Shown here: piece by piece, positions 1 to 44,189 of the stretch | Numbering within the stretch: position 1 is the stretch's first letter | Layout: every line of letters starts with the position of its first letter | Source of the DNA: a virus | Lineage: Duplodnaviria; Caudoviricetes | Virus record (IMG/VR): IMGVR_UViG_3300020045_005439 | Location: 1-44,189 of that record | Direction: 5' to 3' (one strand) | Length of the DNA stretch: 44,189 nt | Translations under genes and position numbers: made by a program | The notes under the pieces: generated by a model | Database searches by the model: none | What the model was told of the DNA's origin: nothing | Seen by the model: the letters and a program-made list of their open reading frames with translations, nothing else

Positions 1-34
1 TGGTAGTCAAATAATTTACCTTTAACAAGCCATT

Positions 35-126
35 TAAAAGCTGTTATTATATCAGAGCATATCCAATCGGGGTGAATGCGTTTAGCGGTTTGGATAAGCT
101 CTAGCATAGCCAATTTGTCTGGCCTA
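35..126. repeat. 92-bp perfect inverted repeat of the opposite contig end (44098-44189)
   Basis: 35-126 is the exact reverse complement of 44098-44189, checked by eye; imperfect match extends to about 137/44087. Confidence 0.95.
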
Positions 127-252
127 ATAGGTATTAGGGAAGCTAAAGAAAGAGCTAATTTAGCGGGCAAGGTATTAGCATCAGCTAAATTAGAACTTGA
201 GTATAATGCCTATATAAAGGCTAATAAAAAGATTGATTTCCTAGAGTATTAA
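127..252 (+). CDS. 5'-truncated hypothetical protein (C-terminus IGIREAKERANLAGKVLASAKLELEYNAYIKANKKIDFLEY*)
   Basis: Open frame ending in TAA at 250-252, 7 nt before the next gene; its start is lost at the inversion junction. Confidence 0.6.
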   Translation: MGIREAKERANLAGKVLASAKLELEYNAYIKANKKIDFLEY

Positions 253-259
253 AAAATAT

Positions 260-868
260 ATGGAAAATCAATTAATTAACAACGGCATTGCTCAAAGTAG
301 TGATGCCGTTTTAAAAAAAGAAAAAATACACAAATGGAGATTAGAAAATAAAGAATGGATTAAAACACACCAAAAATCATATTATGAAAAAAATAAAGAG
401 AGGATAGCACTACGACAAAAAATACGGCATAAAAAAAATAAAGAGAGAGATTCACTGCAAAATAAAATCTGGCGAAGTAAGAACAAAGAGAAAATAGCGG
501 CACGAGCTAAAATCTGGCGTGAGAAAAACAAAGAGAAAATAGTACTACAAAACAAAATATGGTATGAAAAAAATAAAGAGGCATCAAAAAAAGCATCAAA
601 GATATATAGAGAAGAAAACAAAGAAGCTATAAAACGACAACAACAAGAGTATAATAAAAATAATAAATGTTTCAATAGAAAACGGAATAATAAAAATAGT
701 AAAAAACGATGCGATAGGTTGTCTGATTCCTATATAATTAGTTGCCTTAGAGATAATTCAGCATTAAAGGCAGCGGATATAAGGCAGCACCCAGAATTAA
801 TACAGGCGTATAGAGATCTTTTAAAATTTAAAAGGCTTGTAAAAAATAAAATCTATGATTCTCAATAA
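260..868 (+). CDS. Basic helical protein with (W/Y)xxxNKE-type repeats, putative DNA-binding
   Basis: 202 aa, very K/R-rich, roughly 15-aa periodic NKE motif; no clear HNH catalytic motif. Confidence 0.6.
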   Translation: MENQLINNGIAQSSDAVLKKEKIHKWRLENKEWIKTHQKSYYEKNKERIALRQKIRHKKNKERDSLQNKIWRSKNKEKIAARAKIWREKNKEKIVLQNKIWYEKNKEASKKASKIYREENKEAIKRQQQEYNKNNKCFNRKRNNKNSKKRCDRLSDSYIISCLRDNSALKAADIRQHPELIQAYRDLLKFKRLVKNKIYDSQ

Positions 869-1409
869 AAAAGCAATTAAAGAAGTAAGGCTGTCTTTCC
901 CCAAAGAAGATCTTAAAAGATACCCATACCTCCTCCACCAAGATGAACACTATCGCCTTTTAAAATATATATCCTTTCAGTATTCTAACGCCCTTTTCTT
1001 AGATGTCGGAACATTATTCGGCCACTCCGCTTTATGCTTATCAGCTAACCCTGAAAATAGAGTGATAACTTATGACATTAAAAAGCAATCTAAAATATTA
1101 GATAATATAAAAAATGTCCAAATTAAAATCATGGATGGGAATATAGAAGATGCCGAGATATTAAAACAAGCTAAAGTTATTCTTCTAGACGTAGACCCAC
1201 ACGATAGCCTTCAAGAAATGAGATTTTATAATACACTTAAATTCTATGACTTTAAAGGTATCCTAATACTAGATGATATTCACCTCAATAAGAATATGAA
1301 TACTTTCTGGGATGCTCTCGCACTAGAAAAACATGACCTCACAGAAATAGCCCATCATAGCGGAACTGGCCTTGTTAACTTCGGGAAAGAGAAAATATAT
1401 ATTATATAA
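855..1409 (+). CDS. Class I SAM-dependent methyltransferase (Methyltransf_24-like)
   Basis: FLDVGTLFGHSAL motif I, YDI, LLDVDPH, GILILDDI. Confidence 0.8.
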   Translation: MILNKKAIKEVRLSFPKEDLKRYPYLLHQDEHYRLLKYISFQYSNALFLDVGTLFGHSALCLSANPENRVITYDIKKQSKILDNIKNVQIKIMDGNIEDAEILKQAKVILLDVDPHDSLQEMRFYNTLKFYDFKGILILDDIHLNKNMNTFWDALALEKHDLTEIAHHSGTGLVNFGKEKIYII

Positions 1410-1447
1410 TTATATAATAATTGTTATATATTTATTATATTTGAAAG

Positions 1448-1654
1448 GTGTGGATGCCTAAAAAATATGATGAATATTACTATATAGATAACAATGGGTT
1501 TATCAATGTAGCGCAATGTTACCACGATCCCACAGATGCAGATAGAATACAATTAGGCAACACTTTTAAAACGAGACAACACGCTGAAAGAGGATTGGAA
1601 TATTTAAAGGAGGGGTTAAGGCGTTATCACGAATATAATAAAGATGGCGAATAA
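1448..1654 (+). CDS. Hypothetical phage protein
   Basis: 68-aa ORF with GNTFKTRQHAE motif, overlapping the next gene. Confidence 0.6.
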   Translation: MWMPKKYDEYYYIDNNGFINVAQCYHDPTDADRIQLGNTFKTRQHAERGLEYLKEGLRRYHEYNKDGE

Positions 1655-2060
1655 TCCTTTTGAAAGGTATCTATCTAAAGAACAGAAATTACAGGCAGGT
1701 ATAGTACAGTGGTTTAGATACCAATATCCTGAATACTTAATAATACCTTTAAACGTAGAATCTAAAAAGTCATTATTTGAGCAATATTTATGGAAAAGAA
1801 TGGGAGGGGTCAAAGGGCTACCAGATTTATTCTTACCATTACATAGTAATACTTATAATGGCTTATTTATTGAATTAAAGCATGAGGACTATAAATTACT
1901 GAAAAAGAATGGGGAGCTTATGAAAAATGAGCATTTAGAGGAACAGGATAAAATGCACAAATTTTTACTAAGACACAATTATCTCGCTCTCTTTTCTCAG
2001 GGCTTCGACAAGACAAAGGAACTAATAGAAAAATACATAAACAACAAATTATATGAGTAA
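1644..2060 (+). CDS. VRR-NUC (PD-D/ExK) nuclease
   Basis: E-x2-LQ, GVKGLPDLF, GLFIELK motifs. Confidence 0.85.
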   Translation: MANNPFERYLSKEQKLQAGIVQWFRYQYPEYLIIPLNVESKKSLFEQYLWKRMGGVKGLPDLFLPLHSNTYNGLFIELKHEDYKLLKKNGELMKNEHLEEQDKMHKFLLRHNYLALFSQGFDKTKELIEKYINNKLYE

Positions 2061-2295
2061 CTTCCTAACAGCAAATCCAGAAATAGAAATGAAAATAGGC
2101 ATATATTATACCGAAGATGGGCAATCTCATCCTGTTACTGTAACCTTTTCTAATCATTCTCGTATTCACTTCCATGATGAGGCTGGGGAAACTCTTATAA
2201 TTAGCATGGATCCAACAGACCTTACAGCTTTATATGGAGCTTATAGACAGATGTTAAAAGAAGATTTGGAGAATGAAAAGAACCAAAAGCTTTAA
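2053..2295 (+). CDS. Hypothetical protein
   Basis: 80-aa ORF overlapping the upstream stop. Confidence 0.65.
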   Translation: MSNFLTANPEIEMKIGIYYTEDGQSHPVTVTFSNHSRIHFHDEAGETLIISMDPTDLTALYGAYRQMLKEDLENEKNQKL

Positions 2296-2364
2296 ATACT
2301 ATTTTGTTATGTGTATTTTAAATATATGCCTAGCTACCATTAAAGGAGCTACTAAAATAGTTAC

Positions 2365-2775
2365 ATGGACATATTCAAAGAAGCAGAAAAAATAATAGAT
2401 TGGTACATAAAGAACTCTAATAGGGAGCAAAGCATAAATATTATATTAACAGCCAGAGACAGACTAGCAGGGTACTCGTATTACATAGCGCAACAGGTGG
2501 CAGAGACTAAAACAGAATATAATTTGGCGTATTACATTAGGAAAATACAAGTAAATAAATCTACTCAGGGTTTTATAAATAATAAGATAGCCATAAGTAA
2601 AGCCAAGATAGACGCAGAATTAGAAAATGAGGCTCTTATTAAAACAGAAATAGAACTAGAAGCCCAGACTTACAGAGCTGATTTACTATTGAAACAGATA
2701 AATAAGATACTAGACGCTATAAGTCAACGGATTGCGTATCTTAAAGTAGAGAATAGTTTAACTAAAATCACATAA
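2365..2775 (+). CDS. Hypothetical all-helical protein (possibly UvsY-like)
   Basis: 136 aa, coiled-coil character; family assignment is a weak impression only. Confidence 0.5.
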   Translation: MDIFKEAEKIIDWYIKNSNREQSINIILTARDRLAGYSYYIAQQVAETKTEYNLAYYIRKIQVNKSTQGFINNKIAISKAKIDAELENEALIKTEIELEAQTYRADLLLKQINKILDAISQRIAYLKVENSLTKIT

Positions 2776-2810
2776 CTAATTGAAACTCCGATAATTACGG
2801 AGATATACGG

Positions 2811-3092
2811 ATGTCAAGAAATAATAAAGGACAATTTACAAAAGGTAATCCAGGTAAACCAAAAGGTAGTACCAATAAAATAACAGCAGAAATTAAAGCT
2901 GTTATATCTGGACAAGTGGAGCCCCATCTATGTAGGATTTCTGATATGCTCCATAAGATAACTACACCAATTGAATTTATTGATGCCATTTCTAAGTTAT
3001 TACCTTATATAGCGCCTAAACTTAGTTCTATTGATGTAAAAGACGAGCAAAAGGATATAACTATCAATGTGGTTTATAAAAAGTCTAGTTAG
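2811..3092 (+). CDS. terS: Terminase small subunit (putative)
   Basis: GQFTKGNPGKPKGSTNK N-terminal motif; directly upstream of terL. Confidence 0.75.
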   Translation: MSRNNKGQFTKGNPGKPKGSTNKITAEIKAVISGQVEPHLCRISDMLHKITTPIEFIDAISKLLPYIAPKLSSIDVKDEQKDITINVVYKKSS

Positions 3093-4324
3093 TGGAAATA
3101 GATATTCAATTACCTGAACCACATGTAAGCCAATTAGATATTATAGAAAATTCTAAAAGGTTTAATATCGTTTGCTGCGGCAGGCGTTTTGGTAAAACGG
3201 TATTAGGAATCAATAGAATTATAGATGTAGCCTTACAAGGGTATCCCGTAGCTTGGTATTCACCTACCTATAAAATGCTTAATAAAACATGGAAAGAAAT
3301 AAAAAATATTCTGTCACCTATTATAAAACAGAAAGAAGAACAAACTAAGCATATTGAATTAATAACAAATGGAATCATAGATTTCTGGTCTATGGATAAC
3401 ATCGAATCTTCAAGGGGGCAATCCTATAAGCGCATAATATGTGACGAGGTAGCCATAGTAAGAAACTTTGAGGAGCTATGGACACAGGCAGTAAGGCCAA
3501 CGTTAACAGATCTTAGAGGTGACGCTTATTTCTTATCCACTCCTAAAGGCATTAACTCTTACTTTTATGAGATGTATAACTACCAAGATAAATATGATAA
3601 TTGGGCTTCATGGCACATGCCTACTTATGCTAATCCTTATATTCCTAAAGAAGAAATAGACGAAGTAAAGCAGCAGTTAGACCCAATCATTTTCAAACAA
3701 GAATATGAAGCCGAGTTTGTTTCCACTGCCGATAAACCATTTTTATATTGCTTCGATAAGGATAAGCATATAAGCGACACTATACAACTTAATCCAAATG
3801 AAACCGTATACCTATCCCATGACTTTAATGTCGATCCTTGCACGGCTATTATAGCACAGCATGGAGGGGATTATATCCATATACTAGACGAAATAAGATT
3901 GAACAACTCTAACATCTATGAAGTAGCAGCACATATAAAATCCAAGTACCCCAACTGCCATTACCTTATTACTGGTGATGCCTCTGGCTTTAGCAGAACG
4001 ACCCAGACGAAAGGGAATATAAATAACTATACAATATTACTTAAAGAGCTTAACGTATCTCAGGAGCAACTACGAGTACCTAGATCGAACCCTGCAATAT
4101 CTGAATCACGTACCTTATGTAATGCCATATTGTCAAATCATAGGAGCTTTAAAATACATTCTAAATGCAAGTACCTAATCGAGGATATGATGTTTTGCCA
4201 AGTAGACGATGAAGGGCAAATAGATAAGGCTAAGAACGCCCACCAATCGCATTTACTTGACTGTGCCAGATATTACATAAATAGTTTTCACGGTTATTTT
4301 ATCCGTTCATATAATAAAAAATAA
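3092..4324 (+). CDS. terL: Terminase large subunit
   Basis: Walker A CGRRFGKT, Walker B IICDE, STPKG coupling motif, nuclease DFNVDP and HLLDCARY. Confidence 0.95.
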   Translation: MEIDIQLPEPHVSQLDIIENSKRFNIVCCGRRFGKTVLGINRIIDVALQGYPVAWYSPTYKMLNKTWKEIKNILSPIIKQKEEQTKHIELITNGIIDFWSMDNIESSRGQSYKRIICDEVAIVRNFEELWTQAVRPTLTDLRGDAYFLSTPKGINSYFYEMYNYQDKYDNWASWHMPTYANPYIPKEEIDEVKQQLDPIIFKQEYEAEFVSTADKPFLYCFDKDKHISDTIQLNPNETVYLSHDFNVDPCTAIIAQHGGDYIHILDEIRLNNSNIYEVAAHIKSKYPNCHYLITGDASGFSRTTQTKGNINNYTILLKELNVSQEQLRVPRSNPAISESRTLCNAILSNHRSFKIHSKCKYLIEDMMFCQVDDEGQIDKAKNAHQSHLLDCARYYINSFHGYFIRSYNKK

Positions 4325-4340
4325 TATATTTACATAATCT

Positions 4341-4508
4341 ATGTTCAAAGAAAAGAAAATAGAAAATATTAAAGAGGTAATTTACAACCTTCAAAAGCAA
4401 TTTGCGTACAACGATGAAATGCCATTAGCAGACTTTATTTTGGCATTTGAGGACTATGAACAGCGTTTGGAAACGTTAATAACCATGCTTAATGAAGACA
4501 CCTTTTAA
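4341..4508 (+). CDS. Small hypothetical protein (55 aa, not in ORF track)
   Basis: ATG 4341 to TAA 4508, MFKEKKIENIKEVIYNLQKQF...; fills the gap after terL. Confidence 0.55.
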   Translation: MFKEKKIENIKEVIYNLQKQFAYNDEMPLADFILAFEDYEQRLETLITMLNEDTF

Positions 4509-4725
4509 ATGCAAACTAAAAGTAGTTACATTCAATGAGGATGATCAGATTATTAGTGTTAAGTATTGTGACGGCATTATAGACTTTGATAGAATTGAGA
4601 CGGTATATGAGTATAATGAAGAAATTTACGCTATAATGCAAAGCGGAGTTGAGTATATAATTATAGAAGATTTCGATAAATTAAGCCTTTTCATAGAAGG
4701 CATGAGTAAAATAAAACAGCAATAA
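4492..4725 (+). CDS. Hypothetical protein
   Basis: 77-aa ORF in operon. Confidence 0.65.
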   Translation: MKTPFKCKLKVVTFNEDDQIISVKYCDGIIDFDRIETVYEYNEEIYAIMQSGVEYIIIEDFDKLSLFIEGMSKIKQQ

Positions 4726-4726
4726 T

Positions 4727-5110
4727 ATGGCAGCATGTAGTAATTGTTCTCCCTGTAAAACGATACCTACCTGTGTTGATAGTCTTTTAATAGGTTCTAT
4801 TACAAGTCTTAGTACAGATGTAACAGTATACTTCAAAGATATAACGACACAAAAGATATACACCTTTGAAGAAACAACGGACGGATCAGGCAATATAACA
4901 GTGGACTTAGGTACTCTTAACCCAATTAATGCCACTCATACTTTTGAAGTATGGGCAACATTAAAAGGGGCTGCAAGCATACATGACAATGAAACATTAA
5001 CGGTTGGATCTACTGAAACAGACTGCATACTATTTACAGGGGAGTATGTGGTATCTGTTTCAGATTCACCGTATAGCTATATGACTATAAGTGTTGAATT
5101 ACAAGACTAA
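4727..5110 (+). CDS. Putative small virion protein (Cys-rich N-terminus, beta-rich)
   Basis: MAACSNCSPCKTIPTC; S/T-rich acidic composition like the other structural genes. Confidence 0.55.
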   Translation: MAACSNCSPCKTIPTCVDSLLIGSITSLSTDVTVYFKDITTQKIYTFEETTDGSGNITVDLGTLNPINATHTFEVWATLKGAASIHDNETLTVGSTETDCILFTGEYVVSVSDSPYSYMTISVELQD

Positions 5111-5117
5111 CTTAATT

Positions 5118-5255
5118 ATGTATACTACTATATTACTACGACATGAGAATGGTAAATTTAAGTATGGCATGTTTATAGAATATGAATATCCATACTCAGA
5201 GATAGCGTATATGCACAGTGAACTAATGAAATTATTTGATATTAACTTAAACTAA
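5118..5255 (+). CDS. Small hypothetical protein (45 aa, not in ORF track)
   Basis: ATG 5118 to TAA 5255; fills the intergenic gap. Confidence 0.5.
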   Translation: MYTTILLRHENGKFKYGMFIEYEYPYSEIAYMHSELMKLFDINLN

Positions 5256-5265
5256 ATAACTAACT

Positions 5266-5475
5266 ATGCCACTAACAACAGGATACTCAACTAACCTAAC
5301 AGGTAACAACAAGAAAGGAACTTTTAATACGGTATTAGCTGAAACGACCATGCTAAACATTAAGTCGGTAGCTTATACCAGAGCACCTAAAAGTAACCCA
5401 TTTATTACATCGAGAGACGGTATATCTGAACTAGATAGAGAATCTAAAATTAAACTTCCTTATCCAGTTCGTTAA
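5266..5475 (+). CDS. Hypothetical protein
   Basis: 69-aa ORF, TAATG-coupled to the next gene. Confidence 0.6.
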   Translation: MPLTTGYSTNLTGNNKKGTFNTVLAETTMLNIKSVAYTRAPKSNPFITSRDGISELDRESKIKLPYPVR

Positions 5476-5903
5476 TGAGTATAATAGAGATAATATTTAT
5501 AGGTAGTATTTGGTGTATAGGAGTATACAAAATTACAGAGGAAGGTATGTTATTAGCCTTTGTAAGGAAGGCATTAAAGCCACTTCCTAAGTTATTAATG
5601 ATGCCTCTAATAGATTGCCTCACGTGTATGGCCTCCATACATGGTACATTAATTTATTGGAGTGGGGTAAACTATGATCATTCTGTTGTCTATTTACTCC
5701 TACATTGGGTAATTGTAGTCATAGCTATATCAGGGCTAAATAACATTCTAAGTTACTTTGCCTTTCAGGAATCTGATCCTGATTACACACAGGAGTTAAT
5801 AGGTATTAAGAACGCCATTAGAAACCATACTGACAATATAGAAGCAGGCATAAAGAACCTAACAGCACAGATTAAAAAGTTAAAACCCAAAGACGAAGAT
5901 TGA
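5475..5903 (+). CDS. Membrane protein, DUF1360-like
   Basis: Hydrophobic segments and PLIDCLTCMASIHG CxxC motif, C-terminal coiled coil. Confidence 0.65.
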   Translation: MSIIEIIFIGSIWCIGVYKITEEGMLLAFVRKALKPLPKLLMMPLIDCLTCMASIHGTLIYWSGVNYDHSVVYLLLHWVIVVIAISGLNNILSYFAFQESDPDYTQELIGIKNAIRNHTDNIEAGIKNLTAQIKKLKPKDED

Positions 5904-6571
5904 AGCCACTATTAAAAATATTATGGCGTTTATATAAGCCTTACTTTAAGCAATTAGAGTACTTAGAACAGACTAAGTCCAAAGGCTTCGAGAAACTAGA
6001 GAAGGTATTTATAGATAGTAACGGTAAGCAATACTACAAGTACATAGATCCATTCGACATACCTATGCAACGCTATGAGCAAGTGCAGATCTTACTTATG
6101 GAGTTGGATGCAAGGGTTTCTAAAGACGAAATGAACCAGTTCCTAGAAGCAATGGGGTTAGCATTAAATGAAAGCGATAAAAACCTACGTAAGACAATAG
6201 GCTTTCTAATCGGAGAGATGGAGAGGCGTAAAGAGTTACTATTCCACCCCGACATAATGATGAAGCTATTAGCGTGTATGGTTATCCGAGAAGATCAAGA
6301 CAGCACATTGTGGGATGAAGAAATAGAAAAGGAAAAGATAATACAGTTTAAACAAGACAGCAAGCAGGGGGAGGGTTTGCACGATTTTTTTATGCAAGCA
6401 GGCTTGAGCCTGTATATACCTTCCTTGCCGAAGTTAAAAGACGGCTGGGGGAAATATTTGGAGAAGAACCAACTAATAATAAAGAAGCTAAACGAGACGA
6501 TGACGGATATTATTACAGAGTTAAAATCTACAAAAGGATCAGCGAAAACAGAGAAACCATTGTCAGCCTAG
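5900..6571 (+). CDS. Tail assembly chaperone (gpG-like)
   Basis: Upstream of tape measure; contains slippery GAT TTT TTT at 6383-6391. Confidence 0.7.
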   Translation: MKPLLKILWRLYKPYFKQLEYLEQTKSKGFEKLEKVFIDSNGKQYYKYIDPFDIPMQRYEQVQILLMELDARVSKDEMNQFLEAMGLALNESDKNLRKTIGFLIGEMERRKELLFHPDIMMKLLACMVIREDQDSTLWDEEIEKEKIIQFKQDSKQGEGLHDFFMQAGLSLYIPSLPKLKDGWGKYLEKNQLIIKKLNETMTDIITELKSTKGSAKTEKPLSA

Positions 6572-6690
6572 CGGATGGTGATGTGCTTAGAGTAAACGAG
6601 ATATTAAGGTCTTCTTTAGATACTTATTTTAGATTGTTGAAATTTAGGATGGAAGAAATAGATAGGTTAAAAAAGCAAAATAGTGGATAA
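6385..6690 (+). CDS. -1 frameshift extension of tail chaperone (gpGT-like, about 263-aa fusion)
   Basis: T TTT TTT at 6385-6391; the -1 frame stays open 99 codons to TAA 6688-6690 (...SLADGDVLRVNEILRSSLDTYF...); hairpin CAGGC-TTGA-GCCTG about 7 nt downstream. Confidence 0.75.
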   Translation, partial: FFYASRLEPVYTFLAEVKRRLGEIFGEEPTNNKEAKRDDDGYYYRVKIYKRISENRETIVSLADGDVLRVNEILRSSLDTYFRLLKFRMEEIDRLKKQNSG

Positions 6691-6764
6691 TGGGTAATTA
6701 TAAAAATTACAAAAAGATGCCAAAGAAAAAGAAAAAGAAGAAAAAGCCTTCGGGAGGGTATTAA
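6690..6764 (+). CDS. Poly-lysine micro-ORF (MGNYKNYKKMPKKKKKKKKPSGGY)
   Basis: ATG overlaps the TAA of the frameshift product (TAATG); mixed AAA/AAG codons. Confidence 0.4.
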   Translation: MGNYKNYKKMPKKKKKKKKPSGGY

Positions 6765-6813
6765 CGATAATGCAAAGAAAGTTTAAATATATTATTAAAA
6801 CAGCAATACCATT

Positions 6814-8976
6814 ATGGCAGAGTTAGAAAGGATTATACTTAAATATGAGGCTGATATAAAAGACCTTAGAGCTGACCTGAATGGTGTTAAGGCGCAAATG
6901 AAAGATGTTGAGAGTACAGGTAAGAAAAGTGCTGATGGATTAGGTAGCGCATTTAAAAAGATAGGCGGTGTAATAGCAGGGGTATTCGCTACACAACAAA
7001 TAATATCTTTTAGTAAAGCAAGTATAGCTGCCTTTAATAGTGCCAAACAAGCGGAAAGTCAATTGTTAGTAGCTTTAAAAGGCAGGGTTTCTGTCCAACA
7101 GGAATTAATAAAACAAGCCAGTGCACTACAAAAAACAACCTTATTTGCAGATGACGAAGTAGTAAAAGCTCAGGCATTAATAGCCGCATTTGTAAAGGAA
7201 GAAAAACAAATAAAAGCATTAACAAAAGTAACATTAGACTTTGCTAGTGCTAAAGGCATGGACTTATCTAGTGCCGCAGATTTAATTACAAAAACATTTG
7301 CTAGTAGCACAAACGCTTTAGGGCGTTATGGTATAGAGATTAAAGGTGCAGTGGGATCAAGCCAAAGATTAGCAAGCATAACAAGCCAATTAAATGCAGC
7401 CTTTGAAGGACAAGCAGAAGCAGCATCTAAAGCAGGGGCAGGTGGATTAAAACAGCTTGAAAATGCAGTAGATGATTTACAAGAAAGTTTTGGTGAATTG
7501 ATATTTGGTGGTGGTAAGGTTACTACTTTTTTTAAATCTTTTATTGAGCAATTGGATGAAGGTATTAAAGTGTTAGTTAAATTTTTTAGAACCGCCGAAC
7601 AAGAAACAAATGATCTTATTGTAAAGGCCTCTTCTAAACAAAAAGAGAATCTACAAAAGTTAACAAAAGAACAATTAGAAGGACAAAAGAAGTTATTGGA
7701 AGCAGGGAGAGCATCCTTATTAGAAAAAGGGCGGCCTGAAACAGATCCTAGCTTCCCAAATTCATTTAGGATTCAATTAAAACAACAAGATTTTGATACA
7801 CAATTAGCATTATTAAATGGCCAATTAAAAGCTATTCAAGAAATAGAACAAGAGGCTGCATCTAAGATCGCTAGTGATCAAGTTAAAGCTACTGATGCTG
7901 CACTGGAAAGATTTAAAGCAGGGGAAAGCGAAAGGAAAAGCGTAAAAGAACAAGCATTTGAGGAGCTTGCACAAATAGAGAAAGATGCGCTTGATGCAGC
8001 ATTAAAAGCACAAGAGAAATATTATGACGATATAAAAACTTTAGATGATATAAATACAGACACATCTATCAGTCTAATAGAAAATGAAGTCGATCAGAAA
8101 ATAGCGATACTGCAAAAAGAAGTAGATGCCAAAGGTGATCAAATACAGAGTTCAGTCGTATCAGAAGAAGAAAAAAACGAGGCATTAAAACAACTTGCAA
8201 TAAGTTTTGAAGATGGAGTAAAGCAGATTAGGGATGATGCCAGAAAAGAAGAGCATGAAGCGATAGTTAAGGCAGAAAAAGAAAAAAACGATGAATTATT
8301 ATCTTTAAAGCAAGCTAGATTAGCAGCGGAAAATGAGTTAAACCAAGAATTTATTAATTCTGCAATGCAACTTTCTGATGCCTTAATAAAATTAGTTGGT
8401 AGTGAAACGACCGCAGGTAAAGCCGCATTTGCATTTCAAAAAGCACTGGCATTGGCGCAAATAATAATTAATTTTCAAAAAGAATTGGCTGAGATAAACG
8501 CCAATCCAGTTGTGAATTTAGATGTGTCACAAGCAACAAGAGCAAGTTTAACCGCAGCAGCAACCGTTAGATTTGTAACTGGATTGGCTACAGTAGGCTC
8601 GACTGTTATTAAAGGATTTAAAGAAGGTGTTATAGACTTACAAGGGAAAGGAACAACTACAAGCGATTCTATCCCTGCCAGACTATCTAAGCATGAATCA
8701 GTAATGACCGCAGATGAAACTTTTAAATATAAAGAAGAGCTTTTAGCTATGAGGAAAAATAGGTTTAAAGACTTAATATATGATAAATATGTGATGCCTG
8801 TCTTACGGGTTAATAATGGCTATAATAATAATTCGTCCTTTGAGTTTAGTGATATGGGAATCAGAAAAGAAGTAAAGAAACTAAATGACCAATCTAAATT
8901 AAATACAGAATATATAGCGACTAAAATATCGGAATCTAATACCAATTCATTAATGGCGCAAAGACGTAAATTATAA
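6814..8976 (+). CDS. Tail tape measure protein
   Basis: 720 aa, Ala/Lys/Glu-rich helical; C-terminal GFKEGV...GTTTSDSIPARLSKHESVMTA motif typical of tape measure proteins. Confidence 0.9.
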   Translation: MAELERIILKYEADIKDLRADLNGVKAQMKDVESTGKKSADGLGSAFKKIGGVIAGVFATQQIISFSKASIAAFNSAKQAESQLLVALKGRVSVQQELIKQASALQKTTLFADDEVVKAQALIAAFVKEEKQIKALTKVTLDFASAKGMDLSSAADLITKTFASSTNALGRYGIEIKGAVGSSQRLASITSQLNAAFEGQAEAASKAGAGGLKQLENAVDDLQESFGELIFGGGKVTTFFKSFIEQLDEGIKVLVKFFRTAEQETNDLIVKASSKQKENLQKLTKEQLEGQKKLLEAGRASLLEKGRPETDPSFPNSFRIQLKQQDFDTQLALLNGQLKAIQEIEQEAASKIASDQVKATDAALERFKAGESERKSVKEQAFEELAQIEKDALDAALKAQEKYYDDIKTLDDINTDTSISLIENEVDQKIAILQKEVDAKGDQIQSSVVSEEEKNEALKQLAISFEDGVKQIRDDARKEEHEAIVKAEKEKNDELLSLKQARLAAENELNQEFINSAMQLSDALIKLVGSETTAGKAAFAFQKALALAQIIINFQKELAEINANPVVNLDVSQATRASLTAAATVRFVTGLATVGSTVIKGFKEGVIDLQGKGTTTSDSIPARLSKHESVMTADETFKYKEELLAMRKNRFKDLIYDKYVMPVLRVNNGYNNNSSFEFSDMGIRKEVKKLNDQSKLNTEYIATKISESNTNSLMAQRRKL

Positions 8977-10766
8977 TGGCTAACTGGCGAGTAAGTTTAG
9001 GATTAACAACAACAGGAAGTAATTTAGTTACTAATGGGACATTTACAGGTGGATTAGCTGGATGGACAGCAGATGCAGGATGGACAGGAGTTGGTAATAT
9101 AGCAGATTTTACTCCTGGTGGTGGAGGGGGGCAAGGAGATTTAAGTCAAGCAAGTGTATTTGAAGTAGGTAAAAGATATAGAGTTACTTTTGATAATTTA
9201 GATGCCTTAACAGGAGTAGATACAATAGGTATTAGATTTGGTGATTTTGGATTTGGTCTCTTACAGCCAGGTATAGAAACTGTAACGCAAGAACATAGGG
9301 TTTTATCTGGAACATCAATATCATTTCATGCCGTAGCTTCTGGTGCTACTTCTGTTCAAATAGATAATGTAGTAGTTTTGGAATTAGATTATAATACCCC
9401 AATAACAGACCAACCCATAGGATTAGATGAAGCTAAAATAGTAGTTCAAAAAGATAGAGATTTGGAAGGGCTTATTACAAAATTTATAACAGAACTTACT
9501 TTTTGGGGTGATGGATATGATTATATAAAAGCTCAATTTGATGATAGTTATTGTAATAAGATTCCTGTTTTGTTTGAATATAAATGTACAGAAACTGCCG
9601 AGTTTGAAAGGTTCTTTGAGGGCCATATATATATAAGTGACTGCACTTTTGATCTGCAAAAATGTATGGTTAAATGTACCGTTGAAGATTCTGGCGGTAG
9701 TCAATTATTACAAAGAAATAAAAATGTTAAAGTATTTGCTGATGCAGCAGATTCTAATGAAACAGGTTTAGTACAGGAAGCCCAAGCCACAATAGATCTA
9801 CATGATAATACAGGCGCATATCCAGCGGGCAGCCCATATAATGATAATGATGGATTTCATGTAGGTAGTTTTTTTAGAACCTGTATTCAGGTTGCCACAG
9901 AATTAGAAGTAGATTGTGATACAGATTATTTTGAGTTAGGTGGAGGCGGTGATTTTGAAGACTTATGTATCATATTAGGTAAATTATTGAGGACAGGAAC
10001 ATTGTCCGCTGAATTTGTAGAACAATCCTCCTATTCTTTTAAAGAGTTCTTTCAGGCGTGCAATTCTGTTTTTAATTTAGGTATACAATCGAAGACGGTT
10101 AATGGTGTTCCTATTATAAAAATAGAACCTAAAGAAGATTTATTTAGCAGTACTTCTATTTTAACATTAGTAGACGTTCCAAATATAAAAGCAGAAGTAA
10201 ATAAAGATTTACTTTTTAAAACTATCTCTATTGGATATTCAGCTAGAAATGTAGATGATGATGATGATAGATTTCAATATGTTACAAATGACACATGTTC
10301 TGATAAAGATTTGAATTTAATAAGCAAATTTGTAGCCCAAAGTATTTTAATAGAAGAATTATTAAATGCTACTATTACAGGTACTGAATATGATAAATAT
10401 ACTTATTTCATTGAATGTACTAATACAGGTGGATTTACTTTTGATTCTACAATTTTTGGAGGGAATGCTTTTAACGGCAATTTAGAGAAAGAGGATAATA
10501 TGTTACGATGGGTAGATACTTTGCCAGCCTCTACATTTAAAAATAGAGATACTGGGGAAGTTATTACAAAGACTAATCCACCCCAAGTAATTATATATAA
10601 ATTTGATTATCCACTTTCTAAAACCCAATTCGATTCAATTAGTGATGTGACTCGCCCGATAACTTTTAGTGGTGCTGGAATTACTACGCCATTGGAAGGG
10701 CATATTTTAAAATTGGAATATAACATTAAAACAGGGTTAACAAGTTTTGAACTCTTATCAGAATAA
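8976..10766 (+). CDS. Tail protein with N-terminal carbohydrate-binding-like (galactose-binding/CBM4-9) domain
   Basis: Follows tape measure; NLVTNGTF...W...IDNVVV jelly-roll signature. Confidence 0.7.
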   Translation: MANWRVSLGLTTTGSNLVTNGTFTGGLAGWTADAGWTGVGNIADFTPGGGGGQGDLSQASVFEVGKRYRVTFDNLDALTGVDTIGIRFGDFGFGLLQPGIETVTQEHRVLSGTSISFHAVASGATSVQIDNVVVLELDYNTPITDQPIGLDEAKIVVQKDRDLEGLITKFITELTFWGDGYDYIKAQFDDSYCNKIPVLFEYKCTETAEFERFFEGHIYISDCTFDLQKCMVKCTVEDSGGSQLLQRNKNVKVFADAADSNETGLVQEAQATIDLHDNTGAYPAGSPYNDNDGFHVGSFFRTCIQVATELEVDCDTDYFELGGGGDFEDLCIILGKLLRTGTLSAEFVEQSSYSFKEFFQACNSVFNLGIQSKTVNGVPIIKIEPKEDLFSSTSILTLVDVPNIKAEVNKDLLFKTISIGYSARNVDDDDDRFQYVTNDTCSDKDLNLISKFVAQSILIEELLNATITGTEYDKYTYFIECTNTGGFTFDSTIFGGNAFNGNLEKEDNMLRWVDTLPASTFKNRDTGEVITKTNPPQVIIYKFDYPLSKTQFDSISDVTRPITFSGAGITTPLEGHILKLEYNIKTGLTSFELLSE

Positions 10767-10772
10767 TTAATT

Positions 10773-12779
10773 ATGAGCTATACTATAATACCAAATCAAG
10801 CATTAAAATTAGTGGGCACAGGCGAAACATCATTTAATGATCTAGCTGCCGAATGTAATTGTACAGGGCAAGATTGGTGTCAGCCTAAAAACCAAGACGA
10901 CAGTACTTCCTTTCAAATTGGGCTAGGGACAATAGATGGCGATAATTTAGTTGCCGATGGTGATTTCGATGGCACTCCTGCTAGTGCATGGACATTAGGA
11001 GGCAATTGGGCAATAGCGGCAGGTGTGGCAACCCATACAGTAGGGGCTGGCGGTGATTTAACACAGGACATGAATAATATTATAGCTATTAATAAATATT
11101 ACTGGTTAATCTTTAGTATTGAAAACGCTTCTGGCACAGGTAATATAGATGTTATTTTAGGTGGGGTTACATTAATAACATTGAATGTTGCGACATATAT
11201 AGGTGATGATACGACATTTAATTTATATAAGATTTTCGCAGTAGGAGAGATAACAGATCAGGATTTAATATTTAGAGCAACAGGGGCAGCAAGCGGATTT
11301 AATATAGACGATGTAGTATTATTTGAATTATGTGCAGGACAATTTTATATACAAAATATACAGACAGATGAAATACCAAATGTGTTTAATGCTGATGCCA
11401 CAGAGATAGATCGTTTTGAAGAAGCCGCACTTATTACATTTGACTTCCTAAATACCCCTGATGAAGGCTGCTATAAAATATGTATGTTATGTGGGCCAGA
11501 TAACGAATTTACAGCAGGAGATTTTGGAACACATCAAGATAATGTTACAGGATTAACATCCGACAATCCAAATACAGTACAGGCTAATCCGGTACGATCA
11601 ACAACAGAAAAAAGAACAGGTTTATCAAGTGCATTTGTAGAATTTAAAGCAGCTGCACCAGTAGATGGAGATATGTATATAGCTAATATAACATTAGAAG
11701 CAAATACCAGATATACTGCCTATGGATGGATTTATAACACAGATTCAGCCGAAGCAGATCTTGTTAGAATAGGATTTGAAGTACAAAATATGTCTGGGTT
11801 AACAGGACTATTACCTATGAGTACTTTTAATGATGAACTAGGATCTGATTTCCAAATGATATGTTTAAAATTCACAACAGGTACAGATATATCAGGTCAG
11901 CTTACTATTGCTGCTGATGTAGAAAATGCAGCCGTTTTGGCAGGAGATGATTATTATATTGATGATGTTTCCATTGTTAAAGGAAGTGAAACAATAAAGG
12001 ACGGGGGACTTAATCAAGATTATACTTTTTGGACAACCACAGGTGATGTTGAGATGGTAGATGGAATTGCTAATTTTGGGGCAGGAACAAACAATACAAT
12101 GAGCCAAACTTTAACTAGCCCAATAGCAAATACAATATATAAATTTTCAATTCGTGTAATTGAAATAACAGGTACATTAACCGTAAATTTATTCAATACT
12201 ACGTTTGATATAACCGAAGCGGGTGATTATTTTAGATACCTAGCATCTCCCGATGATGTAACAGGAGCTGAATTAGAATTTTCTACATTAATAGGAACTA
12301 ATCTAAGTATAAATGATATTTCTGTTATAGATGTTGCTCCTGAATTTTGTTCTGAATGTTTAAATGTAAAAACAGATTGGGGTTGTTCCACTAATATATT
12401 ATCATGGACAAATAATGAAACCGCTTTTGGAATAGACTATGAAAACTTTGTTTATACTCAATTTATGAGGTTGGAATCCAAACTATGGAAACCTAAATAC
12501 ATTACCGAGCAAGAAGATTTTACAGATAATGCAGGTAGCCGTACCTTATTATGGGCGAGAAGCAGAAAGCAATTTGACCTTACCATTAGAGATGTTCCAG
12601 AATATATCCATGATGCTTTGCGGCTAGGAGTGATACACGATACTTTTAATATAGAAGGAGAGCAATATATAAAATTAGAGGGCGATTACGAGCCTGAATG
12701 GAGAAACAGCTCATTGACAGCACCAATTACTATTGAAGTAACTCCTCAAACTGAGGATATGCAGAATAGTAATTGTTAG
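10773..12779 (+). CDS. Tail/baseplate protein with about three CBM-like domains
   Basis: NLVADGDF..., IDDVVL, YYIDDVSI, INDISV repeated jelly-roll termini; acidic. Confidence 0.7.
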   Translation: MSYTIIPNQALKLVGTGETSFNDLAAECNCTGQDWCQPKNQDDSTSFQIGLGTIDGDNLVADGDFDGTPASAWTLGGNWAIAAGVATHTVGAGGDLTQDMNNIIAINKYYWLIFSIENASGTGNIDVILGGVTLITLNVATYIGDDTTFNLYKIFAVGEITDQDLIFRATGAASGFNIDDVVLFELCAGQFYIQNIQTDEIPNVFNADATEIDRFEEAALITFDFLNTPDEGCYKICMLCGPDNEFTAGDFGTHQDNVTGLTSDNPNTVQANPVRSTTEKRTGLSSAFVEFKAAAPVDGDMYIANITLEANTRYTAYGWIYNTDSAEADLVRIGFEVQNMSGLTGLLPMSTFNDELGSDFQMICLKFTTGTDISGQLTIAADVENAAVLAGDDYYIDDVSIVKGSETIKDGGLNQDYTFWTTTGDVEMVDGIANFGAGTNNTMSQTLTSPIANTIYKFSIRVIEITGTLTVNLFNTTFDITEAGDYFRYLASPDDVTGAELEFSTLIGTNLSINDISVIDVAPEFCSECLNVKTDWGCSTNILSWTNNETAFGIDYENFVYTQFMRLESKLWKPKYITEQEDFTDNAGSRTLLWARSRKQFDLTIRDVPEYIHDALRLGVIHDTFNIEGEQYIKLEGDYEPEWRNSSLTAPITIEVTPQTEDMQNSNC

Positions 12780-12892
12780 TATGAAAATAGCGATTGGCAT
12801 AGGCCAAAGGAAAATACAGCGTGTTTCTATGTATGTTGGCTAATTTTCCCATGCCAGTATAAACAGGGAAAATAATATTAAAGTAATTTAAT

Positions 12893-13423
12893 ATGGCTTC
12901 ATACAATTGTGCCACCCTCCAAAGTCACGAACTCATTGAGTGCGGGGCATGGAGAAAGGGCGGTATAAGTGCCATAGGTATCTTGGAAATTGATCATACG
13001 ATTACAAGTTTCACAAGTGCTGCGCAAGCGACTGCTGCTATCGTTGCTGGGGATCTAAAGATAATTAAAAATATCAAAGGTCAAATCCCAGAACCTAGTG
13101 CGGTTGAGAATCCAAATCCCGTAGGATGCGGATCAGAAACTATCTTAGATAGCTTCGACAGAACAGTAACTTGGGAAGATAGTAACGTAACGGATGACAA
13201 TATTGATTTCTATAATTCACTAAATAAACGGACAACTTACTTGATCGTTTACCATTGTGAAGAAGCAGAGATTACTGTCATTCAGAGTGAAGTTACATTT
13301 GTTGCCCGTAGAATGGTTCCCGAATCAAATAAGGAACGACAAAAGTTTATGGTAACAGCAAAATGGACTGCATTCGATGAATCACCATTATTCAATGCAC
13401 CTACTGGTATTTATACCACTTAG
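12893..13423 (+). CDS. Major tail (tube) protein, putative
   Basis: 176 aa, GGISAIG near the N-terminus, beta-rich, followed by a terminator. Confidence 0.65.
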   Translation: MASYNCATLQSHELIECGAWRKGGISAIGILEIDHTITSFTSAAQATAAIVAGDLKIIKNIKGQIPEPSAVENPNPVGCGSETILDSFDRTVTWEDSNVTDDNIDFYNSLNKRTTYLIVYHCEEAEITVIQSEVTFVARRMVPESNKERQKFMVTAKWTAFDESPLFNAPTGIYTT

Positions 13424-13428
13424 TAAAT

Positions 13429-13458
13429 AGAGGGGGTTAAAAGCCCCCTTTATTATTT
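13429..13458 (+). terminator. Intrinsic terminator
   Basis: AGGGGGTT-AAA-AGCCCCCT followed by TTATTATTT. Confidence 0.7.
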
Positions 13459-13529
13459 AGATAGGTTTACCAAATTTACCATTTGTATAAAATGAAGTTT
13501 TGGTAGGTTTGGTAGTTTTAATTTAAGGG

Positions 13530-14447
13530 ATGGAAAAAGGAATAACATTACTAGCATTACATGATCAGACTTATGGATGGTGGGCATATAATATGGCTAT
13601 ATCCATAAAGTATCTGAATCCTAAACTTACTATACAGTTAGTTACTGACAAATTAGTTTTGGATGGACTTACCAAATGGCATTTAAAGAAATTCGATATA
13701 ATAACTAAAATAACAGACAAACATAAACAAACTAAAGACCAGTATAACGGAAGGCAATTGCAGTTTGATCCTGCCTTTGCTAAAATGAACCTATACAAGT
13801 ATATAGCCTTTGACCATACTATTTATTTAGATGTCGATGGGTTATGTGTAAGGGATTTAGAATTTCTATTTCAGGAATGTATAGGAATGGAAGGGGGTTA
13901 TTATACAGACCTTATAAACAAAGGTAGATTAGGAGGAACCTTTAAAGATATGGCATGGGCAACACCAGATATAATATGGGAGAAATTTAAATTAGATAAA
14001 GACGCTGTAATGCCATTTACTAATAGCAGTTTTCAATACATAAAAAAATGTACTGAGACCGAGATACTATTTGATACTATTTTAGACTGCTATAATAGTA
14101 GGTTTGAATTAAAAGACTTAAAACATACATGGGGCAAAGGGCAGCCAGACGAGTTGTATTTGAATATAGCATTAACCAAATGTAATATAATGCCTGTGCT
14201 ACCGCTAACAAAGAAGGTGGTAGCATTACGGAATAAAGCAGTTAAGGGTATGGATGACATAACCAAAGAATCCTTTATACTTGGGTTATATGGTATTAAG
14301 AATATACATACGCATACTACAATGGTAGATTTAGCAGAAGTATATCTAAGGAAGATTTATAAAGACATGCTAGATATGGACAATTCATTTAAAGTAAAAT
14401 ATCTAATGAATTTCAAGTATCTAAAAAAGAATAGAGATAACAGATGA
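13530..14447 (+). CDS. GT-A fold glycosyltransferase (GT8-like)
   Basis: FAKMNLY..FDHTIYLDVD (DxD), NSS, QPDE motifs. Confidence 0.8.
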   Translation: MEKGITLLALHDQTYGWWAYNMAISIKYLNPKLTIQLVTDKLVLDGLTKWHLKKFDIITKITDKHKQTKDQYNGRQLQFDPAFAKMNLYKYIAFDHTIYLDVDGLCVRDLEFLFQECIGMEGGYYTDLINKGRLGGTFKDMAWATPDIIWEKFKLDKDAVMPFTNSSFQYIKKCTETEILFDTILDCYNSRFELKDLKHTWGKGQPDELYLNIALTKCNIMPVLPLTKKVVALRNKAVKGMDDITKESFILGLYGIKNIHTHTTMVDLAEVYLRKIYKDMLDMDNSFKVKYLMNFKYLKKNRDNR

Positions 14448-15154
14448 TTGATGTAGTTATACCTATATATAACATTAAAAAGAGGGGGTTCGATAGGCTG
14501 GATTATATGTTGTATTCACTACATAAACAAGATGTAAGAAAAGCAATAATAGTAGATAGTAGTAATGATGGAGGAGAGCACGAGATAAAACATATTACAA
14601 AAAATTATAATTTTGGACAATATTTACATTTAAGATCACAGGAATTTAATAAACCTAAGTTACTTAACTATGGAATCGGGCAAGCTACTACTGATTATAT
14701 TATGTGCACTGACGTTGACTACATTTTTAGTAGCGATTATATTAGAGTGTGCAAAGTACATAGATCGGAAACTAAAATGTTGTATAAAGAAGTTCAAATG
14801 CTGCCGAAAATGATAATACGGAAAAAGAATATAGACATCTGGCAGTTTCCTAAAACAACGGATAACCCACATAATAAATTAGCTAATGGAGCCTGCCAAT
14901 ATACTACTAGAAAATGGTTTATAGAAAACCCTTATGATGAACGAATGAGTGGCTGGGGAGTAATGGATAATATGAATTGCTATATGGCTAAGAAAAGTGG
15001 GTTAGAAATAGAATGGTTGGATCAGGGTAAGATATTGCATCAATGGCATCAGGTTTATAAACTAAGAACATCACAGAGCCATAAAGACTTTAATAGAAAT
15101 GTGCAAATTTTGCACAACTATAGAAGCGAGAATAACCTACCAAAACTTTTATGA
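14444..15154 (+). CDS. Glycosyltransferase family 2 (GT7-C-like C-terminus)
   Basis: IDVVIPIYN, IIVD, CTDVD, YDERMSGWGVMD, LHQWH. Confidence 0.85.
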   Translation: MIDVVIPIYNIKKRGFDRLDYMLYSLHKQDVRKAIIVDSSNDGGEHEIKHITKNYNFGQYLHLRSQEFNKPKLLNYGIGQATTDYIMCTDVDYIFSSDYIRVCKVHRSETKMLYKEVQMLPKMIIRKKNIDIWQFPKTTDNPHNKLANGACQYTTRKWFIENPYDERMSGWGVMDNMNCYMAKKSGLEIEWLDQGKILHQWHQVYKLRTSQSHKDFNRNVQILHNYRSENNLPKLL

Positions 15155-15711
15155 TATACTGTAACATACCATATTGCAATAAAGAAGAAGGTAAAAATCT
15201 GGGTAAGGCGTATAATCGCTTTATGGCTATACTTCCCAATGATGAAGATTACGCTATATTCCTAGACCATGACGCTATGTTTACAACGTATGAATGGTAT
15301 AAGTATATAGAGATGGTTTTAGATATGCACAAGGATATAGCCTTATTCACAGGAGTAACGAATCGCATTATGTGTCCTTACCAAACAGCCAAGAATATAA
15401 ATGTAGATAGCAATGATATAGAATACCATAGAAAGGTAGGGCAACAATTACAGAAAAAACATGGATTAGAAGTAACAGATATAACAAATGAAAAAGTACG
15501 GATAAGCGGTGTTCTAATGATATTGCAAAAGAGAGCATGGAAAAAATCAGGAGGCTTTATAGAGAAAGGGATTTTAGGAGTAGACAATGAAATACATTCA
15601 GCATTGAGGAAGGTAGACGAGAAAGTGTATTTATTGAAAGGCTTGTATGTGTATCACTACTATTCAAATTTTAATATGAGAGGGCAAAGAGATATTAAGC
15701 ATTTACTATGA
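15151..15711 (+). CDS. GT-A fold glycosyltransferase (GT2-like)
   Basis: NLGKAYN, FLDHDAMF (DxD), GGF...LGVD, YVYHYY. Confidence 0.8.
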   Translation: MIYCNIPYCNKEEGKNLGKAYNRFMAILPNDEDYAIFLDHDAMFTTYEWYKYIEMVLDMHKDIALFTGVTNRIMCPYQTAKNINVDSNDIEYHRKVGQQLQKKHGLEVTDITNEKVRISGVLMILQKRAWKKSGGFIEKGILGVDNEIHSALRKVDEKVYLLKGLYVYHYYSNFNMRGQRDIKHLL

Positions 15712-16478
15712 AAATATTAAATACAACAGATAGTCTAAAGGCTTTAACTGAAAGGTTACAACATAGCGATAATGTTACTTATACACGTTTTGGAGATGGC
15801 GATGTATTCCTTACTCATGGCAAAAATCATGGAGGTAAAAACTTCTATAATAAAAAGACAGGTATTAACCAGTTTCCTTTTAATGAAAGCTTACAAAACG
15901 ATTTGAGAGAGGCATTAAAAATAATAGACGAGAATTACATGATAGCTATGACAGGCTGCTATGATAGGGAGCAAGGCATGGATAGAGATATATTAGAACC
16001 CTTTCGATTTTGTTCTAAAATAGAACATATCATTGTTCAGTATTGTAACAGAGAGGTATTTTATAATCCTGTATTATTCCACTATCTGGCGTTATTTAAA
16101 CACAATGTATTTAGGGATTTTATAGATAAATATGTAAAGCCCCATAAGAAATTCTTTATAGGTTCAACCCCTAAAGAGATAGCAGAGAAAATGATAGGCC
16201 ATATAGACTATTATATACAAGTGCCTCCCAATGGTGTATTTAACAATGTGGATAAATGGTATCCCAAAATACTAGAGATTTACTACCATGAAGATTTTAA
16301 AGTAATGATTCCTAATTGCGGGTATGCCACAAGAGTTATCCAGAAAAGATTGTGGTTAGAGAATAAAAGGAATATTTGGAATATAGATATAGGAAGCGTA
16401 TTCGATTCTTTATGGAATAACCAATCCAGAACATGGTTAAGAAAAAAAGGTGATTGCATAGCTAAAAAATATACATGA
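15708..16478 (+). CDS. GT-D fold (DUF1792-like) glycosyltransferase, paralog 1
   Basis: YTRFGDGD and IDIGSVFD motifs. Confidence 0.7.
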   Translation: MKILNTTDSLKALTERLQHSDNVTYTRFGDGDVFLTHGKNHGGKNFYNKKTGINQFPFNESLQNDLREALKIIDENYMIAMTGCYDREQGMDRDILEPFRFCSKIEHIIVQYCNREVFYNPVLFHYLALFKHNVFRDFIDKYVKPHKKFFIGSTPKEIAEKMIGHIDYYIQVPPNGVFNNVDKWYPKILEIYYHEDFKVMIPNCGYATRVIQKRLWLENKRNIWNIDIGSVFDSLWNNQSRTWLRKKGDCIAKKYT

Positions 16479-17245
16479 TTAAAATATATAATACTACCCA
16501 GAGTTTAAAAATGATAACGGATGCTTTAGATAAGCACGATAAAGTATTTTATACACGCTATGGCGATAATGATATTATGATGCTTACAGGTACAGACTTC
16601 TATAACAAGCCATTAGAGAATAGGAAGTATGGAGGCAATAAAACACAATGGTCAGAGGCTTTACAGAAAGAACTTTATACGGCATTTGCAATAAAAGACC
16701 CATGCTATTTAAAAGGTGTAAGTTATAATTGGGAGTTAGAGCCAGGCATGCGAGAAGGATTATTTGCCAGCTTTAATTATAAAGGAGCCTTAAGAGATAA
16801 GTTAAGAACTATAACCAAAGAAGATAAATTTCTTATCCCTGTATTATTTCACTATTTAATAGTATTTAAACCCGATATATTTCAGAACTTTATAAATAAA
16901 TATATTAAACCATATAAGAAGTTATTTATAGGTTGTATAGATAAAGACATTGTAGAAAGGGTGGTGGGTAAAATAGATTATTACGTACAAACACCAGAGA
17001 TAACAGCGTATAATGATATAAATAATTGGTGGCCTAAAGTAGAAGAAGCATTACAAGACAAAAAACTAAAAGTGGTATTGCCTAATTGTGGACAAAGCAG
17101 CCGAGTAATACAGGGAAGATTATGGAGCAAAGATTTGAAGATACGATCCTTAGACTTAGGAAGTATCTTCGATCCAATAGCAGGGAAGCCCACTAGAACA
17201 TGCTGGAAAATGGCTGGCAATTTAGTAAAAATGCGTTATCCATGA
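16475..17245 (+). CDS. GT-D fold (DUF1792-like) glycosyltransferase, paralog 2
   Basis: YTRYGDND and LDLGSIFD motifs; colinear with paralog 1 (both 256 aa). Confidence 0.7.
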   Translation: MIKIYNTTQSLKMITDALDKHDKVFYTRYGDNDIMMLTGTDFYNKPLENRKYGGNKTQWSEALQKELYTAFAIKDPCYLKGVSYNWELEPGMREGLFASFNYKGALRDKLRTITKEDKFLIPVLFHYLIVFKPDIFQNFINKYIKPYKKLFIGCIDKDIVERVVGKIDYYVQTPEITAYNDINNWWPKVEEALQDKKLKVVLPNCGQSSRVIQGRLWSKDLKIRSLDLGSIFDPIAGKPTRTCWKMAGNLVKMRYP

Positions 17246-17877
17246 GAATATTTATAACAGGCTGTGCAAAGAGTGGAACTACATTGTTAGCTAGGTTATT
17301 TAGCTATTTTGAAAACGTATATGTGCATCCTAAAGAGATAAATGTTTTTAACAGCAAAGAATTAAAAGCAAAAGAAAAGCATATAATATCTAAGCGAAAC
17401 CAGAAAACAATATTCAGCCAAACGCTATATGATTATGAGATGGGCGAGCAATTATATTTTATTAAAAAAAACAATATAAAAGTTATCAATGTCGTAAGAG
17501 ATGGGCGAGACGTATTACCGTCATTGTTGAATGAGGCTAAATATGATAGGTGGATAGATGCCATAGATCAGAGTATTAAATATAGTAGATATATAGATTA
17601 CCAGATTAAATATGAGGATCTGGTTAATAGGCCAGACGAAGTACAAAAAGAATTGGAGTTGAAATACGGCTTAAAGCCATTGCGTAAATTCTCTCAGTAT
17701 CCTGAGCAAATAGATAAACAGTTGTTTAAAGAAGTGAAAAGAGATGGCAATAAATATTCGCTCAGGCCGATAGATAAAAAGTCATTGAAAAAGAATCTTT
17801 GGTTTTATAAAAGCGTATTGAATCCTAATCAGGTCAGGCAGATGGATTGGCTACTAAAAAAACTTAACTATCTATGA
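17242..17877 (+). CDS. Sulfotransferase (PAPS-dependent)
   Basis: IFITGCAKSGTTLL 5'-PSB loop, VVRDGRDV 3'-PB, IKYEDLV; start moved to the ATGA overlap at 17242. Confidence 0.85.
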   Translation: MRIFITGCAKSGTTLLARLFSYFENVYVHPKEINVFNSKELKAKEKHIISKRNQKTIFSQTLYDYEMGEQLYFIKKNNIKVINVVRDGRDVLPSLLNEAKYDRWIDAIDQSIKYSRYIDYQIKYEDLVNRPDEVQKELELKYGLKPLRKFSQYPEQIDKQLFKEVKRDGNKYSLRPIDKKSLKKNLWFYKSVLNPNQVRQMDWLLKKLNYL

Positions 17878-18422
17878 CTTATAATGTTGTGGAGTATTGG
17901 GACAACAGGGGTAATATAACAAAGGGCGGTAGCCTTTCAGATAAAGAACAGGATTTTATTTTTGAATATGTATATGGTAAAGAAAAGTTATTGGACTTCG
18001 GTTGTGGAAAAGGGCGGTTATTTAATTTGTATCAAACAAATAGGGAGGTGTATGGGTATGATATAACGACCAACCACTCAGACCATTTAAGGGCTATGTC
18101 GGCTAAATATAGGTTGGATTTTAAATTTGTTAAAGGCGAATTAGATTATGAGGTGCTACCTTTTAGAGATCAATTTTTCGATGTGTGTATATGCAGTGAA
18201 GTCTTATTACACCAGTATCCTAATCAGGTAGGAAAAATAATGAATGAATTAGCAAGGGTATCTAAAAAAGTGGCATGTATAACAGCTCTATATAGAGAGG
18301 ATCAAATACCTGCTTCGCATTGCTTTGATCATAATTATATAGATATTTGTGATATATATAAGTTAAAATTATTAAATTATCAAATATATAATAACAGAAT
18401 TTTATTTGCATATACAAAATGA
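17874..18422 (+). CDS. Class I SAM-dependent methyltransferase (Methyltransf_11-like)
   Basis: LLDFGCGKG, LPFRDQFFDV, EVLLH, ELARV. Confidence 0.85.
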   Translation: MTYNVVEYWDNRGNITKGGSLSDKEQDFIFEYVYGKEKLLDFGCGKGRLFNLYQTNREVYGYDITTNHSDHLRAMSAKYRLDFKFVKGELDYEVLPFRDQFFDVCICSEVLLHQYPNQVGKIMNELARVSKKVACITALYREDQIPASHCFDHNYIDICDIYKLKLLNYQIYNNRILFAYTK

Positions 18423-19120
18423 TAGTCGCTAGTTTAGCCACATTACCAGAGAGAGAAAGAGAGCTTAAAAATGCTTTAGAATCTATTTACCCTTATGCAG
18501 ATAAGATATATGTAGCATTAAATAAGTATGAGAACAAGCCTAAATGGTTAAAGGAAAGTCCACTAGGAGATAAAATAGAATCTAAGATTTTGGATAATAG
18601 CACAGGTGATGCCGCCAAATTTTATTTTGTTGATAAGTTAGTAGAACCATGTTATCATTTTGTATGTGACGATGATATCGTATATACAAAAGAGTATTTT
18701 TTATATATGATAGAAAACATAGAGCGATTTAAACGCAAAGCACTAATAACCATACAGGGGCGCATAATTCCTAAAACACCTATTAAAAGCTATTACAGAA
18801 AAGGTACATTGAATATAAGCAGGGCGAGATTTGGCCAGACAAATGATATTCAATTACATATACCTGGCACACATGTATTGGCATATCATACCGATACCAT
18901 AAAGTTTAATTATGCAGATTTTAAGCTGCCTAATATGGCGGATATATGGGTTGGTATTATAGCGCAAAAACATAGAGTGCCTATCATGTCTTTAAAACAC
19001 GATAGTAATTTAATAGGTTATCAACATGTAGATGGGACAATATTTAGAAGGTCATATAAAAATGATAGGTTACAGACCGACGAGATCAATAAAATAAATT
19101 GGACGTTTCCCTCTTTATGA
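18419..19120 (+). CDS. GT-A fold glycosyltransferase
   Basis: ASLATLPER, GDAAKF, VCDDDIVY, NMADIW. Confidence 0.8.
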   Translation: MIVASLATLPERERELKNALESIYPYADKIYVALNKYENKPKWLKESPLGDKIESKILDNSTGDAAKFYFVDKLVEPCYHFVCDDDIVYTKEYFLYMIENIERFKRKALITIQGRIIPKTPIKSYYRKGTLNISRARFGQTNDIQLHIPGTHVLAYHTDTIKFNYADFKLPNMADIWVGIIAQKHRVPIMSLKHDSNLIGYQHVDGTIFRRSYKNDRLQTDEINKINWTFPSL

Positions 19121-19866
19121 AAGATTATAGGTTAAAAAATATACAGGATGGGATTGTAAACCAATTCAAGAAAGAAGGGGAACTGCCTATTGATATTTGT
19201 ATAGCCACACATAAGCGACAAACGTATTTAGAACGTTGTGTATATAGCATTATAGCATCGACAACGATACCACATAGAATATACGTTATAGACGATTTTA
19301 GTAATGACGAATGGCAATCTATATGGTTGCAGAATATGAAAGCCAGAGGACTTATATACGAAGTAATAACCAACAAAGAAAATCTAGGCACTGCAAAGAC
19401 TTTCAATAAAGTGATTAATGTATCTACATCAAAAGTATTTGTAATGGTTAATGACGATATGTTTTTTCATAGATATTGGGATATGGCTTGCCTAGATATT
19501 TATAATGAATTTAAAGACTGTGGTATTGTTAGCTTCTATGATTACACTAGACTTAATTTAGATGAAGGCTCAGAAAACTGCAACAATTATGTGAAGAAGG
19601 TCGTAAGAACAGGACTAGGGGCAAGTATGGTAAATAGAAAAGTATTTACGATGAATAAAGGCTTTCACCTGCCAGATCACCAGAAGATGGGATTCTTGGC
19701 TTCTAACTTTTGTTATGCAGCCAATAAGCAAGATGGCAGATCTAAACATTATGTAACTATACCAAGCTATGCCTCACACATGGATTTGCCTAAAAGCAAA
19801 ATGAACGAAAGAGAGTTTTATGAAACCACAGGGTATAATGAATTTAGACGTAAGCATAAAAAATAA
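19117..19866 (+). CDS. Glycosyltransferase family 2
   Basis: IDICIATHKR, VIDDFS, ENLG, VNDDM; start moved to the ATGA overlap at 19117. Confidence 0.85.
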   Translation: MKDYRLKNIQDGIVNQFKKEGELPIDICIATHKRQTYLERCVYSIIASTTIPHRIYVIDDFSNDEWQSIWLQNMKARGLIYEVITNKENLGTAKTFNKVINVSTSKVFVMVNDDMFFHRYWDMACLDIYNEFKDCGIVSFYDYTRLNLDEGSENCNNYVKKVVRTGLGASMVNRKVFTMNKGFHLPDHQKMGFLASNFCYAANKQDGRSKHYVTIPSYASHMDLPKSKMNEREFYETTGYNEFRRKHKK

Positions 19867-19872
19867 TAAACT

Positions 19873-19986
19873 ATGAAAACAATAAAAAACAGTTGTGGAG
19901 GCAAAAAGAAAAAAGGTTGTAGCCTAGTAAAGACAACCAAGATTGTTGAGTTTCCATATTACACACCTATTAAAAAAGCAGCATAA
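19873..19986 (+). CDS. Small basic peptide (37 aa, not in ORF track)
   Basis: MKTIKNSCGGKKKKGCSLVKTTKIVEFPYYTPIKKAA; fills the gap before portal exactly. Confidence 0.55.
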   Translation: MKTIKNSCGGKKKKGCSLVKTTKIVEFPYYTPIKKAA

Positions 19987-19988
19987 AA

Positions 19989-21815
19989 ATGTTAACAGAA
20001 AATCAAATATCTCAATTGGTCAAAGAGAAAGTAGAAATACTTAAACGCAGCCAATTTAAAAAGCGGATGCCCATCTACCATACAAGCTATGAAGTAGAAG
20101 TAGAAATGAAACAGCGTATAGATGTCCATTCTAGATATGATTATTTTCCAGAAAAGTTATTTAAAACAAAAGCACCTAGCGAGCAGGAAAAGGAATTTCA
20201 TTACAGAAAGGATACCTATAAACCATTCACACAGCCCTATTGGAATAAGAGTCTTTCTGTTTTAAACAGGGTATGGAATGAGCAAAATTATAGTATCGCT
20301 TTTAATGAAGATGATAGGATCTATAATACAACAACATCATACCAATACTTCTATGAAGATTATCCCATCTATACAAATATAGTAGACTACTTTAAAAGTA
20401 TTGTAACTAGGGAAAAGATAAATGATCCTAATGCTATTCTAGCTATACGGCCTTCTGCATTGCCTTTAATAGAAGATGCAGACGGTAATCTAAAGGTAGA
20501 TGATACACAGTTGATTAGTCCAGTGGGGGTCATATTCCATAGTGAAAAGATACGAGAATATAAAATGAAAGATATGCTGATGGTGGAACTAAAACAGAAA
20601 TCTCTCGTAAATACGGGTAATTCCAAATATCCAGAAAAGGAGGGTATTATCTATGAAATATATGATGAACTTAATATCTACCGCGCGGTACAGTTCGGAA
20701 GAAAGGTTGATTATACTTTTGATATTAGCCTGTATTATTCTCATAATCTCGGCTACCTCCCAGCCAAAAGATTAGAAGGTATCCCAGAGATTATAGATGA
20801 AGACGATCAGAATATCGTTTATAAGTCCTATTTCTTTGATGCCGTCCATGACTTAGATACAGCCCTATATGACTATTCGACATTACAATTAAGTAAAACC
20901 AAACACATGTTTCCACAACGTTGGGAGTATGTGGATAAATGCGATTTTGAGGGTTGTAATGGTACAGGAAAAATATTTAGGGAAGGCAATTGGAGTTCAT
21001 GCCCAGAATGTAGAGGTACAGGAAACAGAAATATGCACTCGCCTTTAGGTGTGCAGGAAATAGTCGTGCCTGATAAGCTAGATGCAGGGCAGCAATTAAT
21101 AGCTCCACCAATGGCAGGCTATATAAGTCCAGACCCAGCACCATTAGAAGTAATGCGTCAAGAGATAAAGGATGCTATACAACGGTCTTTCTCTTTTCTG
21201 AATATAGATATATCCACAGACTTTGCTAAAGGAACAGAGACGGCATTAGGCAAACAAATAGATCGAGAGGATTTATTTTCCTTCTTATTGCAATTCAGTA
21301 ATGAGATATTCAGCACTATGTCATGGACAATAGATACAATTGGATTAATGCGTTATGGCACGTCATGGAATAGTTTTATTATTAACCCACCAAATGAGTT
21401 CAGTATAAGAAGCAGTGACGAACTTACGGATGAAATAGGAGTGGCAATGGAAAAGAATTTGCCTGATATTGTAAGTAGAGAATTAGTAGATAAGTATTTC
21501 AGTACCCGCTTTAATGCCGATGAAAAACTATTAAAGATTGTTGACCTGACATTTAAAGTAGATAAATATGCTACTAAAAAGCAGGAGCATATACGCGCAG
21601 GGGTAGGGCAGCAAACGATAGCTAAGTGGCAAGCTATATTACATGACACCATTTATTCATTAATAGATGAACAGTTAATAATGGAGCCAGATTTCCTAGA
21701 GAAAGAATATGAATACCAAAAGAAAACATTGGAAGATAAGGCTAGAGTTATGGCATTAGAATTAACTCCTAAAACAGCAGGGGCAACAGAAACATTATTA
21801 GGTATTACTATTTAA
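19989..21815 (+). CDS. Portal protein (putative) with DnaJ-type Zn-finger insertion
   Basis: 608 aa at the start of the head module; HNLGYLP, ETALGKQIDRE motifs; CDFEGCNGTG...CPECRGTG. Confidence 0.8.
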   Translation: MLTENQISQLVKEKVEILKRSQFKKRMPIYHTSYEVEVEMKQRIDVHSRYDYFPEKLFKTKAPSEQEKEFHYRKDTYKPFTQPYWNKSLSVLNRVWNEQNYSIAFNEDDRIYNTTTSYQYFYEDYPIYTNIVDYFKSIVTREKINDPNAILAIRPSALPLIEDADGNLKVDDTQLISPVGVIFHSEKIREYKMKDMLMVELKQKSLVNTGNSKYPEKEGIIYEIYDELNIYRAVQFGRKVDYTFDISLYYSHNLGYLPAKRLEGIPEIIDEDDQNIVYKSYFFDAVHDLDTALYDYSTLQLSKTKHMFPQRWEYVDKCDFEGCNGTGKIFREGNWSSCPECRGTGNRNMHSPLGVQEIVVPDKLDAGQQLIAPPMAGYISPDPAPLEVMRQEIKDAIQRSFSFLNIDISTDFAKGTETALGKQIDREDLFSFLLQFSNEIFSTMSWTIDTIGLMRYGTSWNSFIINPPNEFSIRSSDELTDEIGVAMEKNLPDIVSRELVDKYFSTRFNADEKLLKIVDLTFKVDKYATKKQEHIRAGVGQQTIAKWQAILHDTIYSLIDEQLIMEPDFLEKEYEYQKKTLEDKARVMALELTPKTAGATETLLGITI

Positions 21816-21843
21816 ACATGAGTAGGGCAGTAATGATAGCAAA

Positions 21844-22698
21844 ATGGCAACATTAAAAAATCTAATAGAAGAAAAGAATAGGCGTTTAGACGAAATACCT
21901 TTAGCATTAATTGATGGTATTGATAAAGCACAGAAAGAGATCTTTGATGGTGTCTTAAAGCTATTGGATCAGTTAGATGTAAAGGACGGTAAAATTATAG
22001 CCAGTGAAAGGAACTTGGCACTTATAGAAGAAATAGGGCAGGGATTAAAACAGACTGTATTTCAAAGCGAGTATCTAACAACGGTAAAAACTTTTTTAGG
22101 GGAGTTCGATATAGAGGCAAAATTGAATCAGGACATTATAGAGAAGGCTTTTGGTAAGTTTACAGAAAATGAATTATATAGTGCTACCCTAGAAAATGCT
22201 AAAAGACGAGCAGCCGATCTACTAAATGATGGAGCCATAGACCAACAATTAATAAAGCCAGTGCAAGATTTAATTAGTGGTTCGATAGTAACAAATGGAT
22301 CCTTTACTGAAACCATATCAGCAATAAAGACGTTATTGGAAGGCAATCAGGAAGTGCTTGGAAACCTAGCTAGATATTCCAGGCAGATAGCTTACGATAG
22401 CTATTTAATATTTGACAGGTCATATATGCAAGTCATAGCAGACGATTTAGGAGCCGAGTTTTATATGTATAGTGGAGGGTTAATAAGAGATAGTAGAGAT
22501 TTTTGTAAGGATAGAGTAGGGAATGTATATACGATAAAAGAAATAGAATCATGGGCAAGTGAAGATTGGCAAGGGAAGAATAGAAATACCAATGAATCTA
22601 ATATACGTTTCTTGTTGGGAGGGTATAACTGTCAACACACCTTAATACCAGTTGCAGAAAGCCAAGTACCCAAAGAGCTAAAAAATGTGAATATATGA
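21844..22698 (+). CDS. Minor capsid / MuF-like head morphogenesis protein
   Basis: After portal; YMYSG..RDSRDFC...GGYNCQH motif. Confidence 0.8.
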   Translation: MATLKNLIEEKNRRLDEIPLALIDGIDKAQKEIFDGVLKLLDQLDVKDGKIIASERNLALIEEIGQGLKQTVFQSEYLTTVKTFLGEFDIEAKLNQDIIEKAFGKFTENELYSATLENAKRRAADLLNDGAIDQQLIKPVQDLISGSIVTNGSFTETISAIKTLLEGNQEVLGNLARYSRQIAYDSYLIFDRSYMQVIADDLGAEFYMYSGGLIRDSRDFCKDRVGNVYTIKEIESWASEDWQGKNRNTNESNIRFLLGGYNCQHTLIPVAESQVPKELKNVNI

Positions 22699-22976
22699 AC
22701 GATCCTATTTCTTTTCAATGGCTTATAGGTACATGCGTTGCATTAGGAGTGCCAATAGGCAGCGCATTAATTTATATGCGGGTATTAATAGCAGAACAAC
22801 AAAATAGGATAAGGAATTTGGAAGAACAGAATAAACAGTTTAGATATGACTATAAAGAGAGTACAGAAAAATTAAATACTAAGGTCGATCACTTAGTTGA
22901 AATGATAAATACATTAATTATAGACATTACCAAAACAGGTATTTTTAATAATAATAGACGGGATTACAATGATTAA
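22695..22976 (+). CDS. Single-TM coiled-coil protein (holin- or spanin-like)
   Basis: N-terminal hydrophobic helix followed by coiled coil. Confidence 0.5.
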   Translation: MNDPISFQWLIGTCVALGVPIGSALIYMRVLIAEQQNRIRNLEEQNKQFRYDYKESTEKLNTKVDHLVEMINTLIIDITKTGIFNNNRRDYND

Positions 22977-23039
22977 AGATTACATGAATTAAAAATAAAA
23001 GCTAATACAAAATATATTATATTTATATAATTTATATAT

Positions 23040-23366
23040 ATGAAGAAATTTAGAGCTATAAATAGAAAGAGTGGGCGAATAGCATTATTTCCGTTAATGA
23101 TGAAAAACAATCCATACTTTATAAGTGAGGGTTGGGAGTTTGAGGATACGACATTGACTTATGAGATATTGACTAGAGAGAATAAGAAGATAAAACCAGA
23201 AAATATAGTTCAGATAAAGAGTATAGAAATGAATGTGAAAAACGCTATTGAAGATATAGAGAAAATGAAAAACCCAGATATGTTGAAAACCTATGTACAA
23301 GACGAGAAAAGGAAAACAATCCTACTTGCCTATGAAAAGAAATTAAAAACCTTTATAAAAAACTAA
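23040..23366 (+). CDS. Hypothetical protein
   Basis: 108 aa; C-terminal ...DEKRKTIL helical motif. Confidence 0.6.
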   Translation: MKKFRAINRKSGRIALFPLMMKNNPYFISEGWEFEDTTLTYEILTRENKKIKPENIVQIKSIEMNVKNAIEDIEKMKNPDMLKTYVQDEKRKTILLAYEKKLKTFIKN

Positions 23367-23376
23367 ATAAAAATCT

Positions 23377-24789
23377 ATGAGCGTACAAATAGTCGAAAGC
23401 GAAGCAACCATTAATTTGACCATTAATGGTGTTACCAATACATTAAATAAGTCAGAATTAGAATTAAGTGTCAGCGGAAATTATGTAAATTTTATAAGCG
23501 ATGCAAAGACCTATCAAATTGCTTATACAACAGTATCACGTCCAAACTACGCAAGTGCAGAATCATTGCGTAGTGCAGTACAAGCAATGATAGATAATGC
23601 TGTTTTGACGGCAGATGTAGCAGCTTTGCAGGTTGATGTGGATACGATAGCAGCAAGAACAGTAACTATTAATACTAATGTTAGTGATGTAGAAGCATTG
23701 GTTAATACTATAAATGGCAATGTTAATGACGTTGAGACTAAGGTAGATACCTTAACAACTAATTTAGCAACCGCCAATGGTAATATTAACGACACAGAAA
23801 CTAAAGTTGATACGTTAACTACAAATTTAGCCACTGCAAACACCAATATAAATACAGCCAATACTACTCTGACGACTATTAATGGCAATGTCAATGATAC
23901 CGAAACAAAGGTGGATACTCTTACAACAAACTTAGCTACCGCCAATGCTAATATAGTAACGATTAACTCAACGGCTAATGATATTAATACACTACTTAAT
24001 ACAGTAAATGGAAATGTAAATGATACAGAGACTAAGGTAGACACATTGACAACCAACTTGGCTACGGCTAACGGTAATATCAATGATACTGAGACTAAAG
24101 TAGATACCCTTACTACAAATCTTGCTACTGCCAATGGCAACATCAATGACATAGAGACTAAGGTCGATACGTTAACTACAAACCTAGCGACAGCTAACGG
24201 TAATATAAATGATACAGAAACGAAAGTAGATACGCTAACAACTAATTTAGCAACGGCAAATACAAATATTTCTGATATAGAAACAATCGTAAATAAGGCT
24301 TCTTATGCAGATGATACTACTGTTTCAAAAGCAATTACACTAGATGCTGGTATAACGACAGCAGATACTAAGAATCTATTTACCGTTACAGGCACATGCT
24401 TGGTAAAACGTATCTATGGAGTAATTACAACAGATACAACCCTCACAAATATAACAGGGGTTGGATTACAATTATATGATACAAATACTACTACGGCAAT
24501 AGATAATGGAGCATTGACAGTAAATGCACCAGGAGCAAATACGGTCATGTTAAAAGTAGAAGGCAGTGCAACGAACCTAGCGCATTTAGCAGGCACAGCA
24601 CAAGGATTTGATGAAGGCGGGTTAGGATCGGATGAATATTTTTATCCTTTTTTAGTAAAAGGAAGTACAGCCGTAACAACTTATATACGATTCAAATATA
24701 CAACCACAACAGAGGCAGCGAATGGAGCGATGACTTGGTATTGTATCTATGAGCCTATAAGTCCGAATGGAGCACTAGCAGCAGCGTAA
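23377..24789 (+). CDS. Thr/Asn-rich coiled-coil fibre protein (putative head or collar fibre)
   Basis: Seven copies of a 21-aa unit NGN(I/V)ND(T/V/I)ETKVDTLTTNLATA in heptad register, flanked by globular N- and C-domains. Confidence 0.7.
   Translation: MSVQIVESEATINLTINGVTNTLNKSELELSVSGNYVNFISDAKTYQIAYTTVSRPNYASAESLRSAVQAMIDNAVLTADVAALQVDVDTIAARTVTINTNVSDVEALVNTINGNVNDVETKVDTLTTNLATANGNINDTETKVDTLTTNLATANTNINTANTTLTTINGNVNDTETKVDTLTTNLATANANIVTINSTANDINTLLNTVNGNVNDTETKVDTLTTNLATANGNINDTETKVDTLTTNLATANGNINDIETKVDTLTTNLATANGNINDTETKVDTLTTNLATANTNISDIETIVNKASYADDTTVSKAITLDAGITTADTKNLFTVTGTCLVKRIYGVITTDTTLTNITGVGLQLYDTNTTTAIDNGALTVNAPGANTVMLKVEGSATNLAHLAGTAQGFDEGGLGSDEYFYPFLVKGSTAVTTYIRFKYTTTTEAANGAMTWYCIYEPISPNGALAAA
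23713..24261 (+). repeat. 63-bp/21-aa coding repeat, 7 copies, synonymously diverged
   Basis: ETKVDTLTTNLATAN is identical in protein 7 times with different codons in each copy. Confidence 0.9.
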
Positions 24790-24807
24790 CCAACTAATTA
24801 ATTATAT

Positions 24808-25653
24808 ATGTCATTAGATTTAAACAAACTATTAGACCGCTTGGATTTTCCAAAGGATCAGCGTGATTCAGTAACGGAAGAAACCTTCAATGAATTTTTA
24901 GATAAGACATGGACAGGTAAGGCAACAGTGGAAGATCCAGGCAAGATAGTAGGTAAAGTAACAGGGAGTATTGCAACTAATTTAAAGCGGTTATATGGCT
25001 TTACAGAAAAAGATATTACAGGGAAAACGCCAGAGGAAATAGCGGAATTAGGACACCAGAAATTGGCATCTGAATTAGAAGCTACTAGAGGTAAATTAAA
25101 AGAGGGTTCCGATAAGAAAGTAAACGATCTTTTAAAACAAACAGAAGATTACCAAAAAAGTATTAACGACTATAAATCATTGAGTGATAATCTTACTAAA
25201 GAAATAGATGAACTGAAAAGCAGTTTCTCCCAAAGGGAAAGGAATATGAAAGTAAGTATCCTAAAGGATCAAGTTTTAAATAGCTTACAATGGTCAGATA
25301 GTGTAGATCAGTTTAAAAAGAAAGGAATTGTAGATACTATTAACGAACAATATATCTTAGATTTAGACGATCAGGAAGGGTTAATACCCAAAGACCGACA
25401 AGGCAATAGAATTAAGAATGAAAAGGGAACAGGCTTTTTGGGCTATAAAGAATTATTAGAAGATTTTGCTGCAAAAAGCAACTCTTTAAAGAAGAATGAC
25501 GTACAGCAACAAAAGGTAAATAACTTTGGATTTAATCAGGTTAGAACACAGCCACAACAAAGAAGCAATACGAATCAGAAAGGGCAAGAACGGATAATGA
25601 GAAGTGAAGGCGCATTAGAACGGTTAAGGGCTGCACAAGAAAAACGAAAATAG
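24808..25653 (+). CDS. Capsid scaffolding protein (putative)
   Basis: Charged coiled-coil protein directly before the major capsid gene. Confidence 0.7.
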   Translation: MSLDLNKLLDRLDFPKDQRDSVTEETFNEFLDKTWTGKATVEDPGKIVGKVTGSIATNLKRLYGFTEKDITGKTPEEIAELGHQKLASELEATRGKLKEGSDKKVNDLLKQTEDYQKSINDYKSLSDNLTKEIDELKSSFSQRERNMKVSILKDQVLNSLQWSDSVDQFKKKGIVDTINEQYILDLDDQEGLIPKDRQGNRIKNEKGTGFLGYKELLEDFAAKSNSLKKNDVQQQKVNNFGFNQVRTQPQQRSNTNQKGQERIMRSEGALERLRAAQEKRK

Positions 25654-25657
25654 CATA

Positions 25658-25771
25658 GGTTTGAATTGAGTGTGGCATCACCCCCACACTCCAACCCAAA
25701 CCCTCGCTCAACTTATACATAGTACGCTGCAAGTTGGAGTTGTAAGCTCCATTATAACTTACTACAAGTTG
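25658..25771 (+). promoter_or_regulatory. Structured leader upstream of the major capsid gene
   Basis: Hairpin GGTTTG..GAGTGTGG/CCACACTC..CAAACC (25658-25702) and nested CAACTT/AAGTTG, AAGTT/AACTT, GGAGT/GCTCC stems. Confidence 0.5.
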
Positions 25772-25827
25772 GCAAAAGTGAAGCCATAATCTCACCTCAT
25801 TTTTTATTATTATTAAATCATATCAAT

Positions 25828-26862
25828 ATGAGTTATGGTGCAACCAGTCTCATATCGTGTCCAAATGCCCAATATGAACTAGACCAACAGTTCTTAGGGC
25901 TAAACGGCTCGGTACGAGAACAAAGTGGTGTGCTAGAATTTCTAGTATCGCCACTAAATAGCAACGGCGTGTTACAACAACAAATAAATTTTAGACCAGG
26001 TGGACGGAAGATCGTTGAATTAACTTATTTGCCCAGACGTAAAGAAAGTGAAACATCTGATACTATCACTCCTACATGTACTTCATCGCGTGAAGTTTTT
26101 AACTTCGTGCATGAGTATGAATTAGGAGATTTAGGTACGTCCATTGATTGGAAAGTAGACTTAGTAGACATGGAGCATCAATGTATGCAAGATGAAATGT
26201 GGTTTGCTAAGTTACTTCAAAGCCATATAGATGTATTAATCAGAACCATAGATACAAAGACCATTGCTAAAATGGTTTTAAACTTTGGAGATTTTGCTTC
26301 TATCGGTGGAGCTGGACCAGTTGCAGTTGCAACTAAATTATCCAACGGTGCAAACTCTGAGGCTTTAATAGCTGATGTTAAATTTGAGTTCGAAGAAAAC
26401 GAATACATGGGAACACCATTTGTATTCGGTTCTAACGAATTGCTTAAATATTTCAGACGTATTAATGCTTCTTGTTGTGCTGATACCGGCGTAGATTTAG
26501 CTACTTATGCAGCTCAAAATGATGTAGTTATGATCCGAGATAGAAAGGTTCATACGGCATTGGGTTCAAACACAGAGTTCTTTGGAATGGCTCCTGGTGC
26601 TGCCCAATTTGTTACATTTAACAGATTTGCAGGCCCTGAAGGAATACGCCTTATAGATGATCAATCATTTAAACAAGGTGTTATTACAGATCCATTTACA
26701 GGGATTTCTTTTGACTATATAGCTAATTACGTGTGCGGAGTATGGCATTTTCAATTGTCATTAGTGCATGATGTATTTTTCTTGCCAAACGATATTTTCC
26801 AAAATAACGAACGGTTAGAGAAAGTTAATTGGTTATTGCATTTTAATATTGTTAATCCTTAA
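25828..26862 (+). CDS. Major capsid protein (putative)
   Basis: 344 aa, after scaffold, followed by a strong terminator; position and size typical. Confidence 0.8.
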   Translation: MSYGATSLISCPNAQYELDQQFLGLNGSVREQSGVLEFLVSPLNSNGVLQQQINFRPGGRKIVELTYLPRRKESETSDTITPTCTSSREVFNFVHEYELGDLGTSIDWKVDLVDMEHQCMQDEMWFAKLLQSHIDVLIRTIDTKTIAKMVLNFGDFASIGGAGPVAVATKLSNGANSEALIADVKFEFEENEYMGTPFVFGSNELLKYFRRINASCCADTGVDLATYAAQNDVVMIRDRKVHTALGSNTEFFGMAPGAAQFVTFNRFAGPEGIRLIDDQSFKQGVITDPFTGISFDYIANYVCGVWHFQLSLVHDVFFLPNDIFQNNERLEKVNWLLHFNIVNP

Positions 26863-26871
26863 TTTTAAAAT

Positions 26872-26904
26872 AGCAGGGTAGTATTTTTATACTACCTTGC
26901 TTTT
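26872..26904 (+). terminator. Intrinsic terminator
   Basis: AGCAGGGTAGTAT-TTTT-ATACTACCTTGCT then TTT. Confidence 0.75.
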
Positions 26905-26911
26905 ATAACTT

Positions 26912-27937
26912 ATGGCAAATCTAGCGTGTTTAGATGATCTGATAGGCATTGACAAACAATGCGTTACAGGCACAACTCCAAGTTCAGGATTATATATAAA
27001 TGATCTTCCAGGTATTACTTTACGAAGCATGGAAGCAGGTATGAATGAGGAGAACTCAACAGCAGCACAACTCATACAATCCAAAATAGATTTTGCAGAA
27101 AAGAAATTGCTGCAAGACATATATGCTCATTACTCACCGAGTATAAAGAATGTAAGCATATTAGAAAACGGGAAGTTAGGATATTACAGAGACAACCTAC
27201 CCCTGCAATCTGGAACAGCAAACCTTTATAAAGGCGTACAAATAAGAATAGATCAACATCCCTATTTAGAGTTTTTTATAGGTAGTATATGGTTAAAAAT
27301 GCAAGCCACAGGCACATACCCCATCCAAGTATGGGATCTGACATGTAATAAATTACTAGAAACAATAAATTTAGTAGTAACATCAACAGCCACACCAACC
27401 GAATTAGTTGTAAACAAAAGCTATCTGACAGAAAAACAGAATCTGAATTTAGCGTTTATTTATAATAGCGGATTGGGAGGCACTTATGAAACTACATTAA
27501 GAAGGCAGGATACTTATCCATGCCGAGATTGCACTCATGGGATATATGATAACCAATATGTAAGAGTATCAGGGATAGAAATAACGAGCACTTTAGATAA
27601 GATACAGGAGAATGTAACTACGACAGGAGTAAGTAACGGTATGAGTATAACATACAGTTTGAATTGCACGATAGAGCCTTTTATTTGCAGTATAGCTAAT
27701 CAGATAGCATGGCCATTATTGCATTTAGCGGGATCGGAATTAATGCGGGAAATGCAATTTAGTAAGCGGTTAAACTCAGTTATAGTAATAGACAAAGCAG
27801 ATCATATAGCATTGCGGAAAGAGTTTGACGATGAATACACATTTAGTTTAGAAAGGCTTTTGAAGAATATGGAGTTACCAGATGATGCTTGTTTTAAATG
27901 TAATCCAAGAATTAGAAGTAGCGTAAGAACACCATAA
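26912..27937 (+). CDS. Head-tail adaptor / neck protein (putative)
   Basis: After capsid; CLDDLIGI...SGLYINDLPGI N-terminus, CFKC C-terminus. Confidence 0.6.
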   Translation: MANLACLDDLIGIDKQCVTGTTPSSGLYINDLPGITLRSMEAGMNEENSTAAQLIQSKIDFAEKKLLQDIYAHYSPSIKNVSILENGKLGYYRDNLPLQSGTANLYKGVQIRIDQHPYLEFFIGSIWLKMQATGTYPIQVWDLTCNKLLETINLVVTSTATPTELVVNKSYLTEKQNLNLAFIYNSGLGGTYETTLRRQDTYPCRDCTHGIYDNQYVRVSGIEITSTLDKIQENVTTTGVSNGMSITYSLNCTIEPFICSIANQIAWPLLHLAGSELMREMQFSKRLNSVIVIDKADHIALRKEFDDEYTFSLERLLKNMELPDDACFKCNPRIRSSVRTP

Positions 27938-27973
27938 ATATAACACACTCACACCCAAACACACGCCCAACTT

Positions 27974-28411
27974 ATGGCTGCCTTAACAACAAAAGAATAT
28001 ATAAGAGAGATAGATAAGCGATTAAATAAAATAGATAAGACCGTAGGGTTGTGTATTTCAGGAACAACAGCAAAACAAAGTTTAAGGATATTTGTATCTG
28101 GGCAACGATCAGGTGGGGGTAAGATAGGGCAATATCAAAATGCAAGATATAAAGAGTTAAGATCTAAAAAAGGCAGGCAGACAGGTTTTGTTGATCTAAG
28201 ATTTACAAGTTTATTGAAGGCAGATTTTGAAACCTCGCTAACCAGATCGGATAAAAGCACATGGATAGTTGGAATAAAAAGCCAATTTAATACAGAAAAA
28301 TATAATAACTTGTTAGAGTTATATGGAGAGGATGTATGGTTATTATCTAGGAGTGAAAGGCAGCAATTAAATAAGTGTATAACTGATGAAAGAGCTAAAT
28401 TAAAAGTATGA
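27974..28411 (+). CDS. Neck / tail completion protein (putative)
   Basis: Basic 145 aa; KGRQTGFVDLRFT motif as in virion morphogenesis proteins. Confidence 0.6.
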   Translation: MAALTTKEYIREIDKRLNKIDKTVGLCISGTTAKQSLRIFVSGQRSGGGKIGQYQNARYKELRSKKGRQTGFVDLRFTSLLKADFETSLTRSDKSTWIVGIKSQFNTEKYNNLLELYGEDVWLLSRSERQQLNKCITDERAKLKV

Positions 28412-29073
28412 CAGAAGTAATTGTAGACTACATTAATTCAAGGATACAATCCGAGTTCCCTTATTTTGAGGAGCGCAAAAAGCTCTGTGAGATCATACAA
28501 GAACAAAATGCCGATGGTGAATTTATTTCTTACCCAGCCGAGTACTTCACTAATGGAGAGTATAAGCAAATAGATTTAGACTTTTATAATGGTATTATCT
28601 ATTACCGAATGAATGGAGATACATCTATTTCAGAGGTAGAAGATGATTATGTGTCGGGTTGCGATATGATGCTAGAAGTAAAATACCCCATGCGTTTAGT
28701 AGGCTCCATAAAGAAAGACGTGTTTAATGATGATGATGCCTATACTGATATGCAGTTGGCTGAAAATATTTCAAGCATTATTAACACGACTTCTAATAGA
28801 ACGATACAGCAAACCTATAAATTAGAGCAATTCAAAATAAATGTAACTAGTTTAAATACGAATAGAGCCGCTATAATAGGAGATGAATATAATGGGCTAC
28901 CGATACAAATACGCTATGACAGAGCATATTTCGCTGTGGAATTTGAGACCACTATACGGTTAACGCAGGCTTGTTTTCAGGCATGGAGTTGTGGCAATAC
29001 GAGAGTAAGTATAGAGTTTTGTACAGATGATCTAGTAGATTTAGTTTATGGAGGCCCAGAATTTGAAGTTTAA
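28408..29073 (+). CDS. Tail terminator-like structural protein (putative)
   Basis: Acidic 221 aa, last gene of the neck block, ATGA-coupled. Confidence 0.5.
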   Translation: MTEVIVDYINSRIQSEFPYFEERKKLCEIIQEQNADGEFISYPAEYFTNGEYKQIDLDFYNGIIYYRMNGDTSISEVEDDYVSGCDMMLEVKYPMRLVGSIKKDVFNDDDAYTDMQLAENISSIINTTSNRTIQQTYKLEQFKINVTSLNTNRAAIIGDEYNGLPIQIRYDRAYFAVEFETTIRLTQACFQAWSCGNTRVSIEFCTDDLVDLVYGGPEFEV

Positions 29074-29106
29074 ATATTACATAACAAATAAAGATAAAAA
29101 TTATAT

Positions 29107-30906
29107 ATGGCGTTAAATACTAAAAGAGAAAGAGTACAAGTATTCACATTGGATGAAGCAGGTTTAACGCCTACTGTTCCAAGTGTACAAGACCATAAGA
29201 CAGCAGGTTGGATAGATGAAACAGATATATATAAAGGTGAAATAGCTATTAATTTAGTGGATGAATTGCTATGGACAAGAACAGATGCAGGCATAATAAG
29301 CATAGATTTAGCAGGAGCAGCAGTACCAGCAGGAGCAAATACACAAATACAATTTAATGATGCTGGGGCATTTGGTGGAGATGCGGGATTAACTTATGAT
29401 AAGACGACAGATATTTTTACTATAACAAATGGTACACAAACAATATTAAATACTACTACAACAAACGGAGGGTTAGAATTATTTGAAGCTACACTGGCAG
29501 TTACAAGTACATCAGACACTAGTGATAATTATGAGGGAGGGAAATTTGTCGTTACAGGTGGAGGGGCAGGCATAGATTACAGCGCAGGAGATGGAGGATT
29601 GATAGGATTACAAAGCACCATAGCAAATATAGGCACAGGAGTATTAACATTAGGATTAGGATTAACTGTAAGCATTAATAATTCAAGTACAGGAACGATA
29701 ACAGAAGCAGATTTTATAAGGTTAAATCCAACAAATACACTATTAGCAGGCACATTTTCAGAAGTTAATGGTATGAGATTTGGCAATGTATCTGGGTTGG
29801 GTTCAATATCAGATTACAATGCTTTTAATTTTGAAAGCCAATGGATAAGTAATAGTAGAGCCATTAAAATAGAGGCAAACACTTATGGATTTATACCGAT
29901 TTCCACAGCAGATACAGGGATAACATTTGCTTCGTCAAATCTAACATTTGCAACTACTACATTAGGAGATATAAATATTAGTGCGATAGATGATATAAAT
30001 ATATCTACCGTAGATGGACAATTTGTATTAACAGTTCCGCTTTCCGATATAATATTTAATGTATCAGATTCAGGAATGGTTGTATTACAAAATACATCGT
30101 TGGGATCGACAGGCGTAAACATTGAAACATACCAAAATTCTCCATCGCCCGCAGTTAATGACAATGTATTTTTACTTGAACATTATGGAGAAGATTCAGG
30201 TAGTAATAAAACACGTTACGGATCTTTTTCTGTTACGGCAACAAATGTAACTGATGGAGATGAAACATCTAAAATGATATGGTCAATTACAAAAGATGCA
30301 ACTTTCGGACAAGCCATGTCATTAACTTGGATTACAGCACAAGGCGTAGAACTCGAATTAGGAGATGGATTAACAGAAGCAAGTATAACGAGCGAATTAG
30401 GATCAGCAACAGATCTAGTTCTTTATGGAGATAGATCAGGAGGCGGATCGAGTATAAGATTAAATGCAGGAAGTGGAGGAGGGATTGAATTAAATCCACA
30501 TACTACTAGTGGCGAGGTAGAGCATGGAAGCAATCAGGCTAATGGGGCAGGATGGAAAACATTAATTAAACAAATATCTACAACTAATGCAACAGCAACT
30601 ACTATACATTCGATACCAGTTGCAGAAGGGCAAGTAGTAACTATTGTTAGATATTTGAATGGCATACAAACAAATGCCAATAACAGAGCAACATATGGAT
30701 ACCAATCATGCTTTTTTAGAGTAGCAGCAGGCAACGTAACAGAACAAGGATCAACTACAAGAATATATGAAAAAGAAAGCAATGCTGCTTGGAATATTTT
30801 ATTTACAGCCAATATAGCAACGCAGTCCGTAGACCTTCAAGTAGTAGGAGCAGCAGGAGCGAATATAAATTGGAAAGACTATATAAATTACATGATCTTA
30901 TCATAA
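29107..30906 (+). CDS. Tail fibre / receptor-binding protein
   Basis: GEIAINLVD..LW N-terminal anchor, PAGANTQIQFNDAGAFGGDAGLTYD motif, G/T/S-rich beta body. Confidence 0.8.
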   Translation: MALNTKRERVQVFTLDEAGLTPTVPSVQDHKTAGWIDETDIYKGEIAINLVDELLWTRTDAGIISIDLAGAAVPAGANTQIQFNDAGAFGGDAGLTYDKTTDIFTITNGTQTILNTTTTNGGLELFEATLAVTSTSDTSDNYEGGKFVVTGGGAGIDYSAGDGGLIGLQSTIANIGTGVLTLGLGLTVSINNSSTGTITEADFIRLNPTNTLLAGTFSEVNGMRFGNVSGLGSISDYNAFNFESQWISNSRAIKIEANTYGFIPISTADTGITFASSNLTFATTTLGDINISAIDDINISTVDGQFVLTVPLSDIIFNVSDSGMVVLQNTSLGSTGVNIETYQNSPSPAVNDNVFLLEHYGEDSGSNKTRYGSFSVTATNVTDGDETSKMIWSITKDATFGQAMSLTWITAQGVELELGDGLTEASITSELGSATDLVLYGDRSGGGSSIRLNAGSGGGIELNPHTTSGEVEHGSNQANGAGWKTLIKQISTTNATATTIHSIPVAEGQVVTIVRYLNGIQTNANNRATYGYQSCFFRVAAGNVTEQGSTTRIYEKESNAAWNILFTANIATQSVDLQVVGAAGANINWKDYINYMILS

Positions 30907-31052
30907 TCATGATAGATATAACCAGCTATATAATCTTTGAGATATTTCATTCTACCTATGAAGATTATGATGGAGTCTATTATGAAATAATACCAAGTGA
31001 GTCGGTTTTTTAAATATAAATATATATATTTGTTATATAAATATATAATTAT

Positions 31053-31256
31053 ATGACAATACAAGAAGCAGTAAATGTATTATGGCAAGCAGCTTTATTT
31101 GGACAAAGTAAAGGTATTTATTCATTAAAGCAATCGGCACAATTATCAGAAGCCGAAGATGTTCTTTTCCCTAAAACTGAACAAAAAAAAACCGCAGAAC
31201 AAGGCGAGCAGAAGCAAGAAAAGCCAGAAGAAAAAAAACTAGAAATAGTTAACTAG
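31053..31256 (+). CDS. Small hypothetical protein (possible fibre chaperone)
   Basis: 67 aa, GQSKGIYSLKQSA; follows the fibre gene. Confidence 0.55.
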   Translation: MTIQEAVNVLWQAALFGQSKGIYSLKQSAQLSEAEDVLFPKTEQKKTAEQGEQKQEKPEEKKLEIVN

Positions 31257-31257
31257 T

Positions 31258-31677
31258 ATGGTACGTCCAGAAGATTGTTTAAAAAAATACGGTGAACCAG
31301 ATGCAGCTAATAAATGTATGGTATTATTTGATGTACCTACCGAATTAGAGATCGGAGTAATACCCAAAAGAATTTATTGCAATAAAGATTTAGTACATCC
31401 ATTAACTAAAGCATTTAGAAACCTAATTGAAAGAGGCTACGTAAAGGAATTAAAGACATGGGATGGGTGTTTTAATATAAGGAAGATGCGTGGTTTGCAA
31501 AGTATGAGTTTACATAGTTGGGGTATTGCAGTGGATTTAAATGCTTTTGAGAATGGGTTAGGTAAAGAGCCTAAATTATCGGAAGGTTTTGTAAAATGCT
31601 TTACTGATGCAGGATTTGATTGGGGTGGGGAGTTTAGACGTTTTGACGGAATGCACTTTCAGCTTAGTAAAATATAG
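31258..31677 (+). CDS. Endolysin, M15 family (D-Ala-D-Ala carboxypeptidase-like) peptidase
   Basis: SLHSWGIAVD (SxHxxGxAxD), WGG, DGMHFQL. Confidence 0.9.
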   Translation: MVRPEDCLKKYGEPDAANKCMVLFDVPTELEIGVIPKRIYCNKDLVHPLTKAFRNLIERGYVKELKTWDGCFNIRKMRGLQSMSLHSWGIAVDLNAFENGLGKEPKLSEGFVKCFTDAGFDWGGEFRRFDGMHFQLSKI

Positions 31678-31678
31678 T

Positions 31679-32236
31679 ATGAATAGATTTAATAAAGACG
31701 GATTTAGAAAGTGCTCATGTTGCAAGCGTGAGAAAGAGCTTACTTCTGTTAATTTCTACAAAGATAAAAATAGGCTGAGTGGGATGTCTTATAGATGCAA
31801 AGAATGTGATAGAAAAAAGAAAGATGAAAGAAAGGGGAGATATAAAAAATTATCGCCTGAATTAAAAGAAAAATACAAAGCAAAGAATAGACTTTATACT
31901 TCATTTGGAAGTGGAAGGGCAACCGCAATGATTTGCGCATATAGAAAAGCAGACAGAAAAAAGGGTCAAACATGCGATTTAGATAGGCAATTTATATTGA
32001 CAGAAGTATTTAAGAATGAATGTTTTTATTGTGGGGATAAAAATAATATTGGCTGCGATAGGATTGATAATAATCTAGGTCATATAAAATCTAATGTTGT
32101 TCCATGTTGTAGAGATTGCAATACTAGCAGAATGGATAATTTTACACACGACGAGATGAAAATTATAGGGATGGCCATCAGAATTGTTAAAGATCGAAGA
32201 AAGAACGAGGATTTCAATTATCAAAAATATAAATAA
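31679..32236 (+). CDS. HNH-like Zn-binding endonuclease
   Basis: CSCC..CKEC Zn finger; CFYCG...GCDRIDNNLGHIKSNVVPCCRDCN; start moved to ATG 31679. Confidence 0.8.
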   Translation: MNRFNKDGFRKCSCCKREKELTSVNFYKDKNRLSGMSYRCKECDRKKKDERKGRYKKLSPELKEKYKAKNRLYTSFGSGRATAMICAYRKADRKKGQTCDLDRQFILTEVFKNECFYCGDKNNIGCDRIDNNLGHIKSNVVPCCRDCNTSRMDNFTHDEMKIIGMAIRIVKDRRKNEDFNYQKYK

Positions 32237-32242
32237 AACTAT

Positions 32243-32524
32243 ATGTGGGCAAATTTATTTTTAAAGGGTATACCGAGTTTAATAACAGCTATACCAAACA
32301 TGTTTAAAGACGTACAAGGCAAAGTAAGTAGTAAAAGAGTAATAGCCTTAGTAGGTGGTGGAAGTATTATAACAGTAGGATTAGGAATAGTAGAAACAGC
32401 CGTAGCAGCAGGCAATGATAAGTTAGCTTGGATAGGGGTAGTAGTATTAGGATTAGGAGTGATAGCTTCTTATATTGCAGCATTTACAATAAAAGAAAGT
32501 AAACCAGAGGATACTACGAAATAG
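32243..32524 (+). CDS. Holin (putative)
   Basis: GKVSSKRV followed by two TM helices; in the lysis block. Confidence 0.7.
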   Translation: MWANLFLKGIPSLITAIPNMFKDVQGKVSSKRVIALVGGGSIITVGLGIVETAVAAGNDKLAWIGVVVLGLGVIASYIAAFTIKESKPEDTTK

Positions 32525-32558
32525 TTTTGTCTTTGTTTGTGTTGTTTTTCCATTTGTC

Positions 32559-32588
32559 AGGGCGTAGCCGTAAGGTTGCGCCTTTTTT
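32559..32588 (+). terminator. Intrinsic terminator ending the late operon
   Basis: AGGGCGTAGCC-GTAA-GGTTGCGCCTT then a T-tract. Confidence 0.85.
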
Positions 32589-32748
32589 ATATCCCCATAT
32601 ATCACTTGGGAACGATTTCATACCCAAAATAGTACACTTTAGTTCTCAAATTTTCAGTGAGCTGGGAAAACTTAATTTTAGCCGAATCCTGAGCTTACCA
32701 AAAAAACCGTTCGCCACCATTTTTTAAATAAATTTTATTATAGAAATA

Positions 32749-32779
32749 TTTGCACATTAGATTTAATTGTGTATATTTG
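32749..32779 (+). promoter_or_regulatory. Bacteroidota-type housekeeping promoter (-33/-7)
   Basis: TTTG (32749) - 19 nt - TATATTTG (32772), 17 nt before the first early gene. Confidence 0.8.
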
Positions 32780-32796
32780 TATATAATTAAAATCAA

Positions 32797-33129
32797 ATGG
32801 GAAAAACAAAAGACATCTACATAGATTATTGCCAAGAGGGTAGTGATCTAACAAACATAGAAGTAACATATTTAGACGAAAATGAATGGTATGAAAAAGA
32901 GTTAAAATATGATCTAGTAAAAGAGTTTATAGACTTTTATTATGATGAAGCAAAGGAATATGATACCTCAGAAATTGACGAAGATGGATTAAGAGGCGTA
33001 TATAGAAATTATGAGGCGCTGATATTCCAATATGGCCTAGAAAGAATAATGAAAGACTATTTAGAATATGAAAAATTCTTAACAAACACAAACCCAACTC
33101 AAACTTATGGAAACAACGCAACTGCCTAA
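32797..33129 (+). CDS. Hypothetical acidic early protein
   Basis: 110 aa, D/E/Y-rich, first gene after the promoter. Confidence 0.7.
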   Translation: MGKTKDIYIDYCQEGSDLTNIEVTYLDENEWYEKELKYDLVKEFIDFYYDEAKEYDTSEIDEDGLRGVYRNYEALIFQYGLERIMKDYLEYEKFLTNTNPTQTYGNNATA

Positions 33130-33769
33130 TACAGTATCTGGCTTTGATTTGACTAAGCCAGAGGAAACATTACAACTAGCGAATATTTTAAAACAGTATT
33201 TAACACAGCAAAAACTGACTTGTAAAATACAAGGTAAAGACTATGTATTAGCAGAGGGATGGATGTATGCAGGTTCACAATTAGGTATTATACCAATATG
33301 CCAAAAACCCACAAGAATATTTAATGAAGGAGAGGTGAAATACGAATGTGAAACAACATTAGTAAAAATAAACACAGGAGAAAAGATGGGTTATGGTTAT
33401 GCTATTTGCTCTAATTTAGAAAGAAATAAAAAGAGCTTTGAAGAATATGCGATAGCATCAATGGCACAAACTAGGGCAATAGCAAAGGCATACAGAAATC
33501 TATTAGCATGGATAGTAAAGGCAGCAGGATTTGAGGCAACTCCTTACGAAGAAATGGAGGGAGTAGCAACGGAAAACTATAACCAAGATAAAGTACCTGA
33601 TTTAAAAATAAACTATAAAGAAGATAATAGAGAGTGGTTGACAGAGCAGCAATTTATAAAGGCAAAAGAAAGGATCATAAACGGAGAAAAATTATTATTA
33701 GGAAAATTAAAACAAACCTATAAAATGAAAAAGATTTATAGAGAGGAACTAGATAAATTATTGCAGTAA
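33107..33769 (+). CDS. Putative ssDNA-annealing / recombination protein
   Basis: IQGKDYV..EGW, SMAQTRAIAKAYR, ATPYEEM; position typical; family uncertain. Confidence 0.55.
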   Translation: METTQLPNTVSGFDLTKPEETLQLANILKQYLTQQKLTCKIQGKDYVLAEGWMYAGSQLGIIPICQKPTRIFNEGEVKYECETTLVKINTGEKMGYGYAICSNLERNKKSFEEYAIASMAQTRAIAKAYRNLLAWIVKAAGFEATPYEEMEGVATENYNQDKVPDLKINYKEDNREWLTEQQFIKAKERIINGEKLLLGKLKQTYKMKKIYREELDKLLQ

Positions 33770-33969
33770 TGCACCCAGAGCCAGCCTATACAGACAAAGA
33801 GCTGACCTATGCAACGATAGCACTAATAAATAATGTCTGGTTAAAGTTTACAGAAAAGGAATGGGAAGGTAGTTTAGAAGTACGAGATGAGTTAATAATA
33901 AAAACGGACTCCTATAATTTCAGGATTTTTATAAAGAATATAGTTTATATACAAATAAAAAATAAATGA
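33769..33969 (+). CDS. Hypothetical protein
   Basis: 66 aa, coupled on both sides. Confidence 0.6.
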   Translation: MHPEPAYTDKELTYATIALINNVWLKFTEKEWEGSLEVRDELIIKTDSYNFRIFIKNIVYIQIKNK

Positions 33970-34220
33970 AACTAGATATAAAATCAATAGAGTTAATTGA
34001 AAAATCAGATGCTTATTATATTATCGTAATAAAAGACGAAAAAAATTTTTCATTAATGCGGGGGATATATTCGGAGCAAATCCAAACAGTAAAAAAAATT
34101 GTGGAAGGTATGCTTGGAATTGTTAATGAATCTATAAATAAAAATAATTTGGGTAATTCACAGCCATTGATGTTATTTATAATGCAGGCCATTAAAAAAT
34201 TCCCAATATTCAAAAAATAG
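33966..34220 (+). CDS. Hypothetical protein
   Basis: 84 aa, overlapping start. Confidence 0.6.
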   Translation: MKLDIKSIELIEKSDAYYIIVIKDEKNFSLMRGIYSEQIQTVKKIVEGMLGIVNESINKNNLGNSQPLMLFIMQAIKKFPIFKK

Positions 34221-34238
34221 TTTTATAACTAAAAAACA

Positions 34239-34523
34239 ATGGAAACATGTAAAATAGTAAGAGGCTGTCTTGATTGTCCATTCTTAGAAGATGGTATGGA
34301 TGGGCTGTATTGTATTCATCCATATTGGGAAGGGCGAGGGCATGAAAAAGTTATAATTTCAGCTAATACACCAGATAACTGCCCTTTAAAAATAGAGCCG
34401 TTCATCCGTATAATTAGATTATATAAAGAGGGGGAGGTAATTATAGAACGTAAAGAAAATAATGAATCACTTATAGATAAATATAAAGCCTTCTATACAA
34501 AGGGTGCAATAAGATTACAATAA
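34239..34523 (+). CDS. Hypothetical Cys-rich protein
   Basis: CLDCPF...YC...PDNCPL motif. Confidence 0.65.
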   Translation: METCKIVRGCLDCPFLEDGMDGLYCIHPYWEGRGHEKVIISANTPDNCPLKIEPFIRIIRLYKEGEVIIERKENNESLIDKYKAFYTKGAIRLQ

Positions 34524-34542
34524 TAAATAAAAAACAAACAAC

Positions 34543-34671
34543 ATGAAAAAACTAATTAGAGATACAATGGGCTTCTTTGGCTATGCCGTATTTATGGCTG
34601 CAATGATAATCTTAGGCCTTTTTTCTATTTGGGGAATATTAATGATAGTAGGCATGAAATTAAATTTTTAG
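34543..34671 (+). CDS. Small membrane protein (42 aa, not in ORF track)
   Basis: MKKLIRDTMGFFGYAVFMAAMIILGLFSIWGILMIVGMKLNF; A-rich leader. Confidence 0.55.
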   Translation: MKKLIRDTMGFFGYAVFMAAMIILGLFSIWGILMIVGMKLNF

Positions 34672-34674
34672 TAT

Positions 34675-34953
34675 ATGATAGGTAAAAAAATATCGCCAAT
34701 CCTCGAAGAACTAGAAGATACACTTTGGGATTATGAAGCTAGAGGTGGAGGTAAACCAGAATATACAATAGAAGGGTTTAGGGGGGCAATAAAGATCTTT
34801 ATGTCCGTTATGATGGACAAGATGTGGGAGCTACAATGCAATGAGAAAATGACGATAGAAGATAAATCTAATATGGTTATTAAGTTGGGCAATGAGGTCA
34901 GGGATTTAGTTAAAATATATACTGATATAGATACTTTTGAGCTTTATAAATAA
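34675..34953 (+). CDS. Hypothetical protein
   Basis: 92-aa ORF. Confidence 0.7.
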   Translation: MIGKKISPILEELEDTLWDYEARGGGKPEYTIEGFRGAIKIFMSVMMDKMWELQCNEKMTIEDKSNMVIKLGNEVRDLVKIYTDIDTFELYK

Positions 34954-34966
34954 AAATATAAATAGA

Positions 34967-35032
34967 ATGACAAGAGAAGATTTTATAAAACTCTACTGCG
35001 AAAAATCTAAAATATGGCAAAAGAGATTATAA
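34967..35032 (+). pseudogene. Probable truncated gene interrupted by the cassette array
   Basis: MTREDFIKLYCEKSKI runs into the duplicated block at TAAAAT (35008) and stops 6 codons later. Confidence 0.4.
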
Positions 35033-35247
35033 AAGAAAACGAACTTAATGTGATGTATCATCATACTGGAATAACGAGATTTACAGGATGCCAATGCTTT
35101 TGTGATTGTTCTTGTAATGAAGATTTTAAACCATCTAAATATGATTATTACACCGTTAAAAGAAAGAATAAGAAAACAACCAATCACCAAACATTAGAAG
35201 ATGCAAATGTTCGTTGGAATTTTGTCTGTGCGTTGGCAGGCAATTGA
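35014..35247 (+). CDS. Cys-rich hypothetical protein, copy 1
   Basis: 77 aa, CQCFCDCSC; 75/77 identical to copy 2. Confidence 0.75.
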   Translation: MAKEIIKENELNVMYHHTGITRFTGCQCFCDCSCNEDFKPSKYDYYTVKRKNKKTTNHQTLEDANVRWNFVCALAGN

Positions 35248-35380
35248 AGCTAACGGTCTGCAAATAAATACAGTACGGATATGAAAGATAAAATTGACTT
35301 AATATTTAGTAACCTCAAAAATGAGTGCATAACTGAAAAACAAGCACATCAGCAAGTATTGGATTTGTTTACTGTTATGC
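35248..35380 (+). repeat. attC-like site 1 (loop carries the N-terminus of a CDS)
   Basis: AGCTAAC...GTTATGC; imperfect arms TAACGGT..CAAAT..CAGTAC / GTATTG..ATTTG..ACTGTTA. Confidence 0.65.
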
Positions 35381-35487
35381 CATCGTTGCCACAATCTGAT
35401 ACCTGCCCAAAATGCAGTGCATATGATTGGAGTTACCACGCAGGAATTGAAAAGATGAAATGTGGTGATTGTGGCTATGAGGCATAA
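35281..35487 (+). CDS. Chimeric Zn-ribbon protein spanning a GTT junction
   Basis: 68 aa; CPKC...CGDC; Val codon GTT at 35374; the stop is the TAA of GGCATAAC. Confidence 0.7.
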   Translation: MKDKIDLIFSNLKNECITEKQAHQQVLDLFTVMPSLPQSDTCPKCSAYDWSYHAGIEKMKCGDCGYEA

Positions 35488-35566
35488 CGTTTTGCAGATT
35501 GGCGATCGGTTTGTGAAGCGTTGGCATTGTGCGGTTGGACAAACTGCCGCCAATGTGCTGTTAGCT
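35482..35566 (+). repeat. attC-like site 2
   Basis: GCATAAC..GCA-G-ATTGGCG..GGTTTGT / ACAAACT..CGCCAAT-G-TGC..GTTAGCT, 85 bp. Confidence 0.8.
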
Positions 35567-35610
35567 TTAGTTGCCTTGCGTGGATTTATTAACGAATTAA
35601 ATTTTAAAAT

Positions 35611-35844
35611 ATGGCAAAAGAGATTATAAAAGAAAACGAACTTAATGTGATGTATCATCATACTGGAATAACAAGATTTACAGGATGCCAATGTTTTGGT
35701 GATTGTTCTTGCAATGAAGATTTTAAACCAAGTAAATATGATTATTACACCGTTAAAAGAAAAAACAAGAAAACAACTAATCACCAAACATTAGAAGATG
35801 CAAATGTTCGTTGGGATTTTGTCTGTGCGTTGGCAGGCAATTGA
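35611..35844 (+). CDS. Cys-rich hypothetical protein, copy 2 (cassette B)
   Basis: Inside GTTAGCTTTAGTTGCCT...AGGCAATTGAAGCTAAC (35560-35851). Confidence 0.75.
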   Translation: MAKEIIKENELNVMYHHTGITRFTGCQCFGDCSCNEDFKPSKYDYYTVKRKNKKTTNHQTLEDANVRWDFVCALAGN

Positions 35845-35934
35845 AGCTAACGGCTGCGGCTTAACGAAGTAAAATTTATACCAATGAAAAATATAAAAGA
35901 CATAAATTTTATTTTGTTTAAGCCGATGTTATGT
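35845..35934 (+). repeat. attC-like site 3
   Basis: AGCTAAC..CGGCTTAACGAAGTAAAATTTAT / ATAAATTTTATTTTGTTTAAGCCG..GTTATGT, 90 bp. Confidence 0.8.
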
Positions 35935-35968
35935 TTAGTATTTTTTATCATTTAATTTTTTTTGAGCG

Positions 35969-36499
35969 ATGGCAAACATTATTTTTAATAGAACTTGGGA
36001 AATGCCTAACAGCAACACTTTTGATATTAAGTGCATCAGCAAATTGATACACAAATATTATAAGCCGGAACTGGAAAGCATAGACCCGTTTGCGAACAAA
36101 TGCAAGTTGGCGAAGATTACAAACGACCTGAACCCGGATTATAAAACCGATTTCAATTTAGATGCTGTGGACTTTCTCAAAAGGTTTGCTGACAACTCCA
36201 TTGACTTTGTGTTTTACGACCCGCCATATTCATTGAGGCAAGTAAGTGAGGTTTACAAAAGTGTTGGCAGGGAAGTAACAATGGAAACAACACAAAGCAG
36301 TTGGAGGACAAAGCACATAAATGAGATTAGCCGAATACTTAAACCGGATGGAGTTGTAATGTGCTTTGGTTGGAATAGTAGCGGAGTTGGAATAAAAAGA
36401 GGGATGGAACTGATAGAGGTTTTATTAGTGCCACACGGAGGAAGCCATAACGATACTATTTGCACAGTTGAACGAAAAATTAAAACATTATTTCATTGA
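35969..36499 (+). CDS. Compact N6-adenine/N4-cytosine DNA methyltransferase (cassette C)
   Basis: SIDPFA SAM-binding motif, DFVFYDPPYS catalytic motif, RILKPDG. Confidence 0.85.
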   Translation: MANIIFNRTWEMPNSNTFDIKCISKLIHKYYKPELESIDPFANKCKLAKITNDLNPDYKTDFNLDAVDFLKRFADNSIDFVFYDPPYSLRQVSEVYKSVGREVTMETTQSSWRTKHINEISRILKPDGVVMCFGWNSSGVGIKRGMELIEVLLVPHGGSHNDTICTVERKIKTLFH

Positions 36500-36533
36500 G
36501 CGTTGGCAAAAATTAAATGATAAAAAATATTGA

Positions 36534-36630
36534 ACATAATGGACGGGGCTTGGCGATAGTGCCACCAAGCAACCGATAAAATTCAAGGCACAAAGCTGAT
36601 TGGTGGCATTTTGCCAAGCCCATGTTACCT
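36534..36630 (+). repeat. attC-like site 4 (TAAT variant core)
   Basis: ACATAAT..GGGCTTGGCGATAGTGCCACCAA / TTGGTGGCATTTTGCCAAGCCC..GTTACCT, 97 bp. Confidence 0.8.
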
Positions 36631-36674
36631 GTCAGTATTTATTAAAAATTAGGGAGGCATTTAAACTAAATAAC

Positions 36675-37037
36675 ATGACAAAGAAATTCACAATGCTACA
36701 ACTGTTCTCCATTTTGGATGGCAGATTATCAACTGAGATTGGAGATGTGTATGAAATGCTAAACCACATTACAGGCGATAGCTTAATGACGCATCATCTG
36801 CCAGTTGCGATGGATTACTTGAAAGAGGTAAATCCCAAATGGTTTCAAGAACTAAAAGCAGAACTTGAAGGAATAAAAAAACTGTGCGGAAACGATTTCC
36901 AAACCTGCATGAATGTGATTAAAGAAAGTTACAATACTGAACATGAAATACCGCAACTTTCTAACGAAGAAAAATCAGGGTTTGGAAAATACATGGTTGA
37001 CAACAGTTTGTTATTGAAGAAACTTAAAACTGCGTAA
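36675..37037 (+). CDS. Hypothetical protein (cassette D), 120 aa
   Basis: ATG 36675 after an A-rich leader; ILDGRL...VYEMLNHITGDSLMTHHLP; inside inverted repeat 36624-37075. Confidence 0.75.
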   Translation: MTKKFTMLQLFSILDGRLSTEIGDVYEMLNHITGDSLMTHHLPVAMDYLKEVNPKWFQELKAELEGIKKLCGNDFQTCMNVIKESYNTEHEIPQLSNEEKSGFGKYMVDNSLLLKKLKTA

Positions 37038-37068
37038 CTGTGCGGTTGGAATTTTTAATAAATATTGC

Positions 37069-37115
37069 AGGTAACACAAAGATTAACGAAATAAAAGTAT
37101 TTAATTGTGTTAAAT
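37069..37115 (+). repeat. Short terminal att-like site 5
   Basis: AGGTAACACAA...TTGTGTTAAAT, 47 bp, abutting a promoter. Confidence 0.5.
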
Positions 37116-37119
37116 AAGT

Positions 37120-37150
37120 TTTGAAATTAAAATATCTTTTTATATTTTTG
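37120..37150 (+). promoter_or_regulatory. Bacteroidota-type promoter
   Basis: TTTG (37120) - 19 nt - TATTTTTG (37143). Confidence 0.7.
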
Positions 37151-37158
37151 TAACCACA

Positions 37159-37419
37159 ATGACAATCAAATTTAAATACGGCTTTATTTATAACGAAGTA
37201 AGATTCGGCTGGCACAAACGAGTACTTTATAGATTGCCTTTTGCAGGTAAAAATAATATGCACTTTGGATTAAAGAAGTTAGAACCATTTATGTTAAATG
37301 GTATATTAACTTACAGATGCAGAAGGGTACACTTAACAGCTAACAGGGTTAAAGAGTTGACCAAAGAGGTGGATTGGGAGGTTATAGTTTGCGAAGATAA
37401 ATTGCATTTACCATTTTAG
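37159..37419 (+). CDS. Hypothetical basic protein
   Basis: 86 aa, FGWHKRVLYRLP. Confidence 0.7.
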   Translation: MTIKFKYGFIYNEVRFGWHKRVLYRLPFAGKNNMHFGLKKLEPFMLNGILTYRCRRVHLTANRVKELTKEVDWEVIVCEDKLHLPF

Positions 37420-37440
37420 GAATTATTAATAAAAAATACC

Positions 37441-37647
37441 ATGAGAATATTTCAATGCTTTATATGTAAAGGAAATTTTAAAACAAATATGGATCCATGT
37501 ATGCACTATGAAGAAGATGAAATGGATGATCAGGGCGAAGTCTCTCTTTGCGATAGTTGCTCTAAAGAAATGCAGGACAGAATAAAAATAAAAAAACTAG
37601 AGAATGAAGTTTCAAAGAAATTCTTTAATTGTAGAAATAATATATAG
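37441..37647 (+). CDS. Hypothetical Zn-finger protein
   Basis: CFIC...CDSC. Confidence 0.6.
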   Translation: MRIFQCFICKGNFKTNMDPCMHYEEDEMDDQGEVSLCDSCSKEMQDRIKIKKLENEVSKKFFNCRNNI

Positions 37648-37678
37648 GCTCTATTAATCACAAATAAAAACAACACAA

Positions 37679-37930
37679 ATGAAACTAACAAGCAGTAACT
37701 ACATTGTCCAATTCAATATGAAAGATGGGCAGATCTTCGGCTATAATCATTCAGATTACTTTATCACTCTTAGCCAAGAAAAATACTTTATAAAGAAAAG
37801 AGACGATAGCGAAGTAGGCTATATAGATTGGCATGAGAATATTATAGACAAGAAAGAATTAGAGTCTATAAAGATATTAGAGCCAGAGCAATCCCTATTT
37901 GATACATTAACTAACGCCTTCAAGCCATAA
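37679..37930 (+). CDS. Hypothetical protein
   Basis: 83 aa, A-rich leader. Confidence 0.65.
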   Translation: MKLTSSNYIVQFNMKDGQIFGYNHSDYFITLSQEKYFIKKRDDSEVGYIDWHENIIDKKELESIKILEPEQSLFDTLTNAFKP

Positions 37931-37933
37931 CAC

Positions 37934-38128
37934 ATGCAAGAAAAATATACTATAACAAAGGAAATAGTACGTGCAATAGTAGTGTTCACCTGTATTATCT
38001 CTGTAATATCTCAGTTATTTTTTTGCTCATTATTATATAAACACGACCATTCTCTGTGGAATTTGTATGAAATGTTGGACGAAATACGGTCAGACATAAG
38101 GGATAATACATTACAAAATTTAAAATAA
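37934..38128 (+). CDS. Small membrane protein
   Basis: One hydrophobic helix. Confidence 0.6.
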   Translation: MQEKYTITKEIVRAIVVFTCIISVISQLFFCSLLYKHDHSLWNLYEMLDEIRSDIRDNTLQNLK

Positions 38129-38144
38129 ACAAAATTAAAATAAC

Positions 38145-38381
38145 ATGACACAGATAATTAAAATGCAAATTGTGAATAAGGGATTAAGAAATAAACTGCC
38201 ACCATTATATTTTGAAACAAGAGAAGCTGCTGAATATATAGTTAATAGATTTAGCGTTATGGAGGTTCGAGGCAAAACAGTAGAATGGGAACTTGAAACA
38301 ATAGAGGCTATGTCAAAAAATGAGGCCTATGCGCAATTTATATCTATGGAAAAAGAACTATTTGAACAGGATAAAATTTAA
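38145..38381 (+). CDS. Hypothetical protein
   Basis: 78 aa. Confidence 0.65.
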   Translation: MTQIIKMQIVNKGLRNKLPPLYFETREAAEYIVNRFSVMEVRGKTVEWELETIEAMSKNEAYAQFISMEKELFEQDKI

Positions 38382-38407
38382 ATATTAACAAACTAAACCA
38401 ACAACAA

Positions 38408-38686
38408 ATGAAAACAACAACAACCATAGTACTACTTATAGTAAGTAGCTTATTATTCCAGAACTGCAAAAAATGTAGACAATGTACAACGTCAGTTAAA
38501 ACAGTAACAGACGTAAATGGCAATGTGCCAGGTTATCCACAAACATCAAATGGATCTAGTAGTTTTGAAGCCTGTGGCGATGATCTAAAAAGAGTAGATG
38601 GCAAGACTACTACTACGAAGTCAACGGCTGGTTCTGGGAATTATACAGCAACGGTAACGATAACATCTAAGACTACTTGTAAATAA
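38408..38686 (+). CDS. Lipoprotein
   Basis: Signal MKTTTTIVLLIVSSLLFQN-C followed by KK; four further Cys; Thr-rich. Confidence 0.75.
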   Translation: MKTTTTIVLLIVSSLLFQNCKKCRQCTTSVKTVTDVNGNVPGYPQTSNGSSSFEACGDDLKRVDGKTTTTKSTAGSGNYTATVTITSKTTCK

Positions 38687-38692
38687 TATTTT

Positions 38693-38899
38693 ATGGAAGA
38701 CAATCCCTATCTATTAACTTATATGGAAGCATTTATAATAAGTCATAAATTGGATGAAAAAATGGATATTAATGATATAGCATCAATATTTTCTATAACA
38801 GTTGATGAAGTTAATGAGCATCTAAGAACTGCGTTATTAAAAATATTGAATGGTGCTGGATCTCGTAAAGTATATCCAGATAAATGGGTACAATTATAA
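38693..38899 (+). CDS. Sigma-70 region 4-like HTH protein
   Basis: LTYMEAFII....MDINDIASIFSITVDEVNEHLRTALLKI. Confidence 0.65.
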   Translation: MEDNPYLLTYMEAFIISHKLDEKMDINDIASIFSITVDEVNEHLRTALLKILNGAGSRKVYPDKWVQL

Positions 38900-39688
38900 T
38901 CTAATATTCTGCACCAAAGCCTTGTCGTTTTTTATGGTAATAAGTGAAATGCCATGATTCCATTTATTAAGAGGCATATATTCAGCTACTAAGCTACAAA
39001 GGCAGCCAGTAGAGTAAGCCTTTATATGATTGCCATTAATATCATGCTCTATATGCTCAGAGGTTTGGTGATGGTGTCCAGCAATGATATTTGTTTTAGC
39101 ACGAAGGAAAAAGCTCCGAGCAGGATTTACTGGCGAGAATGATGAGCTTCCTAGCTCGTGTCCGTGTAATATATTAAGATTACCGACCTTTATTATTCTC
39201 TTATCAGAAATGTAAGAGATGTCCAGTTCATTTAATCCAAGAATTACATCGAACTTAAACTCAGTCATATCTAGCAGCTCAGGAGCTTTTCTTTTTAGAA
39301 AGGATTCCCAGCGCTCTTCATGGTTACCTTGTTTATAATATATTTTAGCTTTATTAAAAGTAAGGCGTATGCGCTTTAAGAAGTCTTTAACCATTTCTAT
39401 TTCACTTTTAAAAGACCTTTTGCGGGGATCTTTTTCAAAGCGAGACACTTGATAATTGTCGGCTATATCACCATTAAGCAAGACCGTATCTACTTTATTA
39501 TCTATACCTAATTGAATAGCTTTGGTAAGCGATTTTACATCATGGAAAGGTATATGTATATCGGATAAGAGAAGTATCCGCTTACATGATTTAGGAAGGT
39601 AAAAAATAGAATAATCGGATTCATCGGGTATTGGTAGGTCGAAAGGATTATTTATGTCTTTCTGCACAAGACATAATACGCAATGCAA
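38894..39688 (-). CDS. Calcineurin-like metallophosphoesterase
   Basis: SDIH, NGD..D, GNHE, HGHE, GHHH motifs; only convincing minus-strand gene; start uncertain. Confidence 0.9.
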   Translation of the reverse strand: MHCVLCLVQKDINNPFDLPIPDESDYSIFYLPKSCKRILLLSDIHIPFHDVKSLTKAIQLGIDNKVDTVLLNGDIADNYQVSRFEKDPRKRSFKSEIEMVKDFLKRIRLTFNKAKIYYKQGNHEERWESFLKRKAPELLDMTEFKFDVILGLNELDISYISDKRIIKVGNLNILHGHELGSSSFSPVNPARSFFLRAKTNIIAGHHHQTSEHIEHDINGNHIKAYSTGCLCSLVAEYMPLNKWNHGISLITIKNDKALVQNIRL

Positions 39689-39707
39689 ATAAATAGGTTA
39701 CAGACAT

Positions 39708-39738
39708 AAAAAAAAGAGGCATTTACGAGATGCCCCTT
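39708..39738 (-). terminator. Intrinsic terminator (minus strand)
   Basis: On minus: GGGGCAT-CTCGTAA-ATGCCTC then T8. Confidence 0.75.
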
Positions 39739-39782
39739 AAATAAAACTAAAATGATTACTGATTATTAGACTGTAAAATAGT

Positions 39783-39819
39783 AAATAAAAACCACTCTAC
39801 CTACAACAATAGAGTGGTT
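39783..39819 (-). terminator. Intrinsic terminator (minus strand)
   Basis: AACCACTCTA/TAGAGTGGTT 10-bp stem then TTTATTT on minus. Confidence 0.7.
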
Positions 39820-39907
39820 AATTAAAATCAAAAACTCAACAAAAATGCGTTACAAATATATACAAAAATATAACATTATTATTATATAAAAGTATTATTT
39901 TTATACG

Positions 39908-40114
39908 ATGGAAGGTTTAAGAAAGATATTAAAAACAAGGGGAATAACACAAATATGGTTATGTAAAAAAGTAGGAGTACACCCTATGACGGTTAGTATG
40001 TGGTTTAGGGCCGTTAAAGATCAGAGGGGTAAAGAAGTAATGCGTATACCTAGACAAAAAACACTAAGGAAAATATGTAGGGTTTTGAAGGTAGAAATGA
40101 CAGATCTATTCTAA
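39908..40114 (+). CDS. Cro/XRE-family HTH regulator
   Basis: LRKILKTRGITQIWLCKKVGVHPMTVSMW...P...TLRKICRVLKV..TDLF. Confidence 0.85.
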   Translation: MEGLRKILKTRGITQIWLCKKVGVHPMTVSMWFRAVKDQRGKEVMRIPRQKTLRKICRVLKVEMTDLF

Positions 40115-40118
40115 TCTA

Positions 40119-40898
40119 ATGAACATACTTTTCGGGAGTGCTTTTAATTGGGCAAAGCAATTAAGAAAAATAGATCACATCGTAACTGTAAAGTATAGCA
40201 GGCACTTCATCTACTACATAGAGCGTAATAGGCAAGACAAATATGGTGTTATAATACCATGCCACTACCATGAGATGTTTGTATGTAATGAAATAAACCC
40301 ACCATTTGCAGACAAGATAATATGCTGCAAGGATTCAGATACTATAAGGCTACTAGATAATAAGCTATTATTTATAAAATGGATGGTCAATAACAGCTAT
40401 CAGGATTATATACCCAGAATATATAAGTATAATGACAATGGTAAAAATTTCTTTTTAGAGAGCATGGCATATCCAGCCATTTATAAGCCGAACATACAAT
40501 CTGGTGGCAGGGGTATCTACATGCTGCATAATGAAAGTGATAATCCTTTAGGTTGTAAAAACTATACTATACAAGAATATGTAGACGATCCGACTGAATA
40601 TGTAGGAAACTTCTATGTAAAGGATGGCCAAATAAAATTTGGTTTAGCCTTTAAAGGTAAAATAAGTGGTTATATAAAAAAGGGTAATATAACGAACTAT
40701 AAAGTAGAGCCTATAAAGGATCCAATCTTTGCAGAAATATTCAGCAAATTAAACTACTCTGGCTTTGCCTGTGCCAACTACAAGAAGGTAGGTAATAGAC
40801 TTCTAATCTTAGAAATAAACCCACGTCTCGGAGGCAGTATCGTCCATGATACAAAGTACCTGAATGAGATCATATCGGTGGTGATAAAAAATATGTGA
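40119..40898 (+). CDS. ATP-grasp domain protein
   Basis: DNKLLF, YPAIYKP..SGGRGI, IQEYV, ILEINPRLGGS. Confidence 0.85.
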   Translation: MNILFGSAFNWAKQLRKIDHIVTVKYSRHFIYYIERNRQDKYGVIIPCHYHEMFVCNEINPPFADKIICCKDSDTIRLLDNKLLFIKWMVNNSYQDYIPRIYKYNDNGKNFFLESMAYPAIYKPNIQSGGRGIYMLHNESDNPLGCKNYTIQEYVDDPTEYVGNFYVKDGQIKFGLAFKGKISGYIKKGNITNYKVEPIKDPIFAEIFSKLNYSGFACANYKKVGNRLLILEINPRLGGSIVHDTKYLNEIISVVIKNM

Positions 40899-40939
40899 AT
40901 ATTTTATAATATTATAATTACTTTTATTATATTTACTTT

Positions 40940-41188
40940 ATGAAAATAATAAAAGAAAAACTATCCACCTATAAGATAGGTCGCGGAGCAACCCCTAAAT
41001 ATGGTTTCGATAAATTACAATTAGATGATTGTTTGATTATAGATCCTGAAAATGACCTATATAAGCAAATACACAGAGTAAGATCTGCAACATTCGCTTA
41101 TAAAAAACATAATGGCTTAGTAGATAATATCTATAAAGTATTATATGATAAAGAATCAAATAAAATTAAAGTTTATAGAGTAAAATAA
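40940..41188 (+). CDS. Hypothetical (putative DNA-binding) protein
   Basis: GRGATPKYGFDKLQLDD...IKVYRVK. Confidence 0.65.
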   Translation: MKIIKEKLSTYKIGRGATPKYGFDKLQLDDCLIIDPENDLYKQIHRVRSATFAYKKHNGLVDNIYKVLYDKESNKIKVYRVK

Positions 41189-41195
41189 AAAAATT

Positions 41196-41561
41196 ATGAA
41201 AAATAACGATATAGAAAAAGCAGAAAAAGAATTTGAGATAAGAGAAAACGAAATAAGAGAGAGAGTAGAATATAACATAAAAACAGAAAACCATCTGGAT
41301 GATCTCAGGAGAAAATGTATAACTGGTCATATAAGGCATGTATTATTAGGATTAGCTCGCTGCATTAAGCATGAGGAGAATGGTTATAGTTGGTCATATA
41401 GCGATGATTATGTAGCTATACCAATAGAAGATTTAAGTTTTATTCTAAATAATTACTTAGAATATATATTAGAGGACGAGTATTATCCTATAACAAATGA
41501 TGTATTTAAGCAACACATTAAAAATAAAATAGATAACAAATTAAAGGAATTAACTAAATAG
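41196..41561 (+). CDS. Hypothetical protein
   Basis: 121 aa. Confidence 0.65.
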   Translation: MKNNDIEKAEKEFEIRENEIRERVEYNIKTENHLDDLRRKCITGHIRHVLLGLARCIKHEENGYSWSYSDDYVAIPIEDLSFILNNYLEYILEDEYYPITNDVFKQHIKNKIDNKLKELTK

Positions 41562-41568
41562 CAAACAA

Positions 41569-42540
41569 ATGGATTTAGAATTAAACGAACCACAAGAAAA
41601 CTATGGTACGGGGTGGATAGCTATATATCGTTCTGTTAAAAAGCACTGGATATGGAATGATCCAGTAAAGTTTCAATGGTGGGTATATATATTGATGGAA
41701 GTCAACCACTCAGATAATAAAGTATTAATTGGTAATGAACTAATTATTTGTAAAAGAGGGGAGAGTTTAAAGAGTTTAAGAAGTTGGGCGAAAGAACTAA
41801 GAACAACTCCAAATCGTTTCAGAATTTTTCTACAACTCTTACAAAAAGATTCTATGATTAGTTTAAAAACCGTAACGAAAACAACACACATAACTGTATG
41901 TAACTATGAGAGTTACCAGAAAAGTGGAACAACAATCGATACAAAAACGAAACAAAGACGGTACAACAATCGATACAATAACAGAACAACAATCGATACA
42001 ATAACAGAACATGACCGACCTACAAACAATAATTATAATAATATAAACAATGAGAAGAATGATAACAATTCTAAAAATGAAAACAAAGAAGAAAGAAAAG
42101 CCGAAGAAAAATTTTCATCGCTTAGCAGCGATGTTTCTTTTTCTCCTGATTTAAAAGAAGAAATACGAAAAGATCTGGTAGATATGTATTATGAATGGTC
42201 TCGTGCAAAATTAGGAGTTGAACCGCAATATGATGGTTCGGATGGAAACGCAATGAAGCAGATAATCTCATATTTAAGTTCACAATTTAAAAGCAAAGAA
42301 GAAATAAAACTTAACTGGGGCGTGGTGCTTTCAAGTTACGACAAGTGGGATCCATTCTATAAAAAACAAACCAGAGTAAGGCAAATAAATTCTAATTTAT
42401 CAAATATTATAAACCAAATTAAAAACCATGAACAACTTACCAGAAAAAACACCAGACCAACAGTCGATGATGTACTTGCAGAGTTTAGGAGACAGCAAGC
42501 CGCTAAGTCTGCAAGTAATAGTAACCAAAGCACTATCTAG
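41569..42540 (+). CDS. Replication initiator (lambda O / DnaD-like)
   Basis: GWIAIYRSVKKHWIW N-terminus, winged helix, ITVCNYESYQ, low-complexity linker with internal DNA repeats. Confidence 0.85.
   Translation: MDLELNEPQENYGTGWIAIYRSVKKHWIWNDPVKFQWWVYILMEVNHSDNKVLIGNELIICKRGESLKSLRSWAKELRTTPNRFRIFLQLLQKDSMISLKTVTKTTHITVCNYESYQKSGTTIDTKTKQRRYNNRYNNRTTIDTITEHDRPTNNNYNNINNEKNDNNSKNENKEERKAEEKFSSLSSDVSFSPDLKEEIRKDLVDMYYEWSRAKLGVEPQYDGSDGNAMKQIISYLSSQFKSKEEIKLNWGVVLSSYDKWDPFYKKQTRVRQINSNLSNIINQIKNHEQLTRKNTRPTVDDVLAEFRRQQAAKSASNSNQSTI
41929..42008 (+). repeat. Iterons / putative replication origin
   Basis: ACAACAATCGATACAA at 41929, 41963 and 41986 (last two form a 23-bp tandem), followed by an A-rich tract. 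Confidence 0.8.
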
Positions 42541-43024
42541 GGAAATACTTTCGCTTGCAGCGATTAAAAGAGAATATGGATATGAAACTCAACAGTCATT
42601 ATTAATTCAGGAAATAACAAAACTAAACGATGTTTTGAATGTTGCAAAACAAATGACAGCCGCTCAGATTTTTAGTGCTGCTGAGTTTATAGTTATACCA
42701 ACAGATGAAGCATTATACTGCTTAACAATCGAAGATATAAGGCTTTGTTTTAGTAAGGCAATCATGGGTCATTATGGCGAAATATATCGTTTGGACGTTA
42801 ATATTATATGCCAATGGCTTGGTAAATACATGGATGAACGCAAGCAAATGTCAGAGCAAATAAATATAGGTATCCACAACCGCCTTAGAAAGCAAGAGAA
42901 TGACGGCACAACAATAGAAGGCATAGATTACTTTGGAGAGCGTGATTTAGATGGTTTCGATAGAAGAAAAAAGAAACGCGATGACATGATGCGAGAATTT
43001 TACGGAGATTCATACAAAGGTTAA
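42428..43024 (+). CDS. Putative helicase loader-like replication protein (DUF6633-like)
   Basis: Follows the initiator; LTIEDIRLCF..GHYGEIYRLD..ICQWL. Confidence 0.6.
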   Translation: MNNLPEKTPDQQSMMYLQSLGDSKPLSLQVIVTKALSREILSLAAIKREYGYETQQSLLIQEITKLNDVLNVAKQMTAAQIFSAAEFIVIPTDEALYCLTIEDIRLCFSKAIMGHYGEIYRLDVNIICQWLGKYMDERKQMSEQINIGIHNRLRKQENDGTTIEGIDYFGERDLDGFDRRKKKRDDMMREFYGDSYKG

Positions 43025-43056
43025 AACCTTAAATTTACATTTGTATATGATCAAGG

Positions 43057-43087
43057 TTGCACGATCTACTATTTAGTAGTATATTTG
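43057..43087 (+). promoter_or_regulatory. Bacteroidota-type promoter
   Basis: TTG (43057) - 20 nt - TATATTTG (43080). Confidence 0.6.
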
Positions 43088-43142
43088 TATACCCAAAATA
43101 AAATAATCGCTAATTTAACGCAACGGGTACTAAAATAAATAA

Positions 43143-43529
43143 ATGGAAAAACTAGGACAAGAGATAACTAAAAACAAATTCCTTTACAGGCAAATGCAAA
43201 GAAATGACTATGCCGCCATTTATGAACAGTACGGCAAGGCATGGGATGGGAAGCCAATGGTTTTTGGATATGAAGTGTTCTGGATTAAAAAACAAGAGGC
43301 TCAGAAAATAAAAATGCAGGGGATCGAAATAGAACTGAAAGAGAAAGAATTATTCCCCAGCGATAATGATTTTGGATTAACTGCATGGTCTGTAAAAAAA
43401 CTAGAGACAGCCCAAAAAATCTACAAGAATTTTAAATACGAGTTTATTAATAATTATATCAAATACACAAAATCAAAATCAAATGGAAAATCAAAAACAA
43501 ACAAACCAGAAAAAAGTTTACAGCGGTAG
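43143..43529 (+). CDS. Hypothetical protein
   Basis: 128 aa, GYEVF...ELFPSDNDFGLTAWS. Confidence 0.7.
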   Translation: MEKLGQEITKNKFLYRQMQRNDYAAIYEQYGKAWDGKPMVFGYEVFWIKKQEAQKIKMQGIEIELKEKELFPSDNDFGLTAWSVKKLETAQKIYKNFKYEFINNYIKYTKSKSNGKSKTNKPEKSLQR

Positions 43530-43980
43530 TATCCTAGAAGGGATCAGAGACTATAAACAAACAGATTTAAGAGATCGTGAAGCGTATGGGATGCCTCCCA
43601 TTAAAGAACAAAACGCCTATATGTATAAAAACATAATAGGAGCCTTTAATGAGTGGAAAGAAAAACGAGCCTTTACTAATTATCCTTTTGGCTATCACTT
43701 TTTATGTACCCAACTTCAACTTTGGGGGCTAGTAGAATTTACAGAACAAAATATTATTTCGTTAAAAGAGGAAATAGATATTCGTATTTCTACAAGCAAA
43801 GTAAACTTTATGAAGTCTATCATGGAAGCTGACAGGGTAGGCGGTCTTAGGAAATGCCGCGCAGAAGAAATAGTATTAGAGCGTTATTTCGATTGGATTA
43901 TAGCAGAAGAAATAGATTTCCAAGCGCTACTCAGAGAGGCTATAAAAAAAGACAATGACAAGAGCAAGTATATTTCATAG
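43483..43980 (+). CDS. Hypothetical protein
   Basis: 165 aa. Confidence 0.6.
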   Translation: MENQKQTNQKKVYSGSILEGIRDYKQTDLRDREAYGMPPIKEQNAYMYKNIIGAFNEWKEKRAFTNYPFGYHFLCTQLQLWGLVEFTEQNIISLKEEIDIRISTSKVNFMKSIMEADRVGGLRKCRAEEIVLERYFDWIIAEEIDFQALLREAIKKDNDKSKYIS

Positions 43981-44014
43981 AAAAAGACAAGTTGTCCAAA
44001 AAAGATATTAACAA

Positions 44015-44189
44015 ATGGAACCAATATTAGAAGAAACCAGCTATGAGAAATTCCTAAAAATATTCTCAGAGGGTTTAGATATACTACAAATATCTAATAG
44101 GCCAGACAAATTGGCTATGCTAGAGCTTATCCAAACCGCTAAACGCATTCACCCCGATTGGATATGCTCTGATATAATAACAGCTTTTA
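44015..44189 (+). CDS. 3'-truncated hypothetical protein (MEPILEETSYEKFLKIF...)
   Basis: Open to the contig end; the frame continues in the reverse complement of 1-34 (...AFKWLVKGKLFDY). Confidence 0.6.
   Translation, partial: MEPILEETSYEKFLKIFSEGLDILQISNRPDKLAMLELIQTAKRIHPDWICSDIITAF

Follow-up and report, generated by a model that had tools for sequence, protein, structure and literature searches.

An integron-like array of inverted gene cassettes in a tailed phage and related folded sites in Bacteroidota

Introduction

Does a row of small gene bodies separated by hairpins, in a phage that encodes no recombinase, represent a set of mobile cassettes and, if so, what is the mobile unit and which enzyme would move it? 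The row is located in a contig of 44,189 bases, the whole of which is called the window here. A terminase gene (3092-4324) and an M15 peptidase gene detected in a Pfam scan characterize it as the contig of a tailed phage; portal, tape-measure-like and DnaD-like matches (PHROG) are on the same contig. The row sits among small genes sharing one orientation.

The initial annotation took the row for an integrase-less, integron-like cassette array. Such arrays are already in print, one site of the family discussed below included: 17 phage CALINs were reported by Qi et al. 2023 (PMC9892861; this and the other papers are cited from extracts). What appears new, within the literature searched, is the site family itself, of which one site, P12002L_attC1, has been published.

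Array anatomy

The four bodies with complementary ends described in the initial annotation were recovered at the coordinates listed in Table 1. The imperfect TAAC...GTT hairpins of 85-133 bp reported between them were also confirmed; as TAAC..GTTA hairpins, h0-h3 measure 127, 79, 84 and 91 nt (85-133 with the flanking 3 nt). Two site-body-site chains were observed in 33001-40000 versus none in 100 block shuffles. With four attC-like sites within 1.4 kb and no integrase, the array is a CALIN by the loose definition used for phages (at least two sites in 3 kb).

Table 1. Parts of the array and their coordinates in the window
Feature	Coordinates	Strand	Remarks
B', truncated distal copy of cassette B	35002..35254	+	right arm present; without hairpin and left arm
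B' ORF	35014-35247	+	77 aa, phrog_34260
Hairpin h0, leading site of cassette A	35251..35377	+	family geometry; fold weak, z -1.5; loop contains ATG (35281) and first 31 codons of ORF A
Cassette A body	35374..35488	+	ends complementary 8/8
ORF A	35281-35487	+	68 aa; C-terminal CxxC-CxxC zinc-ribbon-like stretch
Hairpin h1, leading site of cassette B	35485..35563	+	fold z -4.3; loop with two tandem G-rich motifs, gene between them absent
Cassette B body	35560..35851	+	ends pair 15/17, 2 mismatches, both G-T on +
ORF B	35611-35844	+	77 aa, function unassigned
Hairpin h2, leading site of cassette C	35848..35931	+	fold z -3.8; same family as P12002L_attC1
Cassette C body	35928..36540	+	33-bp end repeat, 30/33, all 3 mismatches G-T on +
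ORF C	35969-36499	+	orphan DNA methyltransferase-like, DPPY motif; phrog_11619 E 1.4e-48; Pfam N6_N4_Mtase match below cut-off
Hairpin h3, leading site of cassette D	36537..36627	+	fold z -4.1
Cassette D body	36624..37075	+	end pairing 8 bp, one bulged base, then 17/18
ORF D	36675-37037	+	120 aa, DUF7736; Pfam PF24875 E 2e-14
h4, short off-pattern hairpin, docking end of array	37072..37117	+	46 nt, weak fold z -1.5

The duplication of cassette B was seen at 95% identity over 255 nt (35002-35256 against 35599-35853), the left end of B' being unrelated. A search for relatives of gene B in viral contigs found only a free gene (locus L081). In a blastn comparison with 50,697 GenBank phage records the sole match of the array was the methyltransferase gene, in six records. 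Scans of the array for sigma-70 promoters and terminators gave chance levels only, and no Rfam family covers the hairpins of the window or of 12 array loci. Identity with Flavo-1 RNA (RF01705) was rejected: Rfam gave no match to it in 30000-44189 and a single one in the 12 array loci, outside the sites. The claim that no tyrosine recombinase is encoded stood up to a Pfam scan of 67 ORFs and to a tblastn search (E≤1) in which a related enzyme served as query.

A family of folded sites

Hairpins h0-h3 fit the pattern of a TAACG..TGTTA hairpin with an asymmetric spacer and an outer arm of 14-15 bp. Body ends were seen to pair over 14-15 bp in an initial set of 60 cassettes, with a G-T pair at position 11 in 45 cassettes (Watson-Crick in 3) and Watson-Crick pairs at positions 12-14 in ∼50. 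The original detector of 8-bp end matches produced many false links in AT-rich DNA and was replaced; the present one demands seven matching end bases, therefore arm positions 2-8 are not evidence. In the larger sets, of 179 cassettes from 66 mostly viral loci (the viral set) and of 49 chromosomal cassettes from 24 loci, position 11 is G-T in 166 and 39 cases and Watson-Crick in 6 and 0, respectively. In the window this pair is present in B and C; in A and D a single bulged base displaces it.

The 5′ arm of the hairpin exceeds the 3′ arm by 2-4 nt in 174/179 viral and 45/49 chromosomal sites; the arm difference in aadA7, a classical attC used as control, is 1 nt as read by eye. The + strand of h0-h3 folds better than the − strand in all four cases, and among the viral cassettes the TAACG..TGTTA strand, which is the gene strand, folds better in 155 of 179. 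Since a G-T pair is possible on one strand only, folded single-stranded DNA would be the substrate. The initial annotation had argued likewise from stem mismatches that are mostly G-T; the end mismatches of B and C are indeed all G-T on the + strand, but this strand corresponds to the ‘bottom’ strand of attC rather than to the top one.

The annotation further had the inverted repeats reaching far into the cassettes. Across the whole family the extended repeat is an arm of 14-15 bp, and end repeats of at least 22 bp were seen in 11/179 viral and 0/49 chromosomal cassettes. G-rich motifs just inside the long repeats occur in 9 and 7 of these 11, versus 11 and 7 of 157 short-armed cassettes. A separate scan for the leader motif yielded mostly noise, with a flanking repeat in 9 of 56 matches with an ORF.

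The site pattern, built from sites already seen, was found at 122 loci of a genome collection; 78 of the 80 loci listed are in Bacteroidota. By these shared traits h0-h3 and their relatives form one family of non-classical sites.

The linked recombinase

The annotation had proposed that a recombinase linked to similar sites be looked for, and such enzymes were found. A motif search of the loci gave nine recombinase-like ORFs, five of which head chromosomal arrays and are co-oriented with the cassettes (L242, L254, L272, L308, L312), while one (L086) follows a phage array. At L272 a single site was detected. Two candidates were dropped from the set of linked enzymes, L270, which belongs with an IS91-like transposase, and L261, where sites were not detected; L274 was not mapped.

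The chromosomal enzymes are 38-43% identical to the L086 enzyme and carry an N-terminal extension of 70-290 aa. For the L086 enzyme the best 80 of 120 viral relatives were examined: sites with matching polarity lie upstream of the recombinase gene in 51 of the 52 loci with 1.5 kb of upstream sequence and downstream of it in 0 of 77, and in 51 of 53 an AAC closes the array 51-53 nt ahead of the ATG of this gene; as these loci are kin, the counts are not those of independent events. Locus L429 additionally has sites of opposite polarity. Thirty-nine flanks of relatives gave the docking consensus TAAC|TACTATATGTA.

The right end of the window array, its head, does not match this consensus; therefore the array would be either idle or dependent on an enzyme in trans, and it may now be inactive. 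For h4, situated there, a partner body end was sought and none was found; this hairpin is either a decayed site or a secondary docking site.

All seven linked enzymes tested score below the TIGR02249 cut-off of 265, and below the cut-offs of Xer families too. Residues 175-212 of L086 correspond to 177-262 of VchIntIA (2A3V), ∼48 residues of the latter having no counterpart, and L086 aligns ungapped to XerA; the five other linked enzymes align to L086 without an insert. The insertion in the catalytic domain is a trait of integron integrases (PMC8138268, extracts). The closest solved structures are archaeal and XerA-type (4A8E, 5HXY). By alignment, then, the linked enzyme is a tyrosine recombinase of XerA-like type that lacks the IntI insertion. 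It resembles XerA, XerC and XerD, with XerA-type proteins as the best structural matches, and differs from Xer in being tied to variable folded sites, not to the chromosome dimer site. The L086 recombinase had no match at E 1e-40 in the 50,697 GenBank phage records.

Could the array be an ordinary CALIN whose attC sites are classical and are acted on by the classical IntI integrase of a host? Its AAC/GTT boxes, strand polarity and crossover point are those of classical attC (PMC8946536, extracts; aadA7 control), and IntI1 recombined five of six phage sites tested (PMC9892861). However, the one failure in that experiment, P12002L_attC1, is the only tested member of the present family, though its test oligo was without the paired outer arm (PMC9892861). 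GTTRRRY/RYYYAAC cores are found in 0/4 window sites, a deviation that the annotation had recognized; the difference in arm lengths and the conserved outer arm with its G-T pair outside the R box are not expected of classical attC sites, nor is an enzyme without the IntI insertion. Moreover, integrons are nearly absent from Bacteroidetes as judged by IntegronFinder (PMC9024848, extracts). We consider an ordinary CALIN improbable.

The likeness to classical integrons is nevertheless broad. The window and its relatives have imperfect palindromes with AAC/GTT boxes and complementary cassette ends in common with them, as well as better folding of the bottom strand and a crossover at AA|C (here by sequence comparison only); in the relatives, as in class 1 integrons and the Vibrio superintegron, cassettes are stacked behind a docking site beside a tyrosine recombinase gene. 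The differences, besides the enzyme and the cores, are the asymmetric spacer (the unpaired central spacer of classical attC is nearly symmetric), the 14-15-bp outer arm with its fixed G-T, the inverted phage genes and the N-termini coded in hairpin loops.

The nearest published counterpart is found in the CALINs of Polaribacter phage P12002L (NC_028924), which like the window has an integrase-less row of attC-like sites and orphan DNA methyltransferases. This genome has two arrays of the h0-h3 site family with bottom-strand genes and extended end repeats, and P12002L_attC1 has the geometry of h2; P12002L attC2 appears to be array-terminal sequence, present twice in that genome. The extracts of Qi et al. 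treat the P12002L sites as classical attC and contain no description of the family, the inverted genes, the outer arm, the start codons in loops or a cognate enzyme (PMC9892861).

Arrays in Bacteroidota chromosomes (those headed by the five enzymes above) are like the phage arrays in polarity, spacer asymmetry, outer arm, G-T pair and related recombinase; they differ in having genes mostly in classical orientation (44/49), hairpins mostly of ∼126 nt, no long end repeats, and an enzyme that is N-terminally extended and co-oriented with the cassettes. We did not find these chromosomal arrays in print. More generally, the site family, its enzyme and inverted phage cassettes were not found described in the literature searched, which included PMC9892861, PMC8138268, PMC8618304, PMC8946536, PMC9024848 and 10.1101/2023.11.21.568050 in extracts and covered subscription papers sparsely.

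The mobile unit

In a classical cassette the gene is on the top strand and is followed by its attC. The initial annotation had recombination at G/TT on the + strand and a cassette consisting of a body that starts with GTT; both points have to be revised. It had also suggested a search for the same cassettes in other contexts with exact borders, and this search succeeded: two identical loci (L082/L083) of a phage otherwise unrelated to the window share with it only 36537-37075, at 97.4%. The shared piece is h3 with body D, and has TAAC at both ends. The same piece is present at L092, L103 and L150, whose contig equals that of L082/L083 in length, and record 22 of sequencing run X2 likewise matches it. 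Therefore the usual mobile unit is a leading hairpin with its downstream gene, and the crossover is at AA|C on the + strand (G|TT on the − strand). Three same-body pairs were found among the 179 cassettes: two were informative, and in both the leading hairpin is kept while both neighbours differ; the third pair has an identical context. Informative pairs of this kind are few.

Since the unit is a hairpin with its downstream gene, the genes run opposite to those of classical cassettes. The same conclusion follows from site polarity, as the + strand has the TAACG..TGTTA polarity of the attC bottom strand in the aadA7 control. Inverted genes make up 4/4 of the cassettes in the window and 173/179 of the viral set. 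The ORF starts inside the leading hairpin in 69/179 viral cassettes, that of cassette A among them, and the hairpin ATG is in frame in 5/5 short-leader methyltransferase cassettes inspected.

Breaks between the window and assembled contigs from 4 of 15 listed runs, none of which covers half the stretch, fall at hairpin starts (35483, 35846, 36541, 36544; four runs, four studies) and, in the same four runs, at body ends (35852, 35853, 36539, 36543, 37075). Pieces of run X2 (records 16 and 17) begin at the TAAC of h1, pieces in runs X2 and X11 end at 35852-35853, the end of body B, and the borders of h2 are supported also by X1 record 4 and X8 record 24. Within the window, B and B' stop at the same TAAC and continue into different hairpins. 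Neither an excision joint nor a circle, which the annotation had proposed to look for in reads, was seen in the assembled contigs, and recombination was not directly observed; one joint, 33965-35934 (side 24), was set aside because it probably stems from a repeat.

Hairpins are sometimes replaced too, because body C (53 differences in 628; 92%) has a different hairpin interior in front of it in X11 record 12, the 3′ half of h0 is joined to other sequence in X11 record 9, and similar bodies have unlike leading hairpins at L001, L004 and L005.

One could suppose that the hairpins have a regulatory or ‘boundary’ role, or that each body is a small transposon flanked by terminal repeats, and that the mosaic was produced by ordinary homologous or illegitimate phage recombination. 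Phage accessory regions are mosaic in general, exchange of genes within frames (see below) could well go by this route, and the methyltransferase of cassette C is free in 62/69 tree rows. On the other hand, the breakpoints fall on AAC beside unrelated sequence, and neither homology in the flanks nor a duplicated target accompanies them; no terminator-like site is present at the hairpins, which also lack an Rfam family; and neither a one-strand G-T pair between ends hundreds of bases apart nor the strict linkage to a recombinase would be expected. We regard this origin, too, as improbable.

Least probable, and very unlikely, is that a cassette is a body with its trailing hairpin, cut at G|TT on the + strand: end complementarity is symmetric, does not tell which hairpin belongs to which gene and so fits either polarity, and the bodies just mentioned do follow other hairpins, but the leading hairpin is the one kept in every informative shared unit, ORFs start within it, and the arrays end at AAC before the recombinase gene. 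The G|TT route on the opposite strand may act as a minor path.

Turnover of cargo

In the preferred reading, with the leading hairpin and downstream gene as the unit, the gene itself can be seen to change within a persistent frame. Copies of hairpin h3 that agree in 86-89 of 91-93 bases stand in front of five ORFs unrelated to one another (blastp E≥0.4); these cassettes have a common leader, which runs to an ATG at position 51-52, and a common trailer of 35-38 nt from the stop codon. One of the five ORFs reads through the common trailer. Hairpin families defined at ≥85% identity (47 members) have unrelated cargo in 17/18 cases, or 45/49 pairs. Likeness between members of same-hairpin pairs, which are not independent, is 0.65 for leaders and 0.59 for trailers, versus 0.50 and 0.49 for random pairs, and the arms of such pairs change in concert.

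Cassette A is a chimera. At L435, h0 with its arm is identical in 117 of 140 positions and codes for the same N-terminal peptide, followed by a different C-terminus; at L436 the zinc-ribbon end with the right arm (35400-35488, 89%) is located behind a different N-terminus, the left arm being unconvincing. That loop-encoded N-termini are fused to new genes by shuffling at GTT was an idea dropped once the unit proved to be hairpin plus downstream gene; such N-terminus or domain fusions would rather arise by exchange within the frame.

Besides its free rows, the tree of the C methyltransferase has six rows in bodies and one in a hairpin loop before an empty body of 72 bp. It requires seven changes of state, and the hypothesis that the six body cassettes arose once is rejected (p-AU 3e-63). 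The tree comprises 69 distinct proteins, drawn from the best 80 of 185 matches, and does not distinguish gain from loss. By its topology the gene entered or left cassettes repeatedly. Some of the ‘free’ rows (L007, L018, L027) look like decayed cassettes. D and the gene at L176 have their last codons in common, an observation as compatible with microhomology as with a dedicated step.

One could speculate that a dedicated process places cargo, either whole ORFs from start to stop or protein domains, in reusable palindromic frames that consist of hairpin, arms and the G-rich motifs of leader and trailer. Loading would take place at either of the two loops of a dumbbell-shaped single-stranded circle, and Bacteroidota phages would in this way build their own inverted cassette pool, fusing hairpin-encoded N-termini to new domains. 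We hold this proposal tentatively, and would sooner bet against it than for it.

Proposed mechanism and significance

The array is real, mobile and integron-like, and it is not an IntI integron. We propose, with a probability of about 0.8 for the mechanism as a whole, that its four cassettes represent the phage form of an integron-like system of Bacteroidota, here left without its enzyme, which would be supplied in trans. The + strand would become single-stranded during replication and its hairpins would fold; a XerA-like tyrosine recombinase of the kind described above, lacking the IntI insertion, would cut at AA|C. The initial annotation expected this enzyme from a Bacteroidota host: the link to Bacteroidota is well reflected in the genome matches, whereas either a host chromosome or another phage may provide the enzyme. 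The unit would leave as a circle, in which both body ends pair as the outer arm, and would insert either at a docking site or at an AAC that acts as a secondary site, with the right end of the array as entry point for new units. The cassette genes face the phage's own transcription and are therefore proposed to be read from a phage promoter upstream, the hairpin loop often providing the start codon. Cassettes would be renewed by swapping the gene within the persistent frame of hairpin, arms, leader and trailer.

Integrons have been regarded as dependent on IntI and as all but absent from Bacteroidetes (PMC9024848), and the origin of gene cassettes has been called an outstanding question (PMC8618304), according to the extracts of both papers. 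Here unrelated genes, bordered at their start and stop codons, are found in near-identical frames; one gene family occurs as a free gene, within bodies and within a loop; and the same sites are present in P12002L, a phage that has been isolated. The question of cassette formation therefore becomes testable. Frame reuse, the chimera A and the repeated moves of the methyltransferase offer a handle on it, and the frame-loading proposal, if true, would expose this missing step of integron biology. A parallel XerA-like system with its own folded sites in Bacteroidota and their phages would broaden the definition of an integron and show a second single-strand route, giving phages a dedicated means of sampling accessory genes, for instance methyltransferases that counter restriction.

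Possible empty slots and bodies in the cassette array and related loci

The loop of h1, the leading hairpin of cassette B, contains a pair of tandem G-rich motifs (window 35510-35540) that have no gene between them. As these motifs resemble the leader and trailer motifs bordering the cargo genes of cassettes B, C and D, it is possible that the loop is an empty cargo slot. A 72-bp empty body was found after a gene that apparently lies in a hairpin loop in the related loci L034/L035. Separately, record 4 of sequencing run X1 carries an apparent 29-bp empty body ahead of h2, the leading hairpin of cassette C, and the start of C (before window 35846).

We saw the same leader motif with an AT-rich repeat ahead of genes in related loci (L034/L035/L149, L113, L134, L135, L179 and L184); these genes apparently sit within hairpin loops, and several are methyltransferase-like. 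The methyltransferase gene of cassette C is itself bordered by a direct repeat, whose left copy, together with its AT-rich arm, was present ahead of a different gene in run X8.

Features of the array, its surroundings and related loci
Feature	Location	Strand	Remarks
Direct repeat, 84% identity	window 35957-35981 and 36491-36515		borders methyltransferase gene, just inside 33-bp inverted repeat
TAnnTTTG motif	window 34932		shortly ahead of array
TAnnTTTG motif	window 37143		shortly past array
Calcineurin-like metallophosphoesterase	window 38894-39688	-	Pfam match
P12002L_attC2	L091 (NC_028924), about 29240 and 37270		two identical copies, right end of two arrays
ssb gene	L242 6092-6439		immediately after recombinase

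P12002L_attC2 from the Polaribacter phage looks like a docking site rather than a cassette hairpin; however, its recombination with IntI1, the classical integron integrase, is described in PMC9892861.

Recombinases of the chromosomal arrays

The recombinases heading the Bacteroidota chromosomal arrays L242, L272, L308 and L312 have N-terminal extensions of 70-290 aa with a Trp-rich repeat weakly matching DUF5710; the phage enzymes lack such an extension.

Other features of the phage

TAnnTTTG, the motif of the Bacteroidota -7 promoter element, occurs four times on the + strand in 33001-41000 as a raw count. The neighbours of the metallophosphoesterase gene include one encoding an HTH protein and another that is ATP-grasp-like (Pfam). 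Amid the structural genes lies a nine-gene block (window 13530-19866), several members of which have Pfam matches to glycosyltransferases (GT2; GT8 and GT-D weakly), a sulfotransferase and a SAM methyltransferase; its products possibly carry out glycan modification of the virion or DNA.

Follow-up and report, generated by a model that had tools for sequence, protein, structure and literature searches.

A phage genome that carries the same small gene twice in one array, each copy followed by a different hairpin, raises the question of which neighbouring gene such a hairpin moves with and where the crossover falls. The genome, hereafter the window, is a virus record of 44,189 nt analysed over its whole length; it is rated complete and contains terminase and portal matches. 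A preliminary description of the locus took it as given that a hairpin travels with the gene upstream of it, as in classical integrons, and read the two copies as evidence for a symmetric system in which hairpins and genes are exchanged separately at the AAC and the GTT end. Our analysis indicates that the array is most probably integron-like with its sites inverted relative to the ORFs, so that the mobile unit is a hairpin together with the gene downstream of it.

Results

Layout of the array in the window

The array comprises four TAAC...GTTA hairpins and a set of modules, each with a GTTA start complementary to the TAAC end of the same module, and it closes with a half-site at 37072; all features lie on the plus strand. 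At the far end a 21-codon ORF stub (34967..35032), probably the remnant of a phage gene that became joined to the array, overlaps the start of the first copy of a gene for a 77-amino-acid Cys-rich protein of unknown function (phrog_34260; copy 1, 35014..35247). Copy 1 is a cassette remnant that lacks both an upstream hairpin and the GTTA frame. Hairpin H1 (35251..35377, 127 nt) carries in its loop the start codon of a 68-amino-acid ORF (35281..35487), which spans the GTTA and takes its stop codon, TAA, from the following TAAC; H1 and this ORF form unit 1 (~35254-35487). Unit 2 consists of H2 (35485..35563, 79 nt), which has the arms of a common 49-nt hairpin and a longer loop, and of the complete module of copy 2 (35560..35851, CDS 35611-35844) with complementary ends (GTTA-x ... 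x'-TAAC). H3 (35848..35931, 84 nt) precedes a DNA methyltransferase module (35928..36540; gene 35969-36499, phrog_11619, E-value 1e-48) that ends in the variant core TAAT, and it runs on into this module also in contigs from other sequencing runs (X1-1, X8-21). H4 (36537..36627, 91 nt) precedes the last cassette, a DUF7736 module (36624..37075, gene 36675-37037), and is joined to the same gene in a contig of another run (X2-11, 36544-37075), where identity stops at 37075. The terminal attI-like half-site (37072..37095) is made up of TAAC, a 6-nt spacer and a second box; its fifth base is not G, and it would be the insertion point of new cassettes.

Neither the profile matches of the 62 ORFs nor a six-frame PF00589 search revealed a tyrosine recombinase in the window. 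With four hairpins in a complete-rated record that has no PF00589 match, the array corresponds to a CALIN, i.e. at least two attC-like sites with no integrase near. Rfam gave no matches, viral scans with H3 gave none either, and the region matches INPHARED phages through the methyltransferase only. No excision joint at the core was seen in the contigs of 4 of the 21 listed sequencing runs, contigs being all that was searched. The pattern of the site family occurs at two loci in bacterial genome contigs, one from Chitinophagaceae and one from a Flavobacterium genome; these and the cultured Flavobacteriaceae phages described below suggest that the host belongs to the Bacteroidota.

Elsewhere in the window, glycosyltransferase, sulfotransferase and methyltransferase genes run amid structural genes (13530-19866), a coiled-coil protein gene contains 63-nt tandem repeats (23377-24789), the first ORF contains 45-nt repeats (260-868), and short direct repeats within a DnaD-like gene (41926-42012) possibly mark an origin.

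The two copies are separately acquired alleles

The copies align without gaps at an offset of 597 nt and differ by 10 substitutions in the 234-nt CDS, affecting nine codons; two changes are non-synonymous (C30G and N69D), and Ser41 switches between TCT and AGT. Identity begins at about 35008/35605 and ends at TAACGG (35256/35853), and a repeat search returned 35002-35256 against 35599-35853 with 95% over 255 nt. The hairpins that follow, H1 and H3, are unrelated. In these points the preliminary description was accurate. Copy 1 is joined to the 21-codon stub at a short shared A-rich stretch and has no module start, so that the window by itself shows a difference at the AAC end only.

A gene search returned one viral and seven metagenome loci, of which L006-L008 were weak and were left out of the analysis. 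Two phage homologues at 56-57% identity (L001, 3001-3222; L005, 3001-3204) have no hairpins, and the gene thus also exists outside cassettes. Near-identical copies occur in L002, L003, L004 and contigs of run X6, each followed by another hairpin or by a terminal site. From three metagenome copies, copy 2 is 2, 5 and 4 nt apart and copy 1 is 10, 13 and 12 nt apart. These distances support separate acquisition of the two alleles, as had been proposed, and we rejected duplication in situ because copy 2 is closer to the outside alleles than to copy 1. When the sequence after TAAC was tabulated for the homologues, as had been suggested, six copies showed six different followers; no two have a follower in common, and the pair is not a one-off recombinant. 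Upstream of the gene there are three arm types in five copies: the window and L002 have the same arms with different loops, L003 and X6 have another type, and L004 has a chimera. Atlas matches for the 77-amino-acid protein lay at 0.78 or lower, which is chance level, and the duplicated gene itself appears as ordinary cargo of unknown function.

Hairpins are linked to the downstream gene

Motif scans yielded 357 loci, with flanks fetched for 80 loci only in two of the scans. These loci were picked by arm motifs and parsed with our own script, which rewards G.T pairs; it found arrays in 180 of them (on both strands in one) and gave 396 unique hairpin-module-hairpin triples. Where the downstream 150-nt flank is shared, the hairpin is the same in 39 of 60 pairs, corresponding to 21 same, 11 different and 2 mixed among 34 clusters. 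Where the upstream 150-nt flank is shared, the hairpin is the same in 1 of 50 pairs and 1 of 25 clusters, and random hairpins match in 1.3%. Pairs with both flanks shared (7 and 6) or with the other flank unknown (7 and 1) were dropped from this table. Among 711 near-identical hairpin pairs, 45 have only the downstream flank in common, one only the upstream flank and 665 neither. In 133 of 394 units the start of the main ORF lies within the upstream hairpin, and in none does this ORF reach into the downstream hairpin. Array ends are polar: among the matches listed, a full module lies past the last hairpin in 60 of 92 cases and ahead of the first in 23 of 91, and by eye, again among the matches listed, most of the left-end full modules are preceded by an unparsed hairpin.

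Tabulating both neighbours of the hairpins, the second suggested check, thus did not reveal the expected symmetry (downstream linkage in 21/34 clusters against 1/25 upstream) but did uncover some upstream replacement. The premise that a hairpin travels with the upstream gene is valid for the opposite orientation; here, both this linkage and the isolate junctions described below place it with the downstream gene. Two different followers of the repeated gene are therefore expected, because the hairpins travel with the gene after them. One gene pair retains its downstream hairpin (1 of 8 module pairs), which is of a common 48-nt type. We also considered a crossover at the inner box, with the 3' spacer moving with the gene; by eye, the pairs of the linkage table do not support it.

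Sedentary chromosomal integrons contain homogeneous attC repeats, such as the VCRs of Vibrio, in which the same site sequence accompanies a great variety of genes. Repeats of this kind would also lead one to expect the 665 of 711 pairs with neither flank in common, and a hairpin with changing neighbours, such as the 49-nt hairpin found in 18 listed contexts, therefore does not by itself show a second crossover. Unlike in VCR-type arrays, one gene here also occurs with different hairpins and frames of its own.

Breakpoints in cultured phages lie at the AAC core

Near-isogenic isolates of the phages Freya, Danklef and mumin differ by precise cassette indels, and the breakpoints mapped in these cultured phages are new here. 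We compared Freya 9, 8, 5, 2 and 1 with Freya 10, Freya 5 with 6, Danklef 3/4 with 1, and mumin6-3/6-4 with 6-1. The comparison of Danklef_2 with 1 was left out owing to a nearby substitution, Freya 6 and 10 are related by a replacement, the difference of mumin6-2 lies outside the array, and Freya 3, 4 and 7 lie outside the comparison. Six of the eight indels are from Freya (307, 902, 3198, 4100, 4942 and 472 nt); Danklef contributes a methyltransferase cassette of 781 nt and Flavobacterium phage mumin a cassette of 506 nt. All eight break in windows that hold AAC, of 3, 4, 3, 3, 3 and 7 nt in Freya, 4 nt in Danklef and 7 nt in mumin, and none of the eight breaks at GTT. Thus, as in integrons, the crossover lies within the AAC triplet, here at a resolution of 3-7 nt. 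Each indel takes out a hairpin with its downstream gene or genes. Five end at the terminal site, and since only three are hairpin-by-hairpin events, the share of GTT is poorly bounded by these data. The parser detected no chain in Freya, which has CAAC/GTTG variants, so that the Freya junctions rest on direct comparison; assembly of mixed stocks could have picked out the isolate variants. A 1169-nt unit common to Danklef_1 and Freya_10 and two units common to P12002L/S likewise run from AAC to AAC. Exchange at AAC, for which the preliminary description had argued, is thereby borne out, not as an extra crossover but as the main one of the system.

A short recombinase adjoins the terminal half-site in related arrays

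In three large phage records (G001-G003) the array ends at TAAC and is followed by a half-site and, in the same direction, by the gene of a tyrosine recombinase of 266-270 amino acids, which starts 40-60 nt past the last TAAC. The recombinase is downstream and co-directional in all 16 recombinase-bearing loci (10 records) found among the 180 array loci, and homologues are present in 31 of 61 genomes of the class to which G005 belongs. Related arrays therefore possess what defines attI, a site of entry that is no hairpin and adjoins the integrase gene at its 5' end, and the window has the site without the gene. Right-end sites have no G at the fifth base in 60 of 83 cases, while 498 of 517 hairpins have G.

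The three array-linked recombinases score 151-161 bits against a TIGR02249 cut-off of 265 and thus fall outside the IntI family by this measure. They lack about 48 residues at the IntI insertion, where the match to IntI4 (2a3v) splits (34 residues here versus 82). Polaribacter phage Freya has a like array ahead of an intact recombinase with 36% identity and also encodes RecT. The Danklef integrase is truncated, mumin has no annotated recombinase, and G000 gave no PF00589 match. The 5' end of the integrase gene is replaced or truncated at the array end in L369 (Danklef_1; ~9180-9230 and 10980-11050) and in L195 (G004). A repeated hairpin start continues into what is left of the integrase gene in Danklef, whose isolates nonetheless show cassette loss. 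Genes behind terminal half-sites recur (window 37159-37419; L002 from 4397 onwards), among them integrases and small proteins with shared starts, and the terminal site may travel together with its own gene.

Of 14 bacterial loci fetched, four contain arrays, with the same hairpins and frames next to the same recombinase family. In these chromosomal arrays the ORFs (classical orientation in 8 of 11 modules) and the recombinase gene are on the strand opposite to the phage arrangement. Read on the other strand, the phage layout is the integron layout with every ORF reversed.

Site geometry and the folded strand

The folded sites have the paired AAC/GTT cores and inner inverted repeats of integron sites. 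In 431 of 517 hairpins the ORF strand is the better-folding one, with a median difference of 1.8 kcal/mol, an advantage that may reflect G-rich coding strands. According to the accessible part of the study by Nivina et al. on the strand selectivity of integron attC recombination (PMC5027507), IntI cuts in the 5' AAC of the folded strand; since the isolates break at AAC, the ORF strand would be the one that folds. Its stems contain 215 A.C mismatches versus 155 G.T pairs, which counts against ORF-strand folding. Cassette ends pair over ~14 nt with a fixed G.T, found at frame position 11 in 319 of 396 modules by a parser that itself favours G.T. The 5' spacer is 3-4 nt longer than the 3' spacer in 478 of 513 hairpins; as to extrahelical bases opposite AAC, H3 has one extra base in its 3' arm and the family-wide surplus sits in the 5' spacer. 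Of 347 phage modules, 316 carry the ORF on the folded strand. This departs from the integron order, in which each gene precedes its own attC and the recombined strand is the one that does not carry the ORF.

One fixed 11-nt loop closes short hairpins (64 contexts) as well as empty gene modules, with co-varying arms (L014, L040, L102, L109, L188, L200, L216, L226, L290 and L305). The inner hairpin stem resembles the outer module stem, and the site of a circular cassette may be pseudo-two-fold.

Exchange on the GTT side

The 34 downstream-flank clusters fall into 21 with the hairpin kept, four with the arms kept and the loop changed, two in which the frame has changed too, and seven with the arm replaced. 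In these seven, which include the 77-amino-acid gene, the break lies within 5-13 nt of GTTA and the module is intact from its first base. The shared-suffix background averages 5.5 nt. The claimed exchange at GTT thus holds in so far as upstream hairpins differ in 13 of 34 clusters, seven with a sharp break near GTTA, but it finds no counterpart in the eight isolate indels. A symmetric two-module system is contradicted by the isolate breaks (8 at AAC vs 0 at GTT) and by the clusters exchanged (24/25 vs 7-13/34); an asymmetric one is possible.

Leaders encoded in hairpins are found ahead of various modules, and two phases account for most cases (85 and 41 of 133). In L063, L082, L094, L100, L102 and L110, one leader of ~15 residues is fused in frame to differing downstream sequences. 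Such leaders may mislead protein-family clustering.

Further kinds of exchange are evident in chimeric hairpins joined in the shared 11-nt loop (L004, L037, L041), in L018, which has the same terminal frame as the window module at 35560-35851 round a different ORF, and in L256/L138, where one gene sits in different co-varying frames, a third level of exchange. The frame is not the same in three of ten core pairs, and in one of these three the difference is confined to a single side; the fixed 11-nt loop also closes 11 empty modules. As chimeric loops, frame swaps and empty modules cannot result from core crossover, a crossover at GTT is possible but not required. Rare excision on the opposite strand followed by normal re-insertion would yield the upstream-hairpin replacement; the top strands of classical attC sites recombine at 1000-10,000-fold lower frequency (PMC5027507, accessible part).

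Discussion

In the mechanism that we propose, the ORF-coding strand would fold and be recombined by a short IntI-related tyrosine recombinase, presumably provided in trans, either from the host or from another phage. Strand exchange would occur within the AAC of the TAAC core, where the isolates define a 3-7-nt window and IntI chemistry would predict AA|C as the exact position. A hairpin with its downstream gene would excise and re-insert, as the isolates show, and would enter where the terminal half-site closes the array on its 3' side, as seen in Freya. The two gene copies would be alleles acquired separately, each followed by whichever cassette came next, and the hairpin that once preceded copy 1 would have been lost later. 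Replacement of the hairpin ahead of a gene, as observed in the clusters, would also occur, at a slower pace. The chance that this replacement results from the same enzyme crossing over now and then on the opposite strand, at G|TT, is nearly even; a crossover within shared loops or arms with later rewriting of the arms can be put forward tentatively, and repeated assembly of cassettes from common parts seems unlikely. It is conceivable, if doubtful, that for the recombinase without the insertion the site is pseudo-symmetric and either strand can serve as substrate, the ORF strand in most cases and sometimes the other, the latter leading to excision of a gene plus the next hairpin. If so, one opposite-strand event would give two genes new hairpins and, since about one third of the genes start within the hairpin in fixed phases, new in-frame N-termini as well. 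Together with frame exchange and the empty modules closed by the fixed 11-nt loop, the arrays would then expose the building of cassettes from parts, i.e. cassette genesis, in phages for which cultures exist.

Could hairpins and gene modules instead be independent units that recombine at both cores at similar rates? The many followers and arm types of the 77-amino-acid gene, the 18 listed contexts of the 49-nt hairpin, the leader fused in frame to several modules and the seven of 34 clusters with a replaced arm ahead of an intact module would all fit. Equal rates at both cores are already contradicted, however, by the absence of GTT breaks among the eight isolate indels and by the linkage of 21/34 versus 1/25; the polar array ends and a half-site on the AAC side only further render this explanation highly improbable. 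It is likewise very unlikely that no site-specific enzyme is involved and that RecT-like phage annealing proteins shuffle genes at conserved cores and shared arms. Six of the eight isolate windows span just 3-4 nt, always on AAC, though the GTTA side offers equal shared sequence (TGTTA), and the recombinase gene, with its homologues in half of the 61 genomes mentioned above, lies directly behind the terminal site. Annealing would nevertheless agree with the RecT of Freya, with the hairpins joined in a shared loop, with windows that reach 7 nt and with cassette loss in phages that have no intact recombinase. The classical orientation, a gene with its attC downstream and the present pair as a one-off recombinant or in-situ duplication, is hardly credible: the module pair that keeps its downstream hairpin and the classical modules of the chromosomal arrays speak for it, but the isolate junctions refute it, and the linkage table, the lack of a common follower among six copies and the closeness of copy 2 to outside alleles argue against it as well.

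The inverted arrangement of hairpin plus downstream gene shares with integrons (IntI, attI, attC) a tyrosine recombinase gene beside a non-hairpin entry site, folded AAC/GTT arrays, complementary cassette ends, a single dominant crossover in AAC and one better-folding strand, with a median of 1.8 kcal/mol here compared to an average of 2.12 there (PMC5027507, accessible part). It differs in that the genes would lie on the folded strand, the hairpins precede the genes and new cassettes enter at the 3' end. The recombinase of 266-270 amino acids falls below the TIGR02249 cut-off and has no IntI insertion; moreover, the 5' spacer is longer, the cassette ends pair over ~14 nt with a fixed G.T, and the loops often carry the start of the gene. 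The system works like an integron, yet its integrase and the orientation of its cassettes place it outside that group.

The CALIN reported for Polaribacter phage P12002L (Qi et al. 2023, PMC9892861) is likewise an integrase-less array in a Flavobacteriaceae phage, and its attC1 is a hairpin of the present family before a methyltransferase gene. In the accessible part of that paper both sites are treated as attC with divergent directions, in contrast to our reading; attC1, predicted by HattCI and given as the ORF strand, yielded no product with IntI1, and attC2 recombined. By our own mapping of the strand labels, attC2 would be the terminal half-site read on the other strand. The same part of PMC9892861 contains no description of the family, the inverted unit or the cognate recombinase. 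The word 'integron' is absent from the accessible text of PMC8776804 (Bartlau et al.) and of PMC7077304, the accessible text on IntegronFinder 2.0 (PMC9024848) gives one complete Bacteroidetes integron beyond Chlorobi and Ignavibacteriae, and that of PMC8618304 and PMC12901181 holds nothing further on this point. A search that mostly covered literature outside subscription found no published description of the array family.

Our results fix the unit and the crossover for a widespread, scarcely described integron-like system of Bacteroidota phages. Movement is seen in cultured phage-host pairs, with an intact recombinase in Freya and without one in Danklef and mumin, and the mechanism is thus directly testable. 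Among the genes carried are those for DNA methyltransferases, which are relevant to host range. Should the rarer upstream replacement prove to be genuine crossover on the opposite strand, then leaders and genes would be shuffled independently by an enzyme without the IntI insertion, and the origin of cassettes could be approached through the way in which hairpins, frames and cargo are exchanged in nested fashion. The lasting value lies in the slower residual exchange on the GTTA side and in cultured phages where both exchanges can be tested.
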